DNA of 64,000 nucleotides from Candidatus Cloacimonadota bacterium (lineage in GTDB: Bacteria; Hydrothermota; E44-bin80): positions 14,802 to 78,801 of the forward strand of contig SOIS01000073.1 of assembly GCA_004375965.1 (NCBI GenBank), in the 5' to 3' direction. A model generated the notes under the pieces. The model was not told the DNA's origin and did not search any database. It was given only the letters and a program-made list of their open reading frames with translations. Positions within the stretch are counted from its first letter, which is position 1. Every line of letters starts with the position of its first letter. The position numbers and the translations under genes were made by a program. Positions 1 through 64,000 of the stretch are shown piece after piece.

Positions 1-95
1 CCGTTGTTTACACAGAAACGGTTACAGCCCCAAATGGAAGACAGATTACTGTAAAAAGAAAAAGGGAAGAAGGAGGAATTCCATTAAAGAAACTT

Positions 96-644
96 ATGAA
101 GATCGAAAAGGAAATTTTATTCAATGCATTGAAGTTCCCTGATATACGATGTAGAAAGGAAGAGGTTATTAAGGATGAATATGCAGCCTTTCTTAGGGTT
201 TACGACGAGCAACGAATGATACGGTTGGGAAAGATAGTAACTCCTGATGTTTCGCCGCAACTTGAAAAAAAAGAGATAAAAACAAGGTTCATCCAATCTT
301 CCCTATCCTCATATATAGATTACGAACCACTCCGACATAGATTGAAGGTAATAGGACAACGAGTCTTCCTCTACTATTTTCCCGTTACACTCATCAAGGT
401 AAAACTAAATAACCAGCTTATCTCTCTTACTGTAAACGGGCTTTCCGGTAAGGTAACTTCGAATACCCTACTGAGAAAGGAATCAGCTACAAAAAGAAAA
501 AGGATTCTATTTTTAGATACTATGGTAATCTTTCTTTCATCCCTTTTATCTGCATCTTTCATACATACTAACAGTTCCTTCCCCAAACAAATAGGAATAA
601 TCATAGCCTTCATTACCTTACTATATATCTGGTTAAAAAGATGA
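96..644 (+). CDS. hypothetical protein with C-terminal hydrophobic (probable transmembrane) segments
   Basis: 182-aa ORF. AGGAGG Shine-Dalgarno about 9 nt upstream of the ATG at 96. Hydrophobic C-terminal stretches (MVIFLSSLLSASFI, IGIIIAFITLLYIWL). Stop overlaps the next gene's start (ATGA). No family recognised. Confidence 0.4.
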   Translation: MKIEKEILFNALKFPDIRCRKEEVIKDEYAAFLRVYDEQRMIRLGKIVTPDVSPQLEKKEIKTRFIQSSLSSYIDYEPLRHRLKVIGQRVFLYYFPVTLIKVKLNNQLISLTVNGLSGKVTSNTLLRKESATKRKRILFLDTMVIFLSSLLSASFIHTNSSFPKQIGIIIAFITLLYIWLKR

Positions 645-1363
645 ATTTTTTTGACCTTCTTCCATTACAATGTTTAAGATGTGGAGCACCTATCTCATCA
701 GGTCGTTGTGATATGGTCTACTTTTGTCATAACTGTGGAGTAGGATTGGAGTTTAACGGCGATAACCTGGAGATAATTAAAACCCATTTTGCTCAGCCAC
801 TCCTAGAAAAGGAAAAGGAACCTGAACTCTTTCTACCGTTCTGGTCTTTTCACCTTGATATTTCTATTAAAGGCAAAGAGGTTTATCTCCCTTTTCTGTT
901 CCGGGCAAATTACCTCAAAACGAAGGGAAGCTTCTTTACTGATGAAACATTAATAGAAGAAATACTTAAAAAACGGAAGCAACAGGAAAAGGAAGGAGAG
1001 AAGGATTTTATTATATATGTTCCCTCTTTCCCTACAACAGGTTCATTTGCATACTCATCAAACATTGGGAACAGATTTACGGAAGCACAGCCTCACCTTT
1101 TATTCTATGAAGAAAATAAAAAGATGGAATCCTGCATCTATAATTCCTCAGATGCTCTTGCTATTGCAGAGGATGAGTATATCTCTCTCCAGTCGGCAGT
1201 AATTCCCAACTTACTTGCTCTTGACCTTTCGTTTAATCTGAAGGGTAAAAAGGTTATTGGTATTCCTTATACGAGAAAAGAGAAAGGTATTTTCTATGAC
1301 CAGATAATTGGTGAAATAATTCTTGTAAGCGCATTGAAAAAGACAGTAGGCAGTATGGAGTAA
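641..1363 (+). CDS. hypothetical protein with N-terminal Cys-rich zinc-ribbon-like motif
   Basis: 240-aa ORF. N-terminus CLRCGAPISSGRCDMVYFCHNCG has two CxxC pairs. Start overlaps the upstream stop by 4 nt (ATGA), implying translational coupling. Confidence 0.45.
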   Translation: MNFFDLLPLQCLRCGAPISSGRCDMVYFCHNCGVGLEFNGDNLEIIKTHFAQPLLEKEKEPELFLPFWSFHLDISIKGKEVYLPFLFRANYLKTKGSFFTDETLIEEILKKRKQQEKEGEKDFIIYVPSFPTTGSFAYSSNIGNRFTEAQPHLLFYEENKKMESCIYNSSDALAIAEDEYISLQSAVIPNLLALDLSFNLKGKKVIGIPYTRKEKGIFYDQIIGEIILVSALKKTVGSME

Positions 1364-1389
1364 GAAGTAGGAAGCAGAGGAATAAACAA

Positions 1390-2091
1390 ATGCCTAAACA
1401 AAAAATCTGTGCAATTATTGTAGGTGGTGGGAAAGGAAGGCGAATAGGAGGGAATACACCAAAACAATTTCTAAAAATAGATACCATTCCCATTATTATA
1501 AAGACACTTCTCCCTTTTGAGAAGTTAAAAGAGATTGATACAGTTATTCTTGTCCTTCCCAAAAAATGGAAGAAGAGGGGAGAAACTCTTCTTAGGAAGT
1601 ATCGTATTAAAAAGGTCGTAGAAATAGCAAACGCTGGGAGAACAAGACAGTCATCTGTCTATAATGGCCTTATTCCTCTCAGAAGATACAATCCTGATAT
1701 TGTTGTTATACATGATGGAGCAAGACCTTTTATAACAGAAAAATTAATAAGGGCTTCCTATGAAGGTGCAAAAAAATTTGGTGCAGTTAGCGCTGCAATC
1801 AAACTAAGTGATACAGTATTCGAGAAAAAGAAGAGAGTAAAACTTGATAGAAAGAATATCATTCGAATACAAACACCGCAAACATTTAAGTTTCCATTGA
1901 TACTGAGCGCGCATTTAAGTGCAAGAAAAAAGAAGAGGTGGGATTTTCCAGACGATTCGAGTCTCTTACTCTCTTACGGGAAAAAAACTGTTTTTATTGA
2001 AGGCGATAAAAGAAATATAAAGATTACCGATAAAGAAGATCTTCTTCTCGCTCGTGCAATAGCAAAGACTCTCAGTAGTCGCAGACTTTAG
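1390..2091 (+). CDS. ispD: 2-C-methyl-D-erythritol 4-phosphate cytidylyltransferase
   Basis: Motifs AIIVGGGKGRRIG...PKQFL, VIHDGARPF and IQTPQTF are typical of IspD. Length 233 aa. Confidence 0.85.
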   Translation: MPKQKICAIIVGGGKGRRIGGNTPKQFLKIDTIPIIIKTLLPFEKLKEIDTVILVLPKKWKKRGETLLRKYRIKKVVEIANAGRTRQSSVYNGLIPLRRYNPDIVVIHDGARPFITEKLIRASYEGAKKFGAVSAAIKLSDTVFEKKKRVKLDRKNIIRIQTPQTFKFPLILSAHLSARKKKRWDFPDDSSLLLSYGKKTVFIEGDKRNIKITDKEDLLLARAIAKTLSSRRL

Positions 2092-2112
2092 CTTAAGAAG
2101 GCTCCCAATGAC

Positions 2113-3738
2113 CTATGGAATTTCCTTTTTTTGGCATTTGATGAAAACCTCCACAAGTTCTGGAAAAAACTGTGTTGAGGAATCCTTTTTCAATCTTCTT
2201 ATTGCCTCCTTTTTCGAAAGTGCTTTTCTGTAAGGTCTGTCTGAAGTCATTGCATCATAAGCATCACCAATTGTTATTATCCTTGCAACAAGAGGAATTT
2301 TATTACCCTTAAGTCGCTCAGGATAACCATTACCATTCATCCATTCATGATGATATTTTATTCCGTCAAGGACAGTTCTTAATTGTTTTATTGGTTGCAT
2401 AATTTTTACACCACGAACAGGGTGCTCCTTTACTACCTCATACTCTTTCTTTGTAAGCTTTCCTGGCTTTAAGAGTATCTTATCTGGAATGCCTATCTTT
2501 CCAACATCGTGAAGAAGTGCAGAAAGCTCTATTCTTTGAACCTCTGCAGGAGGAAAATTTAGTTGTTTTGCAATCATAACACTGTATTCAGTAACCCGTT
2601 CAGTATGACCTCTTGTATATTTATCTTTTGCCTCAACAGTATTGACAACTGCCCTTATGGAACTTTTAAAAAGGTCAGAAAGGTCAGTATACAGCCGTGC
2701 ATTATCAATAGCTACTGCTGCCTGCTTTGCAATTGCCTCAAATAGCTTCTCGTCACGGTCATCAAAATGTTCATCACCTATCTTATTGAGTACCTCTGCA
2801 ACGCCAATCACCTTTCCTTTTATCTTAAGTGGTACAGCAAGGATTGAACGCGTTTTCCACTTTGTTTTTTTATCCACTTCCCTGAAAAATCTCTTGTCCT
2901 TAGTAACATCAGAGACATTCAATGTTTTTCCCTGTTCTGCTGTCCATCCAACTATACCTTTACCCCAAGGTACCCTTATCTCTTTTGCTTCCTCTCCTTT
3001 TTCACCGGTAGCAACAAGAAAATATAATTCATTGGTTTCTTCGTCAATTTGGAATATCGAGCTTGCCTCTGCGTGCATCACCTCTTTTAGTTTTTCCATT
3101 ATTATATGGAGCAGTTCTTTGAGGTCGAGCGTAGAACTAATTAACGTACTTGTCTCTGTCAGTATAGAAAGTTCTTCGATTCTATTATTCATCTCTGATA
3201 GGAGTTGATAATTTTCTATACTCTTTCCAAGAAATGAGGAAAAAAGAAGAGAGATATCAAGGTCATCCTGGACAAAATCCTTTCCATCCCGTTTGTTTAT
3301 CAATTCAAGAACACCGACAACATCTGTTCCTGATTTTATTGGAAGACAAAGAACATTTCTTGTCTTATATTGAATTGTTTCAGCTATTCGGCTGTCCCAC
3401 CTTTCGTCCTGTTTAGCATCGTTTGACAAAATAGGAACACCTGTTTTTGCTACCCATCCCGCAATTCCTTTTCCAAGTGGGAGTTTTAAGTCCTTCAAAA
3501 AGCCTGCTTTGGGTCCTTCAGCTACCTTGATTACTATATGATCGCCCTCGCGAAGGCGTATAGAACCTGCTTCAGTGCTTGTAATCTCAACGGCAAGATC
3601 GAGGAGTTGAGAAAGAACCTTCCTGTAATCTTCAATATTTGAGGTAACCTCTGTTACCCTTTCGAGCACTTTTAACCTCAGCCTCAGATTTTTTAACTCT
3701 GCCTCTTTCTTTATCAACTCTATATTTTTCTTATTCAT
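2113..3738 (-). CDS. GAF-GAF-HD-GYP domain protein (probable c-di-GMP phosphodiesterase)
   Basis: Two GAF-like regions precede HD...LLHDVGKIGIPDKIL and YHHEWMNGNGYPERLKG (HD-GYP signature). Confidence 0.8.
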   Translation of the reverse strand: MNKKNIELIKKEAELKNLRLRLKVLERVTEVTSNIEDYRKVLSQLLDLAVEITSTEAGSIRLREGDHIVIKVAEGPKAGFLKDLKLPLGKGIAGWVAKTGVPILSNDAKQDERWDSRIAETIQYKTRNVLCLPIKSGTDVVGVLELINKRDGKDFVQDDLDISLLFSSFLGKSIENYQLLSEMNNRIEELSILTETSTLISSTLDLKELLHIIMEKLKEVMHAEASSIFQIDEETNELYFLVATGEKGEEAKEIRVPWGKGIVGWTAEQGKTLNVSDVTKDKRFFREVDKKTKWKTRSILAVPLKIKGKVIGVAEVLNKIGDEHFDDRDEKLFEAIAKQAAVAIDNARLYTDLSDLFKSSIRAVVNTVEAKDKYTRGHTERVTEYSVMIAKQLNFPPAEVQRIELSALLHDVGKIGIPDKILLKPGKLTKKEYEVVKEHPVRGVKIMQPIKQLRTVLDGIKYHHEWMNGNGYPERLKGNKIPLVARIITIGDAYDAMTSDRPYRKALSKKEAIRRLKKDSSTQFFPELVEVFIKCQKKEIP

Positions 3739-3746
3739 CTTTTCTC

Positions 3747-4904
3747 CTATGATAACTCTTGCAGAGTATATTTTCTACTTCCAAGACTAATGCTTTCAGC
3801 ATATTCTAAACCATATTCCCAATCTATTTTAGGAAAGAGGTCTCTAAATTTGTCCTCGCCCTTCCTGAATGACTTCCTGAGTCTACTATTTTCAATTCCA
3901 ATAGAATCATTAACAAGGTCACAGCTTGCCTGATCAATTGCAACAGGATCCTTTGAGGCAAGCACACCTATATCAGGGACAATGGGCGTATCGGAACTGG
4001 GAAAACAGTCACAACTTGGTGTAATATTTATTAGAAAGTTTATGTAGAAAATCCTTTCCTTCTTTAATAGAGCTACTGCATAACAATATTCAGCTAATCT
4101 CTCCTGAAATTTCTTGAGCTCAATGTCCCATGTAATTTTTATCGCACCCTCATTACAAACTGAAATACAGGAACCACAGCCTATGCACTTCTTCTTGTCA
4201 ATAGATGCAACCTCAACAATATTGATTGCTTCAACTGGACAGTATGTCACACATACACCGCAAGAGATGCATTTTGCTTTATCTACATAAGGAACAATGG
4301 AAGAGTGCATTTTTAATTTTCCTTCTTTTGATGCGCATCCCATTGCAATATTTTTTATAGCGCCTCCGAAGGCAGAGAGCAAATGACACTTAAAATGTGC
4401 GATACTTACGATAGCATCAGAGGAGAATACAAGCTGAGCAATGCTTGCTTTTTTAATCTGTTTCTTATTGATCTCTACATTCCTCTTTTCATTACCAAGA
4501 AGACCGTCACCGATGATTATTGGGTAACCAATATTGAAACCATTTTCAAACGCAGTTTTTATATGGTCCACTGCATTTGCGCGTGCACCTCTGTAAAGTG
4601 TGGTCGTATCAAAGAGAAAAGGCTTAGCCCCCCCCTTTTCTATAAACCGTGCAATTCTTTTTATAAAAAGAGGTCGAATAAAGGTAGTATTCCCTTTCTC
4701 TCCAAAGTGAAGTTTTAATGCAACAAGATTATTTTGACCAAAGATTTCCGTTAGCCCAGCCGTATCAAGAAGTTTATCTATCTTTTCAAGAAAACCGGTA
4801 TCTTTAACCCTAAGAGAAGCAAAGAAGACCTTACTCAAATCTCTCCCTTTCGGGGTTTGATAGTTTTCACTTTTTACACGATTAGAATCTTTGGGAAGGG
4901 TCAC
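3747..4904 (-). CDS. DUF362-type protein with inserted 4Fe-4S dicluster ferredoxin domain
   Basis: CISCGVCVTYCPVEAI and CIGCGSCISVCNEGAI (2x CxxCxxCxxxCP). N-terminus VALKLHFGEKG resembles DUF362. Confidence 0.7.
   Translation of the reverse strand: MTLPKDSNRVKSENYQTPKGRDLSKVFFASLRVKDTGFLEKIDKLLDTAGLTEIFGQNNLVALKLHFGEKGNTTFIRPLFIKRIARFIEKGGAKPFLFDTTTLYRGARANAVDHIKTAFENGFNIGYPIIIGDGLLGNEKRNVEINKKQIKKASIAQLVFSSDAIVSIAHFKCHLLSAFGGAIKNIAMGCASKEGKLKMHSSIVPYVDKAKCISCGVCVTYCPVEAINIVEVASIDKKKCIGCGSCISVCNEGAIKITWDIELKKFQERLAEYCYAVALLKKERIFYINFLINITPSCDCFPSSDTPIVPDIGVLASKDPVAIDQASCDLVNDSIGIENSRLRKSFRKGEDKFRDLFPKIDWEYGLEYAESISLGSRKYTLQELS
4628..4635 (-). repeat. homopolymeric G8 (C8 on plus strand) tract inside DUF362/ferredoxin CDS
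   Basis: agCCCCCCCCtttt on the plus strand, encoding ...EKGGAKP.... Confidence 0.6.
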
Positions 4905-4907
4905 TTC

Positions 4908-5849
4908 CTAATTCTTCTCCTTTTGAAACAGTATTTCTGCTCCGTGCTCTCTCTTTTTAGAAAAAAAATTCTTCATCCTATTTCGTATACTTGATTTTTC
5001 ACGTATCACTTTTCTAACTTTTGGTATTGCTTCTTTTGCAGCTTCATAACCCTTTTCAATACAGTAATCAATTTTTCCAAAATCTGCCCAATGTACATCT
5101 TCAATATCTGGTCTAATAATTACATCCGCTTTCACGGTCTGCATTTCTAAGAGCCGTGTTACTACTATCTCATCTATACGGAGGTGAATCTCCAATCCTG
5201 TCTTTGGTTTTTTTGTTTTTTCAAGCTTCCCTCTCAAGGAGACAGCAATGACCATATCTGCATCCATTTCCTTCGCTGCATGTACAGGGACACTGCTTGT
5301 TGGTCCACCATCTACAAGAAGTAAACCATTCTCCTCTGTATAGGGAAAAAGGCCTGGAACTGCCATACTTGTCATTACTGCGTCTATAAGTGGTCCCTTT
5401 TTCTTAATAATATCAAAACCTGAAATAAGGTCGAGGGAGACTGTTGAAAAAGGAATCATGGTCTCTTCCATCATGCAATCAGGGATAATTTGATTTAAAC
5501 TCTCGGTAAGATCCTCTTCTTTTACAAGATAAGACTTAAAAAGTGCTTCTGCAAAGAGTATCTTCTCCTTTATCATACTTACTATCTGTTGTAAACGACT
5601 CTCTTCCTCTCTCTTAAAAACCGAAAGTCCAAGATTCTTGAAAGCCCTCGAGGATGTAAACTTCCTTGTCATCTCTTCAAGCCTCTCGACATTTGGCGAA
5701 GATGAGTAAATTGCTCCAATAACCGCTCCCATACTTGTTCCAGAAATGCATCCAATAGGAATATTTTCTTCTTCAAGTGCCTTCAAAACACCTATATGGG
5801 ATAGACCTTTACTTGAACCACCACCAAGTGCCAAACCTATCTTTAACAT
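4908..5849 (-). CDS. patatin-like phospholipase family protein
   Basis: GLALGGGSSKG (oxyanion/Gly-rich loop), GTSMGA (GxSxG nucleophile) and a later DGG motif. Confidence 0.8.
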   Translation of the reverse strand: MLKIGLALGGGSSKGLSHIGVLKALEEENIPIGCISGTSMGAVIGAIYSSSPNVERLEEMTRKFTSSRAFKNLGLSVFKREEESRLQQIVSMIKEKILFAEALFKSYLVKEEDLTESLNQIIPDCMMEETMIPFSTVSLDLISGFDIIKKKGPLIDAVMTSMAVPGLFPYTEENGLLLVDGGPTSSVPVHAAKEMDADMVIAVSLRGKLEKTKKPKTGLEIHLRIDEIVVTRLLEMQTVKADVIIRPDIEDVHWADFGKIDYCIEKGYEAAKEAIPKVRKVIREKSSIRNRMKNFFSKKREHGAEILFQKEKN

Positions 5850-5943
5850 CTCTTCTCCTCTAATCCTTAAATATTGACATATGGGTATTCACAGATAAAC
5901 CTGCACTCAAGCAGGGATGTGTGGTAAAACTGTGTGATATTTT

Positions 5944-6942
5944 TTACTTAAACCAACCCTCTTTTTTTAATTTATCTATACTATCAGGCTTCTTTCCTTT
6001 GGTAATCCTGTACACCTCTTTAAGTTCTTCTATTTCCTTTTTTTTGTAATTCTCAATATGTCTTGATTCCTGGGTGTAAAGAAGTTGGTTCTTTTTGTAA
6101 AAGGGTCTTTTAATTATCCCAAAGACAATATTTGCTACAAGAAAAAGTATAGCTCCGGTCCATAATAATACATTAATGATAGCCTCTATGGAAATCTTAA
6201 TAGGTTTTCTCTCTTTCCTTCTCGGTTTAGCAACTACTGCAGTTTTTTCAATAACCCCGCCTTCAAGTAAGTTATAAAGGGCATGATATGTTCGAAACCT
6301 ACCAACTCCAGAAGATGCTACAACATCCGCAACACACATCTTCCCATCTATCAATTCAAGCACTACCTTTTCCTGTTCTCCCATTTCTATCGAAAGGCGA
6401 GGTCGTTTTTTTCTCCGAAAGACAATCTTGGAATCAGGGATTGATTTCTTTATTTTTGGCCACTCATCAATCCTCCTCATTCCTTCAATAATCAAGAACT
6501 GCGGGTTTACAAGAACACTGCACTTACTCTTGGAATATAACCGTTCGCCTAACCGAAACTTATACTCTCCTTTTTTCCATGTAAAGAGTTCGTCAACGAT
6601 CTCCTGTATTTTAAACTCTATAATTTTTTCCAGATCCTCTTTTGTCAGAACATTATTTTCTACAAGTTTATCAACAACAGGGATTCCTTTCTTTTTGGAT
6701 TCTCTATCAAACTTCTTTAACTCTTCCTTGGAAATTCTTCCTATGAGAACAAGATAATCACCAATGGGTTTCAATACACCTTTTTTATTATGTGAAGCAG
6801 AAGAGATCATCCCGTTTTCGAAACCGAGTGATATAATCTCTCTCTTGAATTGAAAGACAAGAACACCAGTCTTCCCCTGGGTATTAATTAACTGAAAAAC
6901 ATCAGCTACACCAAAATCCTTTATATTTCCTTCAAATGCCAT
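5944..6942 (-). CDS. DUF4388-like domain protein with C-terminal transmembrane segment
   Basis: N-terminus GNIKDFGVADVFQLINTQGKTGVLVF plus LELIDGKMCVADVV. One hydrophobic helix (ILFLVANIVFGII). Confidence 0.5.
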   Translation of the reverse strand: MAFEGNIKDFGVADVFQLINTQGKTGVLVFQFKREIISLGFENGMISSASHNKKGVLKPIGDYLVLIGRISKEELKKFDRESKKKGIPVVDKLVENNVLTKEDLEKIIEFKIQEIVDELFTWKKGEYKFRLGERLYSKSKCSVLVNPQFLIIEGMRRIDEWPKIKKSIPDSKIVFRRKKRPRLSIEMGEQEKVVLELIDGKMCVADVVASSGVGRFRTYHALYNLLEGGVIEKTAVVAKPRRKERKPIKISIEAIINVLLWTGAILFLVANIVFGIIKRPFYKKNQLLYTQESRHIENYKKKEIEELKEVYRITKGKKPDSIDKLKKEGWFK

Positions 6943-6947
6943 ATATA

Positions 6948-9044
6948 TTACCTCTCTTCGTAATCGCTCCCAAAAAGATTGAGTAAAGAAAAGAGATACA
7001 GTAATATAATAAGGAATGAAGTAATGTATAACCCGAAGTTCATCCCTTTTGGAAAAGGAAGATAGAATGTAATTTTCGTTACTCTATTAATGAACAGCAT
7101 TGAGCATAAAATGGAGAAAATAAGAAGATAGAAAGTACCTGTCTTAATTTTCCCTATTTGAAGATGCCCAAGTCCAGGGAGGAAAAGTCCCCAGAAGATT
7201 GCAGTATAGCGTACTCTCCTTTGGGCATCCATTCTAATCTTATCCCGTAATCTTTCTTGTATATCTACAGAGTGAATAGAGCTCAGTTTTCTGTAACACC
7301 TCCAGCATATAGTTTCGTTTTGAAATATCCGTGAATTTCCTTTTGAGATGGGAGATGAACAGATTGGGCACTGGGTATTTATGCTCTTGGTAACCCGTGG
7401 GACAACAATAAAAATGAAGAAAAAACCTATAAGAAAGGATGAAAAAATTCTATAATCAAATCCGATATATTTCCATGGAAAAATGCTTTTGTCCTCCTCT
7501 AAAGAGGAAAATTCCTTCCAGAGTATTCCCTTGGGTAAAGTAAGATCAATTAGAAAACGGTTGTTTACCTCCTTTGAATTTTTTATCTGTGTAGTGATAA
7601 GATCAAAATTCAATTGTGACGATATTTTCATGTGACGAAAAGATTTATCAAATCGAAGTTTTCTGACATACGCCTGAGCAAGGTTATAATGTGGCTCTGG
7701 TGCCTTTGATTCGTGTGCCTTCGCTAACTCATAATACTTAATTGAACTGTCTATTTCTCCTTTCCAGAACAAAACATTCCCTAAGTTATTGTATGTTTGA
7801 TAAAGATTAGGTGTAATACTTATTGCCTTTCTGTAATTTTTTTCTGCCTCATCAAAGAACCCTCCTCTTTTCAACTGTAGTCCTTTCAGAAAGTATATGG
7901 AGTAATCCCTTTGGGAAATAGTCAATAGACTGTCACATTTCCTTATCCATTTCGATTCAAATCTGGATTTCTGCATACTATCCAGTATCTCAATTTTTTG
8001 AGTCGGATCCATTGCAGTAATGGCTCTGGTCTGGAAACTTCCAAAGAGTGATACGACACATAAAAGTAGAATAAATGATTGAACAACCCATCTTTCGTTC
8101 CTTTTAAGAAAAGGAATTGGAATAATCAACATAAATATAAATGTATATAAAGAAGGGATTGTCCAAATTAACGGAAGAAGCATAAAAGTAACAGATATGA
8201 AGTATCTCATAGATATAGGAAGTTTACGAGGAGTAAAGGTAATTATTTTTGAAACAGCAGAAGGAAAGTACTTTATAAAATAAGCAATAACTAAAGTAGA
8301 TAGAAAGATTGCAAGAAGTGTAAACAACAAATTATAGGAGAAAATAATAACATGTAGCCTTGTTTTAAAGTCGAGGAATATAATATGCACTAAGGATAAT
8401 AATTCATCAAAAAATTCAAATCTTCTATTCAGGAAAAGATATCGGACATAAAAATGTCGGATGCCAAGATTATAAGGATTTAATTCTTTTGAAATTCTAA
8501 CGTTTTTTTCTGTCTCAGTGTCAAAACCGCCCTGAGCAGCTTCTCTTCCTCTAACGAAGAAATATTTGCTGAGAAGAGGTAGCGATAGTGCTCCAAAATC
8601 CTTCTTTAATTCAAGAAACTTTTCTTCTTCCTTCATTTGCCATTTGAGAAGCCTTCTTTGGGAAAAGAGTTCAAGAAGTATAGTGTGTTTGGAAACGTTC
8701 TTTCCTGCCTTTTTAATTGCCATATCATAGTACTTGAATGCTTCCTCATATTTATTCTTGTATCTATAAAGCTCACCAATGCAAAAAGCCAAGAATGGAT
8801 TTTCAGGATGTCTCCGCATCTCATTCCTATATCTCCATCTTATAGAATTAAAATTTAACGAGGGAACATAACCCTTTCCGGAAAGTACTCTGTAAAATTC
8901 AGGGACAAGTCTGAATGCATACTCCTTTTCTTTATATGCAATCTCGTATTCATTCTCATATTGTGAGAATGTTCCCTGAGCAGAAATAAGAGCGGGAGAA
9001 AAAGAGATTAAGAGTAAAACATATGTTATTCCAGACCTAACCAT
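6948..9044 (-). CDS. TPR-repeat membrane protein with zinc-ribbon motif
   Basis: Multiple TPR-like repeats (e.g. YNNLGNVLFWKGEIDSSIKYYELA), several hydrophobic helices, and CPICSS...CWRCYRKL. Confidence 0.55.
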   Translation of the reverse strand: MVRSGITYVLLLISFSPALISAQGTFSQYENEYEIAYKEKEYAFRLVPEFYRVLSGKGYVPSLNFNSIRWRYRNEMRRHPENPFLAFCIGELYRYKNKYEEAFKYYDMAIKKAGKNVSKHTILLELFSQRRLLKWQMKEEEKFLELKKDFGALSLPLLSKYFFVRGREAAQGGFDTETEKNVRISKELNPYNLGIRHFYVRYLFLNRRFEFFDELLSLVHIIFLDFKTRLHVIIFSYNLLFTLLAIFLSTLVIAYFIKYFPSAVSKIITFTPRKLPISMRYFISVTFMLLPLIWTIPSLYTFIFMLIIPIPFLKRNERWVVQSFILLLCVVSLFGSFQTRAITAMDPTQKIEILDSMQKSRFESKWIRKCDSLLTISQRDYSIYFLKGLQLKRGGFFDEAEKNYRKAISITPNLYQTYNNLGNVLFWKGEIDSSIKYYELAKAHESKAPEPHYNLAQAYVRKLRFDKSFRHMKISSQLNFDLITTQIKNSKEVNNRFLIDLTLPKGILWKEFSSLEEDKSIFPWKYIGFDYRIFSSFLIGFFFIFIVVPRVTKSINTQCPICSSPISKGNSRIFQNETICWRCYRKLSSIHSVDIQERLRDKIRMDAQRRVRYTAIFWGLFLPGLGHLQIGKIKTGTFYLLIFSILCSMLFINRVTKITFYLPFPKGMNFGLYITSFLIILLYLFSLLNLFGSDYEER

Positions 9045-9122
9045 AATTGAATAATAAAACTAAATCTTTTCAATGTCAAGGAAAATTTAGATATGGATGA
9101 ACATCGTATATTCACTCTCTGA

Positions 9123-10331
9123 CTATATGGTATGTCTTCGACTAGCACCAGGTAAGAATAAGAGGGATAAAAGGATTAGAATACCAATAAAAGAGAAGAT
9201 TAAGACATTACAATTTATAAAAAGAAATGGCTTCGGAAATAGATCATAAAAAAAACCACCAGCAAGAGGACCGATCACTGTTCCTAGATTGTTAACAGTG
9301 TTAATTAAACCTATATTTTGCCCGAGACGTCTACCTCCTAATTCACTAACACCTGACCGTGAAATCGGTGTAAAAGACCGAGCACCAGTTCCGAGAATTA
9401 CAAGAAAAATAATAAGAAGAAAGGTATTATTTATAAACGGTATAATAACTGATGCAATCCCTGTTATAAATCCAACAATGAGAAGCCCTTTTACAATACC
9501 CTTCTTATCAGAGAGATAGGAGAAAAAAAGCATTGAAAAAAGGGCAGAGATGTTGATCGCCATAAGAATAAAGGCAATATTCTTTGTTGGTATAAGAAAC
9601 TGTTCATTCAGATAGAGCACAATTATTGATCGAATAAGACCTGGTATTATTCCGATGAGAAAACCGAGAATAATAACTGCAATAAAACCACTGTTTTCTT
9701 TAACCGGTACTTTCCTTTCTATTTCTCTTGTCAACACTCTTTTTGGTATCGTTTCAGTAATGAAGAACGAGATGAAAAAACCGATAAGATATATTACACC
9801 AGACAGGAGAAAGATAATCCTAAAAGCATAATTCTCATCAGCCTTAAATAAAAACATTACAAAGATAATGGTTGTACCAATCAGTGCATTTCCAATGCTC
9901 ATTCCAGCACTTCCTGAAGCAAAATAAAAGCTGAGTGCCCTTGTCTTAAATGACTTCACAGAGCTTTCAATTGTTATCACCTGAGCAATTGGCCAAATTA
10001 ATCCAGAGAAAGTCCCTTGAAAAATACTGATGAAAAGAACATCAAAGTAGTTTCTTGAAAAAAACAGAACAATGCATGAAATGATGTATGCAAAAAACCC
10101 GATAGGAAGAAATACCTTCCTCCTCTCTATCTTATCTGAAAACCTTCCACATATATATGCAGCAACTGCTCTCGCAAACATAAATCCTGATACTAAAGCA
10201 CCTACTTGAAAGCCTGTTACTCCCATCCTCCGTGTGAAAATAGGAAGAATAGGACGTATCAGGGCAATCCCCACTGCACCAGTAAAGGCGAGTGACATTA
10301 GCACGAATATATTTTTCTTAACTCTTTCCAT
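9123..10331 (-). CDS. MFS transporter
   Basis: About 12 predicted TM helices and the MFS loop motif GRFSDKIERRKV. 402 aa. Confidence 0.7.
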   Translation of the reverse strand: MERVKKNIFVLMSLAFTGAVGIALIRPILPIFTRRMGVTGFQVGALVSGFMFARAVAAYICGRFSDKIERRKVFLPIGFFAYIISCIVLFFSRNYFDVLFISIFQGTFSGLIWPIAQVITIESSVKSFKTRALSFYFASGSAGMSIGNALIGTTIIFVMFLFKADENYAFRIIFLLSGVIYLIGFFISFFITETIPKRVLTREIERKVPVKENSGFIAVIILGFLIGIIPGLIRSIIVLYLNEQFLIPTKNIAFILMAINISALFSMLFFSYLSDKKGIVKGLLIVGFITGIASVIIPFINNTFLLIIFLVILGTGARSFTPISRSGVSELGGRRLGQNIGLINTVNNLGTVIGPLAGGFFYDLFPKPFLFINCNVLIFSFIGILILLSLLFLPGASRRHTI

Positions 10332-10450
10332 ATTAAAAGTATAAAGGTTAAGGAAAAAGGTAAAAAATTGTACAAGGTTGGGTCACAGAGAAATCAGTAA
10401 ACCACTGATGGAGTTGAGTAAAAGTAAAGTGAAACATCACGAATGTCTCT

Positions 10451-11533
10451 TTACAGAATAAATGGTGCTGGTATGAAGGTTAAAATGAGGAAAATCATTG
10501 CAACTATTCCTATAATTTTGTGTTTAAGAGAAATAGGACTGATGTCATCAAGAGGTGCAGGATGTTTAACCTTTACGAACCACATTATAAGAATTGCCCA
10601 TATAAACCATCCCTGCCAGAGAAACCCAAAAATAAAGAGGGAGGAGAAGACGACCCATCCTATCCATGCCTGGTATCTTCCAATAAGTCCATACATAATA
10701 TGACCTCCATCAAGCTGACCCATTGGAAGCAAATTGAGCGCTGTAACAAAAAGACCAATCCATCCTGCAAAAGCGACAGGATGAAGTAATATATCCTTTC
10801 CAGGGGGCACATCACCAACTACAACCTTTGAGATGAGATTAAAGAGAATCGAACTCCCAAGACCAAGTCCACCCTCCTCAACCGGAATAACAGTTGATAA
10901 CTTGAGACCGATCACTACGGCAGGTATTGCAAAAATTAATCCAACAAGTGGGCCTGCAGCCCCTATTTCAAGAAGTGCTTTTTTGTTTGTTATTGGTGCC
11001 TTCACTTTTATCACTGCACCGAATGTTCCTATAAAATGAGGGAAAGGAATAAAATAGGGAAGCGTTGCATCTATACCAAGTCTTTTTGAAGCAAAATAAT
11101 GTCCCAGTTCATGTGAACCAAGTATAAGTATAATAGTAAAAGAGAAGGGAATTCCAGTATATATCTTAAGAAAAGGATTTACTCCCTTTTGTAAGGCTCC
11201 GGCGAACATTGTTGTAATAATTGTAAGAATGAAGAGTATGATATTTATTGTATAGTTTGCTTTCTCTGGTGGTTTCAACTTAGGCACAAATTGAATAAGG
11301 GTTTTTTCTTTTCTTCTTCTGAAAAGTGGCATTAGTCCGACAAAATCAGATTTCTCTTTTATTTGTTTAACTGCTTCCTTATGGGGAATAATGAAATCGC
11401 CTATAACTGTAATTCTAAACTGTTCAGACCCTACCTCGGATATTATCATTATTCCGTCGAGAATGTCCCTTATTTTTTCTTCCCTCTCACTACTTATATC
11501 ATACATTTCTTTAGTTGGTTCTGTTGGGGACAA
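10451..11533 (-). CDS. site-2 protease family (peptidase M50) membrane metalloprotease
   Basis: HELGHYFASKRLG (HExxH inside a TM helix) in a polytopic membrane protein. Confidence 0.75.
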   Translation of the reverse strand: MSPTEPTKEMYDISSEREEKIRDILDGIMIISEVGSEQFRITVIGDFIIPHKEAVKQIKEKSDFVGLMPLFRRRKEKTLIQFVPKLKPPEKANYTINIILFILTIITTMFAGALQKGVNPFLKIYTGIPFSFTIILILGSHELGHYFASKRLGIDATLPYFIPFPHFIGTFGAVIKVKAPITNKKALLEIGAAGPLVGLIFAIPAVVIGLKLSTVIPVEEGGLGLGSSILFNLISKVVVGDVPPGKDILLHPVAFAGWIGLFVTALNLLPMGQLDGGHIMYGLIGRYQAWIGWVVFSSLFIFGFLWQGWFIWAILIMWFVKVKHPAPLDDISPISLKHKIIGIVAMIFLILTFIPAPFIL

Positions 11534-11583
11534 GCTCCAACGCTACATTTTTTCCCCTGGTTTCTTCACCGTTTCTCCAATTT

Positions 11584-12684
11584 TCACATTCCCCGTTTCT
11601 CAAACTTCTTCCCTACTCCTTCGTACTCCTTTGCCGCTTCCTCCCCTCTGAGGACACGTAATGCTCCCATTGCCAGTGCCTCCATCTCATCCTCACCAGG
11701 AAGAACAATTATTTTTGCCAGAAACTCAGTCTTACTTTTGATATAATTAATCACAAATTTTGAATGTGCAATACCTCCACTGATAACAATAGCATCAATC
11801 CTTCCAGAAAGTACAACTGCCATCTGTCCAATCCATTTTGACACCTGGTATGCCATTGCTTCAAGAACGAGTTCTGATTCCTTATCGCTATTCTCAATTC
11901 CTCTCTCAATCTCCTCAACATTGTCCGTCTCGAGATGTGAAAAGAGACCTGATTTTTTAAGGAGTTTTTTCATCATCTCCTTTTCAGTATATTTACCACT
12001 GTAACAAAGTTTAACGAGACCTGTTAAAGGTACAGTCCCAGCCCGCTGTGGTGAAAAAGGTGCCTCATCATTGGCATTGGATGAATCTATCTGTCTACCT
12101 TTTCTGTGAGCACTGACAGAAATCCCGCTTCCGAGATGAACAATTATAAGGTTCACATTCTTGTAATCTTTTGTCAGCTCTCTTGCTGCCCTTCGTGCAG
12201 TTGCCTTCATATTGAGAGCATGTGAAAGACTTAACCTTGGTATTTCTTTCACACCTGAGATTCTGGCAACAGGTTCAAACTCGTCCACAGATACAGGGTC
12301 CACAAAAAAGGACGGGATCCCATGTGGTTCAGCAATGCCGTGAGCAAGAAAAACCCCAATGTTAGAGATGTGTTCTGCCTGAACTTTACCATGCTTTACA
12401 TCATTCAAAATCCTATCATTTACCCTGTATGTGCCACTTTTGAGAGGAAGAAATGGACCACCCCTTCCTACAACAGCACTCAGTGATTTAAGTGGAACAG
12501 CTTTCTTTTCAAGGAGTTTAATAATATGGGCTCTTCTATACTCATACTGGTCCAGGTGTGTTTCAAAACGACTCAACTCCTCATTGCTGTGTCTTACAGT
12601 TTCAATAAAAAGAGGAGTTTCATCCTCATATACCCCTATCTTTGTCGATGTACCACCTGGATTAATAACAAGTATTTTATACAT
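11584..12684 (-). CDS. buk: butyrate kinase (acetate/butyrate kinase family)
   Basis: MYKILVINPGGTSTKIGVYE N-terminus. Start chosen at the internal ATG (12684) preceded by an AAAGG Shine-Dalgarno, not the longer track ORF that starts at 12702. Confidence 0.8.
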   Translation of the reverse strand: MYKILVINPGGTSTKIGVYEDETPLFIETVRHSNEELSRFETHLDQYEYRRAHIIKLLEKKAVPLKSLSAVVGRGGPFLPLKSGTYRVNDRILNDVKHGKVQAEHISNIGVFLAHGIAEPHGIPSFFVDPVSVDEFEPVARISGVKEIPRLSLSHALNMKATARRAARELTKDYKNVNLIIVHLGSGISVSAHRKGRQIDSSNANDEAPFSPQRAGTVPLTGLVKLCYSGKYTEKEMMKKLLKKSGLFSHLETDNVEEIERGIENSDKESELVLEAMAYQVSKWIGQMAVVLSGRIDAIVISGGIAHSKFVINYIKSKTEFLAKIIVLPGEDEMEALAMGALRVLRGEEAAKEYEGVGKKFEKRGM

Positions 12685-12694
12685 TATTAACCTT

Positions 12695-13507
12695 TCATAC
12701 ATCCTTCTCTTTATAGGATATCTTCTCTCCTTTGTTAAACAGGGTTATACCCTCAATACCCATATTTTTAAGCAGTTTCATCGTCTCTGGTATCCTATAT
12801 CCAATGTGTTCAGGTAGATGTGCATCGGAACCAATAGTGAGATATTTACCACCAAGGTTTAAGAATCTCCTTACTATTTCCATACGGGGATATGTCTCTT
12901 TCGGTAGATGTCTGAGCCCTGATGTATTAACTTCAAGTGCTATCCTCTTCTTCTTAATCGTCTCAAGTATTTCATCAATGGGTTTCTTAAATTCTTCGTA
13001 CGAATAATCCGCAATGTACTTCAGTGCATACCTCCGTATCATCTCAAAATGTCCAAGACAATCAAAGATACCACTATTAACGAGGTCAAAGGTAACCTCA
13101 AAATAGGAGAGAAAAGCCCTTTCTCTATCTAACTGCTTGAAAAACTCTGCAGTTCCCTCATCGTGCGAAACATCAAAATTATTGACAAGATGAACAGATC
13201 CGATAATAAAGTCGTAGTCTTTATCATTGAGGAATCTCCTGATTTCATCCTCCCTCTCTTTCTGATAGGTTATCTCTACCCCCTTTTTTATCTTTAGTCT
13301 ACCGTTATATTGACTCTTCAGTTCTGATATCTTCTCTGTAATATCATCATAATTATAATATCCATAGCCGTCATCCTGAGGGTCTAAATCAAGATGTTCG
13401 GTAAAAGCGATCTCATAAAAGTCACGTTCAATTGCACGATTGCAAACCATTTCAGGTTTTAGGTGGGAATCACACGAAAATATCGTGTGTATATGGTAGT
13501 CTATCAC
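12695..13507 (-). CDS. PHP-domain phosphoesterase, histidinol-phosphatase HisJ family
   Basis: MIDYHIHTIFSCDSH...FTEHLD is a PHP motif set. Start is GTG at 13505-13507 by my reading, abutting the upstream stop. Confidence 0.75.
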   Translation of the reverse strand: MIDYHIHTIFSCDSHLKPEMVCNRAIERDFYEIAFTEHLDLDPQDDGYGYYNYDDITEKISELKSQYNGRLKIKKGVEITYQKEREDEIRRFLNDKDYDFIIGSVHLVNNFDVSHDEGTAEFFKQLDRERAFLSYFEVTFDLVNSGIFDCLGHFEMIRRYALKYIADYSYEEFKKPIDEILETIKKKRIALEVNTSGLRHLPKETYPRMEIVRRFLNLGGKYLTIGSDAHLPEHIGYRIPETMKLLKNMGIEGITLFNKGEKISYKEKDV

Positions 13508-13508
13508 A

Positions 13509-14066
13509 TCAACCTCTAAGAGAATAGCCTTTTAGACCAACAGCGGATGGACATATTATCTCTACGTGCTTGTAATGAAGTCTTCCTTTCTTAATGTATT
13601 CGGAAGCAGTTATTCGAATATGATAACCACCAAGAGTTCCAGAGATACTTCCATTAGTATTTGTATGCCATTCAACGGTTCTTTTGCTCTCATTCACAGC
13701 AAGAATTATATATACATTCCCTTCATCCATATCTGCAATATCCTCACCACTGGGATGGGAAAGTGCCCTACTATCTCCAAGCTCTGTATGGGAATGGTAG
13801 TCACCGATCACATCAACAGGTAAAAGATGAACTATTTTCTTGATCCTCGATGCCCTTCGTTCATTTGGACTAACCCAGGTTTTTGCCTTCTGCGCTGTCT
13901 GAAAAGGAATTGCGTATTCAATAATGAAGGTCTCTTCACCTTTGAGACCGAGCAGAAGACCAAGTGTTTCAAAATTATAGACCTCAATAGCTGAGAGTAC
14001 CATTGACCAGAACGCCCTCTCCTTGATAATTACATTTTTTCTTTTAGTCTCTTTTCTTTCAGACAT
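13509..14066 (-). CDS. JAMM/MPN+ (Mov34) family metalloprotease-like protein
   Basis: E..G.L.G (ETLGLLLG) followed by DYHSHTELG...SHPSGEDI (HxH...S..D). ATG at 14064-14066 overlaps the upstream HD-gene stop by 8 nt (ATGTCTGA). Confidence 0.55.
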   Translation of the reverse strand: MSERKETKRKNVIIKERAFWSMVLSAIEVYNFETLGLLLGLKGEETFIIEYAIPFQTAQKAKTWVSPNERRASRIKKIVHLLPVDVIGDYHSHTELGDSRALSHPSGEDIADMDEGNVYIILAVNESKRTVEWHTNTNGSISGTLGGYHIRITASEYIKKGRLHYKHVEIICPSAVGLKGYSLRG

Positions 14067-14595
14067 TATGCAAAGTTTTAAGGCATTCAAAATTAATGAA
14101 ATCACTGTGATGAATAATGATACTCTCTATTGTTCTTTGATAGATGTCTCCTTCCTTCGAGTGGGTATAGATTATGTGGACAATTTCAGAAGGGAGTCCA
14201 AACTCGCTTGCAAGATTCGCTCCGCTTACCGGATGCCTGAGGAGATTTCCAACTTTTGATTTTTGAAAACCTTTCCCTTTATTTTCGTACTCTAACAATT
14301 TCCCGATGTCATGGAGCAAACCACCTGAAATCAGATAATCCCGATTAATTTCTATACTCTCATAGGATGTCTGCAATGCGTCAGCAATTTTTAATGCACA
14401 ATTTGTCACTGCTCTTGTGTGCTCTACAATGTTAATCTGAGTATCGGGTATCAAAAGTGTAAAGGGAACAGCAAACAGGTCATTCTCTTTCCATCCTCCC
14501 AATTCCATTGCCCTTTTCCAGACCTTCTGGGTTTTCTCCTGTAAATCTTTTTCTTTAATATTTTCTATTTCAGGGAATATCTTTACAAATTCCAC
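14059..14595 (-). CDS. HD-domain (HDIG-like) phosphohydrolase
   Basis: HTRAV...GGLLHDIGK...HHSDF. Confidence 0.7.
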   Translation of the reverse strand: MEFVKIFPEIENIKEKDLQEKTQKVWKRAMELGGWKENDLFAVPFTLLIPDTQINIVEHTRAVTNCALKIADALQTSYESIEINRDYLISGGLLHDIGKLLEYENKGKGFQKSKVGNLLRHPVSGANLASEFGLPSEIVHIIYTHSKEGDIYQRTIESIIIHHSDFINFECLKTLHNV

Positions 14596-14898
14596 ATCTT
14601 CCTCCTTGTAATACGCACAAAAAGAGAAGCAAGGATTATTTTAATTGTATCCCCTGCTATGAAAGGAAGTACACCTATCTTAAATGCATTAAATAGTTTT
14701 TTATCCAATTCTTTTCCTTTCTATAGACTCTGCCTCAGAGGTAAAGAGTTTACAAAAATGATTAAAATTAATCCTGTTTCGTTCTGCATTGTAGTGCTGC
14801 TCTGGTGTTGCTGTTCGAAGGATTATAGTAGATTTATTTAACTTTGTTGTTGTACTTACAAGCTTAAACCGTGATAATCCGTGGCTAAATTCTTCTTC

Positions 14899-16395
14899 CT
14901 ACTTCTCCACACTTGTATCTATCTGTGCCTTCTGAAGTTTTCCAGAATAATCAAAGTAAATTGTCTTTATTTCTGTGAATATCTCATATACAGCTAATCC
15001 TCCTTCTCTATGTCCATTACCTGTATTCTTTACACCGCCAAATGGAAGATGACATTCAGCACCAATAGTGGGTCCATTTATATATGTGATACCCGCTTCT
15101 ATCTCCTCTGCTGCCTTCAACGCAAGATTCACATCTCTTGTATAGATGGAGGAAGAGAGTCCATAGTTTGTATCGTTCATTATCTTTATGGCATCATCGA
15201 ACTCACTGAATTTAATAACGGAAAGTACAGGTCCGAATATCTCTTCTTGTTCGATTCTCATCCCAGATTTCACATCAATAAAAATTGTGGGTTCATAAAA
15301 CCATCCTTTTGCACATTCTCCTTCCTCGTAAAAATTGCCACCAAGTACAAGTTTTGCTCTTTCTTCTTTCCCAATCTTGACATAGTTATGTATAACATCC
15401 CTCTGCCCACTATTTATTACTGGTCCCATCTCAACTGTCTCCTCAAGACCATTTCCTATCTTTATCTTCTTTGCTCTTTCTTTTATCATTTCTATAAATT
15501 TATCATAAATTTTTTCATTAAGAATTAACCTTGATGTTGCAGTGCATCTCTGACCTGTAGTTCCAAATGCTCCCCATAAAACACCTTCAAGCGCAAGGTC
15601 TAAATCTGCATCTTGCATAACAATCTGTGCATTCTTTCCACCAAGTTCAAGTGAAACCCTCTTTAGCATCTTCCCACTAACCTCGGCAATACGACTCCCT
15701 ACCTCCGAAGAACCGGTGAAGGAGATAACACCAATATCGGGATGTGCAAGCAGTGCTTCTCCTACCTCTCTTCCTGTTCCGTGAACAATATTTACGACAC
15801 CTTCGGGAATACCAGCTTCATTTAATATTTCAACAAGCTTTGTTGCAGTTGCAGGCGTAGCACTCGCAGGTTTAATTACAACAGAATTTCCAGAAAGGAG
15901 AGCTGGTATCACCTTCCAGCATGGGATAGCCATTGGAAAGTTCCAGGGGGTTATCAATCCCGCTACACCAATAGGTTTTCTGACTGTGTAACATATCTTA
16001 TCTGGAAGTTCAGAAGGTGTTGTTATGCCAAAAAGCCTTCTACCTTCACCAAAGGCATAATAAGCAGTATCAATCCCTTCCTGGACATCGCCCCTTGTCT
16101 CCTTGATAACCTTTCCCATTTCTCTTGTTTCAAGTTTCGCAAGTTCCTCCTTCCTCTCAACCATTATATCACCACAACGACCAAGGATTTCTCCTCTCTT
16201 GGGGACAGGAACCCTCTTCCAGGACTCAAATGCCTTCTTTGCAATATCAACTGCATTCTCAACATCCTTAGCTGTTGACTTGGGGAATATGCCAACGATC
16301 TCATCCCAATTGGCAGGGTTTCTATTCTCAAATGTTCTCTTTGATTCAGATTCAACCCATTTCCCTCCGATAAAATTTTTATAAACCTCTGTCAT
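14899..16395 (-). CDS. NAD(P)-dependent aldehyde dehydrogenase
   Basis: ELGGKNAQIV, FTGSSEVG and GQRCTATSRL (catalytic Cys). 498 aa. Confidence 0.85.
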   Translation of the reverse strand: MTEVYKNFIGGKWVESESKRTFENRNPANWDEIVGIFPKSTAKDVENAVDIAKKAFESWKRVPVPKRGEILGRCGDIMVERKEELAKLETREMGKVIKETRGDVQEGIDTAYYAFGEGRRLFGITTPSELPDKICYTVRKPIGVAGLITPWNFPMAIPCWKVIPALLSGNSVVIKPASATPATATKLVEILNEAGIPEGVVNIVHGTGREVGEALLAHPDIGVISFTGSSEVGSRIAEVSGKMLKRVSLELGGKNAQIVMQDADLDLALEGVLWGAFGTTGQRCTATSRLILNEKIYDKFIEMIKERAKKIKIGNGLEETVEMGPVINSGQRDVIHNYVKIGKEERAKLVLGGNFYEEGECAKGWFYEPTIFIDVKSGMRIEQEEIFGPVLSVIKFSEFDDAIKIMNDTNYGLSSSIYTRDVNLALKAAEEIEAGITYINGPTIGAECHLPFGGVKNTGNGHREGGLAVYEIFTEIKTIYFDYSGKLQKAQIDTSVEK

Positions 16396-16592
16396 TCGAC
16401 CTCCTTAATCCACTTAAAAATACTTACTTTTCTACCCTCAAGCCCCAATTTTTAATGACTTGAGCCAAACTGCGGTGTGAGCATAACAATAATTGTTGTC
16501 AATGTCAAGTCCTTTTTCCTAACCTTTTCTCCCCTTTTTCAATACTCACTTCATCACCACCTCCTTTAATCCTTTTATCTTTATCCTACTGC

Positions 16593-17441
16593 TCACTCCT
16601 CACTCTGTTCTCCCTCTTGCCCACTCTCCCCTTCTCCAGTGCTCCCGATGAAATCACTTCCTGCCTGTTTTCTGTCATCTATCATCCCTATTATACCGAG
16701 GTTTTCTCCCGTCTTTTCTCCCGACTTTCTATAAGAAAAGAAAAGATTATCCAATGAGCAAGAACAGATTTCTGGAACAAGGATTTTTTTAACACCACTC
16801 TCTTCCAACTGCTCCCGCACCATTTTCCACATGTCTAAATAGATGCTATTCTTTCTTTCAATGAGATATTCCCTTTTAAACCTTTTCAAAAACTCCTTAC
16901 CAACTTCATAGCAGCAAGGGCCTAAGGATGGGCCTAAGAGTGCTTCAATACTTTCTGCTTTTATATCAAATGCTTCACACATCTTATCTACTCCCTTCTT
17001 TGCAATACCCTTCTCTGCTCCCGCTCTACCAGAATGCACTATACTAATGATTTTATTAATGGGTGAATGAAAAAAAACAGCAATGCAATCTGCTGTAAAA
17101 ACACCAAGAACTATACTCTTTCTATCTGTTATCATCCCATCCCCTTTCAGTTTATCAGATGAATCGTTCACTATATTCACAATATCAGAATGTGTCTGTT
17201 TTGTGTAAACTATATTTCTCTCATCAATAGAGACTGCATTAAAAAATCGTTTTCTGTTGAATTTCACATTACTGATATCGTCCCCTCTTCCATAATGTAG
17301 ATTTAATGTATCATAAGGTGGAGAACTTACACCACCAATCCTTGTTGAATAAAAAACATTGACACCCTTCCAGCCTTCGAATGCGAGGTAGACTACACCA
17401 TTCTTCTCTTTTAATCTCCAGAACTTGAAATCCTCTTTCAT
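16593..17441 (-). CDS. yfiH: YfiH/PgeF (DUF152, laccase-domain) family protein
   Basis: YSTRIGGVS, KQTHSDIV, TADCIAV and IVHSGRAG motifs. Unusual acidic/Gly-rich C-terminal tail (GSTGEGESGQEGEQSEE). Confidence 0.75.
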   Translation of the reverse strand: MKEDFKFWRLKEKNGVVYLAFEGWKGVNVFYSTRIGGVSSPPYDTLNLHYGRGDDISNVKFNRKRFFNAVSIDERNIVYTKQTHSDIVNIVNDSSDKLKGDGMITDRKSIVLGVFTADCIAVFFHSPINKIISIVHSGRAGAEKGIAKKGVDKMCEAFDIKAESIEALLGPSLGPCCYEVGKEFLKRFKREYLIERKNSIYLDMWKMVREQLEESGVKKILVPEICSCSLDNLFFSYRKSGEKTGENLGIIGMIDDRKQAGSDFIGSTGEGESGQEGEQSEE

Positions 17442-17537
17442 TCTGGTCTATACATAGTTTGACCGATGGTCACAGATAGCAGACTGCCGCGACCGCCAGT
17501 TGCATCACCATAGCAACGATCACAACACTATAGACGA

Positions 17538-19268
17538 TTATTGCATTTGTTTATGTTTCTCTATATGCAATAGATTCAATTGAACCGTTTTCTTATTCCT
17601 GTACATATGTTCCGTAAGTTGATAATAGATAGAATAAATCTTTTTCCCAATCTCAATCTCCTTTATGGATTCGCCTCTTCCAAAACCAATCGTTTCAAAT
17701 ATAACGTTATCTTCCCTCGTCTTTATTTTTAAATGATTAGTTCCAACTATTTTTGGATAACCAACAAAATCAACATTTTCCGTCAGGAAAACAGGCTGTG
17801 GGTTTTTTATTCCAAAGGGCTCAAGTCTCTTGAGTTCAGAAAGTAATTTATTGTCGATCTCTTTAAAAGGTAGCATACAGTCGCAGTTTAACTCCGGTAT
17901 CAAATCATCTTCTTTCAACTGTTCTTTTACAACCTTATTAAATGCCTTACGGAAATCAGAAATCATATCCTTATCTATTGTGATACCAGCCGCATAACGA
18001 TGACCTCCATATCGAATCAAAAATTCTTTGCACCTGTCAAGTGCATCGAGAATGTAAAAGGGTTTAATGCTCCTTCCTGATCCTTTTCCAAATTCACCTG
18101 CTGTTGATATAAGAATGGTCGGCCTTGAATACTTATCTGCTATCTTAGATGCTGCAATTCCAACTACCCCTTCATGCCAGTCTTCCTTTGCAAGCACAAT
18201 CGCATTTATACCTTTATCATATCCTTCCCTTTCGATAATTTCAATACTCTCGTTCATCACCTTTTTATGAAGTTCCTGTCTTACCTTATTTGTTCGATCA
18301 AGAAGATTGGCATATTCCCAAGCAAGACCTCTATCCTCAGTAAGCAACAGTTCAACTGATTTAATTGCAGTATCAAGCCTTCCAATTGCATTCAACCGTG
18401 GACCAAGGATATAACCTATCTCGTAAGTACCAGCAATATTCCCCTTTTTTAGACCCGACTTCTGAATAAGTGCTAAAAGACCTATTTTATCAGTCTTATT
18501 CAGCATCTCAATCCCTTTCTTTGCAAGTATTCTATTCTCTCCAGTCAAAGGAACAATATCTGCAATAGTTCCAAGTGCAACAAGGTCCAAATCTTTAAAG
18601 ATCTCTCTTCTATCTCTTCTATTTTTAATAAAAAGTGCTTCGATAAGCTTAAAGGCAACACCTACACCAGCCAATTCCTTAAAAGGATATGTCTCCCCTT
18701 CTACTTTCGGATCAATGATCGCAAATGCACCCTTTGAATCACCCGCTGGAGTATGATGGTCAGTAACTATCACATCTATTCCCAATTTCTTTGCCAGTTG
18801 GATCTCATCTGCTGCATTTATTCCACAATCAACAGTTATAATGAGCTTGAACCCTCTTTTTTTTATACTTCTGATTCCTTCCTCTGATACTCCATAGCCT
18901 TCTCTTATTCTATGCGGAATGTAATAGTATGAATTCGCATTCAGTTCATGAAGATTTCTTACAAGGAGGGCAATAGATGAGACCCCATCTACGTCGTAAT
19001 CTCCATAAATAAGGATGGGTTCTTTCTCTTTAATTGCCCTCATGATCCTATTGGTCGCCTTATCCATATCCCTGAAAAGAAATGGGTCAAAAAGCCTATC
19101 AAAGGAAGGGGATAAGAAATTCTTGATTTCTTCAACACTTCTGTATCCCCTGTTCAGTATAATTTGAATAATGGGACGAGAAAGTGAAAGTTCATTTTGA
19201 AGTTTCACAACCTCGTCGCTACTGAATTCTTTAGGGGGGTTGCATTTTATATCCCGTTCTTTCTTCAT
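17538..19268 (-). CDS. recJ: single-stranded-DNA-specific exonuclease RecJ
   Basis: DHH motifs (YGDYDVDGVSS, ITVDCGINA, VIVTDHHTP) and DHHA1 (GGHRYAAGI). Confidence 0.85.
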   Translation of the reverse strand: MKKERDIKCNPPKEFSSDEVVKLQNELSLSRPIIQIILNRGYRSVEEIKNFLSPSFDRLFDPFLFRDMDKATNRIMRAIKEKEPILIYGDYDVDGVSSIALLVRNLHELNANSYYYIPHRIREGYGVSEEGIRSIKKRGFKLIITVDCGINAADEIQLAKKLGIDVIVTDHHTPAGDSKGAFAIIDPKVEGETYPFKELAGVGVAFKLIEALFIKNRRDRREIFKDLDLVALGTIADIVPLTGENRILAKKGIEMLNKTDKIGLLALIQKSGLKKGNIAGTYEIGYILGPRLNAIGRLDTAIKSVELLLTEDRGLAWEYANLLDRTNKVRQELHKKVMNESIEIIEREGYDKGINAIVLAKEDWHEGVVGIAASKIADKYSRPTILISTAGEFGKGSGRSIKPFYILDALDRCKEFLIRYGGHRYAAGITIDKDMISDFRKAFNKVVKEQLKEDDLIPELNCDCMLPFKEIDNKLLSELKRLEPFGIKNPQPVFLTENVDFVGYPKIVGTNHLKIKTREDNVIFETIGFGRGESIKEIEIGKKIYSIYYQLTEHMYRNKKTVQLNLLHIEKHKQMQ

Positions 19269-19357
19269 CGTTCTCTATAAGTGCACAGAATTAAAATCTG
19301 TGGTTCACCAGTTAGTTATGAAATTCTTTAACGAGTAAGTCTGTGTGATACTTTTTT

Positions 19358-20011
19358 CTATTTCTTGAGTATTTTTCTGAATTTTGAAAAAGAACGTGCA
19401 GCTTCGAATCCCGTAACATCCCTATCTCTAAAGAAGAAACCATCTTCTAATCTTAAAAATTTATTCGAAATAGCAAAGGTAATCGCTTTATATGTATAAT
19501 CGGAGAGGGGAACATCCTTCATTTCATAATGATACACCTTCTTGCTGTGAAAAAATGGTAGGGTCTTTGAAACCCTATAAAGGATAATTGCGAGTTGAAA
19601 CCTTTTTACATCATCATCCGGATAGAATTTCCCATCTGGAAAATTTCTCATCCACCCAATTTTCAGTGCATCAACAATATACGGCTCTTCATCTAACCCT
19701 ATAATGTCAAAAATTTTACCATTTTCAACAGGATACATATCCGGATTTTCTTCGAAAAAAGGTTGGAGATCATTCAAATAGTAGACCAAAAGAAAAGCTA
19801 TAACCTTTCTTTTTACCCTGTTCTGTGAAAGAATATTTATAAGATGCTCTTTTTCCCAGTCTTTTTTTAACTGGATCAGGGTTGTTGGTTTTGTCTTTCT
19901 TACTGGCACACACCCTACTGTGCAAATAAGAAAAAAAACAATTAACCCCGTTAGAGACCTCGTCAAAAAGGACAAAACATTCTTTAGAAATATCTTAATA
20001 CATCTTTTCAT
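19358..20011 (-). CDS. hypothetical lipoprotein, possible SLH-like C-terminal region
   Basis: Signal peptide plus Cys (LICTVGC). C-terminal FPDGKFYPDDDVKRFQLAIILYRV and GFFFRDRDVTGFEAARSFSKF are reminiscent of SLH repeats. Confidence 0.35.
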   Translation of the reverse strand: MKRCIKIFLKNVLSFLTRSLTGLIVFFLICTVGCVPVRKTKPTTLIQLKKDWEKEHLINILSQNRVKRKVIAFLLVYYLNDLQPFFEENPDMYPVENGKIFDIIGLDEEPYIVDALKIGWMRNFPDGKFYPDDDVKRFQLAIILYRVSKTLPFFHSKKVYHYEMKDVPLSDYTYKAITFAISNKFLRLEDGFFFRDRDVTGFEAARSFSKFRKILKK

Positions 20012-20050
20012 TGCTGCCCTGAAGGTCGACGAATTCTCTAACGGGGTTAA
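19943..20050. repeat. 15-bp perfect inverted repeat pair TTAACCCCGTTAGAG / CTCTAACGGGGTTAA with 78-nt spacer
   Basis: Arms at 19943-19957 and 20036-20050 flank the start codon and first codons of the lipoprotein gene 19358..20011. Confidence 0.65.
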
Positions 20051-20081
20051 CCTGGAAAAATAATATTTAAATCTTAAAACT

Positions 20082-21005
20082 CTAATACGTTAATGTATCC
20101 CTTATTATGTAAGAGATTGGATTTACTGGTCTATTTAGTATTCTAACCTCATAATGAAGGTGTGTCCCTGTTGCTAAACCGGTTCTTCCCATTGTTGCAA
20201 TGAGGTCACCTCTTTTCGCTTCTTGACCTTCCTTGACAAATATCCTTTGGAGATGTCCGTATTTCGTCTTGAATCCATAACCATGATCAATGGATAAATA
20301 ATTCCCGAATCCTGCCTGCCTGCCTACAAAATCAACTACTCCATCTGCAGTGGCATAAATATGCGTTCCAGGAAGACTTGCAATGTCTAAACCTGTATGG
20401 AAGTGAATAACCCTCCTTATGGGATGTCTTCGATAGCCAAAACCAGAAGAGATGTAACCACTGGTGGGCCAAATGGATGGAGTATGTCGTTTAAGGTCAA
20501 TAATAGATGTAAGCTTTCTGTAAACCTCTTCGTAGGATGTTTGCTCCAGATCAACAAGTTTTTCAGCAAAGTTTACCTCTTTTACTAAATCACTAACTAT
20601 TTTATATGAAGATTTAGAGAGTTTTCCTTTTAATGTATCAAGTGCTGATGGACCACCTATACCCATTATCCTTAATTTCCTTTCCAGAGGAGATACATCA
20701 GTTGCATATCTCAATTTGTCATTAAAAGCTGAATATAAATCTATCTTCTTTTTAAGGGATTTATTTTCTTCATCTATCATTTTAAGGGAAGCAATATAAC
20801 GTTCCTTGACTGTTACCTGATTCCTAAATTCAGAAAATAAAGAGCGTTTATTTATCCCTCTAATTGATAGTAATGAAGAGCATAAGAACAAAAAAGCAAT
20901 AAGTGAAAGCAGTACAAAGAGATAAGTGTCTTTGAAGATAAACTGATAAATACCCTTTTCTGTTATAATACTAAGTGTCCAACTGAATCTCCTCACTCTT
21001 CTCAT
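20082..21005 (-). CDS. M23 family metallopeptidase
   Basis: HTGLDIA...GTHIYATADGVV...GFGNYLSIDHGYG...THLHYEV. Confidence 0.8.
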   Translation of the reverse strand: MRRVRRFSWTLSIITEKGIYQFIFKDTYLFVLLSLIAFLFLCSSLLSIRGINKRSLFSEFRNQVTVKERYIASLKMIDEENKSLKKKIDLYSAFNDKLRYATDVSPLERKLRIMGIGGPSALDTLKGKLSKSSYKIVSDLVKEVNFAEKLVDLEQTSYEEVYRKLTSIIDLKRHTPSIWPTSGYISSGFGYRRHPIRRVIHFHTGLDIASLPGTHIYATADGVVDFVGRQAGFGNYLSIDHGYGFKTKYGHLQRIFVKEGQEAKRGDLIATMGRTGLATGTHLHYEVRILNRPVNPISYIIRDTLTY

Positions 21006-21233
21006 CTATTTACTTATAATACAAAAATTTACCTGTGTCAAGTAAAAACTTTCTGAACTACAATAATATTAAAAGTAGAATAAATCTTTAATTTTATTAA
21101 CTTAGCAAAAATTAAACAATTTTGATGAAAAAAAAATTTACAATATGTTCAAAATCCGAACACTTTTTTCTCTTTTTCCTCTCCATTTAATGGATCATTG
21201 CGAGCCCGACCTCTAAGCCAGAAATATAACATT

Positions 21234-22196
21234 TTACACCATTCTATCCGTCTTTCTTTCTCCAAAGATAAAGATAACTGCACCGGAAAGACTAACAACC
21301 ATTGTAATTCCAAGATAGATTATTGAAATAAGGATTGATTGGGACGATTTAACACTTGCAAGATTAAATAGAAATACATATAAACCCTCTCTTATTCCAA
21401 TACCGTTTATGGTTATGGGAATCATACTTGCAATATTAATCACAGGAATGAATGCAAGATAATAATAATATGGAATTTCTACTAACAGTGCCTTTCCAAT
21501 AAAAAAAGCCATTGTTATCAGAATTACCTGAAAAAGAAAGGATAAAAGAATTGTTTGAAAAACCACCAATTTTCTCTTCTTATAGTAATAGAGTGCATTA
21601 TAGAGTCTCTTTATCTTGTTCTTCAGTTTTGAAAGGATTTTTATCTTGAATAACCAATTGAATCTTTTTAACGTTTTTCTTTTCAGAAAGAAAAAGATAC
21701 CTGCTATGAATAAGATTGTAAGAAAAACTAGTCCAAGAAAGATAAAGAGAATAAAACGGTTCTTCACTATAAAAAGAGGAAGGGAGAAAATACCAAGAAG
21801 GAGTATTGAAAGAAACCCTATCATCCTTTCTGAAATAACCGAGGCAAAACATTCTGCTTTTTTCCCATAGTTATTTGATGCATAAACTCCCCTTACTATA
21901 TCAAGACCAACACCTGTTGGGAGAAAATTATTAAAGAAAAAACCGACAAGGTAATAGCTAAATGTTTTATGGAACGGTATATCTATTGAATGTGCGGAAA
22001 GAAGTATTTTCCATCTCGCTGAAATAATTGCAACGGCTAAGAGAAATAATATAATTGAGAGAACGATGAAGAGAAAATCTGTTTGTTTAAGTATTGCAAG
22101 GACTTTACTTGTATCCGCTTTGCTAAAAAGAAAGAGTAACAGCCCTATACCTACTATAAGTCTTACTACTATGAGGAGACTTCTTTTATATTTCAC
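21234..22196 (-). CDS. UPF0104 (lysylphosphatidylglycerol-synthase-like TM region / flippase-like) family membrane protein
   Basis: Polytopic membrane protein with LLFSKADTSKVLAILKQ...ISARWKILL. The track ORF (to 22277) overlaps the upstream GT4 by 92 nt. I place the start at the GTG at 22194-22196, an 11-nt overlap, with low confidence. Confidence 0.5.
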   Translation of the reverse strand: MKYKRSLLIVVRLIVGIGLLLFLFSKADTSKVLAILKQTDFLFIVLSIILFLLAVAIISARWKILLSAHSIDIPFHKTFSYYLVGFFFNNFLPTGVGLDIVRGVYASNNYGKKAECFASVISERMIGFLSILLLGIFSLPLFIVKNRFILFIFLGLVFLTILFIAGIFFFLKRKTLKRFNWLFKIKILSKLKNKIKRLYNALYYYKKRKLVVFQTILLSFLFQVILITMAFFIGKALLVEIPYYYYLAFIPVINIASMIPITINGIGIREGLYVFLFNLASVKSSQSILISIIYLGITMVVSLSGAVIFIFGERKTDRMV

Positions 22197-23319
22197 CAGA
22201 TAGTCTTTTCTCCAAGAGTTCCAGTATTCCTTTCGCAGACGTCTCCCAGTCAAAGTTTTTTGACCATTTAATTGCATTATTTTGCATATCTTGAAGGAGG
22301 TCTCGTCTTTTTAGCAATTTCTTTATTGAAGAAGTAAGTGCATTAATATCTCCGTAAGGATAGAGTAGTCCATTGAATCCGTCTTTTACCGAATCCCTCA
22401 ATCCGGGAGAATCTGCTGCCACCACAGGAATACCACATGCATTACTTTCTATAACGGTCAGCCCCCATCCTTCCTTTGATGAAGTATTCACAACGATTTC
22501 TGATCCCTGAAGTATACTTATTTTTTCATCCTCTGAAATAAATCCAGTAAAATTAATTATGCTCATAATCCTGAGGGATGCCGCGATATTTTTTAGATCT
22601 GGTAGCGCATCACCATCACCAATCATCACAACCTTCAAAAGAGGGAATTCCTTTCTTAAACGTTCGACTGCATAAAGAAGATGTTCAATACTTTTGTATC
22701 TCTTTATTCTTCCCAAAAATGTAATTTGGAATGGTGTCTTTTCCCCCTTTCCCGGTTTATATCTGCTGAGGTCTATTCCGTTGTAATGTATGAATATGTT
22801 CTCTTCAGGAATTCCCGACTTAACAAGGTCCGCTTTTGTGCTTTCTGAAACAACATCAAAAGGTATATTTCTGTAAACCAACGGGATAAGTGACTCTGTA
22901 ATATAAACATATAATGCAAATGGAAAGATGGTCTCCTTGAAGATGTCTCTTCCAAAACGATGATGAAGAATAGCAACTGTTGGAATCTTTATAAAGAGTG
23001 GGGTGAAGAAAGGAATTTTATTCAGGTCTTCAACAAGAATATCGATATGCTCTCTCTTTACAATCTCTTTTACAGCATAGGGGACAAAAAAGTTGAAGTC
23101 GTTTCTCCTCCCCTTTCGTATTATATGAATCCCGTCCAAAATTTCTTCCTTCTTAGCTCCAGAAAACCCACTAGCCAATAAGGTTACATTGTGCCCCCAA
23201 TGTGCAATCCTGTCAAAGATCTCATGAAGATGAACTTCTGCTCCACCAGCAAAAGGGTTACGTCTATCTTGCCAATTTACAATGAGAATATTCATAAGAA
23301 CAGAAAAATAAAACAGCAA
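22186..23319 (-). CDS. glycosyltransferase family 4 (GT-B fold)
   Basis: EGWGLTVIESNACGIPVVAADSPGLRDSVKDGFNGLL (EX7E-type C-terminal domain). Confidence 0.8.
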   Translation of the reverse strand: MLFYFSVLMNILIVNWQDRRNPFAGGAEVHLHEIFDRIAHWGHNVTLLASGFSGAKKEEILDGIHIIRKGRRNDFNFFVPYAVKEIVKREHIDILVEDLNKIPFFTPLFIKIPTVAILHHRFGRDIFKETIFPFALYVYITESLIPLVYRNIPFDVVSESTKADLVKSGIPEENIFIHYNGIDLSRYKPGKGEKTPFQITFLGRIKRYKSIEHLLYAVERLRKEFPLLKVVMIGDGDALPDLKNIAASLRIMSIINFTGFISEDEKISILQGSEIVVNTSSKEGWGLTVIESNACGIPVVAADSPGLRDSVKDGFNGLLYPYGDINALTSSIKKLLKRRDLLQDMQNNAIKWSKNFDWETSAKGILELLEKRLSGEI

Positions 23320-23321
23320 AA

Positions 23322-23349
23322 GTAAGGGCGTTCAATTGAACGCCCCTAC
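23322..23349. repeat. GC-rich palindromic hairpin element, copy 1 (GTAAGGGCGTTCAATTGAACGCCCCTAC)
   Basis: 28-nt palindrome (one mismatch) centred on CAATTG, between purA stop and the GT4 start. Minus-strand transcript continues UUACUUUUGCUGUUU. Confidence 0.7.
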
Positions 23350-23368
23350 TAACTCGTTTGATGGATAA

Positions 23369-24640
23369 CTACCATATTTCTTTTTTAACTATGGTCTCCT
23401 TCCTGTTAGGTCCAGTTGAAATAATAGTTATATCTACATTTAGTATATCTTCTAAACCCTTTAGATAATCAAGCGCTTCTGAGGGAAGTAACCTTGCTTT
23501 CACAATTCCCCGAATGTCCTGTTTCCAACCCTTGAATTCCTCGTAAATTGGAATTGTTTCAGAAAGCTCTTTGGTATATGCAGGAAACGATGATACCCTT
23601 TTCCCATCTTTTGTTCTGTATTCAACACACACCTTAATCTTATCAACCCCGGAAAGGCAGTCCAGCTTCGTAATTGCAATAGATGTCACTCCATTTACCA
23701 TACATGCATATTTAATACCAACCGCGTCAAACCAGCCACATCTCCTTGGTCTTCCTGTGGTTGCTCCAAACTCCTTCGCATGCTTTCTGAAACGATCCTC
23801 AAAATCCCTTTCAAATACAGTTGGGAAGGGTCCCTCTCCTATCCTCGTAGCATAAGCCTTTGCTACCCCAACTACGTCTTTAATCTTTGAGGAAGGGACA
23901 CCAGTTCCAGTGCTTATTCCTCCGATTGTTGGATTGCTTGAGGTAACATAGGGATACGTTCCAAGGTCAACATCTAAAAGTGTGCCTTGAGCACCTTCAA
24001 AGAGCACCTTTCTCTCCTTATCTATCTCACTATTTAGAAACAGAACAGTATCAATAAAGTATTCTTTCAATTTATTAACAATTGGTTGACATTCCTCCAA
24101 AATAGATTTTATGTTAAATTTTTCACGCATCCACTTCTTTGTGCTCAGATTAAACTCTATCAATGTTTTTAAGTCATCAAGATGAAGAAGATCAGCAACC
24201 CTTATTCCTGTCCTTGCATACTTATCCGTATAGGTCGGCCCTACGCCCTTAAAGGTTGTTCCTACTTTCTTAGAACCCTTAATCTCTTCTATCTTTTTAT
24301 CTTCGTATATATGAAAAGGAAATGTTATATGAGCACGATCACTAATAAAAAGTCTTCCTTGTATATCTACTCCCTCCTTTTCAAGAAGGATTATCTCTTC
24401 GTAAAGGCTTTTAAGGTTAACAACACATCCGTTACCAATTACACATATGGTTTTTTTATTAAATATCCCCGAAGGAATCAGATGAAGAGGTAGTGGTTCA
24501 CCTTTGTAATAAACTGTATGTCCTGCATTTGTTCCACCCTGGTAGCGGGCAACAATATCTGCCTTTTCACTCAGAAGGTCAACAATTTTACCCTTCCCCT
24601 CATCTCCCCATGACAATCCAATGACAGCAATAGTATTCAT
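23369..24640 (-). CDS. purA: adenylosuccinate synthetase
   Basis: VIGLSWGDEGKGKIVD, QGGTNAGHTV and GTTGRGIGP-like motifs. 423 aa. Confidence 0.9.
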   Translation of the reverse strand: MNTIAVIGLSWGDEGKGKIVDLLSEKADIVARYQGGTNAGHTVYYKGEPLPLHLIPSGIFNKKTICVIGNGCVVNLKSLYEEIILLEKEGVDIQGRLFISDRAHITFPFHIYEDKKIEEIKGSKKVGTTFKGVGPTYTDKYARTGIRVADLLHLDDLKTLIEFNLSTKKWMREKFNIKSILEECQPIVNKLKEYFIDTVLFLNSEIDKERKVLFEGAQGTLLDVDLGTYPYVTSSNPTIGGISTGTGVPSSKIKDVVGVAKAYATRIGEGPFPTVFERDFEDRFRKHAKEFGATTGRPRRCGWFDAVGIKYACMVNGVTSIAITKLDCLSGVDKIKVCVEYRTKDGKRVSSFPAYTKELSETIPIYEEFKGWKQDIRGIVKARLLPSEALDYLKGLEDILNVDITIISTGPNRKETIVKKEIW

Positions 24641-24731
24641 AAATAAAACCTCATATATGGTTTGTTTGGTTCGTTGTAACGTTTAGTTCGTTAGTAACGT
24701 TTGAAACTATAATAACGATCAAAACGATCAA

Positions 24732-25472
24732 TTAGAAACTTTCAAGATAACTGAGTTTTAAAACCCTATTAATCCCATCATCCCCTGTCCTCAGCATATT
24801 TCTTATATCAAACTCTATTGCAATATTTGGTGCAAAATATCCCTTTATACCAATATTGAGATAACCATCCTTCCTATATTCCTTAATTCCTTCGTTAAAA
24901 GCAAAATCATAATCGGCAAGGAAACTATAAACCGTTGTTATCGTCTTTTCAAACCCAAGAAAGACATTGAGGTTTTTGTTACCATCACTATGTTCGAGTG
25001 AATAATTGATGCCACCATGAATGCTTAGATTACCAATAAACTCGAAGTTTTTGCTAACAACACCATAGAAGCCTTTAGATTTTATCCTGTACCGTCCGTT
25101 AATCTGAGGTCCGTATCCCTGTGAAGAAAAACCGAGCGCAAAGGCAGGATATATAAGGGTTTCTTCTATAGCTCTGTATCTCACCTCAACCCCCGGATAC
25201 TTGTATCCTTCTATTGCACCGTATCCTACAACATGGTCACCACCGTAACTCACGCCGATAGAGAAATTATCTGTAATCCCTATATAGATTCCTGTAAGAA
25301 TCCCACCTTCAGGCTCAATTCTTACCCTTACTTCGTATTGTCCCCTGAAGTAGTTTCCACAGGTTGGGTTATCAATAAGCATAAAAATCGGATTCTCAAA
25401 AGCAGCAGAAAGATTTATTCCAATTAGTAAAAACAAAAAGAAAAAGTATGGTTTTTTCATTCCTTCCTCCAT
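24732..25472 (-). CDS. probable outer-membrane beta-barrel protein
   Basis: Signal peptide (MKKPYFFFLFLLIGINLSAAF), alternating aromatic/polar beta-strand pattern, C-terminal ...LSYLESF. Confidence 0.45.
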   Translation of the reverse strand: MEEGMKKPYFFFLFLLIGINLSAAFENPIFMLIDNPTCGNYFRGQYEVRVRIEPEGGILTGIYIGITDNFSIGVSYGGDHVVGYGAIEGYKYPGVEVRYRAIEETLIYPAFALGFSSQGYGPQINGRYRIKSKGFYGVVSKNFEFIGNLSIHGGINYSLEHSDGNKNLNVFLGFEKTITTVYSFLADYDFAFNEGIKEYRKDGYLNIGIKGYFAPNIAIEFDIRNMLRTGDDGINRVLKLSYLESF

Positions 25473-25592
25473 TCCATCACTTTTTTTTCATATCACAAAA
25501 TTCATCATATGTCAACTTTTTTATTTTTGGGCCTCTGAAAAACTACTCAGAGACCTCTTTTAATCTGTGTAATCTGAACATAAATTTGCTTG

Positions 25593-25622
25593 CCCCGTTA
25601 GACAATTTCATATCTAACGGGG
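25593..25622. repeat. hairpin CCCCGTTAG-(12 nt)-CTAACGGGG, same family as 19943/33021
   Basis: Shares the CCCCGTTAGA arm with the 19943 repeat. Intergenic, upstream of the zinc-ribbon gene 25724. Confidence 0.55.
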
Positions 25623-25723
25623 TGAATAATCATAGATTTATGATTTTTCATATATTCCCGTATTTTTTTTCTTGACTTTGTTTTATTTTTAAGTTACAAT
25701 ATTAAAAAAGAAGGGAGCATGAA

Positions 25724-26488
25724 ATGACTGTTGAGTGTCCGAAATGTAAAAAGAAATATATAGTAAATGAAGCACTCATTCCTGTTGGCGGTGCACCAGT
25801 AAGATGTCCTGACTGCTCAAATATATTTACACTATACAGAGAACCACTGGATATACATCTTGAACCTGAATTGGAGGAAACAGTATCCGCAGCAAAAGAA
25901 GAGATATCTATACAACCAGAAACTTTTACACCGCAGAAAGAAGTACCAGCTGTTGCTGAAACATCTCTTTCTGATGTCGCAGACATAGAAACAAAGATAC
26001 CACCTAAGGAAGAAAGAACGAAATTGTGGGAGAAACTGCAGGAGTCGTATACCTCTGATAAAAAACAGAAAACCGTATCTCCGACAATAGAAGAAGAACT
26101 ACCACCAACAATTGAGGAACCTTCTGTTCTACTGCAAGAAGAAAAATTTATGGAAACTCCATCTGTGGAATTAGAAGCAGAAGTGAAACCTGAGGAAATC
26201 CCATTAGTGAAGGAGGCTGAAGAGAAACCTCTCACAGAAAAGGAAAAAATAGAAAAAGAGGCAAAAAGACTTGCACGTTCTCTTGTTAAGGATATACTGC
26301 TTTACCATAGTGATAAGGTTGAAATAGGTTTAAAACAGGGGAATCTTGCTCACCTAATCGGAAATGAGATAAGAAAATCATGGAGATTTTATAAAGACAA
26401 TTTTCCCCTCGAGAAAACAGGTAATGTAAATTATTTTAAGAATGCTCTAAATGAAATAATTGGTAAAGGGAAACAAATTTTCAAATAA
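25724..26488 (+). CDS. zinc-ribbon (MJ0042-like) protein with acidic Glu/Pro-rich linker
   Basis: ECPKCKKKY...RCPDCSNIF then a long E/P/K-rich low-complexity region. C-terminal segment is conserved-looking. Confidence 0.5.
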   Translation: MTVECPKCKKKYIVNEALIPVGGAPVRCPDCSNIFTLYREPLDIHLEPELEETVSAAKEEISIQPETFTPQKEVPAVAETSLSDVADIETKIPPKEERTKLWEKLQESYTSDKKQKTVSPTIEEELPPTIEEPSVLLQEEKFMETPSVELEAEVKPEEIPLVKEAEEKPLTEKEKIEKEAKRLARSLVKDILLYHSDKVEIGLKQGNLAHLIGNEIRKSWRFYKDNFPLEKTGNVNYFKNALNEIIGKGKQIFK

Positions 26489-26682
26489 ATTTAGCCACTA
26501 ATTAAAACGAATTGAGTATAACCAAAATATAGATATAGGATTGAAAAAAAGAGACAGAAATTGAGAAATTGGGAAACCAAGAAACCTGAAATTGTAAAGT
26601 TAAGAATTTGGAAATTCCAATACACCCTTTTGATTTTCGTAATTTCCATTTTCCTAATTTCGTACTTTCCTAATTTTGAATG

Positions 26683-26688
26683 GAGGAC
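26683..26688 (+). promoter_or_regulatory. Shine-Dalgarno (GGAGGA) for secD
   Basis: 6 nt upstream of the ATG at 26695. Confidence 0.5.
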
Positions 26689-26694
26689 TGGTTA

Positions 26695-28248
26695 ATGAAA
26701 AAAACCCTTAGATGGAAATTCATCTTTTTCTTAATCGTATTCCTTGCTGCTCTATGGCAATTATCATACACCTTTAGATATTCGAGGATGACGAAAGAAG
26801 AACTCGCCAATCTTGAACCACAACAGAGAAAATCCCTTGAAGACAAAACCATTCATCTTGGTCTCGACCTCAAGGGAGGAATGCATCTTATTCTTGAAGT
26901 AGATAAAACAAAACTTACAGATGAGGAAAAGAAAGGTGCAACAGATAGGGCACTTGAAATAATTAGAAACAGGATTGATCAGTTTGGTGTTTCAGAACCT
27001 ACAATAGAGAAACAAGGAACGGATAGGATTTTGATTCAACTGCCTGGTGTGGTTGACAGGAAGAGAGCTAAGGAACTTATCGGAAAAACCGCTCTTCTTG
27101 AGTTCAGACTTGTTGAAGATGCAGAGGCGGAACAGAACCTTCTTACTAAAATAGACGAATATTTAGGTAAAACTGAATATGGTGATTCATCAATCTTAGA
27201 ATCAAATCCATTACTTTCGAATATTGAGTTTATACGAGGGGATTTTCTTGTTCTTTCTGAATTCAAGAAAACGGTTGACGACTACTTAAAAAGAGACGAT
27301 GTAAAGAAGATGATACCAAGGGACAGAACATTTCTCTGGGAAAAGGCAAAAGAGATAGAGGGTAGAAAGATGTTCCCTCTTTTTCTTATCCATTCTGAAC
27401 CTGTTCTTACAGGGGCGGCAATACTCACAGCCGACGCAGGAATAGGTACACCAAACAATCCAATGGGTGTGAAGGTTGATTTAACAATGACAAGAAAGGC
27501 AAGAGCAAAATGGTCAGCAATCACAGGTGCAAATGTGGGAAAGAGGATTGCAATTGTACTTGATGAAATTATCCAATCCGCACCTGTTGTTAGAGAACGA
27601 ATCCCAAGCGGGCGCTCTGAGATTACCCTCGGTGATGCTAGTATGGATGAAGCAAAGGACCTGTCTGTTGTTCTTAAGGCTGGCGCTCTACCAGCACCTG
27701 TAAGAGTTATAGAGGAACGTTCGGTTGGACCATCCCTTGGAACCGATTCAATAAGAAAAGGAGTCAGATCTATCCTCCTGGGAGGAGCGATTATTATAAT
27801 CTTTATGCTTATCTATTATGGGCTATCTGGATTTGTAGCAAACTTTGCGCTTTGCCTTAACCTTCTCTTTATCCTCGCTGTACTTTCGGCATTCAGATTT
27901 ACACTTACCCTCCCGGGACTCGCTGGTATAGTGCTTACGATTGGTGCTGCAATAGATGCAAATGTCCTTATATTTGAAAGAATTAGAGAGGAATTACGGA
28001 CCGGGAAAACTGTCGGGTCTGCTATTGATACAGGCTACAAGAAGGCGTTTGTTACCATTCTCGATGCAAACCTTACAACCTTCATTACTGCTGCTATTCT
28101 ATATTTCTTTGGCACTGGCCCGATAAAGGGTTTTGCAGTAACATTGGGTATAGGTATCCTTGCAAACTTCTTTACTGCAATTTTTGTAACAAGAATGATA
28201 TTTGATTTTGCTGTTACTTTCTTAAGGATAAAAAGGATTTCTATATAG
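26695..28248 (+). CDS. secD: protein translocase subunit SecD
   Basis: SecD periplasmic domain and C-terminal six-TM RND-like region (GLAGIVLTIGAAIDANVLIFERIREE). Start at the ATG at 26695, which is preceded by GGAGGA. Confidence 0.85.
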   Translation: MKKTLRWKFIFFLIVFLAALWQLSYTFRYSRMTKEELANLEPQQRKSLEDKTIHLGLDLKGGMHLILEVDKTKLTDEEKKGATDRALEIIRNRIDQFGVSEPTIEKQGTDRILIQLPGVVDRKRAKELIGKTALLEFRLVEDAEAEQNLLTKIDEYLGKTEYGDSSILESNPLLSNIEFIRGDFLVLSEFKKTVDDYLKRDDVKKMIPRDRTFLWEKAKEIEGRKMFPLFLIHSEPVLTGAAILTADAGIGTPNNPMGVKVDLTMTRKARAKWSAITGANVGKRIAIVLDEIIQSAPVVRERIPSGRSEITLGDASMDEAKDLSVVLKAGALPAPVRVIEERSVGPSLGTDSIRKGVRSILLGGAIIIIFMLIYYGLSGFVANFALCLNLLFILAVLSAFRFTLTLPGLAGIVLTIGAAIDANVLIFERIREELRTGKTVGSAIDTGYKKAFVTILDANLTTFITAAILYFFGTGPIKGFAVTLGIGILANFFTAIFVTRMIFDFAVTFLRIKRISI

Positions 28249-28257
28249 GAGAGATAT

Positions 28258-29571
28258 ATGTTACAAATACTTAAGGGAACACATTTCAATTTCATAAAGG
28301 CAAGAAAAAAAGCTTTTATTCTATCACTTATTCTTATAGGTATTGGAATAGTATCTTTAATCATACGGGGCGGATTGAACTATGGTATAGATTTTACAGG
28401 TGGCACACTGATTCAGTTACATTTTGATAAGCCCATCTCAACGGAAAAGATAAGGAACGCACTGAGTGAAATAGGTTATACAAAGGCACAGATTCAGAAG
28501 TTTGGAACTGCAAATGATTTCCTTATAAAGACCATTGCACTTGAGAGCTTTATAACTGATACAGCTGGGCCCTATATCATTAAAGCACATATTGAGATTG
28601 AAGGAGGAGCAACAAAAAGTATCATCATAAAAGCAACTGCTTCAGACAGAACGAGAGGGAATGGAGTAATTGGTGCTGTAGAGTTCTTTGTGGATTCTCT
28701 TGGAGAAAAAGGAAAGGGTATCGAGATGAGCAGTGTCGATATCTTTGATTCCCCAGAGGAAGAGGTTGTTGCAACCATTCCTTTACCTGACTGGGAATCT
28801 AATACAACGCATATAATCTATATAAGAGCAATGGATACGAATGGGAACTGGGGAGAAGAGAAAAAAATCGTGCTACAGATTTCTCGTGATGCCTTAATAA
28901 TGCCAGAAGAAACATCCTCAGAAGAAGATATAAAAGCGGTTTCGGAAAAGCCAAAACTCGAAACCACGGGTTTTATGATAAAATCTAAATTAGAAGAGTT
29001 CTTTCCTGATAATCCTATACGAGTTGATAGAGAAGAGATGGTTGGACCTGCGGTCTCGAGAAACCTTCAATGGAAAGCACTTTGGGTTGTCCTTATTGGA
29101 ATGGTTGCAATTCTTATATATGTGAGTTTCAGGTTTACATTCAGGTTTGGAGTTGGAGCAGTGATTGCACTCTTTCACGATATCTTTATAACAATCGGTA
29201 TACTGTCCATAATGGGAAAAGAATTCACCATTCCGATAGTTGCCGCCATTCTCACAATTGTAGGTTACTCAATTAATGATACTATTGTAATATCGGATAG
29301 AATAAGGGAAAATCTCAAACTATTAAGAAAAGAAGATTTTGGAGAATTAATCAACATAAGTATAAATCAAACACTCTCAAGGACTATCATCACATCCCTT
29401 ACAACATTTATTGCTCTGTTTGTACTTTTTCTTTTTGGTGGTAAGGTAATCCATGATTTTTCCTTTGCTCTTCTTGTTGGAATAGTTATCGGTACCTATT
29501 CTTCTGTATTTGTTGTTGCACCGATTGTATATCAGTGGGAATTAAAAAGTCCGACTAGAAAAAGAAAATAA
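28258..29571 (+). CDS. secF: protein translocase subunit SecF (with about 130-aa periplasmic insertion)
   Basis: GIDFTGGTLIQL, then VGPAVSRNL...HDIFITIGILS...YSINDTIVISDRIRE (SecF). Separated from secD by 9 nt, with an AGGAGA Shine-Dalgarno. Confidence 0.8.
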   Translation: MLQILKGTHFNFIKARKKAFILSLILIGIGIVSLIIRGGLNYGIDFTGGTLIQLHFDKPISTEKIRNALSEIGYTKAQIQKFGTANDFLIKTIALESFITDTAGPYIIKAHIEIEGGATKSIIIKATASDRTRGNGVIGAVEFFVDSLGEKGKGIEMSSVDIFDSPEEEVVATIPLPDWESNTTHIIYIRAMDTNGNWGEEKKIVLQISRDALIMPEETSSEEDIKAVSEKPKLETTGFMIKSKLEEFFPDNPIRVDREEMVGPAVSRNLQWKALWVVLIGMVAILIYVSFRFTFRFGVGAVIALFHDIFITIGILSIMGKEFTIPIVAAILTIVGYSINDTIVISDRIRENLKLLRKEDFGELINISINQTLSRTIITSLTTFIALFVLFLFGGKVIHDFSFALLVGIVIGTYSSVFVVAPIVYQWELKSPTRKRK

Positions 29572-29661
29572 AATGAGTAGAATTGAAAAAATACTTGCAC
29601 CCGGTTAAGAAAGTTGCGCAATACAGACCAGAAACTCGCAGAATTCGAATAAATTTACTAC

Positions 29662-31329
29662 CTATTGAAGCTTTGCGATAACCCTTTTTATAATCCTTTT
29701 GGCTTTACTTTTGACCCTTTTTAATAAACCATCAACTTCAGCCTTTATCGATTTTTTGAACTCCTCATCCTTTATATTACCAAGGTTTATAATCACATTT
29801 AAATAACCACCTTCACATGCTGCATCTGCCATAATCGCTGCAACTCCAGCATCACTCACCGAGTTCTGATTTCCTTTTTTTTCTGCTACAGCAGCAAGAT
29901 CCAGTATTCTTTCTGACTTCTTCATTATCTCAAGAGGAACAAGTGTTGCTTTTTTTGTGGCTTCCTCAATTGCTTCATCCCTCTTTTTCTTTTCCTCTTC
30001 CGTCTTCTTCTTTAGTCGCATTGCGCTCATCACATTATTGAATGCTTCTGCATCCTTTTCAATCAGATCGATAAACTCGTCTTTCAAAACCTGCGCCTGC
30101 AGCGCCAGATTCTTCATTCTTCTGTTGGCTTTCCTGTATTCCTTTTTCCCATATGTAAGGTTAGCTACCATTGACGATAAGGCTGAACCGAGTGCTCCTG
30201 AGAGTGCCGCTACACTTCCTCCGCCTGGAGTAGGTGAATCAGTTGACAATTCATTTGAAAATTCACGAAGATTCATGCTCAAGAGTTCTTGCTTCTCAGC
30301 TATTGCATACTCGATAATCTTCTCTTCTGGCTTAAATGGATAGAGCTGGTCCATTCCTAACGAAATAACTGCTGTTCTTATCAGTTCCTCATCTGGCACA
30401 CCTGGACATTTTCTCTGTTTCTCCAGGTAATATCTCCCTGTCTGCAGCATTGCCTCTTTTGGTATTAAGCCAACAAGCTCGCTGCCTGTTACCCTTAAAC
30501 CAAGTTTTCTTGCCTCTTTTCTGCATTCCTCAAATAATTTATACAATGGAGTAATTTTATAATTCGTAAGGTTCACAGATACCTGGGCAATCCCGTACTC
30601 GTCAATATACCACCCAACACCCTTAACTTCCTTTAGTTTTCCAGGTATCTTTACTGTTTTACCATTTTCATCCCTTATTATCTTTCCTTTCTCATCCCGT
30701 TTTACCCGACCCTGCTCACGTATATTCAGAGCAATTTCATGTGCCAGCTTTCTTTCTCTTGTATTAAGATTTATATTGTATGCAATAAGAAATTCACGAG
30801 CACCAATAATCGTTGCACCCAATTTTTTATTAAAAACCGGTTCTCCATAATCAGGTTTCCACTCAGGATCTTTGAGTTTCTCAGGAAGACCCTCATACTC
30901 TCCCTCCCTGACTACTGCAAGGTTCCTTCTCTCCGGTTTTGTTGCCGCCTCTTCATATAAATAGACAGGAATTGAAAGTTCCCGTGCTACCCTGTCCCCA
31001 ACCTCATTGGCAATCTTCACACAATCCTCCATGGTAACGCCTGCAACAGGAACGAATGGGCATACATCCGTGGCTCCCATCCTTGAGTGCGCACCTTTAT
31101 GCTTACTCATATCCAGGACTTCCGACGCCTTTTTGATCGCTCTGAAGGCTGCTTCCTTGACACCTTCAGGTGTTCCAACAAAGGTAACGACCGTCCTGTT
31201 GGTTGCTTCACCAGGGTCAACATCAAGGAGTGTTACTCCTTTTGTTTTTGCTATCTCATCTGTTATTGTCTTAATCTTTTCCTTGTCCCTTCCTTCACTG
31301 AAATTTGGAACACATTCGACTATCTTCAT
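29662..31329 (-). CDS. ftcD: bifunctional glutamate formimidoyltransferase / formimidoyl-THF cyclodeaminase
   Basis: N-terminus KIVECVPNFSEGRD (formiminotransferase). C-terminus TPGGGSVAALSGALGSALSSMVANLT (cyclodeaminase domain). Confidence 0.8.
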   Translation of the reverse strand: MKIVECVPNFSEGRDKEKIKTITDEIAKTKGVTLLDVDPGEATNRTVVTFVGTPEGVKEAAFRAIKKASEVLDMSKHKGAHSRMGATDVCPFVPVAGVTMEDCVKIANEVGDRVARELSIPVYLYEEAATKPERRNLAVVREGEYEGLPEKLKDPEWKPDYGEPVFNKKLGATIIGAREFLIAYNINLNTRERKLAHEIALNIREQGRVKRDEKGKIIRDENGKTVKIPGKLKEVKGVGWYIDEYGIAQVSVNLTNYKITPLYKLFEECRKEARKLGLRVTGSELVGLIPKEAMLQTGRYYLEKQRKCPGVPDEELIRTAVISLGMDQLYPFKPEEKIIEYAIAEKQELLSMNLREFSNELSTDSPTPGGGSVAALSGALGSALSSMVANLTYGKKEYRKANRRMKNLALQAQVLKDEFIDLIEKDAEAFNNVMSAMRLKKKTEEEKKKRDEAIEEATKKATLVPLEIMKKSERILDLAAVAEKKGNQNSVSDAGVAAIMADAACEGGYLNVIINLGNIKDEEFKKSIKAEVDGLLKRVKSKAKRIIKRVIAKLQ

Positions 31330-31451
31330 CCAGCTAACCTCCTTCTATATTTGTATCCAAATCTATATCTTTTCTTAATTAAACCATTTTCATTACATTG
31401 TCAAGGGAAAATCGTTGAAACAACATTGTAGGGGCAAAGGTTGCCCCTACA

Positions 31452-32471
31452 TTATTTTTTGCTCCTACGCAACTTTGCTATTGCCTTGTAGTGTTCCTTT
31501 GCAGTCCTTGAAAATATGTGTGAGCCATCTCCCTTCGCAACATAATAAAGAAAATCTGTATCTGCTGGATAGAGTGCTGCAATAATTGCTGATTTACCTG
31601 GACTGGCTATTGGTCCTGGAGGTAGACCTTTATGAATATATGTATTATAAGGTGATTTTACTTTCAGATCCTTGTAAAGAAGTCTCGATTTATGTTTCGG
31701 AAGTGCAAACTGAACTGTAGCATCACATTCAAGTGCCCTATCCAGTTTAAGTCTTTTATGATAGACCTGTGAAACAATAGGGTTCTCCTTTTCTATCATT
31801 GTCTCCTCTTCTATCATTGATGCAAGTGTAACAACTTCATAAACTGTAAAACCTATTTCTTCGGCCCGTTTCTTTAAGGAATCGTTAAAAACCTTCCAGA
31901 ACTCTCTGACGAATCTTTCAATCACTTCTTTCTCAGTAACTCCATAGTTAAATTCATAGGTATTCGGGTAAAGGAATCCCTCAAAGTTCTTCCCAGTGAT
32001 ACCCATTCTCGCTGCATATTTTTTGTCGTTTGCAAGTTTAAGGAATTTTTTCCTATCAATCTTGAGTTTACTCTCTAAGATTTCTGCAACCTCTTTTAGT
32101 CTTAATCCTTCAGGAATAGCTGCTGACAATGCAATTGTTTCTCCCTTTACCAATGTTTTCAAAACCTGACGTACACTCATTCCTTTATGAAATAGATATC
32201 TTCCCGCCTTTATATTTTTCTCTTCGCCAGTTATCTTTGTATGAAAAACAAACCGTTTTGCAGATGTAATAACTTCTTCTTCTTCCAGCATCTTTCCAAT
32301 CTTCTGCGCAGATGCTCCATCAGGAATTTCGACTATTACCTCTTCTTTAGGGGGCTTCTTTTTAGAACCCAAAAAAACAACGATATTATAACAAATCCCT
32401 GCAATGGATACAGCAATTAAGAAAATTATGAATACTTTAGGTATCCTTTTTATTCTTATTCTCATTCTCAA
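31452..32471 (-). CDS. mltG: endolytic murein transglycosylase MltG (YceG family)
   Basis: N-terminal TM, then GRYLF..GMS....L and LASMIEEET motifs of YceG. Confidence 0.8.
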   Translation of the reverse strand: MRMRIRIKRIPKVFIIFLIAVSIAGICYNIVVFLGSKKKPPKEEVIVEIPDGASAQKIGKMLEEEEVITSAKRFVFHTKITGEEKNIKAGRYLFHKGMSVRQVLKTLVKGETIALSAAIPEGLRLKEVAEILESKLKIDRKKFLKLANDKKYAARMGITGKNFEGFLYPNTYEFNYGVTEKEVIERFVREFWKVFNDSLKKRAEEIGFTVYEVVTLASMIEEETMIEKENPIVSQVYHKRLKLDRALECDATVQFALPKHKSRLLYKDLKVKSPYNTYIHKGLPPGPIASPGKSAIIAALYPADTDFLYYVAKGDGSHIFSRTAKEHYKAIAKLRRSKK

Positions 32472-32499
32472 CTACTTTCCACTTTAAGGTAAAGAAGTG

Positions 32500-32922
32500 T
32501 CATTCTTTCTCTCCTAAACTATCAAGGTAGGATTGTAAAATCAAAGATGCAGCAATTCTGTCAACCCTTTCTTTTTCCCTACTTGGTTTCCTATTCATAT
32601 CCTTCATAATTCGCTCTGCCTCCACGGTTGAATATCTCTCATCCCATAGTGTTATCTCAATATTAAATTTTCCCTTAATTTTTTTTGCAAATTTTTCTAC
32701 CTGCTCTGCCCTTTTCCCCTTTTTCCCGTTTGTTCTTAACGGATAACCGATGACAATATGCTTTAGTGGAAACCGTTCCAAAATTTTGTTAATACCTTCC
32801 TCTATTTTCTTCCTCTCAATGGTTTCAAGTGGCATAGCAATCATGCATAACGGATCGCTGATTGCTATGCCAACTCGTTTCTCTCCAAAATCAATTCCAA
32901 GAATTCGTTCTTCTTCTTTCAT
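32500..32922 (-). CDS. ruvX: Holliday junction resolvase-like protein RuvX/YqgF
   Basis: ILGIDFGEKRVGIAISDP N-terminus. 140 aa. Confidence 0.85.
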   Translation of the reverse strand: MKEEERILGIDFGEKRVGIAISDPLCMIAMPLETIERKKIEEGINKILERFPLKHIVIGYPLRTNGKKGKRAEQVEKFAKKIKGKFNIEITLWDERYSTVEAERIMKDMNRKPSREKERVDRIAASLILQSYLDSLGEKE

Positions 32923-32982
32923 ACTTCTTTATCTTTTCAAATGTCTTGTAGTCGCATGCTTCAGTCCGTATGTTTTTTTAAT

Positions 32983-33066
32983 GGTAGCCGCAGGCTTTTG
33001 CCTGCGTATTTTTACACACCTTAACCCCGTAAATGGCATTTTACGGGGTTAAAAGGTGCGGCTACC
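32983..33066 (-). other. structured intergenic element (nested hairpins, three-way-junction-like) between cdd and ruvX
   Basis: Outer stem GGTAGCCGC/GCGGCTACC encloses hairpin AGGC-TTTT-GCCT (extendable to CGCAGGC/GCCTGCG) and hairpin TTAACCCCGTAAA-tggcat-TTTACGGGGTTAA. It overlaps the cdd stop codon. Confidence 0.5.
33021..33052. repeat. hairpin TTAACCCCGTAAA-tggcat-TTTACGGGGTTAA, same family
   Basis: Shares the TTAACCCCGT arm with the 19943 repeat. Part of the cdd-ruvX structured element. Confidence 0.55.
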
Positions 33067-33475
33067 TTATCCTTTTATCCTTTTTCCTTTTTCCTTGAAG
33101 CTCGAATCCCTCGGGCAATAACTCCTTCAAGGAATAACTCTTTATTCTATTGTTTTGAAGCGTAATGATGGTAATATCGGGAGCAAACTCAAACAGCACC
33201 TGTCTGCAAGCACCGCATGGAAGGACTGAGGTGTTTTCCTGACCAACAACTGCAAGTTTCAAAAAGTCCCTTTCCCCTTCTGAAACCGCCTTGAAAAGAG
33301 CCACCCTCTCGGCACAGCAGGTTAACCCAAAAGAACTGTTTTCTACATTACACCCTGTGTAAACTGCTCCACTCTTTGTAAGTATTGCAGCACCTACTGA
33401 AAATTTTGAATAAGGAGTATATGCATACTTCCATGCTTCTTTTGCCTTATCTAATAATTCTCTATCTGTCATCAT
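33062..33475 (-). CDS. cdd: cytidine deaminase
   Basis: CAERVALFKAV...PCGACRQVLFEF zinc-binding motifs. 137 aa. Confidence 0.85.
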   Translation of the reverse strand: MMTDRELLDKAKEAWKYAYTPYSKFSVGAAILTKSGAVYTGCNVENSSFGLTCCAERVALFKAVSEGERDFLKLAVVGQENTSVLPCGACRQVLFEFAPDITIITLQNNRIKSYSLKELLPEGFELQGKRKKDKRIR

Positions 33476-33724
33476 TTTATAATCTCAATCTTAAATCCAC
33501 ATAGGATAAACACCTCGTAATTGTGTGGAGAAGGGCGTCATTGCGAGTTCTCCTTCTTACTTGACCCATGCAAAGCAATCTCATATTCTCAGTCATTATC
33601 TTTTTAGTCTTTCCTTTATCCTGTCCATAGCTCATCGAAGGACTTTTTTTATTGTTTTTTTGTCTTCTCCTTACTGCATACTCCTTACTCACAACTATCC
33701 TTATCCTGTCAACTGAAAGAGAAG

Positions 33725-33746
33725 GGGGGCAGATTTCCCTGCCCCC
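33725..33746 (-). terminator. rho-independent terminator downstream of lipoprotein gene
   Basis: On the minus strand: GGGGGCAG-GGAAAU-CUGCCCCC followed by CUUCUCUUUC. Confidence 0.5.
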
Positions 33747-33780
33747 ATCTCTTTATTTCGCACCATCTTCTTGGTTCCAA

Positions 33781-35025
33781 TTACGGCATCAGGAACTCTT
33801 TTTCATAATCATCATTCCATTCGCCTCCGACACCATTTGGGTTTGGCGGTATATTGCCATCAAGGTACCAGCTACCGGGTGCTGCCTCTTTCACATCCTT
33901 GCTGACCCACAGCTTATACCAAGTTCCACTTACTGCATTCTCTAAAGTATAACGGAACCCTTTTCCATCATATTCATTAATTATGGAACCAACAAGGTTC
34001 TGTTTGGTTGCGTTATTAAAAACCTTAATGTTTGTTGTTGTGAATGTGGATGTATCCATATCATCATCAAATCTAACAACAAGTTCCTCTCCAGAAACAT
34101 AGGCAACGGATACCTGCGGAGGTTCACCATCGAGCAATGTATCTATTGCTTCAGTGATAAAATCCCAGGTATAATCAGGGATATTTGCTACCCAACCATC
34201 GTTTTCACCTACAAATCCAAGAAGAACATTTCCACATGTATCGAAAACACTTGCACATTCAACTGTAACGGTATACTGTGTTGCCTCGTCAAGCTTACTC
34301 CTTGGTTGGAAACTGACGTGATTCAAAGCTGCAGTAAGAAGGGTACAGGAGACAGATACCTGACTGGATGTCTTCATCAACGTGAAGTTGGTCAATGTCA
34401 GCGTAGTTGTATCAATATCACTATCCGTGAATAAAACAGCAATGGTCGGTAATGTATCAACACCATTCGTTGTGCCGGGGGTTACCCAATCTATCTCGGG
34501 ATGGACAAAATCAACGTCTCCAACATTCCCGGTCCCTGTATAGAGTCTATATCTGTAATCATCGTAAGGCGAGCCGTCAATTAATCCATTATCATTACCA
34601 TCCAGTTGAATACCTGCATTATTCTTTAGATCGCTTTTAAGTGTGACAACAAATACTGCATCATCACTGAATGTACCTCTGAAAACTGCCTTTTTTATCT
34701 CTGGATAGTATGTTAATGTTGCACCGGTTATTGAGGTACCATTTGTTGTATCCCTGACAATAATATTGGATGTATTAACTGTACTTGCATCCATAAAATC
34801 CAAAAAATAGATGATAATCTCGCCTGTTGAAGGGTCAACATCCACTATTTCCCCATCGATACCTGGATCTAAAGTAGTTGTATCGATAAAGGAAAGATTT
34901 TCCTGCGGCGTATCGTTGTATCCTCCTCTATTAGGATCGAAAGGATTATCCTCTTTACCACAACCAAAGATAAGCATAAGAGCAATAGCAATTATTACAA
35001 TAATCATCATTGTTTTCTTAAACAT
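33781..35025 (-). CDS. hypothetical lipoprotein (Thr/Asp-rich, Ig-like beta-rich)
   Basis: Signal peptide with lipobox-like IFGCG. Composition rich in T/D/G/V, typical of surface beta-sandwich domains. Confidence 0.5.
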   Translation of the reverse strand: MFKKTMMIIVIIAIALMLIFGCGKEDNPFDPNRGGYNDTPQENLSFIDTTTLDPGIDGEIVDVDPSTGEIIIYFLDFMDASTVNTSNIIVRDTTNGTSITGATLTYYPEIKKAVFRGTFSDDAVFVVTLKSDLKNNAGIQLDGNDNGLIDGSPYDDYRYRLYTGTGNVGDVDFVHPEIDWVTPGTTNGVDTLPTIAVLFTDSDIDTTTLTLTNFTLMKTSSQVSVSCTLLTAALNHVSFQPRSKLDEATQYTVTVECASVFDTCGNVLLGFVGENDGWVANIPDYTWDFITEAIDTLLDGEPPQVSVAYVSGEELVVRFDDDMDTSTFTTTNIKVFNNATKQNLVGSIINEYDGKGFRYTLENAVSGTWYKLWVSKDVKEAAPGSWYLDGNIPPNPNGVGGEWNDDYEKEFLMP

Positions 35026-35054
35026 CTTTTCACCTCCTTATAATCTTTTTATTA

Positions 35055-36770
35055 TTAAAACTTCAGCGTTGCGGATACCCTCCAGTTGGAGAGATCTGTT
35101 AGGTCTGAAAATCCCATCAAATCAATCTGAAGATTTTCACTAACTGTATACCCCAATCCGTACGTATAGGTAGTGTTACTGGAAGAAACGGTAATATCCT
35201 CAGATGAACCAATATCTTCAAGGTTTGGATTATCAATGAAAACATCAGTTACCGTTCCATCTCCACGTTCTGTATGTACAAGCCCAGGAGATGCATCAAT
35301 AAGATCCATATTCGTAGTCGTCTCGGTAAGGTTGATGGAATGTATTGCGCCAAGTCTGAAAACAAGGGGGTTTTTCACATTGAATTCCACACAGACAGGA
35401 AAACTGATACTATTCATTCCCTCTGTGGTCTTTGTCTGAACAGTACTGGAATATGTAGTAGTTTGCGTATAGTCATCGTTATCATTCGGTTCATTATCAC
35501 CATCATCGTATGCAAAGACAAACCTTGCATTCTCTGATTCAACCCTTGTAGAATCCATTCTACTTGAAAGCAAGCCTAATCCAAATGCAAATTTAACCTT
35601 TTCTGTAAGGTCATAGATAACCTTTCCCCTTACACTCACTGTCTGAGAGGAACCATCACCAGTTATCTCTATTGTTTCTGAACCGTTGGTTGCTTCTGTA
35701 TGGTTATCTGCTGCTATCCTACTTCCAATAATACTGTAGTAACCCCTTGCATCGTTCTCTATCTCAAAAGAACTTCTATTGTAAGAGGCGTCAAATCTCA
35801 GATGAGTTATTTCATTCCAGTCATGGATGTACGAGAGCCATCCGGTCATAGAATTTCCTTTATACGGTATATTATCTTCATATTCCTCTGTCATTGTATA
35901 CGTATCGGTGATGCTCGGATCGTCTGGACTACCGTTCCAGTTATCTGTTTTGTCCCTAACATCTTTGGAAGTACCTGAAAACATACCGTATCCAAAGTGC
36001 AGACCGAACGCCCTTGTTTCATTGAGATATTTCCAGAAGGATAGACCAAAGAGGTGTTCAATCATATCGTTGGTTGCTGAACCTGTCCCAACACGGCTCT
36101 CTGTGAATGTTCTATTACCAGATTCAAGATTGAAATCAGTAAAGTCAAACGTAAAGTTAACAGGCATACCCACAATATCGTAGCCATATTCTTCAGTATT
36201 GGTCGTATTTAACCTGTAGAAAAGACCCAGGAGTTTTCCATCTAAATCCTTGCCAAAGCCTAAAATAAAATCCTTGGTGCCCTCATCAGTCCAGGCCTCC
36301 CTTGTCTCCTCCACATCAGTCCTTCTATCGTATGTTCCGTTAGTGTCATCATCAAAAAATTCGGAATAGACAACATGACCGTAACCGTCTATGGGAAAAC
36401 CATCCATATCATCTAATCCTGTGTACAAGGCTTCTTTTTCATTGTATCTATCAATGACAATACCAAAGTGTCCCAAGTTGAAAAGCGGTGTTGTTGATCC
36501 ACCAATGAGGAAGTAGTTATTGGTGTAGTTGGAAAATGGTTCTTCGCCTTTATCCACAAGATTACTCAAGTTTGTATAAAGCCTTGACCCTTCAATCAGT
36601 GGTAAACGTGCAGGATCAGGGAGTGGGTAGGGACCAAGCCATAAATCATAATCATCTTCAAGAAGATAAGCAGTCGATGCATTTCTAAAGGATGTATTTG
36701 TGAATGCACCAAGCGAAATAACGGAAATAACTGTAAATAATAGGATTGTTGAAATAATCCTTCTTAACAT
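35055..36770 (-). CDS. probable outer-membrane beta-barrel protein
   Basis: Signal peptide, amphipathic beta pattern, C-terminal ...VSATLKF. Immediately upstream of the lipoprotein gene. Confidence 0.5.
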   Translation of the reverse strand: MLRRIISTILLFTVISVISLGAFTNTSFRNASTAYLLEDDYDLWLGPYPLPDPARLPLIEGSRLYTNLSNLVDKGEEPFSNYTNNYFLIGGSTTPLFNLGHFGIVIDRYNEKEALYTGLDDMDGFPIDGYGHVVYSEFFDDDTNGTYDRRTDVEETREAWTDEGTKDFILGFGKDLDGKLLGLFYRLNTTNTEEYGYDIVGMPVNFTFDFTDFNLESGNRTFTESRVGTGSATNDMIEHLFGLSFWKYLNETRAFGLHFGYGMFSGTSKDVRDKTDNWNGSPDDPSITDTYTMTEEYEDNIPYKGNSMTGWLSYIHDWNEITHLRFDASYNRSSFEIENDARGYYSIIGSRIAADNHTEATNGSETIEITGDGSSQTVSVRGKVIYDLTEKVKFAFGLGLLSSRMDSTRVESENARFVFAYDDGDNEPNDNDDYTQTTTYSSTVQTKTTEGMNSISFPVCVEFNVKNPLVFRLGAIHSINLTETTTNMDLIDASPGLVHTERGDGTVTDVFIDNPNLEDIGSSEDITVSSSNTTYTYGLGYTVSENLQIDLMGFSDLTDLSNWRVSATLKF

Positions 36771-36969
36771 GTAATCCTCCTTTCGTTATTCATCAAATCT
36801 TTATAAGTATAAATGTTATAAAAAACTATGATTACTCATCACCTCCTTTCTAATTAAAATATTCAAAATTACATTATTGATAGGGCAATATAAGGTATAA
36901 TATCTGTTTTGTCAAGTATTTTTTGGAGATTTTTAAAAAAACTACAAATCTGTGTAATTGTACGTCTCT

Positions 36970-37755
36970 TTAATAAAGATCTTTTCTTCTGTCCTTAAAG
37001 ATATTGTTCAGAGGATTTAAAAATTTATTCAACGCAGCGACCGTATTGATAGTTACAACGGAGACGATTTCATTATCTTCTCCTGCTCTCAAAAGAATTC
37101 TCCCTTCAGGTGAAATAATCTGGCTCATCCCAGTAAACCTATTTTCAAACCTTCCTCTCTTCTCTGTTCCCGTCCTGTTAGCAGTAATAATAAAAACTCT
37201 GTTCTCTAAAGCCCTTGTAATCATAGCATCCTGACAGTAGGACATAACAAGATTTGCTGGATGGCATATAATCTGTGCGCCCAAAAGTGCTAACCGCCTT
37301 ATAGCCTCAGGGAAAAGCCAGTCGAAACAGATTATGAGTCCGACCTTTACACCATTTTTCAATAAGAAAACCCTGTAAGGTTCGTATGCAGTATCAAAAA
37401 GCCTCTTTTCATAGCGATATAGATGTTTCTTTCTGTAGACATAATGTCGTCCATTCTCAAGGAAGAGAAAAGAGGAATTATAGACCTTTTTACCATCCCG
37501 TTCCACAAAACCACCAACTATAGACATCTTTTTCTCAGTGGAAATTCGCTTAAGAAATTTCGCTGTTTTACCATTGGGAACCGACTCACCAAATTTTGTT
37601 ACCTCTGTTTTTGTCTTGAATGTATATCCTGTAGTGAATAGTTCCGGAAGGACAAGGAGGTCGCAGGTAGAAGCATTGATAAGAGCTTTTACTTTTTTAA
37701 GGTTCTCATCAACCTTACCAAATGCTGGATTAAACTGGAGAAATCCTACCTTCAT
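36970..37755 (-). CDS. carbon-nitrogen hydrolase (nitrilase superfamily)
   Basis: Catalytic E-K-C context: LVLPELF, YRKKHL, GLIICFDWLFPE. Start taken at MKVGFLQF. The track ORF begins at a TTG inside the upstream palindrome. Confidence 0.75.
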   Translation of the reverse strand: MKVGFLQFNPAFGKVDENLKKVKALINASTCDLLVLPELFTTGYTFKTKTEVTKFGESVPNGKTAKFLKRISTEKKMSIVGGFVERDGKKVYNSSFLFLENGRHYVYRKKHLYRYEKRLFDTAYEPYRVFLLKNGVKVGLIICFDWLFPEAIRRLALLGAQIICHPANLVMSYCQDAMITRALENRVFIITANRTGTEKRGRFENRFTGMSQIISPEGRILLRAGEDNEIVSVVTINTVAALNKFLNPLNNIFKDRRKDLY

Positions 37756-37786
37756 ATTTCTACAGTATTTCATTCGCTTTAAGTAT

Positions 37787-37814
37787 GTAGGGGCGTTCAA
37801 TTGAACGCCCCTAC
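37787..37814. repeat. GC-rich palindromic hairpin element, copy 2 (GTAGGGGCGTTCAATTGAACGCCCCTAC)
   Basis: Perfect 28-nt palindrome, near-identical to copy 1, between the small secreted protein gene and the CN-hydrolase gene. Confidence 0.7.
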
Positions 37815-37851
37815 TATTTTCTTAAGCTTTCTACCTTATGCTATTTACTCT

Positions 37852-38232
37852 CTACTGCTTACTCCCTGATGTCTTCTTAATCGGTGTTACTCCCTCATAA
37901 TGAAAATGGAAAAGAAGATTTGAATTTGGCTTATATTCGAACCCAAACCCATGAAGCATACTCCCAAAACTACTCATTCTTAATCCTTTATTATAATAAC
38001 CAACAGTTCCAATCAGTGTTAGTTGGGGAGAAACCCTATATGTAAAATAGTTATTGTAAAGTGACCTCAATGAACCATCATATGAACTATATGAAAAACC
38101 GATAGAGTGATCCATTGAAAATCTTTTATTGTCAAAGAGCCAGGGAGGAAGAGACTTTTTTACTTGATTCTGTGAGAAAATCAAGCTCGAAAAAGAAAGG
38201 ACTAAAACCATTATTAGTACTATTTTTCTCAT
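37852..38232 (-). CDS. small secreted hypothetical protein
   Basis: Signal peptide MRKIVLIMVLVLSFSSLIFSQ. Beta-rich, aromatic-rich. Confidence 0.4.
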   Translation of the reverse strand: MRKIVLIMVLVLSFSSLIFSQNQVKKSLPPWLFDNKRFSMDHSIGFSYSSYDGSLRSLYNNYFTYRVSPQLTLIGTVGYYNKGLRMSSFGSMLHGFGFEYKPNSNLLFHFHYEGVTPIKKTSGSKQ

Positions 38233-38440
38233 TGTTTACTCCTTCTTTATTTTATTATATAATATATCAACAATTATCAAATGTCAATAAAAATATTTCA
38301 ATAAATTAACGCTTCAAATGCTCAAACGTTCCAAGTTATTTAAGCCGATTACTTACAGCCACACCGACATCAACATATAACCAGCTTCCATTCCTTTCAT
38401 TTCTCTACTCTTCACTCTTCACTCTATTTCCTGTCTTCAG

Positions 38441-39295
38441 TCATCTGACTTCTGTCCCTATTCTACCTGTTTTAATAAGTTTCTCCTTTGCAAGTTGAGA
38501 CCATCTATTATGAGGATTTTCTTTCACCATCTCTTTCCATATTCTCTTTGCCTTCACCTCATTACCTTTCCCATAAAATGATAGTGCTAAATAATGTTTT
38601 GCCTCAAAAAGATTTGGTCCTATCTCTAATGCCCTCTCAAAGAAATGGATTGCATCATTATACATATTCCTTTCAAAATATATCAATCCAAGATAATAGT
38701 TTGCGTAGAGTGAAGCACTCGCATCCTTACCTGTTTTTATTACCTTTGAAAGGTGTTCTATCGCCTCTCCAAAAATCTTTTTCTTGTAGCAAATATATCC
38801 AAGATTATTTCTTGCCATCTCATCAGTTGGATGTATATTCAGAACTTTCTGGTAGAGAAGTAATGCATTATCAAATTTTTCTGTGTACATATATGCCCAC
38901 CCAAGGAGTTTCAAGACCTTCACATTGTTTGGAGCTTTCTTCAGAGCAGGCTCAAGAACCTTCTCTGCCTCAGCATAATCACCGGAGGCAATGAAATTCC
39001 ACCCTTTATCAATCAATGTTAAAATATCTGTTTTTGATATGCTCATTGATTGTACAAAACCTTTGAGTATCTCTTCTTTTTTTTGTTCTACTACTTTTTC
39101 CTTCTCATTAAGATATTCTTCCATTTTTTTCTCTATACGTTTGAGTCTCTCCCTGTAACTTTTTACAATATTATAAACATATTCGACCTTCTCAGCATAG
39201 AGTGAAGGTTTGTCACCAGATTTTGCTTCTTTAAGTTTTTCTTTGAGTTCGAGTATCAGTTTCTCAAAATTATCCATATTTTTTTCTTCCATCAT
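38441..39295 (-). CDS. TPR-repeat protein
   Basis: Coiled-coil N-terminus then multiple TPR repeats. Start overlaps cheB stop by 4 nt. Confidence 0.6.
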   Translation of the reverse strand: MMEEKNMDNFEKLILELKEKLKEAKSGDKPSLYAEKVEYVYNIVKSYRERLKRIEKKMEEYLNEKEKVVEQKKEEILKGFVQSMSISKTDILTLIDKGWNFIASGDYAEAEKVLEPALKKAPNNVKVLKLLGWAYMYTEKFDNALLLYQKVLNIHPTDEMARNNLGYICYKKKIFGEAIEHLSKVIKTGKDASASLYANYYLGLIYFERNMYNDAIHFFERALEIGPNLFEAKHYLALSFYGKGNEVKAKRIWKEMVKENPHNRWSQLAKEKLIKTGRIGTEVR

Positions 39296-40320
39296 CTTGT
39301 GAAATCTATTATCTCTTTTGCAATTTCACAAAGTGGAACAACTTTATCTACATAACCCGTCTTAATCGCTGCCTTGGGCATACCGAAAATTACAGATGTT
39401 GATGCATCTTCAACAATAACCTTACCTTTTGATTTTTTTACTTCGAATAAACCATCAGAGCCATCCTTGCCCATACCTGTAAGAACAACTGCAAGAACCC
39501 TATCGCCAAAACTTGCAAGAGACTTCAAGGTTATATCACAGGACGGTCTAACACCATGTTTTTTTGGTTTATTTGTTAAGAGAATCTTCCCATTCTGAGT
39601 AACTTCCATATGTTTATCGCCTGGTGCAACGTAAACCTTGCCCTCCTTTAACAACTCACCACCATTTGCTTCTTTAACATCGAGAGGTGAAATTTTATTA
39701 AGTCTTTCAGCAAGTAAAGGTGTAAATTGCTCTGGCATATGTTGAATAATAAGGATACAAGCATTCAGATTCTTAGGTAAGACTGAGAGGACAACACTGA
39801 GTGCTCGTGGTCCTCCTGTTGAAGTACATATTATGATAATCCTTCTATTAGAGCGAGATGGAGTATACTCAAAAGTACAAGCCTCATATTGCGGAAGACA
39901 TGTTAACTTCTCCCTTCTTATTGCTGAGGCACGAATAATCTTCTCAATAAGTTCTTTTCTAACTTCTCTCATATTAACCGAGATACTACCAGAAGGTTTT
40001 GAAACAAAATCAACAGCGCCAAGATTAAGTGCCTCAATGGTTTCTCTTGCACCGTCTTTTGTGTAAGCACTGAGCATCACAACAGGAACGGGGTGGACCC
40101 TCATGATGTTTTTTAAGAAATCAATTCCATTCATCACAGGCATTTCCATATCAAGAGTAACCACATCAGGATTTAGCGAAATAATTTTTTCTATACCCTC
40201 TTTGCCATCTCTTGCAGAGCCGATAACCTGTAACCTTGGGTCACTGTTAAGCATATCAGTTATGACATTTATCATTAGTATTGAATCCTCTATGATAATG
40301 ACGCGGATTTGTTTAGTCAA
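39292..40320 (-). CDS. cheB: chemotaxis response regulator protein-glutamate methylesterase
   Basis: REC domain (IIIEDS...DVVTLDMEMPVMNG) plus methylesterase domain (TSTGGPRAL, HMPEQFT). Confidence 0.85.
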   Translation of the reverse strand: MTKQIRVIIIEDSILMINVITDMLNSDPRLQVIGSARDGKEGIEKIISLNPDVVTLDMEMPVMNGIDFLKNIMRVHPVPVVMLSAYTKDGARETIEALNLGAVDFVSKPSGSISVNMREVRKELIEKIIRASAIRREKLTCLPQYEACTFEYTPSRSNRRIIIICTSTGGPRALSVVLSVLPKNLNACILIIQHMPEQFTPLLAERLNKISPLDVKEANGGELLKEGKVYVAPGDKHMEVTQNGKILLTNKPKKHGVRPSCDITLKSLASFGDRVLAVVLTGMGKDGSDGLFEVKKSKGKVIVEDASTSVIFGMPKAAIKTGYVDKVVPLCEIAKEIIDFTR

Positions 40321-40799
40321 ATCTCTTTGATCCCTTTCTTATATGACTTGACAACGACCTTACCGTTGGACAGATGGAAATCAACCGACCTACCCCAGCT
40401 TCCACCTGTATCCTTTGATAGCACACTTATTGAATGCTTTTTAAGAACCTCTATAGCAGCATTGACATTCTTCTGTCCGATTGAATTCTTAGTAAGCGTT
40501 GGGAACATGTTTGCACCGCCAACAAGTTTTGCAATGAGTCTTTCCTTCTTTGCACCCAAATCTTTAATCCTTTTGATAAGAATCTCAATCCCCGTGTCAG
40601 AAAATTTTGCAAGGTTTTCGTCACTTTTAGCAATTGACCTTGTGGGTAGAAGGAAATGATTCATTCCACCAATCTTCGTAAGAGGGTCATATAACATCAC
40701 AGCCACACATGAGCCTAATCCGTATGTACTTAGAATATAAGGACTTGAGCCTACTGCAATATCAGCTATCCTAACCTTTATTGTTTGAGTATTTAACAC
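40317..40799 (-). CDS. cheD: chemoreceptor glutamine deamidase CheD
   Basis: YGLGSCVAVMLYD...GGMNHFLLP. Confidence 0.8.
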   Translation of the reverse strand: MLNTQTIKVRIADIAVGSSPYILSTYGLGSCVAVMLYDPLTKIGGMNHFLLPTRSIAKSDENLAKFSDTGIEILIKRIKDLGAKKERLIAKLVGGANMFPTLTKNSIGQKNVNAAIEVLKKHSISVLSKDTGGSWGRSVDFHLSNGKVVVKSYKKGIKEI

Positions 40800-41596
40800 T
40801 TTCTATAAATCCTTTCCCGTGAATCAACTGTATTGAACAGTGATTTCGCTTCACCAACAAGGTATTCCACCTTTCCAAGAACTAAGAATGCTTTTTCGTT
40901 TAATCTATTGTAAATCATTGATAGGATTTTCTCCTGAAAAGTCTTCTCCATATAAATAAGTACATTTCTGAAAAGGACAAGGTCCAGCTCTTTTAATTCT
41001 ATATTTTCTTCTTCAATATCAAACCTTACAAATCTTACCTTCTCTTTTATCTTATCCAAAACACAAATCTTCTCATCTTTCTTAAAATACATATTAAGAA
41101 AATATTCTGGTGTTTCGTCAAAGACCTCATTTCTATAGCATCCAATTCGAGCAGTATTCAAGCTATCATTATCTATATCTGTTCCTATTACAGAAAATTG
41201 TGCAGATGATTGCCTTTCACTTAAAAACTTATCCAGAAGCATTGCAATAGTATAGCTTTCTTGTCCCGTAGCACATCCCGCACACCATACCTTAATTAAT
41301 CCACCTTTCCTTTCATTTTCTCTTAATATCTGAGGTAGAACAACCTCTTCAATTTTTCCAAAAGTTTCATAATTTCTAAAGAATTTTGAAACATTAATGG
41401 TAAGGGTTTTATGTAATAAACGTTGTTCTTTTGTATCCCGTTCAAGTAGTTTTGCATATTCAAGATATGAGTTTATTCTATTATATCTCATTCTAACCGC
41501 AATTCTTCTTTTTAGTGGTCTCTTTTTATATCTTTCCGGAAAGAAACCAAGTTTTTCAATCATCATCCTTTTTAATACCTCAAACTCTTCGTTCAT
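40793..41596 (-). CDS. cheR: chemotaxis protein methyltransferase CheR
   Basis: VWCAGCATGQESYTIAMLL (SAM-binding) and C-terminal VLFRNVLIY. Confidence 0.85.
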   Translation of the reverse strand: MNEEFEVLKRMMIEKLGFFPERYKKRPLKRRIAVRMRYNRINSYLEYAKLLERDTKEQRLLHKTLTINVSKFFRNYETFGKIEEVVLPQILRENERKGGLIKVWCAGCATGQESYTIAMLLDKFLSERQSSAQFSVIGTDIDNDSLNTARIGCYRNEVFDETPEYFLNMYFKKDEKICVLDKIKEKVRFVRFDIEEENIELKELDLVLFRNVLIYMEKTFQEKILSMIYNRLNEKAFLVLGKVEYLVGEAKSLFNTVDSRERIYRKC

Positions 41597-41708
41597 TGAA
41601 CTAAAACATTCTTAAATTAACAAAACTGAGAGGTTAGACGCACTCACTTCAAGCACAAAGCATTAAATTCCAGAGAGGTTGTCCATCATCACTCTTCTTT
41701 CAACCCTA

Positions 41709-43283
41709 TCACTCACCTACCATCTCTATGTTCCTCTTTGCAATTTCATTCTGAGGATCGATTTCTAATGTTTTCTTCCATTGTTCAAGTGCCCTCACCT
41801 TCTGCCCCATCTTATAATAGATGTTTCCCATTTTAAGAAATATCTCCGCATTGCCGAGACCAGCATCTGTAATCATCTTAAAGGATTTCTGTGCTGAAGT
41901 GTATACTCCTTTTCTGTAATATAATTCACCGAGTCTTATTCGTGGTTCTATGTAATTGGGTGCCAAGTCAAGGGCTTTCTTATAATTTTCTTCTGCCTCC
42001 TCAAAATTTCCCACATTCTCTGTTATAACGCCCAGATTATAATAAAGTACTGGTATATCTGGTTCTTTTTTCATGATATACTTAATCTCACTGATTGCAT
42101 TTTTAAGATTCCCTGAAAGTACATTAATTAGTGCAAGAAAGAAATGGGGTAAAATCAGCTTATCATCTATCTTGAGTGCTTTTTCAAGATAATCCTTTGA
42201 GGCATTAAGGTCACCTTTCTTGAAAAGAATAATAGCCATATTTAATATAGGAATTCCTGATGACTTCATTTTCGATGCTTGCTTAAAAAACTCAAGTGCC
42301 TCATCTGTCCGATCCTTAACGCTGAGTATGTATCCAAGATTATTCATATACATTGGAACATCGGGGTTTTCTTTAATAAGTTTACGAAGCAGTTCTTCTG
42401 CTTCCTTATAATTCTTTGTCTTAATAAGAGTGACGGAGAGATAAAATCTTGCTTCATTATCTTTAGGATTTAACTTAATAATATGTTTGAATTCCCGCTC
42501 TGCCTCATCATAGAGTTGGGTTTTTAAGAATGCTATACCGAGATTTAGATGCTCTGTTATCTTTTCATCAATCCCAAGAGCAGCGATTCTTTCTATAATA
42601 GAACAGAATCCTCTCTGTACAAACGATGATACAATCTCTTTTGTTTCAAATGTATCAAAAGGAGAGAATTCAATAATAACCTCGAGTGTCTTCTCTCCGT
42701 CAATCAAAGAATAAACCTTTCTATCCTTCTCATTAAGACTTAAAATGTCATCATGGGACGCAGTTGGTTTTAGAATAGATGATTCCCTAAGAATATCAAG
42801 AGAAAATACTAAAAGTTCATCTACGTGTCTCGCACTCTCTAAGAGAAGACTCGCTGGATTAACTGCAACAATCTCATCATCAACATCTGCAAACCGTGGT
42901 TCAAAATTAAAGTAACCGTTTTCCCAGGTCATCATTGTAATAATTGTCTCCTTTATCTGGCGCCTTAAGTACTTAATAAGAGAATCTTCTCTAACAAATT
43001 TTTCTTTTAATAAGATTTTTCCTATCTTTTCACCAGTTCTCTTCTGCATCTCAAGTGCCCCGGAAAGCTGTTCTTCGGTCATCTCACCGGAAGCAACCAG
43101 AAGTTCGCCTATTCTGTTCTTTCTATTTATTAAATAACTATCAACGATGTTACCCTTAAAAAATGTAATAGAACCAAAATGTTCCTTTTCTGTTACTGTT
43201 AAAATACCTGTTTTAAGACCCATAGAAAGAAGTTGTATTACATCCGGAAGGCTTGCCTCTTTGAATGATCCTTTTATCGCCAT
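41709..43283 (-). CDS. DUF4388-like domain plus TPR-repeat protein
   Basis: N-terminus GSFKEASLPDVIQLLSMGLKTGILTV and SLIDGEKTLEVII. C-terminal half has about 7 TPR repeats. Confidence 0.6.
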   Translation of the reverse strand: MAIKGSFKEASLPDVIQLLSMGLKTGILTVTEKEHFGSITFFKGNIVDSYLINRKNRIGELLVASGEMTEEQLSGALEMQKRTGEKIGKILLKEKFVREDSLIKYLRRQIKETIITMMTWENGYFNFEPRFADVDDEIVAVNPASLLLESARHVDELLVFSLDILRESSILKPTASHDDILSLNEKDRKVYSLIDGEKTLEVIIEFSPFDTFETKEIVSSFVQRGFCSIIERIAALGIDEKITEHLNLGIAFLKTQLYDEAEREFKHIIKLNPKDNEARFYLSVTLIKTKNYKEAEELLRKLIKENPDVPMYMNNLGYILSVKDRTDEALEFFKQASKMKSSGIPILNMAIILFKKGDLNASKDYLEKALKIDDKLILPHFFLALINVLSGNLKNAISEIKYIMKKEPDIPVLYYNLGVITENVGNFEEAEENYKKALDLAPNYIEPRIRLGELYYRKGVYTSAQKSFKMITDAGLGNAEIFLKMGNIYYKMGQKVRALEQWKKTLEIDPQNEIAKRNIEMVGE

Positions 43284-43322
43284 TATATCATCTCAGTTTT
43301 AATCTTATTTATCCTCAGATAT

Positions 43323-45251
43323 TCACTCAAGATTATGGTCTTCAAAAATTCTTTCATTCAGGTATGGCCATCTTTGGTCAAGTTCAGAAAGTAATGTCTT
43401 CTCTTCCGTAGTTGATGGAACCTTTGGCTTTTCTTTTTTTCTCAGTTTCTTTTGCTTCTCAAGTACAAGTTTTTCAATACCAATACAAGCTGAAATGTTT
43501 TCCATTGTGAGTTCAAGATTCTCATCTATAACTTTCTTAATGATATTTGCCACACTTCTTTTTATATCTATGAACTTTCCAAAAAGATTTTTGCTAAGGA
43601 ATTCCTTTATTTCATCCGGTAAAGAAATCCGTTTACAAGTAAAAAGGCTAGTGATTATTACCCTCTTATCTTCTTCATCGAGTTGTTTAATTGGAACTAC
43701 AGTTCCTGATAATAAGAGCTCTTTATAATTATCTTCCAAATCTAACTCTTCTGGTGGTAACTTGGACGACACAACTAAGAGTTTTTTCTCCTCCTTAAAA
43801 TTGTCCAGAACAACAACAAAAAGTGATTTAGACTCCCCATCATTTACTACATTCTCAATATCATCTAAGAGGATGGTATCAATCCCCTTTAGTTTTTCAA
43901 TATACATATTTCTGGCATCTTCATCAAAAAGGTTTTTTATCTCAATTGTTAAAAAATTTGATGGAATATAGGTAATTATTTTCTCTGGATATAATGATTG
44001 CATCTTTTTAGTAAAAGCTATTAAAAGGTGTGTTTTCCCACATCCATCGTCTCCATAAATATAAATAGGGGAATTTACATCTTGTTTCTTTGATAGTCCC
44101 TTTTTCAAAACCTCATATACTTCTCTATTAGAATGTAAGATAACAAAGTTTTCAGTGGTTGACCTTGCACTAAGGAATTTATTATATTCTTCCTTTAATT
44201 TCCTTCTTTCCTCTACTTTTTTGAGTGTCCTTTCTATGTCAAAAATAGCATCCGGGTCAAAAAGATTCTTTTCTAAATATTCCCTTTCTTCCAGAGTAGT
44301 TGTCTTCTCCAACTCACCAAATATTTTCTGTAGTTCAATGAGTCTTTGAATACCCGATGTAAATGAGACAAACGCTTGTATTATACCATCTATGGGTCCA
44401 TCCATAGCTTCTTCTAATCTTCTTACATTAAACCCTTTCATTTTCCAGATATAAAGTTTTAACATGTATTCATTTTTTATTGCCATCGTGTCCTTTTGCT
44501 CAGTTGCGCCTTTATCAAAATCTTCTTTTAAATCCTTGACAAAATCAAAAAATTCCTTATCCTCCCCGGGAAATGGGGCTAACCTCCTGTCGGGTGGGAC
44601 TATCTCCTCCAGAGCAATATTATCCTTCACATTCTCAACTGTGATTTCCTTTGTAACATCTTTAAGAAGGTCAATCTTTTTAAGGACAGTCTCTATCTCC
44701 CTGATATCATAAAAAGGTAAACCAGAAAGGAAATGTATTACATCATCCTTCAACTCCATTCCAAAATCACTACTTATCATTTTGAATATCCTGGAAACAA
44801 GTTCTGGGTCAGGTTTAAATATCGGAACTGTAAGTCCTTTCTTAATAAGAGAAACAAGCTGTTCAGATATGCCGAGTTCTTCCGGTGGGAGCAGAGATGT
44901 TATATAAACCTGTTTTTTTGCTGTAATAAAAGAATTAATGAAAGTATATAAATCCATACCCTTCTTTACCTCATCAGGCAAAAGATGGAGGTTTTCAAGG
45001 ATAAAGACAGAACCAACAGTCTTTGGAATGGATTTAAGTTCAGTACAATCTAAACAGAGAACATCCTCATCTTTAAGAATCTCTTTTACCGAACTTACAA
45101 GATGAGTTTTTCCAAGTCCTTTCTTTGAATAAATAAATAGTGGGTTTATATCGACCCCACGATTTTTTAGTGTTCTTTTCACAGAAAGGTATGCAAGTTG
45201 ATTTGCTCTACCAATTGCAAAATTGTTAAAAGTGTATTTTCTGGCTATCAT
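43323..45251 (-). CDS. tandem DnaA-type AAA+ ATPase protein (two DnaA domain-III-like modules, no DnaA domain IV)
   Basis: Module 1: YTFNNFAIGRANQLAY...NPLFIYSKKGLGKTHL...KQVYITS...GLTVPIFKPDPE. Module 2: SPIYIYGDDGCGKTHLL...ILLDDIENV...KKLLVVSSKLPPEEL...GTVVPIKQLDEE...ISLPDEIKEFLS. Confidence 0.6.
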   Translation of the reverse strand: MIARKYTFNNFAIGRANQLAYLSVKRTLKNRGVDINPLFIYSKKGLGKTHLVSSVKEILKDEDVLCLDCTELKSIPKTVGSVFILENLHLLPDEVKKGMDLYTFINSFITAKKQVYITSLLPPEELGISEQLVSLIKKGLTVPIFKPDPELVSRIFKMISSDFGMELKDDVIHFLSGLPFYDIREIETVLKKIDLLKDVTKEITVENVKDNIALEEIVPPDRRLAPFPGEDKEFFDFVKDLKEDFDKGATEQKDTMAIKNEYMLKLYIWKMKGFNVRRLEEAMDGPIDGIIQAFVSFTSGIQRLIELQKIFGELEKTTTLEEREYLEKNLFDPDAIFDIERTLKKVEERRKLKEEYNKFLSARSTTENFVILHSNREVYEVLKKGLSKKQDVNSPIYIYGDDGCGKTHLLIAFTKKMQSLYPEKIITYIPSNFLTIEIKNLFDEDARNMYIEKLKGIDTILLDDIENVVNDGESKSLFVVVLDNFKEEKKLLVVSSKLPPEELDLEDNYKELLLSGTVVPIKQLDEEDKRVIITSLFTCKRISLPDEIKEFLSKNLFGKFIDIKRSVANIIKKVIDENLELTMENISACIGIEKLVLEKQKKLRKKEKPKVPSTTEEKTLLSELDQRWPYLNERIFEDHNLE

Positions 45252-45438
45252 TTGGTAAATTTCTTTCTCAGATTTGAAAGGACTAAACTTACCATCATTT
45301 CGGAGGCATCTATTAAACCCTCACTTTGTGTGTGTAGAAGGAAGTATTAGGTTTGTTGTTTCCCAAAACTAACCGGTACGTAGTAAACTATTTTACAGAT
45401 TATTTTCCTTGTTGCATACTTTGTTAAAGCCATCTTGG

Positions 45439-46776
45439 TTACAGCATTTCATCTACGAGACCTGTATGGATGTTTCCTTTAATAAAATCTTTGTTTTCGA
45501 GTAACTTCAGGTGGAAAGGTATCGTTGTTTTAATTCCTTCAATTACAAATTCTTTTAATGCTCTGCGTAGGCGAGTAATAGCCTCCTCTCTGTTATTTCC
45601 ATAGGATATCAATTTTGCAATAAGCGAGTCATAATACCTTGGGATAGAATAACCAGAGTAAAGATGTGTATCAACCCTTACGCCTGGGCCACCAGGTATA
45701 TGAAACCCATCAATCCTTCCTAAAGATGGTAAGAAATTTTTTTGAGGATCCTCTGAGTTTATTCTTGCCTCTATAGCACATCCTCTCAATTTAATATCCT
45801 TTTGCGAAAAGGGTAGTTTTTCGCCCGACGCAATCTTTATCTGTTCCTTAACCAGATCTATACCTGTGACAAACTCTGTAACTGGATGCTCAACCTGTAT
45901 CCTTGTGTTCATTTCCATGAAGTAGAAATTCCCTTTTTGATCCATTATGAACTCGACGGTCCCAGCATTTTTATATCCTATCTTCTCCATTCCTTTAACA
46001 GCATATGCCCCTAACTTTTTCCTCTTCTTCTCACCAACAGCTGTTGATGGACTCTCTTCAAGTAACTTCTGATGCCTTCTCTGTACCGAACATTCTCTTT
46101 CTCCGAGATGAACTGTATTTCCATAATTATCTGCTAAGATCTGAAACTCAATGTGTCTTGGATTTTTAATGAACTTTTCTATGTAAAGACTCCCATTACC
46201 GAAAGCTGCTTCTGCTTCAGTACGTGCTATCTTAAAAAAATTTTTGAATTCAGATTCAGCGTTAACAATTCTCATGCCCTTACCACCACCACCAAAAGCA
46301 GCTTTTATTATAACAGGGAAACCAATATCTTTAGAAATCTTCAGTCCTTCACTTATCTGTGAAACGGACTTCTTGCTTCCTGGGATGACAGGAATACCAG
46401 CATCTTCCATTTCCTTTTTGGCACAAACCTTATCACCCATTTTTCTAATAATTTCGAAAGGAGGACCTATAAATTCTATGCCATTTGATTCACACATTTC
46501 AGCGAATTGGGGATTTTCAGCAAGGAACCCATACCCAGGATGGATTGCCTCACAGTTTGTAACAAGACAGGCACTAATTATCTCTTTTGCACTGAGATAA
46601 CTATCTTGGCTTTGAGGTGGTCCAATACAGACAGATTGGTCTGAGAAACGTACATGAAGCGAATCTTCGTCTGCCTCTGAATGAACAGAAACAGTCTCTA
46701 TACCAAGTTCCTGACAGGCTCTTATTATCCTTAGAGCAATCTCTCCTCTGTTTGCAATAAGAACCCTTTTGAACAT
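45439..46776 (-). CDS. accC: acetyl-CoA carboxylase biotin carboxylase subunit
   Basis: [22 protein letters not shown]-grasp motifs, [14 protein letters not shown]. Confidence 0.9.
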
Positions 46777-46781
46777 TCAAA

Positions 46782-47888
46782 CTATCCTCTACCTTCAAAA
46801 TCTGTCCAACCTGCTTCTGAAGTACCTTTTATTCCTCGTAATTTGAGGTTAAATTCATCAGGATTAGTAACATTTGCCATTGCATCTTCATAGCTAATTA
46901 CACCTTCGCTGTATAATTTCATTATTGACTGGTCAAAACTTTGCATATGATACTGTGAGCCTTCCTCAATCGCAGTAGGAATCAGTAGTGTTTTAACTGG
47001 ATCAAGGATATACTCCTTTATGGTCGGTGTTACAATCATTATTTCAACAGCAGGTACTCTGCCTTTCTCATCTGCTCTTGCAAGGAGTCTTAAGGAGATA
47101 ACCCCAATCATTGTTGCGGAGAGAAGAACCCTTATATGCTGCTGTTGATGTGGTGGATAAAAGGAAATAATTCTATTTATTGTCTCGCTTGCATTCAATG
47201 TATGAAGTGTACTTAAAACCAGGTGCCCTGTATCTGCTGCTTTCAATGCAACATCCATAGTATCCTTATCCCTGATCTCACCAATAAGAATCACATCAGG
47301 ATCCTGACGCATAACATGTTTTAGCGCATTTGCAAAACTATGAGTATCCATCCCAAGTTCTCTCTGGCTGATAACGCTCTTTTTATCCCTGAACAGAAAT
47401 TCAATGGGGTCTTCAATGGTAATGACATTTTTACTTATATTCTCATTGATATGTTCAATCATTGCAGCAAGGGTTGTTGACTTTCCACTTCCTGTGGTTC
47501 CTGTACAGAGGATCAATCCTCTGTGCTTCAGCGCAATATCTTTGAGAACCTGGGGAACATTAAGTTCATCTATTCTTTTTATAGAAGGTGGAATCGTTCT
47601 CATAGCAATGGCAACACTTCCCCTCTGCATATAGACATTTACCCTGAAACGGGCAAGCCCTGAAACACCAATAGCAAAGTCAAGCTCCTTCGTTCGTATA
47701 AATTCCTCCTGCTGGTCTTTCGTCATAATCTGTTGTGCTGTTTTTCTTAATTCTTCAGGGCTTAAAGGCTCTTCTTTGATAACCCTCAACTTTCCATCAA
47801 TTCTCAGAACAGGAGGAGAACCAGCCTTCAGATGAAGATCGCTTGATTCCTCTTTAACCATCCTTTCTAAAAGATTTTTTAGATTCAT
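46782..47888 (-). CDS. pilT: type IV pilus retraction (twitching motility) ATPase PilT
   Basis: GLILCTGTTGSGKSTTLAAMIEHIN (Walker A), FRVNVYMQRGSVAIAMRTIP. Confidence 0.85.
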   Translation of the reverse strand: MNLKNLLERMVKEESSDLHLKAGSPPVLRIDGKLRVIKEEPLSPEELRKTAQQIMTKDQQEEFIRTKELDFAIGVSGLARFRVNVYMQRGSVAIAMRTIPPSIKRIDELNVPQVLKDIALKHRGLILCTGTTGSGKSTTLAAMIEHINENISKNVITIEDPIEFLFRDKKSVISQRELGMDTHSFANALKHVMRQDPDVILIGEIRDKDTMDVALKAADTGHLVLSTLHTLNASETINRIISFYPPHQQQHIRVLLSATMIGVISLRLLARADEKGRVPAVEIMIVTPTIKEYILDPVKTLLIPTAIEEGSQYHMQSFDQSIMKLYSEGVISYEDAMANVTNPDEFNLKLRGIKGTSEAGWTDFEGRG

Positions 47889-47898
47889 AATATATTCT

Positions 47899-48339
47899 TT
47901 ATTCTGGTTTAACTAATAAAAGCTTCTGATTAAATTCTACAGGGTCATCATTCTTTGCAAGAATATCCACAATAGTCCCCCTCACGTCAGATTCTATCTC
48001 ATTCATTATCTTCATTGCTTCAACTATACATACAATCTGACCTGGAACAATACGGTCTCCAATCTCTACATACGGAGGAGCATCAGGCGCTGGTGCTTTA
48101 TAAAAAGTCCCTACCATCGGAGCCTGAATTGCGACAACCCCTGTCATCTCGCTTTTTTCCTCAATCTTCGTTTCTTCTGCTAAATCCTGAACTGGGTTTT
48201 TTGTCGCCCTGGGTACTTCCTTTATCTTTTTTGATTCCTTTCTGATTCGTATGGATGTTCCTAATCTCCTTATTTCAATCTCTTCGACATCCATCTCTTC
48301 AATAAGTTCAATAAGCTTTTTAATGAATGAGATTTTCAT
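47899..48339 (-). CDS. accB: biotin carboxyl carrier protein
   Basis: C-terminal biotinyl domain with EAMKIMNEIESD. Confidence 0.8.
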   Translation of the reverse strand: MKISFIKKLIELIEEMDVEEIEIRRLGTSIRIRKESKKIKEVPRATKNPVQDLAEETKIEEKSEMTGVVAIQAPMVGTFYKAPAPDAPPYVEIGDRIVPGQIVCIVEAMKIMNEIESDVRGTIVDILAKNDDPVEFNQKLLLVKPE

Positions 48340-48623
48340 AAAAGACCTTCTTTAAAAATGTGCTTTGTTAATCTCATAATTTCCATCCTGTTCAAACCTG
48401 GACACAGGATATTTTACTTTTAAATATACTACTATAATACATAATAAAAGTCAAGAGAAAACTGCGTAGAAAAGTATTTGCTTCACCACAAAAACTTTGA
48501 CCATCCTTTTCTAATATGTTTCTGAGCATATGACGATCAGAAAGTGTATCTAATATGATTAAAATCCTTATTTATCATTTTTTGATACTTTTGCAATGTT
48601 TAAAAGAATATGATGTTCTGCTT

Positions 48624-50858
48624 TCAAATCAATTCAAACTCAAACCCTCTCTCCTTGAAGATTATTAAGCAAGCATCTACCACCTCAGGAGCATAAAGTA
48701 TACCCCGATTCTCTGAGATTTCTTCCAATGCGGTATTTATGCTGTAAGCCGGGCGGTATGGGCGGTGTGAAGACATTGCTTCAACAACATCTGCCACTGC
48801 CAGGATTTTTGCTTCCACAAGAATTTCATCTCCACTTAGACCCTGAGGATACCCAGACCCATCCAACCTTTCATGATGTTGTAACACGGTTTGAGCGACT
48901 GGCGAAGAAAATTCTACTGTTTTCAAAATGTCATACCCAACCTGAGCGTGAGTCTTGACTAATACCATTTCTATTTCGCTCAGTTTAATAGGTTTGTTGA
49001 GAATCTCGGCTGCAATATGTACCTTGCCAATATCGTGCAGTATACCCGCTACACGAATCCCCTCAATTTTCTCCTCAGAAAGCCCCATCTCTTTTGCTAT
49101 AGCACAGGCAAGCTGGGTCACACGCCGTTGATGACCTGCTGTATAAAGATCCCTCTTTTCGACAGTCGATGCCAGGGCATTAACCGTTCCCTCAAGGGTT
49201 CTTTGTAATTTCCAAAAACTTCGTTTCAGTTCTTCCTCCGCCCGCTTGCGCTCAGTGATATCCTTCATCGTTCCCATACTTGCTATCTTACCTCTATAAT
49301 TGATAACTCCGACATTCATATTGACTATGACTCTGGTTACCCTATCCTTGTGTAACATGCAGAATTCGTATTCACGTGGGATATCTTCCCCTGCCTGCCT
49401 TCGATGGTAGCGATCTGCAACCATCTCTGAATCCTCTGGTGCAATGAGTTCTCGAAAGTCCATCCCAATAATCTCCTCCACCGTGTAGCCAACCATTCTT
49501 GCAAATGCCTCATTGGCAAATTTCATTTCAGCATCCTGGATAATAAAGACACCGTCCTGAATATTGTCAATTAATGTTCGATATTTTTCTTCAGAGAGTC
49601 GCAGCGCTTCCGCTGCCCTTTTCTGCTCAGTTATGTCCATTACCATCCCGATGGTTCCCTGGAACTCCTTTTTATCATTTATCCAAGGAGTAGCGGAAAC
49701 CCTTATGTTTCTTAGTTCACCGTCTTTTCGCCTCATTACTGTTTCATATTGACTGGAAACTCTGTTTTTCCTTTTAGCAGATCCCTGTAATATTTTTTGG
49801 AGTTCTTCTTCCGAAGAGATCAATTCCCGCAGATTCATACCAATAATTTCTTCTTGGGAATAGCCAAGAATATTAGAAAACCAGGGATTGGCAAAAATAA
49901 TATTCTCATTGGTGTCCACAATACACATACCTTCCTGAATAGTTTCCACCAAAGAGCGGTATCGTCTTTCGCTTTCCCGCAAAGCCTCCTTCGCTTGCTT
50001 CCTCTCTGTAATATCTCCCAAAACACCATCAAAGTATAGTATTTCTCCCTTCTCGTCGGCAATAGCCCGAGCGTTTAGGGAGCCCCAGAAAACCGTCCCG
50101 TCCTTTCTCTTCAACTGAACCTCATAATTGGAGATCTCGCCAGACGAACTTAACGTTTTAATGAACCTCTTACGGTCATCCGGGTTGAGATAGAGATCGC
50201 CGACATGAACTTTGGACATCGCCTCTGGTTTCTTATATCCGAACATCTTAGCCAGGGCTGGATTCGCCGAAAGGATACGTCCACCAGGGTTTGCTGAAGT
50301 ACGGAACACCCCGACTGGAATGTTGGACTGTAGTGTCCGATATTGCTTTTCCGACTCACGTAGCGCCTTCTCCGCCTTTTCTCGCTCGCTGATGTCCCTG
50401 CAAATAACCCGCAACTCTTTCGGTTCACCATCTTCATCAAAAATCAGTTGGGTTCTTCCCTGTACCCAGATAGTTGAACCATCTTTCCGTACCTTGTGAA
50501 ATTCCAATGCACTTTTCTTTAGTTTTTTACTAAAGATTTCGGAAATCTGCTTTTTAACCCTTTTTAAATTATCATTATGTACAATTTTCCACACAGGTTC
50601 ACCGATTAATTCCTCTTTGCTGTATCCCAGATATTCTGCACCGTACTGATTGACAGATGTCATCGTTCCATCTGGTTTGATGGAGAAATACATATCTGGA
50701 GCATGATCGTATAAATCTTGATATTGTTCCTCTCTCTTCTTTAGTGCTTTCTCAGCCCGCTTGCGATCGGTTTCTAATTTTTCAAATTCAGCAACTCTTC
50801 GGCGCGCTTCTACCAATTCATTTATGAGTTGCTCTTTTGTTTTGTTTTTGTCTTTCAT
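48624..50858 (-). CDS. multi-PAS HD-GYP domain protein (probable c-di-GMP phosphodiesterase)
   Basis: N-terminal coiled coil, about four PAS repeats, then HQRRVT...ILHDIGK...HHERLDGSGYP. Confidence 0.8.
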   Translation of the reverse strand: MKDKNKTKEQLINELVEARRRVAEFEKLETDRKRAEKALKKREEQYQDLYDHAPDMYFSIKPDGTMTSVNQYGAEYLGYSKEELIGEPVWKIVHNDNLKRVKKQISEIFSKKLKKSALEFHKVRKDGSTIWVQGRTQLIFDEDGEPKELRVICRDISEREKAEKALRESEKQYRTLQSNIPVGVFRTSANPGGRILSANPALAKMFGYKKPEAMSKVHVGDLYLNPDDRKRFIKTLSSSGEISNYEVQLKRKDGTVFWGSLNARAIADEKGEILYFDGVLGDITERKQAKEALRESERRYRSLVETIQEGMCIVDTNENIIFANPWFSNILGYSQEEIIGMNLRELISSEEELQKILQGSAKRKNRVSSQYETVMRRKDGELRNIRVSATPWINDKKEFQGTIGMVMDITEQKRAAEALRLSEEKYRTLIDNIQDGVFIIQDAEMKFANEAFARMVGYTVEEIIGMDFRELIAPEDSEMVADRYHRRQAGEDIPREYEFCMLHKDRVTRVIVNMNVGVINYRGKIASMGTMKDITERKRAEEELKRSFWKLQRTLEGTVNALASTVEKRDLYTAGHQRRVTQLACAIAKEMGLSEEKIEGIRVAGILHDIGKVHIAAEILNKPIKLSEIEMVLVKTHAQVGYDILKTVEFSSPVAQTVLQHHERLDGSGYPQGLSGDEILVEAKILAVADVVEAMSSHRPYRPAYSINTALEEISENRGILYAPEVVDACLIIFKERGFEFELI

Positions 50859-51111
50859 CTCATTACTTCTTAAAATGGTATAAATATTACCTTTCTACAA
50901 GCTGTATATAAATTAAATATATTTTTCTCACTTATTTTTCTTATGTTATCATAAATAAAAAAAAACGAAATGTCAAGGAATAATTGAGGACAATGCTGGA
51001 AAAGTTTAACACATAGTGGTTAATCTATTCCCAAGATTTTCCCTTGACAATTATTCATTTATCACGTATAAAAATAGTATATGTTGAATTTTATCAATGT
51101 AAGTAATTAAA

Positions 51112-54100
51112 ATGGAAAGAAAGATAAACGAAACGGGTCTTTTTGAAGGAAAAATAAAAACCATCCTCGGATTATTGAAACAACATAACGATACTATATT
51201 GAGAAATAATACTGAACTCGTCTCACTGTTAAAGAGGAGAGAAACCGCTCTTCGTAACCTGACAGAGGGTGAATATTCAATATCAGAAAATCTTGATAGT
51301 ATGAGAAAGGAGACCCATAATCTGTTTGCATCTACCCAGATAATCTCTGAAGCAACAGAAGTTGCCCTATCTGCACTTGAAGAACAAAAAAAGACCTGGG
51401 AAACAAAGTACTCCAATCTCGATAACGCTACAACAGGTTTCAGTAGAATAATTGGAACAATCTCAGAATCAATCTACAGCCTGAGAGAACTTGGTGAAAG
51501 AATAAGAAAGATAGAAATTGCTATGGATAAAATACATAATATTTCACATCTAACCCGCGGTGTTTCAAGGAATGCAGGGATTAAAGCATATCATGCTGGA
51601 GAAAAGGGCAAGGGTTTCGAAGTAATAGCAAGGGAGCTATCACAGTTAACCAAAGAATCACAAAGAATTACTGTTACGGTGCCAGAAGCGATAAAAAGAT
51701 TTCAAACCCAAACAAAGGAAGCAGTGAATTTTATAACACAACTAACACACAATATTGAACTGGTAAAGAAAAATACAGAAGATATGAAACTGAAACTTAA
51801 ATCAAGCGAACAGTTCTTAAGCGAGTTTATGGAGGTCTCCAACATAATCCATAACTCTGTTGATAAGCAGGTAGGAGTAGAAGAGGAATTAGGAAGGGAA
51901 GAAGAAACTATTTCAAAATTCTCTACGCAGTTGTTGATTGAAACAGGAAGTATCACAGCTCTTGAGCAGAGCCAGAGTTCCCTTTCACTTATTATTAATA
52001 AATTTGTAGAAAACTCTTCTCAAATCATATCTTCCCTTGAGCAAAAGGGGGATGAGTCCTTCGATGTCAATATAAGAAAATCTTCAATAAATAATGATAA
52101 ACTAAAAGAATATATGCTCAGAGTATCTTCATTGACATCCCAGATAAAAGAGATCTCACTTGAGGCAAAGAGGCACTTTGAATCACAGAAGGAGACGGTA
52201 TCACAGTTTCTTACCATAATAAATGAAAACAAGATGGTTAAGCAAGAAATCAGCAAGAAAACCAACTCATTAATGGAAATATTAAAAGAGGTCACGAAAC
52301 TCTTTTTAGAAACAAATGATCTGTCAGAGAAAATAATTTCAATCATAAATGAAATGATACATCTTGTTGAAAGGACAGACAGTTATTTTTCTTCCCTTGA
52401 AAAAGAGATAGAGTGGGTAGTTGAAATAGTCAGGAAACTCAAGAAATTCTCTAAAAGAAGTAATCTTCTTTCCCTCTATGCATCAATAGAGACGGCAAGA
52501 TCCTTTGAATTTAAGAAAGAACTCGATGTGATTGTAAATCAGATAAAAGAATTATCAAAACAGTCATCCAGTTTATTGAGAACAATAGAGGAATCCGTTA
52601 ATAAGGCAAAATCTTCACTTAAAAATGTTCATAAGATTATGCTCGAGACCTCTGAAAAACTTGAAAATACCAAAGATGAATTCAAACCTATGCTTAAAGA
52701 GTTTCATAATCTTATTGAGTCAACTGAGAAACTGAATGAAATAGTTAATGAGATGCTGAATGCCCTTGAGAAACAAAAAGGTCTTGAACAAAATCTTATC
52801 TCTCTCGAGGAAACACTCTCCTCAAAGATAGACGAAAATATACTCATGAACAGAGAACTGGGGAAGGTAACGGAGAAAACAAGCTCAGTTGTATCAGAAC
52901 TATTAAATGAACTCGGGGAATTTGAGAAGGATTTAACTCCTTTTTTACCTTCTATTCAGAAATTGCCAAAAACAGTCTTAAGGCTGAGATTATCTGGAGA
53001 CATTATTGATATTGACCCATCCAAAACAACTGATGCAACATCCAACAGAGTCAGCACAACTATCTTTAAGGGTCTTGTTGAACAGGGCATTGATGCAAAT
53101 GTTATTCCCTCAATTGCAAGAAGGTGGAAACTCTCTGAGGATGGGCTTGTATGGAAATTTACATTACGAGACGACGTACGGTTTCATAATGGAGAAGCAC
53201 TCAATGCGAGCGATGTGAAGTTTACAATTGAACATCTTCTTTCAGGCCCACACAGTTATATGTTTGATATGATAAAAGGAGCAAAGGATTTCATAAGAAA
53301 TAAGAACAAGGATATAGAAGGAATAAAGATTACTGGTAATTACAACATTGAACTAAAACTAAACCATCCCTATATTCCATTTCTGAGAAATCTTGGGGTT
53401 ACCTGTGGAGGTATTGCAAAGGAGACAAAAAATGGACTTATCGGTGCCGGCCCATTTAGGTTAAAGAAATGGGAAAAAGGAAATAGAATTATTCTTGAAG
53501 CATTTGATGATTACTTTGGTAAAAAACCGTACTGTGATGAGATACATTTCATTATCTGTCATGATGAGAAAGAGACGTTTAAAAGATTTTCAGAAGGAGA
53601 ATTTGACATAATAGATATTCCCAGTTCAATCGAAAAAGGAGAATTGCTACAGAAAAAAGAAGTAAATGAAATCAACATAGATTCTTTATTTATCTATGAT
53701 ATTTATTATGTTGGTATTAATGTAAAACTACAAACCCCTTTCAAAGAAAATATGGTCAGACAAGCATTGAACTATGCTGTTGACAGAAATGAGTATATTG
53801 AAAAAATTGCACAGGATAGAGGCATACCTGCAAAGGGCATCTTTCCCCCAAATTTTTCTACATATAATAAGGCACTTACTGGATACGAGTATAACCCTGA
53901 GAGAGCAAAAACATTATTAAAAAATGCTGGTTTCCCCAATGGTTTACCAGAGGAATACCAATTTGACATCAGGGATTCAAAGACTGCAGTCATGGGTGCA
54001 GAAATCTTAAAAAAATATCTCTCAGAAATTGGCATACATTTGAAACTCAATCTACTCCCCTGGAAAGAATTACTCAGAAATGTTCATAGCGGTAAATCCT

Positions 54101-54429
54101 TGCTTTTTGCACTTGGCTGGGCAAATGATAACGGAGACCCTGATAGTTTCCTATACCCACTCTTTCATTCAAAGAATTGGGGCGAACCAGGAAATACCAC
54201 ATTTTATAAAAATAAAACTGTGGACAGACTGCTTGACAAAGCGGCAGCATTAACAGACCATTATAAAAGGCAGATGCTATATCAACAGGTAGAACAGATT
54301 CTCGTTGATGATGCACCCTGGATCTTCTTATATCACTCAAAACATACCTTCGCATGCCAACCCTATATAAGAGGATACTCAAAAAGTCCACTCGCTTCGG
54401 AAAGGCTTGAGGATGTCTGGTTCTACTAG
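51112..54429 (+). CDS. fusion protein: duplicated MCP-like signalling region plus C-terminal solute-binding protein family 5 domain (no signal peptide or TM)
   Basis: AYHAGEKGKGFEVIARELSQLTKES (matches MCP [25 protein letters not shown]) and degenerate second copy SNLLSLYASIETARS. C-terminal SBP_bac_5-like VWKFTLRDDVRFHNGEALNASDVKFTIE and GAGPFRLKKWEKGNRIILEAFDDYFGKKPY. Confidence 0.6.
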   Translation: MERKINETGLFEGKIKTILGLLKQHNDTILRNNTELVSLLKRRETALRNLTEGEYSISENLDSMRKETHNLFASTQIISEATEVALSALEEQKKTWETKYSNLDNATTGFSRIIGTISESIYSLRELGERIRKIEIAMDKIHNISHLTRGVSRNAGIKAYHAGEKGKGFEVIARELSQLTKESQRITVTVPEAIKRFQTQTKEAVNFITQLTHNIELVKKNTEDMKLKLKSSEQFLSEFMEVSNIIHNSVDKQVGVEEELGREEETISKFSTQLLIETGSITALEQSQSSLSLIINKFVENSSQIISSLEQKGDESFDVNIRKSSINNDKLKEYMLRVSSLTSQIKEISLEAKRHFESQKETVSQFLTIINENKMVKQEISKKTNSLMEILKEVTKLFLETNDLSEKIISIINEMIHLVERTDSYFSSLEKEIEWVVEIVRKLKKFSKRSNLLSLYASIETARSFEFKKELDVIVNQIKELSKQSSSLLRTIEESVNKAKSSLKNVHKIMLETSEKLENTKDEFKPMLKEFHNLIESTEKLNEIVNEMLNALEKQKGLEQNLISLEETLSSKIDENILMNRELGKVTEKTSSVVSELLNELGEFEKDLTPFLPSIQKLPKTVLRLRLSGDIIDIDPSKTTDATSNRVSTTIFKGLVEQGIDANVIPSIARRWKLSEDGLVWKFTLRDDVRFHNGEALNASDVKFTIEHLLSGPHSYMFDMIKGAKDFIRNKNKDIEGIKITGNYNIELKLNHPYIPFLRNLGVTCGGIAKETKNGLIGAGPFRLKKWEKGNRIILEAFDDYFGKKPYCDEIHFIICHDEKETFKRFSEGEFDIIDIPSSIEKGELLQKKEVNEINIDSLFIYDIYYVGINVKLQTPFKENMVRQALNYAVDRNEYIEKIAQDRGIPAKGIFPPNFSTYNKALTGYEYNPERAKTLLKNAGFPNGLPEEYQFDIRDSKTAVMGAEILKKYLSEIGIHLKLNLLPWKELLRNVHSGKSLLFALGWANDNGDPDSFLYPLFHSKNWGEPGNTTFYKNKTVDRLLDKAAALTDHYKRQMLYQQVEQILVDDAPWIFLYHSKHTFACQPYIRGYSKSPLASERLEDVWFY

Positions 54430-54528
54430 CCACTGCAGTTATGAGGTAGGAGGTGAAAGAATTAACAATTCAAAATCCGTAAACTAAATTAGCAGAATGC
54501 GAGTATATTAATTTTTTAAGGGGGTTTA

Positions 54529-55185
54529 ATGAAAGCATTATTAACTGGTGGAATATTTTCCTGGATAGTTATACTGTGGAGTATAATATCCATTATATTT
54601 ATCATCATTATGTATAAACGTTCCCCAAAACATATCCTGATAATCCTGGGAACATTTCTTGGAAGTATAATATTTTCACTTGGAGTAACTGGTCTATTTG
54701 CAGGCTTAAGCAGGACCCTCAGATTATCGGCAAGTATAGCATATCCGGAAATTGAAAATTTGGTAATTGAAGGAAACAGAATGGCAAGAATACCATTTTC
54801 TATTGGAACAGTTGTAATCATTATATACTTTGTGATCCTCTCTATAATCGCAACAATAAAAAAGGGGATTCTAAAAAAATGGTCACTGTGGATTGGATGG
54901 TTAATCTTTCTCTTTTTTACCTTTGTCCTCTCCTGGCTTAGACATTCACTCAATGTTAACCTTATAAAGGGCTTTGGGAAAATTACTACTTTAAGTGACA
55001 CAATTCCTGAAACAATCTATCCTTTTATAAGGACAGGAAGATTGGCAGTCTTCACCTCTCTATTACTCTCCCTTATCTATCTCCTTGTTGCAATCCTCAT
55101 TACAATCCGAAAAGGTAAGAATAAAAAGATTCAAACAGCCGAGGCTACAGTTAACACAGATGACAAACCAGAAACTATAGACTAA
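54529..55185 (+). CDS. hypothetical polytopic membrane protein
   Basis: 218 aa with about 6 hydrophobic helices. No family recognised. Confidence 0.4.
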   Translation: MKALLTGGIFSWIVILWSIISIIFIIIMYKRSPKHILIILGTFLGSIIFSLGVTGLFAGLSRTLRLSASIAYPEIENLVIEGNRMARIPFSIGTVVIIIYFVILSIIATIKKGILKKWSLWIGWLIFLFFTFVLSWLRHSLNVNLIKGFGKITTLSDTIPETIYPFIRTGRLAVFTSLLLSLIYLLVAILITIRKGKNKKIQTAEATVNTDDKPETID

Positions 55186-55201
55186 AAGATGAAAAAAGAA
55201 A

Positions 55202-55221
55202 GGGCTTAATAAGCTAAGCCC
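55202..55221 (-). terminator. rho-independent terminator (bidirectional position between convergent genes)
   Basis: GGGCUUAGCUUAUUAAGCCC followed on the minus strand by UUUCUUUUUUC. Confidence 0.55.
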
Positions 55222-55268
55222 ATAAAAATTGTCATCTATTAATCAGTTCTCATTTCGCTTTAATGGGG

Positions 55269-56327
55269 TTATTCCGTAAGTACAAATCTAACAGGAAAAT
55301 AATACCAGACTGCAACCGGTTTACCATCTCTTTTTGCAGGAGAAAAAACAGAATGCTTAACTGCCTCAATCGCCACACTATCAAACAGAGGAGAAAGATG
55401 GTTTTCAACTTTCACCTCTTGTACCATACCGTCTCTTCCAATTAACAGTCGTAATGAAACAACTCCTTCAATACCTTTCTCCCTTTCACTTTCAGGATAA
55501 GCAGGTATTACTGTCGTAATTGTTATGGGTGGAACATCAAAGAATTCTAAAATCTCAGCTCTCTCGACCCCTCGAGAATGGGAAACAATAAAATAATCCA
55601 ACTGTTCTCCCATGGCATCATAACCCTTTATGTCAACCTCGTCACGTTCACTGTCATAATAAAAACTAATAACACCGGGTTTAACCTGTTCAGGGACAAC
55701 AAAAACCTCTTTATCTCCTGTTACAGGATTTATAATGCTATCCAGATTTTCTGACCAGATCATACTCAAACTTCCAGGAAGGAAACCCTGCGAATCCCTG
55801 TATTGAATCACCTTTTCAGCTAATTTTATTACGTTTAACCTTGCTTTTCTCGAAATATCTTGCCAGCGATGGGTTTCCCAGAATTCATCACACTCCAATC
55901 TCCATTCATGCTTTTTATTTCCGAGAGTTACCTTTCTTAATTTCATTACCCCTGGGACAAGGTCGCCTTCTTTCGTCCTCCTGTAATATGCAAGCTGTTT
56001 ACCATCCTTTAGAACAAGAAAAACATAAAAGGTAGCTCTATCTCTACTCATCTCTTGCTCTTTGACTATGACCTTACCAATGAACCTGAGTGTAACGACG
56101 TTTGTAAAATCAAGAAGGTAGGGGTCTACATCGTCCAGGCACAAAGATGCTGCTTTCTTATATGAACCTTCATTGATCAAGTTAAAAAATTTAGTCAGTG
56201 TGTAAGCAGGATCCTCCCCAGTCTTATTACAGTTAAAAAAGAGTATTAAAAAAATAAGTAACGTTTGGAATAACCTGAGATGATAAGAGAAAATGCTAAA
56301 TCTTTTTGTTCTTTGTAATCTCTTCAA
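55269..56327 (-). CDS. TonB C-terminal domain-containing protein
   Basis: C-terminus PAYPESEREKGIEGVVSLRLLIGRDGMVQEVKV...FDSVAIEAVKHSVFSPAKRDGKPVAVW is a TonB_C fold. N-terminal signal/anchor. Confidence 0.6.
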   Translation of the reverse strand: MKRLQRTKRFSIFSYHLRLFQTLLIFLILFFNCNKTGEDPAYTLTKFFNLINEGSYKKAASLCLDDVDPYLLDFTNVVTLRFIGKVIVKEQEMSRDRATFYVFLVLKDGKQLAYYRRTKEGDLVPGVMKLRKVTLGNKKHEWRLECDEFWETHRWQDISRKARLNVIKLAEKVIQYRDSQGFLPGSLSMIWSENLDSIINPVTGDKEVFVVPEQVKPGVISFYYDSERDEVDIKGYDAMGEQLDYFIVSHSRGVERAEILEFFDVPPITITTVIPAYPESEREKGIEGVVSLRLLIGRDGMVQEVKVENHLSPLFDSVAIEAVKHSVFSPAKRDGKPVAVWYYFPVRFVLTE

Positions 56328-57393
56328 TTACCCTTCTAAAATTTTCAATAAATTGTTTTTTACTGAACTTTAATGATACTTCTCTCACATTTTGAATATT
56401 AAAATCTTCCGAGTTAAAATTGAGAACAGTATCCATCAATGCTTCAGGGGTTTGAGGGTAAAAGAAGAGTCCATTTGTGCCTTCTTCTACTGTCTCTGAA
56501 GCACCCCCTCCATTAAATGCAATAACAGGTGTCCCACATGCACTCGCTTCAAGTGGAACAATGCCAAAATCTTCAAACGTTGGGAAAATAAGAGCCTTTG
56601 CCCTCCTATAAAAACTCCTTACCTCTTCGTCTGACCTTTTTCCAAGAAACTGTATATTGCGGTTGGCGGTCCTCCCAAGCCTTCCTTTCATTGAACCTTC
56701 CCCAATAATAAGGAGTGGTATTTTCATTTCATTGAATGCATTAATTGCTATATCTATTCTTTTATAAGGACGTAGCCTCGAAACAATAAGAAAGAAGTCT
56801 TCTTTCTTGATTCGCTCATCGGGTGTAAAAAAATTGGTATCTACTGGTGGATAAATTATCATTGGTTTAATTCCATAAAATTTTTCTATTCTCTTTCCTA
56901 CTGTTTTAGATATAGCAATAATTATGTCAGGTCTTCTACTTGTGTTTTCATCCCATAATCTAATAAAATGAAGTCCGAGGGCAAGTAATATTTTGGTTAA
57001 ACCCTTTCTCGCTTTTACTAACGAGTGGTATGAGTCCCAGGCAAATCGCATCGTATTCAACATATAGTTAATATGGATAGTTGAGGGAAGTGTAATTACA
57101 CCTTTTGACCACGCACTTGAAATGGAGATAACCAGGTCAAAATTATTCAAGTCAAAACCTTCGATTGCAAGCGGCATAAGAAAAAAATATTTTTCATAGT
57201 GTTTTCTCACAAATGGAAGTTTTTTTAAAAAGCTCTCCTTTATGTTCCATTCTTTGAAATGGTCAGGGATATGGGCGCGATCATAGATAAGTGTATAAAC
57301 AGGTGCCTCTGGGAAGAGTTTATGAAAAATCTCAAGGACTCTTTCTGCTACTCCATATTGATTAAGATAATCATGAACAAGTGCTACCTTCAT
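56296..57393 (-). CDS. glycosyltransferase family 4
   Basis: MKVALVHDYL...GVAERV N-terminus. C-terminal GT-B domain with PLEASACGTPVIAFNGGGASETV. Confidence 0.75.
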   Translation of the reverse strand: MKVALVHDYLNQYGVAERVLEIFHKLFPEAPVYTLIYDRAHIPDHFKEWNIKESFLKKLPFVRKHYEKYFFLMPLAIEGFDLNNFDLVISISSAWSKGVITLPSTIHINYMLNTMRFAWDSYHSLVKARKGLTKILLALGLHFIRLWDENTSRRPDIIIAISKTVGKRIEKFYGIKPMIIYPPVDTNFFTPDERIKKEDFFLIVSRLRPYKRIDIAINAFNEMKIPLLIIGEGSMKGRLGRTANRNIQFLGKRSDEEVRSFYRRAKALIFPTFEDFGIVPLEASACGTPVIAFNGGGASETVEEGTNGLFFYPQTPEALMDTVLNFNSEDFNIQNVREVSLKFSKKQFIENFRRVIEEITKNKKI

Positions 57394-57561
57394 AAAAACT
57401 CTCCATCATCCATTTTCTTATTCATCTTATAGCAAACAAAAAAATTATAGTCAAGTGAAAAAGACCTCTATGCTATACCCTCGTTTCGACACTGATACGA
57501 TACGTCAAATAGAACCTCATCTCCCATCACAAAGCAATGGTCGTAGTGGTAAGTATGTTTT

Positions 57562-58272
57562 TTATACCTTTTCATAACCCCACTTCTTCTCTATCATATT
57601 TCGTGCTTCACCACCACAGTTAAAAAGAAGATCAAGGATTGAAAGATTTGGAATGAATTTTCCCCAGAGCTGAGGATAAATAAATGAGCCGTACTGATAA
57701 TAAAGAATCTCAATTTTCTCTTTTTTGAATACACTCTCATCAAGGTAATTCCTTGCACCTGCACCTGAAAGATACACATTTCCATCAAGCTCTTTTACTA
57801 TCGAAACAAGCAGTTCTGTCTTCCCTCCTTTAACATTCAGTTGCGAAGCACTGTATATCTCCCTATTTATTTTAAGCTTCTTCATTACAAACTCGAGAAG
57901 AACGACATTAAAATCTACCAGCCGTTCCCATTCGTTTGAGTATATTTGCTTTAGCTCTTTTCTGTAATAATGGAAGAATGGAGCATTTGCATAATTCATG
58001 AGTAGTGTTCCAAAATGTTTTTTTTGCCATCTAACTGTTTTATTAATAATCACCTCATTAATCTCTTGATAAAACCTTCCCTTTTTATAAACAGGGACGG
58101 TAAGCCATATAGTGTTTCCCTGGGAACCTTTTATCCTGTTTCTATGAGTGAACGACCTTCTTGAAAATTGTACATTATCAAGAAGAACAAAAACATCTGA
58201 CCTGATTACCTTATAAAAAAACCCCGGCCAGGGGATATAGTTAGGCTGATGAGCAGCGATAACTTTACGCAT
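57562..58272 (-). CDS. WbqC-like family protein
   Basis: VIAAHQPNYIPWPGFFYKVIRSDVFVLLDNVQFSRR matches the WbqC-like family seen in O-antigen/glycan clusters. Confidence 0.7.
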   Translation of the reverse strand: MRKVIAAHQPNYIPWPGFFYKVIRSDVFVLLDNVQFSRRSFTHRNRIKGSQGNTIWLTVPVYKKGRFYQEINEVIINKTVRWQKKHFGTLLMNYANAPFFHYYRKELKQIYSNEWERLVDFNVVLLEFVMKKLKINREIYSASQLNVKGGKTELLVSIVKELDGNVYLSGAGARNYLDESVFKKEKIEILYYQYGSFIYPQLWGKFIPNLSILDLLFNCGGEARNMIEKKWGYEKV

Positions 58273-58301
58273 AACAAGTTATGAGGAAAGTTTAAAATTT
58301 C

Positions 58302-58670
58302 TTAGAGACTTTTTGCAAGGAAGACCACGCCTGCAGCAATTAAAATAATACCAAACATTCTATATAGACTGATGGCTTCGCCAAAGAATTTCCAGGAAAT
58401 AAGGAGTATAAGAACATAACTAACACTTAGCATAGGATAGGCAAAACTCAGCTCTATCCTTGATAGAGCTCCTATCCAGAAAAATGCTCCAATGCCATAG
58501 AGAATGAATCCAAGAAGAATAAATGGCTGCTTGAAAACCGCAACGAAGAATGGTCCAAGTTGATTAAAATCCAAACTAAGTTTTCCTGCAGCACTTGTTC
58601 CATACTTAATAGAGCTCTGACCAGCTACATTAATAAGGATACAAATGATAATATATATGATTCCCTTCAT
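58302..58670 (-). CDS. small EamA/SMR-like 4-TM membrane protein (ArnE/ArnF-like)
   Basis: 122 aa with four hydrophobic helices. GGAGG Shine-Dalgarno 5 nt upstream. Confidence 0.5.
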   Translation of the reverse strand: MKGIIYIIICILINVAGQSSIKYGTSAAGKLSLDFNQLGPFFVAVFKQPFILLGFILYGIGAFFWIGALSRIELSFAYPMLSVSYVLILLISWKFFGEAISLYRMFGIILIAAGVVFLAKSL

Positions 58671-58903
58671 TGTACCTCCATATTTAGTAATTAAGTAAAT
58701 GAGTAACTAAGTAATTTAATAATTTATTCAATGTTAAACACTTCCTTGTCTTTTTGACGTTTATTAGAAGCTACGTAAGCGTTCAAGACCTTTATCAATA
58801 GATATGCAAATAATTTCCCTACCATTATGGGTTCCAAGGAAACATCTTCAGCATCCTTATAGTATAGTGATAGCATAGTGTTTCGTGATCCGTCATGATA
58901 ATT

Positions 58904-60064
58904 TTATCTCCTGTATAATGCAATGATTTCACGGACAGTATTGATAACGTCCTGAACATCATTATCTGTTAACTTCGCTGATAACGGAATGGAAACCGTT
59001 CTATCGGATATCCAGTCCGCATTGGGAAAATCACCCTGCTTATAACCATACTTCTGCTGATAATAAGGCTGAAGATGTAAAGCAATATAATGAACTCCTA
59101 CACCAATGTTTCTCTTCGCCATCTCATAAAGGAATTCATCACGAGTGATATTCAGTTTGTCAATATCTAAAAGAAGAGTATAAAGATGATAAGAATGTTT
59201 TACCCCATTCGGAATTGGTGCTGGAATAAAAACTGGTAAATCCTTGAAGGCTTCATTATATCTTTCCCATATCTCCTTTCTCCTTTCCCAGTATTTTTCC
59301 ACCCTTGGAAGTTGATGAATTCCGATTGCTGCCTGGATATCCATCATTGTAAGTTTAAATCCTCTGTCGATAACCTGGTAGTGTTTATATTTTTTATCGA
59401 AGGAACTATGCAACTTATCCTTACGTATTCCATGGAAACTTAATCTCTTAATCTTATTGGCATACTCCTCAACATTCGTGATCGCCATCCCTCCTTCACC
59501 CGTAATGATGTTCTTTGTAACATAGAAACTGAAACATCCTATGTCTCCAAACGTGCCAGTCTTCTTGCCATTATACTCAGCTTCGATAGCATGAGCAGCA
59601 TCCTCAACTATTTTTAAGTTATGTTTGTTTGCTATGTCCACAATCCTATCCATATTACAGGGACGACCTGCAAAATAAACTGGGATAATTGCTTTTGTCT
59701 TAGGTGTAATTTGCCTTTCAATATCCTCCGGGTCCATATTCATTGTATCTTTCTCACAATCCACAAGAATAGGCTTTCCACCTGCGTGAATTACAGCATT
59801 GGCAGTAGAAGCAAATGTCATTGATGGCAATATTACTTCATTCCCGGGCTTTATACCTATGGCAAGCATTGAAAGATGCAGAGCGGCAGTGCAGGAGTTT
59901 AATGCCATTGCGTATTTTACACCTTTATACTCCTTAAACATCTCTTCAAATTTGTGCACCTTGGGTCCTGTCCCAAGCCATCCCGATTTCAACGAGGTAA
60001 CAACCTCGTCAATCTCTGCCTGCTCTATCAAAGGCGCCCCGAAGGGGAGAAAGGTTTCTCTCAT
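58904..60064 (-). CDS. DegT/DnrJ/EryC1/StrS family sugar aminotransferase
   Basis: FLPFGAP...EIDEV...SGWLGTGPKV N-terminus. PLP-lysine region FSFYVTKNI. Confidence 0.85.
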   Translation of the reverse strand: MRETFLPFGAPLIEQAEIDEVVTSLKSGWLGTGPKVHKFEEMFKEYKGVKYAMALNSCTAALHLSMLAIGIKPGNEVILPSMTFASTANAVIHAGGKPILVDCEKDTMNMDPEDIERQITPKTKAIIPVYFAGRPCNMDRIVDIANKHNLKIVEDAAHAIEAEYNGKKTGTFGDIGCFSFYVTKNIITGEGGMAITNVEEYANKIKRLSFHGIRKDKLHSSFDKKYKHYQVIDRGFKLTMMDIQAAIGIHQLPRVEKYWERRKEIWERYNEAFKDLPVFIPAPIPNGVKHSYHLYTLLLDIDKLNITRDEFLYEMAKRNIGVGVHYIALHLQPYYQQKYGYKQGDFPNADWISDRTVSIPLSAKLTDNDVQDVINTVREIIALYRR

Positions 60065-60386
60065 GAGAAAATGAGTTTATAAAGTTATTTAGTTATTGTG
60101 TTATTAAGTAAACAAATTATTTTTAAATCAATGCCTTGCTGAGTAAATATGTCATTTCTTTATTTTGTCTTTTCGATGTTTAAGTGATAAGATATAACCA
60201 TTTAATACTTTAATTAAAGTATACGCATCACCCTTTATTTCATCTCGTACTCTTCGTCGATATATCCTTCATCAAAGCATTCATTGAAATCATCGATCAG
60301 CTCACAAATCGAACCCCTGGAATGCCTGCAAAATTGAATGTTTTCCTGGTAATGGTACCTACCATATCCCTCAGCAATATTAGCAC

Positions 60387-61679
60387 CTACTCCATTAATC
60401 TCAAAATTATGTCTTTTAGCTGTGAGATGTGGGGTTTTTGTTCAACCTTCACTTCATCAGGGAGAATAACAAAGGCGTCATCCTGTGTATGCATACCAGT
60501 AAGAAATGAGTTTCCAAAGACTTCTTTTGCTTTAAAACTTCCTTTAAGGTCAAAACCATAATTGGATAAAGCAACAAGATCCGGTCCACTTTTTGTATAG
60601 GGACCGGAATAAATCTCCTCTCTTTTGAATATCCTTTTAATTATCTTCTTACCATTGCACTCAATTGATTGAAGTCTTTCTATTAATTCATCAATGAGTT
60701 CGTTATATTCACCGCCTGGAGAGACTACACCAAAAGGGTATTTTCCTTTTAGATTTATATAGATTCTACCCGGATCCATTACAAAAGCCCTGCTCCCCTT
60801 TTCTATATCTTCAACTGATTCAGGTTTATCATTTTTAAATCGTATATAACCCTCTTCCAATAGCCATCTATTAAGATATACCTCTTTTTCAATTTTTGTA
60901 AAACCGTGGTCGGAAAGAATAATAAGTTTCATCGAATTATCAATTTTTACTTTGATTTCCTTTATTATCTCATTGTCTATATGATTGTAGTAATCAAGAA
61001 ACGACTGATGTAACTTATGAGATGAATCAAAAAATGCATCAATAAGAAAATGTTGTATTCTATCCGTTCCTGTTATTACTCCAATAAAGAGGTCCCATTG
61101 CTCCTTATCCCAGAAATGTGCTATTGCCTTTTTTCTTATTTGCAGGATATCAAAAAGGTCTTTTATAAGGAAATCCTTATCTTCTCTTCCTTTAAGCGTA
61201 TCTACATCTATTCTGTAACCAATCGATTTAAGAAAGGGAATTATTCTTTCAGGATAACTCGCTTTTTCAATATGAAGAGCTACAAACCCTGCAATCAAAA
61301 TACCACATATAGGTTTTGCTGGATAAGTGCTTGGTAGATTTATAACAACCGTCCTTTTCCCTGTTTTTTCAAGTTCACTCCAGACAGGGGGATATTTCAA
61401 ATCAGAAGAATTAGGGAAACGAAGTTTGTATGAGAAAGGCGTAAGGTCTGTAAATCCAAATATACCGTGCTCTCCAGAATTTTTACCTGTCATGAAAGTA
61501 CTCCAGGCAACAGATGAAATTTCAGGGATAGTTGTGTCCATTTGATAAAAATTACCATCTTTGATTAAAGTATTGAGATTGGGCATTACATTCTCTTCTG
61601 CAAGTTTTTTTATAAGTGTATATGGAGAACCATCAAGCCCTATTACAACAATCCTCTTTCTTTTACCCAACCTAAACAT
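60387..61679 (-). CDS. alkaline-phosphatase-superfamily enzyme (type I phosphodiesterase/nucleotide pyrophosphatase-like)
   Basis: IVVIGLDGSPYTLI...MPNLNTL...TIPEISSVAWSTFMTGKNSGEHGIFGF. Confidence 0.7.
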   Translation of the reverse strand: MFRLGKRKRIVVIGLDGSPYTLIKKLAEENVMPNLNTLIKDGNFYQMDTTIPEISSVAWSTFMTGKNSGEHGIFGFTDLTPFSYKLRFPNSSDLKYPPVWSELEKTGKRTVVINLPSTYPAKPICGILIAGFVALHIEKASYPERIIPFLKSIGYRIDVDTLKGREDKDFLIKDLFDILQIRKKAIAHFWDKEQWDLFIGVITGTDRIQHFLIDAFFDSSHKLHQSFLDYYNHIDNEIIKEIKVKIDNSMKLIILSDHGFTKIEKEVYLNRWLLEEGYIRFKNDKPESVEDIEKGSRAFVMDPGRIYINLKGKYPFGVVSPGGEYNELIDELIERLQSIECNGKKIIKRIFKREEIYSGPYTKSGPDLVALSNYGFDLKGSFKAKEVFGNSFLTGMHTQDDAFVILPDEVKVEQKPHISQLKDIILRLME

Positions 61680-61973
61680 CTAATCTTCTCCTGTGGATAG
61701 TTCAAAAATTACAGTTCCTCCACCTGTGTATTCGCAGGGATCAAGGCATTGAAGATATGCTTTATTTCCTGTCTTTGCAAGCCCTAACGTTTTTGGGTCA
61801 ACTCCTTTTGAAAGAGATATATAGTAAGGCATAAAAGAAGCGAATGAATGTAGACACAATGCATCCGTTTCTTTGAGGTTAAGTCTGTACCCTTCCTCTA
61901 TCACTATTCTATCTCCCTCTTTATATACTGGACATTTGCCTTTTATTTTTATTACTTTAATGATGAGCCTCAT
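61680..61973 (-). CDS. TIGR04076-like small Cys-containing protein
   Basis: KGKCPVYKEGDRIV...ALCLHSFASFMPYY...LQCLDPCEYTGGGTVIFEL. The track ORF begins at a TTG (62048); I take the internal ATG at 61973. Stop abuts the AlkP start. Confidence 0.55.
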   Translation of the reverse strand: MRLIIKVIKIKGKCPVYKEGDRIVIEEGYRLNLKETDALCLHSFASFMPYYISLSKGVDPKTLGLAKTGNKAYLQCLDPCEYTGGGTVIFELSTGED

Positions 61974-62051
61974 TGAATTTGTTTTGTTTCTTTCCTTATG
62001 CTCCTGTACCTCGCGGTCTTGTATCATTTTTTCTTTATCTTTATCCAAGTA

Positions 62052-62663
62052 TTAGAGATAGCCGAGCATTTCAAGCCTTTTTTTGATCTCTTTCTCTTCC
62101 TTTTCAGTAACAAGTTCCTTTTCTTCATAAGCAGGAGGAATATACCCATTTGTTTCAAGCCACGTGAGCACTTTAGCTACGGATTCTTCAACCGACTCTT
62201 TATCCGTCTCAACCATAATTTCTGGATGCTCTGGCTCTTCGTAAGGGTCTGAAACCCCTGTGAAATTCTCAATCTCTCCATTTAAAGCCTTTTTGTACAA
62301 CCCTTTAATATCTCTTTCAATAAGAACCTCAAGTGGGCACTTTACATAAACCTCTATAAAATTATCGATTACCTTCCTTGCCTCACCCCGCCTTTCCCTG
62401 TAAGGCGAAATAAAGGAGACAAGAGTTACAACACCATTTCTTGAAAGAAGTTTTGCTACAAAAGTAACCCTTTCTATGTTCTTATCCCTGTCTTCTTTTG
62501 AAAACCCAAGATCCTTCGTGAGACTTTTCCTCACTATATCTCCGTCGAGTCGCTCGACATTCATGTTTCTATGAAGAAGAATCTTTGCTACTTCCTCCGC
62601 AATTGCGGATTTCCCTGAACCGGAAAGCCCTGTAAACCATAATGTAAAACCTTTATGTTCCAT
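62052..62663 (-). CDS. cysC: adenylylsulfate (APS) kinase
   Basis: FTLWFTGLSGSGKSAIA (P-loop), LDGDIVRKSL, GFSKEDRDKNIERV. Confidence 0.85.
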   Translation of the reverse strand: MEHKGFTLWFTGLSGSGKSAIAEEVAKILLHRNMNVERLDGDIVRKSLTKDLGFSKEDRDKNIERVTFVAKLLSRNGVVTLVSFISPYRERRGEARKVIDNFIEVYVKCPLEVLIERDIKGLYKKALNGEIENFTGVSDPYEEPEHPEIMVETDKESVEESVAKVLTWLETNGYIPPAYEEKELVTEKEEKEIKKRLEMLGYL

Positions 62664-62671
62664 AAATACTC

Positions 62672-63823
62672 CTATTCTACAAATGGATTATCAAACGACG
62701 TTAGTATTTCTGCGATTTCCTCCCTCATTATTTCACCAGGAGGACACTCTTTCTTTGAAATCATCTCTCGGATAACTGTCCCACTCGGCTTGACTCTGTC
62801 GGAGTCCGAATGTCCACAGGTTTTTACTGTGGCAATTGAAGCACATTTCTTACAGTAAAAAGAATGTTCAAATTTTAAAGGTTCAATCCCGAGGTCGGGG
62901 AATCTATCAAACATTCTCTGGGCATCAAATGTGCCATAGAATTTACCTACACCTGCATGATCTCTTCCAACAACAAAATGGGTACAACCAAAATTCTTCC
63001 TCATAATAGCATGATGTATTGCTTCTCTTGGTCCTGCATAGTGCATCCTTGTAGGAAGGATACTCATAACCACTCTATCCTTTGGATAAAAATCATTCAT
63101 CATCTTTTTATAAGTCTCAAGAATAACTTCATCCTTGAAATCGCCACTCTTCTTTCTACCCATTAGGGGATTTATAAAGAGTCCATCCACCACTTCAAGT
63201 GCGCATCTCTGGATGTATTCGTGAGCCCTATGTATAGGATTTCTTGTTTGAAATGCCACGACTGTATTCCACCCCTTCTCACGAAATAGTACCCTTGTTT
63301 CTCTCGTGTCAAGGTTAAATTCTGGAAAAGGTTCCCTTGAATCATCAATAAGGTCAATCTTTCCTCCAATGAAATAATCCTTTTTATTAAGCATCTCATA
63401 AACACCAGGATGACTTTTGTCCACTGTGCCAAAGACATTCTTTGAAATTTTTTCTTTATCAAACGAAAACTTATCCTCAACAAAAAGAAGAGCACTATAG
63501 TTACCCATCTCATCTACCAATAGAACATGTTCGCCGATTTCAATGGTATCTGCTTTCTCTTTTTCAACATCCAGAATAATTGGAATTGTCCAGACCGCCC
63601 CTGAAGGAAGATGCATTTCGTCTACTACTGTCTCCAGTTCAAGTTTACTCATAAACCCTTCAAGCGGACTGAATATACCCCTCGCTATATTCCTTACATC
63701 TTTTAATATCTCGTTATCCACTGAAATTTTACTATATTCACTTGCCTTCTCTGTTACCTCCCTTCTCTTTTCTCCAAGAAGTATCCTTTTTACAAGTTTA
63801 TTTCCGTGTGGTCTCGAAAGCAT
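62672..63823 (-). CDS. sat: sulfate adenylyltransferase (ATP sulfurylase)
   Basis: VVAFQTRNPIHRAHE, GPREAIHHAIMRKNFGCTHFVVGRDHAGVG. Confidence 0.85.
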   Translation of the reverse strand: MLSRPHGNKLVKRILLGEKRREVTEKASEYSKISVDNEILKDVRNIARGIFSPLEGFMSKLELETVVDEMHLPSGAVWTIPIILDVEKEKADTIEIGEHVLLVDEMGNYSALLFVEDKFSFDKEKISKNVFGTVDKSHPGVYEMLNKKDYFIGGKIDLIDDSREPFPEFNLDTRETRVLFREKGWNTVVAFQTRNPIHRAHEYIQRCALEVVDGLFINPLMGRKKSGDFKDEVILETYKKMMNDFYPKDRVVMSILPTRMHYAGPREAIHHAIMRKNFGCTHFVVGRDHAGVGKFYGTFDAQRMFDRFPDLGIEPLKFEHSFYCKKCASIATVKTCGHSDSDRVKPSGTVIREMISKKECPPGEIMREEIAEILTSFDNPFVE

Positions 63824-64000
63824 AGTAATTCCCTCCTCCCTTAATATAACTCCAAAGTAAAAAGTTAAAAGTAAAATTTAACAGATAATTGTGTAAATCG
63901 TACATCCATAGTTCAATTCTCTGTAAATTTAAATAGCCCTCGGCATCTTCAGACCGCTCCAGATTAGCTATCCTACCATTAAATAGATATTTATGTCCAC

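What the first reader, a model, noticed from the sequence alone, without database searches (positions are those of the whole stretch)
51112..54429. Apparently cytoplasmic 1105-aa fusion of duplicated MCP-like signalling segments to a family-5 solute-binding-protein domain
Residues around 140-185 contain a near-canonical MCP highly conserved domain signature (AYHAGEKGKGFEVIARELSQLTKES). A second, degenerate copy follows about 300 aa later (SNLLSLYASIETARS...ELSKQS). Both lie within a long helical/coiled-coil region. The C-terminal roughly 480 aa match periplasmic SBP_bac_5 (OppA/DppA-like) motifs. There is no signal peptide or TM segment. The domain order is inverted relative to known SBP-sensor fusions, where SBP is N-terminal and periplasmic. 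A soluble MCP-like protein with a ligand-binding SBP domain would be an unusual cytoplasmic sensor. It is divergently transcribed from a PAS-HD-GYP phosphodiesterase and lies 10 kb from the orphan cheRDB module.
Basis: partly seen in the sequence, partly recalled or inferred. Interest (0 to 1): 0.65.

Follow-up and report, generated by a model that had tools for sequence, protein, structure and literature searches.

The report
Soluble chemoreceptor with fused peptide-binding domain
This gene encodes a membrane-less chemotaxis receptor made of two tandem signalling hairpins joined to a complete DppA-like "periplasmic" peptide-binding domain that stays inside the cell; it belongs to a conserved, uncharacterised family in several uncultured bacterial phyla and probably senses the cell's internal peptide pool.

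Summary
ORF 51112-54429(+) encodes 1105 aa. It has two MCPsignal stretches (E 8.5e-24) and a full SBP_bac_5 domain (E 1.8e-80), with no TM segment or signal peptide.

It is not a frameshift artefact. At least 54 full-length homologues exist in Cloacimonadota, WOR-3, Stahlbacteria, Edwardsbacteria and UBP2. In about 27 loci the gene is the first gene of a cheW-cheY-cheA-cheC/X operon. In Cloacimonadota, including the window, it is syntenic with cheR-cheD-cheB and a PilT ATPase.

The helical part is two complete, equal-length MCP hairpins. Tip 1 is canonical. Tip 2 has lost the GxGF turn in all members. AlphaFold2 packs the four helices into one intramolecular four-helix bundle.

The SBP is DppA/GbpA-like and keeps the Asp that binds a peptide's amino terminus in 54/54 members.

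Best reading: a cytoplasmic peptide-sensing chemoreceptor, possibly a single-chain "pseudo-dimer".

Related precedents exist: DosM, TlpD, SgrR, and C-terminal SBP domains noted in a 2013 figure. I therefore rate it a new variant of a known kind. Ligand, oligomeric state and the Cloacimonadota kinase partner remain untested.

The parts
51112..54429 (+). Whole ORF, 1105 aa: soluble MCP with tandem hairpins and a C-terminal SBP_bac_5 domain.
   Evidence: There are 17 full-length clusters at 62-99% identity plus distant relatives.
51145..52038 (+). MCP hairpin 1 (residues 12-309; helices 12-161 and 163-309).
   Evidence: AF2 model 2. Gapless alignment of residues 83-244 to T. maritima Tm14 (3G67), E 4e-10.
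51544..51666 (+). Tip 1, a canonical highly conserved domain (residues 145-185; turn at A162-E164). N154, G166 and G168 are invariant.
   Evidence: 92-96% identity within the clade. Invariant in 54/54 members. 47% identity across phyla, against 17% for the hairpin body.
52051..52944 (+). MCP hairpin 2 (residues 314-611; helices 314-463 and 465-611).
   Evidence: AF2. Residues 340-593 align to the TM1143 cytoplasmic domain (2CH7), E 1.2e-9. Internal duplication E 3e-7.
52450..52572 (+). Tip 2, a degenerate highly conserved domain (residues 447-487; turn at S464-F467). It keeps LLxLYAxIExAR, has lost GxGF, and has Tyr/Phe in place of the canonical Asn.
   Evidence: E460 and L481 are invariant in 54/54. 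Y456 is Y or F in 54/54.
52945..52974 (+). Short Pro-containing connector (residues 612-621) between helix 4 and the first strand of the SBP.
   Evidence: AF2 DSSP. The connector is short throughout the family: 37-46 residues between columns 590 and 636.
52975..54426 (+). Complete DppA/GbpA-like cluster-C solute-binding domain (residues 622-1105), starting at the equivalent of the mature N-terminus of DppA. It has no signal peptide.
54118..54150 (+). Ligand-contact motif W1003-ANDNGDPDS-F1013. D1006 aligns with DppA D408.
   Evidence: Alignment to 1dpp. W1003, D1006, D1009, P1010, D1011 and F1013 are invariant in 54/54.
54529..55185 (+). 218-aa membrane protein with 5-6 TM segments, on the same strand. 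It is conserved immediately downstream in all Cloacimonadota loci and is a possible operon partner.
   Evidence: tblastn 47-53% identity in L002-L005 and L081/82; hydrophobic stretches. No terminator-like site between the genes on the + strand. No Pfam or NCBIfam family.
40793..41596 (-). cheR (methyltransferase), part of the syntenic adaptation module.
   Evidence: Pfam CheR and CheR_N. Synteny in L002-L004 and L081/82.
40317..40799 (-). cheD (receptor deamidase).
   Evidence: Pfam CheD, 1.9e-30. Synteny.
39292..40320 (-). cheB (REC plus methylesterase).
   Evidence: Pfam. NCBIfam CheB 409 bits against a cutoff of 293.
41709..43283 (-). PATAN (DUF4388/PatA_N)-TPR protein. It is part of the conserved cluster and lies in the same operon as the receptor in WOR-3 locus L054.
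43323..45251 (-). DnaA-like AAA+ ATPase (641 aa), part of the conserved cluster.
46782..47888 (-). PilT/PilU-family type IV pilus ATPase, the conserved divergent neighbour of the receptor gene in Cloacimonadota.
   Evidence: NCBIfam pilT_fam 469 bits against a cutoff of 319. Synteny.
48624..50858 (-). 4xPAS-HD-GYP protein, the divergent neighbour in this window only. It is not part of the conserved system.
   Evidence: Pfam. Absent at this position in L002-L004 and L081/82, where the receptor-to-PilT distance is 0.65-0.77 kb against 3.2 kb here.

Best explanation
The ORF encodes a cytoplasmic chemoreceptor (MCP). Its sensor is a complete DppA/GbpA-like solute-binding domain fused, without a signal peptide, to the C-terminus of two tandem MCP hairpins.

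**Shown**
- Both domains are real.
- The protein has no membrane or export signal.
- The architecture is conserved in several candidate phyla.
- In many genomes the gene is the first gene of a cheW-cheY-cheA-cheC/X operon.
- In Cloacimonadota it is syntenic with cheR-cheD-cheB and a PilT ATPase.

**Inferred mechanism**
1. A short cytosolic peptide with a free amino terminus binds in the cleft and closes the two lobes. The amino terminus would be held by the invariant D1006, and the carboxylate by R954 in the operon-linked clade. Candidate ligands are a di- or tripeptide, or a gamma-glutamyl peptide.
2. Because the SBP follows helix 4 after only a few residues, closure changes the packing of the helical bundle.
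3. The canonical tip 1, together with CheW, then changes CheA kinase activity.
4. CheR, CheD and CheB adapt the receptor.
5. In pilus-bearing, peptide-fermenting Cloacimonadota the output is more likely type IV pilus or polarity control than flagellar rotation.

**Inferred topology**
The two hairpins probably fold back on each other into one intramolecular four-helix bundle. One chain would then mimic a receptor dimer and carry a single SBP.
For: - **Domains:**
- **No TM or signal peptide, with a positive control in free SBPs:**
- **Conservation of the fusion:**
- **Operon context:** cheW starts 9-12 nt downstream, followed by cheY, cheA and cheC/X, in about 27 loci. L054 extends the operon to the DnaA-like ATPase, the PATAN-TPR protein and CheR, which ties the Cloacimonadota cluster to the same system.
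- **Selection:** across phyla the SBP is 38% identical and tips 1 and 2 are 47% and 37% identical, against 16-17% for the hairpin bodies.
- **Ligand site:** DppA D408 corresponds to D1006, invariant in 54/54. R954 is kept in 19/20 operon-linked members but replaced in the out-of-operon paralogue clade. The model's SBP resembles open apo forms (TM 0.83-0.88) more than closed forms (0.66), so a cleft is retained.
- **Lifestyle:** Cloacimonadota encode type IV pili, rarely flagella, and ferment amino acids and peptides (bioRxiv 10.1101/2021.10.08.463351). The neighbouring ATPase is PilT-family.
Against: - **No kinase partner found in this lineage.** There is no CheA or CheW in the 64-kb window or within 10 kb in the Cloacimonadota relatives. 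None was identifiable among the top 120 relatives of the WOR-3 CheA.
- **Methylation sites unproven.** No strict methylation-site consensus was found, only three conserved half-sites.
- **Ligand untested.** SBP_bac_5 domains also bind nickel, opines, sugars and haem. R954 is kept in only 34/54 members.
- **First model disagreed.** The first, shallower AF2 model misplaced turn 1 at residue 189.
- **Location is inferred.** It rests on hydropathy and on comparison with free SBPs, not on a dedicated predictor or an experiment.
Confidence: 0.65

Rival explanations
1. It is a DosM-like scaffold. The two hairpins would lie end to end in a homodimeric rod with one tip at each end, bridging two CheA/CheW baseplates of a sandwiched cytoplasmic array. 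The SBPs would sit at the middle of the rod.
For: - Tandem MCPsignal domains in a soluble receptor are the hallmark of V. cholerae DosM (PMC7534058 and PMC9321776).
- DosM-like proteins without an SBP (P0091, P0072) appear among the weaker relatives of the helical region.
- Equal hairpin lengths would also suit a symmetric sandwich array.
Against: - DosM-like P0091 and P0072 have two fully canonical tips. Tip 2 of this family lacks the GxGF turn and the conserved Asn in 54/54 members.
- The operon CheW is a single 138-aa domain, not the triple CheW of the F9 class.
- 98% of DosM homologues lack any sensor domain (PMC9321776).
- AF2 packs the hairpins side by side.
Confidence: 0.15
2. The SBP domain is not a small-molecule sensor. 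It would be a vestigial or protein-docking module, for example clamping a partner's peptide tail or mediating localisation. Under this reading the protein signals constitutively or through another input.
For: - No ligand has been tested.
- No ABC-transporter genes lie nearby.
- The Cloacimonadota genes are followed by a conserved small membrane protein that could be a docking partner.
Against: - The SBP is the most conserved large region of the protein: 38% identity across phyla against 16-17% for the helices.
- The peptide-contact motif W..D.GDPD.F is invariant in 54/54.
- The carboxylate-site residue differs systematically between paralogue clades, as expected for receptors of different specificity.
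- The fold is complete with an open cleft.
Confidence: 0.1
3. It is an artefact: a frameshift or misassembly has joined a soluble MCP gene to a conventional periplasmic SBP gene.
For: SBP_bac_5 domains are normally exported, and the fusion order is unusual.
Against: - The reading frame is uninterrupted.
- The junction falls exactly at the equivalent of the mature N-terminus of DppA, with no remnant signal peptide.
- The same fusion occurs in at least 54 independent assemblies from several phyla, with a length-conserved connector.
Confidence: 0.01

Closest known systems
E. coli Tap with periplasmic DppA (indirect dipeptide chemotaxis)
   Same: A DppA-type family-5 binding protein supplies peptide information to an MCP. 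The SBP here is 27-28% identical to DppA and GbpA and keeps the DppA D408 equivalent. PMC8050422 lists Tap-DppA.
   Different: There the SBP is a free periplasmic protein that docks on a transmembrane receptor. Here it is covalently fused to the C-terminus of a soluble receptor and lacks a signal peptide, so it must sample the cytoplasm.
Helicobacter pylori TlpD and other soluble MCPs with C-terminal sensor domains (CZB, PilZ; Russell et al. 2013, Fig. 8)
   Same: A cytoplasmic MCP whose input domain follows the signalling hairpin. PMC3604760 Fig. 8 already lists SBP_bac and Phosphonate_bd domains C-terminal to MCPsignal. An MCP-CZB protein (P0034) is among the relatives.
   Different: Those receptors have one hairpin and small sensors. 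Here there is a 485-residue two-lobed SBP and a duplicated hairpin with an asymmetric pair of tips.
Vibrio cholerae DosM (double signalling domain receptor, F9 class)
   Same: Soluble, with two MCP signalling domains in tandem in one chain.
   Different: DosM-type proteins have two canonical tips, no sensor, a triple-CheW partner and an extended-rod geometry. This family has one canonical and one degenerate tip, a large sensor and a single-domain CheW. AF2 predicts a side-by-side bundle.
SgrR-type transcription factors (cytoplasmic SBP_bac_5 domain as sensor)
   Same: A family-5 SBP domain used inside the cell as an input module. The SgrR model gives a weak NCBIfam hit at residues 621-821. That SgrR is cytoplasmic comes from my own knowledge.
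   Different: The output there is a DNA-binding domain at the N-terminus, not an MCP hairpin. Sequence similarity is low (E 6.7e-9, 35 bits against a cutoff of 476).
Myxococcus FrzCD/Frz-type systems (cytoplasmic MCP controlling pilus or gliding polarity)
   Same: A soluble MCP in a Che-like system that sits next to polarity and motility genes: Roadblock/LC7 (MglB-like), an Arf/MglA-like GTPase, PATAN-TPR and PilT. The Frz analogy is from my own knowledge.
   Different: FrzCD has no SBP sensor and a single hairpin. Homology of the systems beyond the shared Che core was not tested.

Membership tests
Methyl-accepting chemotaxis proteins (MCPsignal, PF00015) | Significant match to the signalling-domain profile, above the curated cutoff. 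| tested here: met
   84.8 bits against a cutoff of 34.6, E 8.5e-24, two stretches. PDB hits to Tm14, TM1143 and Tsr.
Methyl-accepting chemotaxis proteins (MCPsignal, PF00015) | Antiparallel coiled-coil hairpin with a conserved tip (N-x2-I-x-A-x2-A-G-E-x-G-x-G-F-x-V-V-A-x-E). | tested here: met
   Tip 1 is RNAGIKAYHAGEKGKGFEVIARE, with N154, G166 and G168 invariant in 54/54. AF2 places the turn at residue 162. Tip 2 is degenerate.
Methyl-accepting chemotaxis proteins (MCPsignal, PF00015) | Genomic or functional coupling to CheA and CheW. | tested here: inconclusive
   Met for homologues: cheW lies 9-12 nt downstream, then cheY and cheA, in about 27 loci. Not met in the window or in other Cloacimonadota loci, which hold only cheR, cheD and cheB nearby. 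No Cloacimonadota CheA was identified.
Methyl-accepting chemotaxis proteins (MCPsignal, PF00015) | Methylation sites ([ASTG]2-x2-[EQ]2-x2-[ASTG]2) in the adaptation region. | tested here: inconclusive
   There is no strict match. Three half-sites are present: E91-E92, E285-Q286 (kept in 15/15) and E566-E567. cheR, cheB and cheD are syntenic.
Cytoplasmic (topology class IV) chemoreceptors | No transmembrane segment and no signal peptide. | tested here: met
   Maximum KD19 is 1.07 in the window protein, and there is a stop codon 3 codons upstream. Family members lack an N-terminal hydrophobic segment, while free SBPs have one. No dedicated predictor was available.
SBP_bac_5 / cluster-C solute-binding proteins (DppA, OppA, NikA) | Profile match and a complete bilobed fold with a cleft. 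| tested here: met
SBP_bac_5 / cluster-C solute-binding proteins (DppA, OppA, NikA) | Extracytoplasmic location (signal peptide or lipobox). | tested here: not met
   The domain begins at residue ~622 of a soluble protein. There is no hydrophobic leader.
SBP_bac_5 / cluster-C solute-binding proteins (DppA, OppA, NikA) | Association with ABC-transporter permease and ATPase genes. | tested here: not met
   No BPD_transp_1 or ABC_tran genes lie next to the gene in the window or in L081, L083 or L086.
DppA-type peptide specificity | An Asp that binds the ligand's alpha-amino group (DppA D408) and an Arg that binds the carboxylate (DppA R355). The roles are from my own knowledge; the pair R383/D436 in precursor numbering is named in PDB entry 8z1z. 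| tested here: inconclusive
   D1006 aligns with D408 and is invariant in 54/54. R954 aligns with the Arg in the GbpA alignment but is present in only 34/54. Binding was not tested. The NCBIfam DppA equivalog score of 206 is far below the cutoff of 1005.
DosM / F9-class double signalling domain receptors | Two tandem MCP signalling domains in a soluble protein. | tested here: met
DosM / F9-class double signalling domain receptors | Both tips canonical (each binds a baseplate), a partner with three concatenated CheW domains, and usually no sensor domain. | tested here: not met
   Tip 2 lacks GxGF in 54/54, whereas DosM-like P0091 and P0072 have two canonical tips. The operon CheW is a single 138-aa domain. 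A 485-aa sensor is present.

The most novel reading that the evidence does not exclude
The protein is a single-chain 'pseudo-dimeric' chemoreceptor. After duplication, the two hairpins pack against each other into an intramolecular four-helix bundle. One polypeptide then replaces the universal MCP homodimer and carries exactly one monomeric Venus-flytrap sensor.

The two tips have divided the labour of a symmetric dimer tip. Tip 1 keeps the Asn and the GxGF turn. Tip 2 keeps the Glu and Arg of the N-helix. Together they would present one asymmetric surface to CheW/CheA and to neighbouring receptors. That would be the first natural asymmetric, covalently linked receptor 'dimer'.
Probability: 0.4. 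Interest if true: 0.75.

Novelty: new variant of a known kind. Interest (0 to 1): 0.55.

Why it matters
**Sensing.** Chemoreceptors are thought of as symmetric homodimers that sense outside the cell, and family-5 binding proteins as extracellular transporter accessories. This family breaks both habits. It puts a complete DppA-like domain in the cytoplasm as the input of a soluble receptor. This suggests that peptide-fermenting, uncultured bacteria (Cloacimonadota, WOR-3 and relatives) steer behaviour by their internal peptide pool, which would be a form of metabolism- or transport-dependent taxis.

**Structure.** If the tandem hairpins really form a single-chain four-helix bundle, the family is a natural experiment on a long-standing question. 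That question is how the two subunits of a receptor dimer contribute asymmetrically to trimer formation, CheA/CheW binding and signalling. It would also give a convenient monomeric scaffold for structural work and for biosensor design.

**Reach.** In many of these genomes the family appears to be the operon-encoded receptor of the chemosensory system. Understanding it is therefore a route into the behaviour of several candidate phyla.

Tried and rejected
- **Frameshift or misassembly:** rejected on conservation.
- **Longer N-terminus hiding a signal peptide:** rejected, because an in-frame stop lies 3 codons upstream.
- **Functional link to the divergent PAS-HD-GYP gene:** rejected as a conserved feature. 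The gene is absent at that position in the other Cloacimonadota loci.
- **Strict methylation-site consensus:** none found.
- **C-terminal CheR/CheB-docking pentapeptide:** the C-terminus (…EDVWFY) is the last strand of the SBP and does not fit xWxxF (read directly from the translation).
- **First AF2 model (18 sequences):** it put the first turn at residue 189 instead of the canonical tip. The deeper alignment corrected this to residue 162.
- **AFDB fold search:** the library was unavailable.
- **Search for a Cloacimonadota CheA using the WOR-3 operon CheA:** it returned a WOR-3 clade, and the next full-length group proved archaeal. No answer.
- **Promoter and terminator scans:** not above shuffled expectation.
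- **Literature searches:** searches for this architecture or for chemotaxis in Cloacimonadota found no characterisation, only the Pfam-architecture figure in PMC3604760. The primary DosM paper (PMC5027440) is not held.
- **Database names:** the cluster look-up returned no source names for these proteins. JGI auto-annotations call some members 'ABC-type transport system substrate-binding protein/methyl-accepting chemotaxis protein'.


Full report
**Observation**

An in-frame stop lies three codons upstream, so the N-terminus cannot be longer.

Pfam gives SBP_bac_5 at residues 664-1024 (E 1.8e-80, 271 bits, cutoff 32.4). It gives MCPsignal in two stretches (E 8.5e-24, 84.8 bits, cutoff 34.6; best stretch 117-257). 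NCBIfam agrees: DppA, Opp, GsiB and NikA models cover residues ~630-1100, and MCP models cover both 59-273 and ~386-570.

The quoted motifs sit at residues 159-183 and 450-485. The highest 19-residue Kyte-Doolittle average anywhere in the protein is 1.07, and the N-terminus is charged.

The neighbours are as described. A 4xPAS-HD-GYP protein is transcribed divergently. cheR, cheD and cheB lie 9.5-10.8 kb away.

**Not an artefact: a conserved family**

A word-indexed search found 17 full-length clusters at 62-99% identity. It also found three distant relatives at 26-30%. All carry PF00015 plus PF00496.

A scan of one genome per GTDB species returned about 60 loci with the fused architecture. 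They come from Cloacimonadota (64-77% identity to the window protein in the four full-length loci), candidate division WOR-3, Stahlbacteria, Edwardsbacteria, UBP2 and unclassified MAGs. Many genomes have two or three paralogues.

I extracted 54 full-length ORFs of 1039-1142 aa from these loci.

An exhaustive phmmer search of 1.84 billion representatives used the helical region alone (residues 1-620). Proteins matching the whole double hairpin in one stretch form only about 17-20 clusters at 50% identity, and nearly all are 1048-1137 aa long. Ordinary MCPs match only one hairpin, at E of about 1e-10 to 1e-13.

Variants exist:
- a 1605-aa form with two tandem SBP_bac_5 domains (P0147/L040);
- a single-hairpin MCP-SBP5 protein (P0021, 824 aa) in a Firmicutes-like context.

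**Anatomy of the helical part**

The two halves are homologous: residues 140-300 align collinearly with 442-603 (E 3e-7). This places the tips at E164 and E466.

Hairpin 1 (residues 83-244) aligns without gaps through the tip to the soluble T. maritima receptor Tm14 (3G67, E 4e-10). Hairpin 2 (residues 340-593) aligns over about 254 residues to the TM1143 cytoplasmic domain (2CH7, E 1.2e-9).

With a 27-sequence alignment, AlphaFold2 gives mean pLDDT 87.0 and pTM 0.70. It predicts four helices of nearly identical length: 12-161, 163-309, 314-463 and 465-611. The turns fall at both sequence-defined tips. An earlier 18-sequence run had misplaced the first turn at residue 189. Heptad periodicity is continuous along all four helices.

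Across the 54 members the two tips are the best-conserved parts of the helical region. They differ from each other in the same way everywhere:
- **Tip 1** reads RNAxIxA[FY]HAGxxG[RK]G[FL]xV[IV]AxE. N154, G166 and G168 are invariant.
- **Tip 2** reads LLxL[YF]AxIExAR.... E460 and L481 are invariant, the GxGF turn is gone, and Tyr or Phe replaces the canonical Asn.

At the positions equivalent to Tsr N381, E385, R388 and F396, the pairs (tip 1, tip 2) are as follows. The Tsr numbering is from my own knowledge. The Asn and the GxGF equivalences are confirmed by the Tm14 alignment.

| Tsr position | Tip 1 | Tip 2 |
|---|---|---|
| N381 | N | Y/F |
| E385 | K/T/R | E |
| R388 | H | R |
| F396 | F (or L) | L (or I) |

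**The SBP domain**

The closest solved relatives by sequence are glutathione-binding GbpA/HbpA (3m8u, E 2.5e-62) and E. coli DppA (1dpp, E 8.8e-60). The alignment starts at about residue 20 of mature DppA. The fusion therefore begins essentially at the mature N-terminus of an SBP.

- TM is 0.83-0.88 to open or unliganded structures, against about 0.66 to closed, liganded DppA.

So the model has an open cleft.

The DppA motif GWTGDNGDPDNF is GWANDNGDPDSF here. D1006 aligns with DppA D408. To my knowledge, that residue binds the alpha-amino group of the dipeptide. D1006, together with W1003, D1009, P1010, D1011 and F1013, is invariant in 54/54 members.

R954 aligns with the carboxylate-binding Arg in the GbpA alignment. 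It is kept in 34/54 members: 19/20 of the operon-linked clade, but S, A, V or T in the out-of-operon paralogue clade. That pattern is what one expects for receptors with different specificities.

Across phyla the SBP is 38% identical, against 16-17% for the hairpin bodies. The connector from helix 4 to the first SBP strand is short everywhere, only a few residues in many WOR-3 members.

**Location**

None of the fusion proteins has a TM-like segment or an N-terminal hydrophobic leader. The free-standing SBPs of about 530 aa recovered by the same scan (L063-L080) all have one, with KD19 of 2.0-3.0 at residues 3-19. The signalling hairpins must be cytoplasmic to meet CheA and CheW. So the whole protein, SBP included, is cytoplasmic. 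This is an inference from sequence; no dedicated predictor or experiment was available.

**Context**

In about 27 loci from WOR-3, Stahlbacteria and unclassified MAGs, the receptor gene is followed in the same orientation by these genes:
- cheW (138 aa, single domain), starting 9-12 nt downstream;
- cheY;
- a 500-aa, P2-less cheA;
- cheC/X;
- an 800-aa TPR protein;
- a TPR-Roadblock/LC7 protein.

In L054 the same operon continues with a DnaA-like ATPase, a PATAN(DUF4388)-TPR protein and cheR.

Those last genes are the ones clustered near the receptor in Cloacimonadota. In the window and in L002-L004 and L081/82 the order is:

TPR, cheB, cheD, cheR, PATAN-TPR, DnaA-like ATPase, (Arf/MglA-like GTPase in L081), accC, PilT, accB, then the divergent receptor gene.

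The ATPase passes NCBI's curated PilT/PilU cutoff (469 against 319 bits). A 218-aa protein with 5-6 TM segments is conserved immediately downstream of the receptor in all Cloacimonadota loci.

The window alone has the PAS-HD-GYP gene inserted between accB and the receptor.

No CheA or CheW is present in the 64-kb window. My attempt to find a Cloacimonadota CheA through the WOR-3 CheA failed.

According to a pangenome study, Cloacimonadota generally encode type IV pili, rarely flagella, and ferment amino acids (bioRxiv 10.1101/2021.10.08.463351).

**How it most likely works**

*Shown:* a soluble MCP with one canonical tip, a conserved complete SBP with an intact peptide-type contact motif, operon coupling to CheW/CheY/CheA in many genomes, and synteny with CheR/CheD/CheB.

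*Inferred:*
1. A cytosolic short peptide closes the SBP.
2. Closure is transmitted through the very short connector into the helical bundle.
3. CheA output changes via tip 1 and CheW.
4. CheR, CheD and CheB adapt the receptor.
5. The output acts on type IV pilus or polarity machinery in Cloacimonadota.

Sensing the internal peptide pool would make sense for peptide and amino-acid fermenters.

**Topology of the tandem hairpins**

Two arrangements are possible.

*End to end.* V. cholerae DosM, the known double-signalling-domain receptor, is an extended rod with one tip at each end. It bridges two baseplates (PMC7534058, PMC9321776). DosM-like proteins in my searches (P0091, P0072) have two canonical tips. 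DosM systems use a triple-CheW, and 98% of DosM homologues lack sensors. None of this holds here.

- the equal helix lengths;
- pLDDT rising in parallel in all four helices from the tips (70-79) to the base (94-97);
- a whole-chain pTM of 0.70;
- inter-hairpin co-variation of arm lengths, Spearman 0.67-0.75.

*Caveats.* Monomer AF2 is biased toward this solution. The length correlations are not phylogenetically independent. I could not inspect coordinates. I put this reading at about 0.4.

**Comparison with what is known**

The protein is a member of the MCP superfamily and carries a bona fide SBP_bac_5 domain. However, it fails two features that define working SBPs: export and transporter linkage.

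It works like a hybrid of several known systems:
- Tap-DppA, with a DppA-type input to an MCP, but fused and intracellular;
- TlpD-type soluble receptors, with a C-terminal sensor;
- DosM, with tandem signalling domains, but asymmetric and probably folded back;
- SgrR, with a cytoplasmic family-5 SBP as sensor.

C-terminal SBP-type domains on MCPs were listed from Pfam architectures in 2013 (PMC3604760 Fig. 8). I found no characterisation of this family, and no study of chemosensing in these phyla, in the held literature.

**Verdict**

It is a new variant of a known kind. It is interesting mainly for two reasons: the cytoplasmic use of a DppA-like sensor, and the possibility of a natural single-chain asymmetric receptor 'dimer'. 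Ligand, oligomeric state, methylation sites and the kinase partner in Cloacimonadota remain open.

Noticed in passing
window 45439-48339 (-): A PilT/PilU-family type IV pilus ATPase (46782-47888) is nested between accC (biotin carboxylase, 45439-46776) and accB (BCCP, 47899-48339, AMKIM biotinylation motif). The same order occurs in L081 and L082, so it is conserved in Cloacimonadota. I have no explanation for the pairing.
   Followed up: partly
window 54529-55185 (+): A 218-aa protein with 5-6 hydrophobic segments and no Pfam or NCBIfam family. It is conserved immediately downstream of the receptor gene, on the same strand, in every Cloacimonadota locus (47-53% identity). It could be a membrane partner or anchor for the soluble receptor.
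   Followed up: partly
window 48624-50858 (-) and 2113-3738 (-): The 4xPAS-HD-GYP gene next to the receptor is present at this position only in the window, not in the other Cloacimonadota loci. A second HD-GYP paralogue (34% identity over the HD-GYP domain) lies at 2113-3738.
   Followed up: partly
L083 8076-14585; L012, L013, L015 and others: The WOR-3-type chemosensory operon has an unusual make-up: a P2-less 500-aa CheA, CheC/X, an 800-aa all-TPR protein and a TPR-Roadblock/LC7 (MglB-like) protein. In L054 it also includes a DnaA-like AAA+ ATPase, a PATAN-TPR protein and CheR. This suggests a polarity- or motility-control system rather than classical flagellar chemotaxis.
   Followed up: partly
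L081 6276-6869 (-): An Arf/MglA-like small GTPase (196 aa) sits between the DnaA-like ATPase and accC in a related Cloacimonadota contig. That gene is absent at the corresponding place in the window, where the gap is 188 nt.
   Followed up: no
L040 (P0147, 1605 aa): A family member with the double hairpin followed by two tandem SBP_bac_5 domains.
   Followed up: no
L087/L088 (P0255): The nearest full-coverage relatives of the WOR-3 operon CheA outside that clade lie in an archaeal contig (TBP, V-type ATPase, archaeal primase, ubiquitin-like system genes). The contig carries an F1-like cheW-cheY-cheB-cheA-cheC-cheD/cheR cluster.
   Followed up: no
window 1-64000: There are no tRNA genes and no Rfam family at gathering threshold in the whole 64-kb window. 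ORF 35055-36770 (-), 570 aa, has no Pfam family.
   Followed up: no

Follow-up and report, generated by a model that had tools for sequence, protein, structure and literature searches.

The minus-strand locus examined here, from a WOR-3 bacterium, opens with the PAPS synthesis genes sat and cysC and a gene for an alkaline-phosphatase-superfamily enzyme, AlkP-1, and continues with genes of glycan metabolism. In the reading that we prefer, and to which genomic context lends a probability of about 40%, this head would make PAPS and AlkP-1 would transfer its sulfate to a surface glycan built by the products of the tail genes. AlkP-1 may be either a non-canonical sulfotransferase or a hydrolase that cleans up PAP or PAPS. 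The recurrent pairing of cysC and AlkP genes in several distant phyla may mark an uncharacterized step in bacterial sulfation.

Organization of the locus

The nine minus-strand genes from sat to the TonB_C gene are all located where the original prediction had placed them within the window, i.e., the whole analyzed stretch of 64,000 nucleotides (Table 1). The spacings are likewise nearly identical to those described earlier; the sat–cysC gap is 8 rather than 9 nt. The next two gaps are 3 nt (cysC and the TIGR04076 gene) and 0 nt (the TIGR04076 gene and AlkP-1), AlkP-1 and the DegT gene are separated by 322 nt, and the GT4 and TonB_C genes overlap by 32 nt.

Table 1. Features of the locus, in the direction of transcription (window positions)
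Feature	Positions	Strand	Size	Basis
Leader/promoter region, from the UpxY gene (just outside the window) to sat	63824-64000	-
sat, sulfate adenylyltransferase	62672-63823	-	383 aa	ORF, family profiles
cysC, APS kinase	62052-62663	-	203 aa	ORF, family profiles
TIGR04076-family small Cys/His protein	61680-62048	-	122 aa (ORF)	ORF, TIGR04076
AlkP-1, NPP/PhnA-like alkaline-phosphatase-superfamily enzyme	60387-61679	-	430 aa	ORF, PF01663
AT-rich junction of the conserved head with the variable glycan tail	60065-60386	-	322 nt
DegT/DnrJ/EryC1-family sugar aminotransferase	58904-60064	-	386 aa	PF01041
ORF with no assigned function, between the DegT and SMR genes	58724-58876	-	50 aa
4-TM SMR/EamA-type small membrane protein, ArnE/ArnF-like	58302-58670	-	122 aa
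WbqC-family protein	57562-58272	-	236 aa	PF08889
GT4 glycosyltransferase	56296-57393	-	365 aa	Glycos_transf_1
TonB C-terminal domain protein with N-terminal hydrophobic anchor; last gene of the unit	55269-56327	-	352 aa
Intrinsic-terminator-like hairpin and T-run, end of the unit	55202-55221	-

The gene upstream of sat belongs to the UpxY family (NF033644, 121.8 bits; cut-off 100), and apart from it the 10 kb upstream of the window carry holA, serS, and one hypothetical gene. Over its first ~88 nt, the UpxY–sat spacer shows conservation across five WOR-3 lineages. This leader carries a promoter-like element (TGGACA-18-TAGGAT, 63999–63970), a GGTAG core, and a short hairpin, and the ribosome-binding site GGGAGGAGGG precedes the sat ATG. 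At the other end of the locus, the terminator-like hairpin GGGCTTAGCTTATTAAGCCC is followed by TTTCTTTTTT. Between sat and this hairpin, the terminator scan of the minus strand yielded just two weaker 5-pair sites, both in coding sequence (within the WbqC and TonB_C genes), and no terminator-like site in the AlkP–DegT junction. The leader and the genes from sat to TonB_C, ending at the terminator, form one transcription unit.

An identical Sat protein is encoded on 22 independent metagenome contigs, and the layout from sat to TonB_C is the same in the five full-length contigs shown (L004, L005, L007–L009). The contig L006, again with the identical Sat, has three genes inserted between AlkP and DegT; here and in L091 the junction is occupied by genes for a DUF5674 protein, an 89-aa ORF, and a 4,6-dehydratase-like protein. 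Gene calling picks up the 50-aa ORF in each of the related contigs, and a family search with its L004 orthologue produced no match. In WOR-3 relatives with 69–76% AlkP identity the UpxY-sat-cysC-AlkP head is retained and the tails differ, comprising either CapC/Wza/Wzc or dehydratase, Wzx, GT2, methyltransferase, and GT4 genes. The glycan context originally proposed for sat-cysC is thus borne out: sat and cysC stand first, after UpxY, in a glycan locus whose polysaccharide genes vary among the relatives. The capsular polysaccharide loci of Bacteroides share with this arrangement a NusG paralogue of the UpxY family at the head, a conserved leader, and a conserved set of first genes ahead of glycan genes that vary between strains. 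In contrast to them, no UpxZ was recognized here, the conserved head is sat-cysC-AlkP, and the host is WOR-3.

The strain-variable tail (DegT, the small ORF, the ArnE/F-like flippase-type protein, WbqC, GT4, and TonB_C) would build and export an acceptor containing an amino sugar. The family matches are those of DegT (PF01041, 426 bits), WbqC (PF08889, 251 bits), GT4 (Glycos_transf_1, 103 bits; Glyco_trans_1_4, 88 bits), TonB_C (66 bits), and the SMR protein (EamA, 28.7 bits). As in the Arn (L-Ara4N) modification of lipid A, an aminotransferase of the DegT family is accompanied by a small 4-TM SMR protein, but the resemblance to ArnB and ArnE noted originally is only sub-threshold, all scores falling below the equivalog cut-offs (DegT: PseC, 373 bits against 423.5, and ArnB, 362 against 631; SMR: ArnF, 54 against 99, and ArnE, 40 against 92). 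ArnA, ArnC, ArnD, and ArnT had no match in any protein scanned. The window locus contains no Wzx/Wzy or ABC export genes and a single glycosyltransferase and so defines no acceptor, which counts against the preferred reading.

AlkP-1, its linkage to cysC, and the proposed pathway

Sat (PF01747, 298 bits; PUA_2, 165 bits) and CysC (PF01583, 210 bits) exceed the cut-offs of the respective equivalog models: NF003166 (518 bits; cut-off 387) and TIGR00339 (394; 323) for Sat, NF002059 (260; 244) and TIGR00455 (240; 138.7) for CysC. Sat would convert ATP and sulfate to APS and CysC would convert APS to PAPS, the constant head of sat, cysC, and AlkP-1 thereby supplying PAPS for sulfation of a cell-surface glycan or a lipid-linked sugar rather than for sulfur assimilation.

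AlkP-1 matches PF01663 with 134 bits (cut-off 23); no NCBIfam model covers it. The enzyme has a full bimetal site and the nucleophile Ser55, and all AlkP paralogues retain the metal ligands along with a nucleophilic Ser or Thr. In fold, AlkP-1 comes closest to phosphonoacetate hydrolase (PhnA) and to the NPP enzymes that cleave nucleotides. It has the same six metal ligands as PhnA and the NPPs (Xac NPP, ENPP1-7), which cleave nucleotide phosphoanhydrides, and, like them, a Ser/Thr nucleophile placed as in PhnA, at an identity of only 12–18%. Unlike these PF01663 enzymes, it uses Ser rather than Thr, is genomically tied to APS kinase, often stands in a row of two to four tandem paralogues, of which some have a membrane anchor, and is cytoplasmic, lacking a signal peptide; hence, it would meet cytoplasmic nucleotides.

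In 22 of 71 loci, an orthologue of AlkP-1 (45–53% identity) immediately follows cysC. The adjacency takes at least six architectures, from WOR-3, Blastocatellia, Schekmanbacteria-type, Verrucomicrobiota-labelled, Thermoanaerobaculia, and Nitrospirota genomes, often with extra AlkP paralogues. An AlkP-family partner of CysC, one of two candidates initially put forward, therefore recurs in distant phyla, and of the four-gene linkage sat-cysC-AlkP is conserved whereas the TIGR04076 gene is not. Operons such as L170 (cysC-AlkP454-AlkP543-AlkP537) and L172 (sat-AlkP459-cysC-AlkP437-AlkP708-AlkP656) consist of PAPS synthesis genes, AlkP paralogues, and one or two small uncharacterized ORFs after them; the AlkPs and these ORFs are the only candidate PAPS consumers there. 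Judging by this genomic context, AlkP-1 is quite probably tied functionally to the PAPS pathway.

Two points are our inference: the formation of a sulfated product, and the handling of PAPS by AlkP-1 with transfer of its sulfate. Acting on the phosphosulfate nucleotide itself, this cytoplasmic two-metal enzyme of the NPP/PhnA branch would most likely pass the sulfuryl group of PAPS to Ser55 with release of PAP, and then to a hydroxyl or amine of the acceptor. Such a non-canonical sulfotransferase would work as do EptA and LtaS, AlkP-fold enzymes that transfer a phospho-group via a covalent enzyme intermediate. EptA/MCR-1, LtaS, OpgB, and BcsG, however, face the periplasm, are embedded in the membrane, and use lipid donors, whereas AlkP-1 is a soluble enzyme of the cytoplasm, with a nucleotide as the proposed donor. 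Canonical sulfotransferases (Sulfotransfer_1/3; NodH, Stf0, and the enzyme of L062 described below) occupy the same position, that of the PAPS consumer in a glycan locus, with a fold unrelated to AlkP-1. Neither the window nor the WOR-3 relatives contain an ORF with the 5'-PSB/3'-PB motifs or a Sulfotransfer Pfam match. The literature searched contained no sulfotransferase of the AlkP superfamily, and the assignment of this activity to AlkP-1 itself, made from gene context, is tentative. The constancy of AlkP-1 beside variable acceptor genes in WOR-3 would be odd for an acceptor-specific transferase and counts against one.

Alternative roles of AlkP-1

The same constancy, with AlkP-1 following cysC in an invariant supply module, agrees with a somewhat unlikely alternative, in which AlkP-1 is no transferase and helps PAPS metabolism by hydrolyzing a nucleotide by-product. 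It could convert PAP to AMP and Pi, a job done elsewhere by CysQ or NrnA, or hydrolyze PPi, APS, or PAPS, pulling the unfavorable Sat reaction forward and removing inhibitory PAP; the real sulfotransferase would then be encoded elsewhere in the genome or belong to an unrecognized family, e.g., WbqC. CysQ and NrnA would be functional analogues acting beside PAPS synthesis, with different folds (IMPase and DHH, respectively); an AlkP-fold PAP phosphatase did not appear in the literature searched, where it was not asked for by name. The closest folds of AlkP-1 are indeed hydrolases of nucleotides and phosphoanhydrides, and the second AlkP subfamily found between sat and cysC in type-B loci could be a pyrophosphatase. 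Further, in L062 (Schekmanbacteria) a canonical sulfotransferase gene (Sulfotransfer_1/3) extends over the stop of the AlkP-1 orthologue, with an overlap of 11 nt, as expected for an enzyme that removes the product of the transferase. AlkP thus need not be the transferase; a normal sulfotransferase can coexist with it, and a helper role fits this locus at least as well. On the other hand, L170 and L172, in which three or four AlkPs are the only annotated enzymes besides CysC or Sat, would under hydrolysis make PAPS without a consumer, and so many paralogues are too many for clean-up. Moreover, the complete window locus contains no recognizable sulfotransferase, nor do four variant WOR-3 tails.

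It is clearly unlikely that AlkP-1 acts independently of PAPS, modifying a glycan or lipid with a phospho-group or cleaving a phosphodiester (e.g., by handling phosphodiesters or phosphonates, or as a phospho-sugar mutase), with its adjacency to cysC reflecting shared regulation of envelope-modification genes and not shared chemistry. P-O or P-C bonds are the substrates of known PF01663 members, and the 707-aa AlkP paralogues are membrane-anchored, as are lipid-directed AlkP-fold transferases. In addition, an AlkP-1/AlkP-TM/AlkP/TM275 cassette of Aminicenantes (e.g., CP070750.1) has neither sat nor cysC within 8 kb, and the AlkP-1 family may therefore have a PAPS-independent function. However, the cysC–AlkP adjacency survives at least six independent rearrangements, among them the interleaved order sat-AlkP-cysC-AlkP and operons devoid of other annotated enzymes.

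Fate of PAPS and the TIGR04076 gene

The use of PAPS at this locus is probably sulfation, not assimilation, as genomic context suggests. A precedent is provided by rhizobial nodPQ-nodH, in which a dedicated copy of ATP sulfurylase/APS kinase supplies a glycolipid sulfotransferase; the enzymes there are NodPQ, of the CysDN type, and NodH, a canonical sulfotransferase. Here too, a second-purpose PAPS module has its place among genes of glycoconjugate modification and not in a cys regulon, but Sat here is a homo-oligomeric PUA-type enzyme and the conserved partner is an AlkP-fold enzyme. The original prediction of no cysH, sir, or canonical sulfotransferase in the locus, and of sat-cysC standing apart from assimilatory genes, holds among the ~50 window proteins, none of which matches PAPS_reduct, NIR_SIR, or the Sulfotransfer families. 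Adjacent assimilatory genes outside the window, named beforehand as evidence to the contrary, were not found either: the 10 kb upstream contain no cysH, sulfite reductase, or canonical sulfotransferase.

Ordinary assimilatory sulfate reduction with an incidental glycan neighborhood is highly improbable. Sat and CysC do catalyze the first two steps of assimilation too, and eleven WOR-3 MAGs contain cysH, but the survey of 181 such MAGs describes a phylum without sulfite reductase (PMC12542636). Besides the absence of cysH and sir from the window and the upstream 10 kb, the UpxY antiterminator and glycan genes flank sat-cysC in every WOR-3 relative examined.

Least probable of all is the other partner initially suggested, the TIGR04076 protein (TIGR04076, 53.7 bits; cut-off 33; no match in Pfam), as an unconventional partner (e.g., a sulfur or metal carrier) in sulfate activation: its gene abuts cysC and AlkP-1 in the window, C39, C65, H67, and C101 are invariant in the family alignment (C105 in 22 of 23 sequences), its AF2 model (pLDDT 86) weakly matches the XdhC N-domain, and sulfotransferase-like ORFs occur in two other TIGR04076 loci, but comparative data already largely refute this role, as 78 of 80 TIGR04076 loci show no link to sat, cysC, or AlkP. 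In sister WOR-3 lineages the slot is taken by a 23S_rRNA_IVP gene (L174) or is empty (L176, L177), and the closest relatives adjoin genes for WecB, UDP-sugar dehydrogenase, CapD, DegT, GT4, and Wzm/Wzt. The gene is a lineage-specific insert outside the conserved core, and its product would be a hitch-hiking accessory of glycan loci with no part in sulfate activation. Since the homologues are ~97 aa long, translation probably starts at Met26 (61973), giving a protein of 97 aa.

Structure and expression signals of the locus

The nine minus-strand ORFs of the sulfate-activation run occupy exactly the positions claimed in the original prediction, and the family assignments made there also hold. 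Sat is a full-length family match above the curated cut-off, with a PUA-like N-domain and an ATP-sulfurylase domain, and CysC passes the equivalog cut-off for APS kinase, its P-loop being visible in the sequence. The intergenic gaps from sat to DegT are, in order, 8, 3, 0, and 322 nt. The initial gene list lacked a 50-aa ORF between the DegT and SMR-like genes, and this ORF is predicted as a gene on each of the related contigs. The tail of the locus is short in the window, with one GT4 gene and without Wzx or Wzy. Membership in the Arn (L-Ara4N) pathway was rejected on scores of 362 vs. 631 bits for ArnB, 54 vs. 99 for ArnF, and 40 vs. 92 for ArnE; ArnA, ArnC, ArnD, and ArnT had no match among the window proteins scanned.

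Genes and expression signals of the sat-cysC-AlkP locus (window coordinates)
Feature	Position	Strand	Evidence
Conserved leader, ~88 nt	63913-64000		L004:9809-9896 in a related contig; extends outside the window
Promoter-like site in leader	63999-63970		TGGACA-18-TAGGAT
Sat	62672-63823	minus	NF003166 518 bits (cut-off 387); PF01747 298 bits; PUA_2 165 bits
CysC	62052-62663	minus	TIGR00455 240 bits (cut-off 138.7); P-loop GLSGSGKS
TIGR04076 protein	61680-62048	minus	53.7 bits (cut-off 33); without Pfam match
AlkP-1 (Phosphodiest)	60387-61679	minus	PF01663 134 bits (gathering score 23)
DegT aminotransferase	58904-60064	minus	PF01041 426 bits
50-aa ORF	58724-58876	minus	without family match
4-TM SMR/EamA-like	58302-58670	minus	ArnE/ArnF matches, sub-threshold only
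WbqC	57562-58272	minus	PF08889 251 bits
GT4	56296-57393	minus	Glycos_transf_1 103 bits
TonB_C	55269-56327	minus	66 bits
Strong terminator-like hairpin, 3' of TonB_C	55221-55202		terminator scan

A 173-aa NusG paralogue, identified as an antiterminator of the UpxY family (NF033644, 121.8 bits at a cut-off of 100), is encoded just beyond the edge of the window, 192 nt upstream of sat. By its closest named homologue, the organism belongs to candidate division WOR-3. On the 22 metagenome contigs with the exact Sat protein, a hypothetical gene, holA, and the divergently transcribed serS lie upstream of UpxY. Conservation of the UpxY-sat spacer in five WOR-3 lineages covers its first ~88 nt, which contain, besides the promoter-like site, the hairpin AGCCGAGGGCT and a GGTAG core that resembles the RfaH ops element; this leader may be the site of action of the UpxY paralogue. 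Since promoter-like sites in the window are as numerous as expected from shuffled sequences, the sites used were restricted to the one in the conserved leader and to the strong terminator behind TonB_C. Between sat and this terminator, only two weaker 5-pair sites were observed on the minus strand, within the coding regions of WbqC and TonB_C. An Rfam scan of the whole window at gathering thresholds gave zero matches, and hence no riboswitch is predicted ahead of sat.

A constant head, a variable tail, and the TIGR04076 insert

WOR-3 relatives with AlkP proteins of 69-76% identity share a constant head, holA-hypothetical-(T9SS protein)-UpxY-sat-cysC-AlkP, while the genes following AlkP are wholly different between lineages, e.g., CapC, Wza-like, and Wzc in one tail, and a 4,6-dehydratase, Wzx, methyltransferases, GT2, and GT4 in another. 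Even a locus with an identical Sat protein (L006) carries a three-gene insert in the 322-nt junction. The slot between cysC and AlkP is occupied by TIGR04076 in the window and on contigs L004-L009, by a 23S_rRNA_IVP gene in the sister lineage L174, and is empty in two others (L176, L177). Thus, the variable glycan locus has a conserved head, sat-cysC-AlkP, and the TIGR04076 gene inserted there is dispensable. Both hallmarks of a UpxY-led polysaccharide locus were found, namely UpxY at the head and a strain-variable polysaccharide tail (L006, L174, L176, L177). Genes for the four-helix-bundle 23S_rRNA_IVP protein are dispersed in WOR-3 glycan loci (L174:9435-9824, L174:13355-13723, L176:18017-18394), and the one situated exactly in the slot of TIGR04076 suggests that this slot is an insertion hot spot.

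The TIGR04076 profile retrieved 80 metagenome loci, and sat, cysC, and AlkP are present in only two of them, both near-identical WOR-3 contigs. On these counts, and given the replaced or empty slot in the sister lineages, the candidacy of TIGR04076 as a partner of sulfate activation was rejected. The proposed conservation of the four-gene linkage consequently stands for sat-cysC-AlkP and fails for TIGR04076.

The protein itself is highly conserved, with 59-78% identity to its aligned homologues from several phyla; residues C39, C65, H67, and C101 do not vary, and 22 of 23 homologues keep C105. Nucleotide-sugar or glycan genes occur in 16 of the 39 TIGR04076 loci of at least 4 kb, including 11 of the 14 closest relatives, whose contexts contain WecB, UDP-sugar dehydrogenase, CapD, DegT, GT4, and Wzm/Wzt. 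The AF2 model (pLDDT 86) matches the XdhC/CoxI N-domain weakly and nothing better; a PDB sequence search gave no match, and nothing on the function of TIGR04076 was found in the literature. Two TIGR04076 loci (L118:241-1290 and L120:2542-3543) contain, within ~4 kb, ORFs with a putative 5'-PSB motif of the sulfotransferase type, PRSG[ST]T, together with one resembling 3'-PB.

Sulfate activation and its linkage to AlkP enzymes

Assimilation is an unlikely purpose of the sat-cysC pair in the window, because matches to reduction and sulfotransferase families are lacking there and because of what is known of WOR-3. No Pfam match to Sulfotransfer, PAPS_reduct, NIR_SIR, or IMPase was found in the ~50 window proteins (nine of the locus and ~40 others), and neither cysH nor sir/cysJI occurs in the window or within 10 kb upstream. 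A survey of 181 WOR-3 MAGs describes a phylum without sulfite reductase, where sat, cysC, and cysH are combined in only 11 genomes (PMC12542636). The initial proposal that the pair makes PAPS within a surface-glycan locus, and not for assimilation, is corroborated. So is the reported lack of a canonical sulfotransferase in the locus: tblastn and a 5'-PSB/3'-PB motif scan of all loci, with the sulfotransferase of a Schekmanbacteria exosortase locus (L062) as the positive control, gave no match in any of the WOR-3 loci, the window included.

The AlkP-family enzyme fared better than TIGR04076 as the suggested unconventional partner. Its genomic context was compared in 80 loci with orthologues of 45-53% identity, and in 22 of the 71 with enough upstream sequence, cysC is the gene immediately upstream, in the same orientation. 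Several architectures were observed: cysC-AlkP450-AlkP540-AlkP540 in Blastocatellia (numbers are lengths in aa), sat-AlkP458-cysC-AlkP436-AlkP(TM)710-AlkP660-TM275 of the Schekmanbacteria type, sat-cysC-AlkP in a Verrucomicrobiota-labelled locus, AlkP473-cysC-...-AlkP471 in Thermoanaerobaculia, and UDP-glucose dehydrogenase-AlkP462-cysC-...-AlkP443-KpsF in Nitrospirota. Some operons, namely L170 of Blastocatellia (cysC followed by three AlkPs) and L172 (sat and cysC with four), consist of PAPS-synthesis genes and AlkPs only, except that L172 also has one or two short, uncharacterised ORFs. APS kinase accounts for roughly one gene in several thousand, and given this rarity and the independent rearrangements, the repeated cysC-AlkP adjacency cannot be due to chance. 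Literature searches for a linkage of cysC with the alkaline phosphatase family, or of PF01663 with sat, found nothing.

The model of AlkP-1 is confident (pLDDT 91.8), and its predicted fold is closest to NPP and PhnA; the PDB sequence search gave an N-terminal match to PhnA only. The six metal ligands (D16, D206, H210, D257, H258, H397) are invariant, as are N114, R182, R207, R305, and K379, and Ser55 aligns with the PhnA nucleophile. The PF01663 score, the bimetal ligands, and the Ser/Thr nucleophile place the enzyme in the NPP/PhnA branch. Neither a signal peptide nor a TM segment was found in AlkP-1, so it is cytoplasmic. The family, which is COG3379-like, comprises 4,829 clusters of 50% identity at E<=1e-30 and is covered by no NCBIfam model; catalytic residues are retained in all AlkP paralogues. 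AlkP-1 is encoded, among others, in WOR-3 (GCA_964392665.1), Aminicenantes (CP070750.1, OY970261.1), Blastocatellia (CAWDRU010000002), and Schekmanbacteria (GCA_016219965.1). The literature yielded nothing on the function of this family (COG3379, PF01663), nor on sulfotransferase activity in the AlkP superfamily.

Possible roles of AlkP-1

Most likely, Sat and CysC supply PAPS to the UpxY-controlled glycan locus, and AlkP-1 would act on a phosphosulfate nucleotide. Tentatively, with about one chance in three, AlkP-1 is a non-canonical sulfotransferase. A more far-reaching version, which we regard as unlikely, is that the COG3379-like family and its tandem paralogues are unrecognised AlkP-fold, PAPS-dependent sulfotransferases acting via covalent sulfo-Ser/Thr; the cysC/sat-AlkP operons of WOR-3, Acidobacteriota, Schekmanbacteria, Nitrospirota, and others would then be self-contained envelope sulfation systems.

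With only slightly lower probability than the sulfotransferase role, AlkP-1 would be a helper hydrolysing a by-product or the nucleotide itself (PAP, PPi, or PAPS). The exosortase EPS locus L062:5662-15560 (Wzz/GNVR, EpsH, EpsI, AlkP458, cysC, AlkP445, Sulfotransfer_1/3, Wzy, AlkP565, AlkP547, GT4) speaks for such a helper: its canonical Sulfotransfer_1/3 gene overlaps the 3' end of the gene for AlkP445, the AlkP-1 orthologue, by 11 nt, and no other AlkP/cysC locus was found to have such a gene beside it. AlkP-1 can thus occur together with a normal sulfotransferase and perhaps serves it. AlkP-1 does not belong to CysQ or NrnA, having the AlkP fold vs. IMPase (CysQ) or DHH/DHHA1 (NrnA), and may possibly be a functional analogue of the CysQ-type PAP phosphatase. 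Among the window proteins, only RecJ, which also carries a RecJ_OB domain, is of the DHH type.

The remaining probability falls to other roles; one that is independent of PAPS is kept alive, as is the helper, by the L062 sulfotransferase and by a cassette of Aminicenantes (~28 loci, e.g., L019, L022, L032, L040, L056) that contains AlkP431, a membrane-anchored AlkP of ~710 aa, AlkP661, and a 275-aa membrane protein weakly matching EMC3/TMCO1 (YidC-like); neither sat nor cysC lies within 8 kb of this cassette. Upstream of it there are usually genes for an ADP-forming acyl-CoA synthetase and a divergently oriented nitroreductase; the synthetase was set aside as a functional clue, since only one closely related group shows this adjacency, which was taken as lineage synteny.

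Sulfation of bacterial glycans and lipids shapes surface charge, interactions with phages and hosts, and marine sulfur and carbon cycling; to our knowledge, few sulfotransferase folds have been described. Here, a large, widespread, and uncharacterised enzyme family is tied to PAPS synthesis in distant phyla. Glycan loci with a PAPS module of their own are a known arrangement, and there is a real, if unproven, chance that a new enzyme class is hidden in this one. Transfer of sulfate by the AlkP enzymes would define a new mechanistic class and imply that many uncultured lineages have an overlooked capacity for sulfation; removal of PAP or PPi would make them a new analogue of CysQ or pyrophosphatase and explain what drives PAPS synthesis. 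In either case, sat-cysC of WOR-3 should not be counted as assimilatory sulfate reduction in metabolic reconstructions.

Elsewhere in the window, a second GT4 gene overlaps that of an LPG_synthase_TM (UPF0104) membrane protein (21234-23319, minus), and the two may form a separate glycolipid-modification pair. Also encoded are a chemotaxis-type block of a TPR protein, CheB, CheD, CheR, and a DUF4388-TPR protein (38441-43283, minus), a second DUF4388 protein (5944-6942), and a 1105-aa protein with an unusual fusion of an MCPsignal region and a C-terminal SBP_bac_5 domain (51112-54429, plus). HD-GYP-like sequence occurs in two large HD-domain signalling proteins, encoded at 2113-3738 and 48624-50858 (both minus), of which one has GAF and HD/HD_5 Pfam matches and the other multiple PAS domains. 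Finally, a 642-aa protein (43323-45251, minus) contains two Bac_DnaA ATPase-domain stretches without recognisable N- or C-terminal domains of DnaA.
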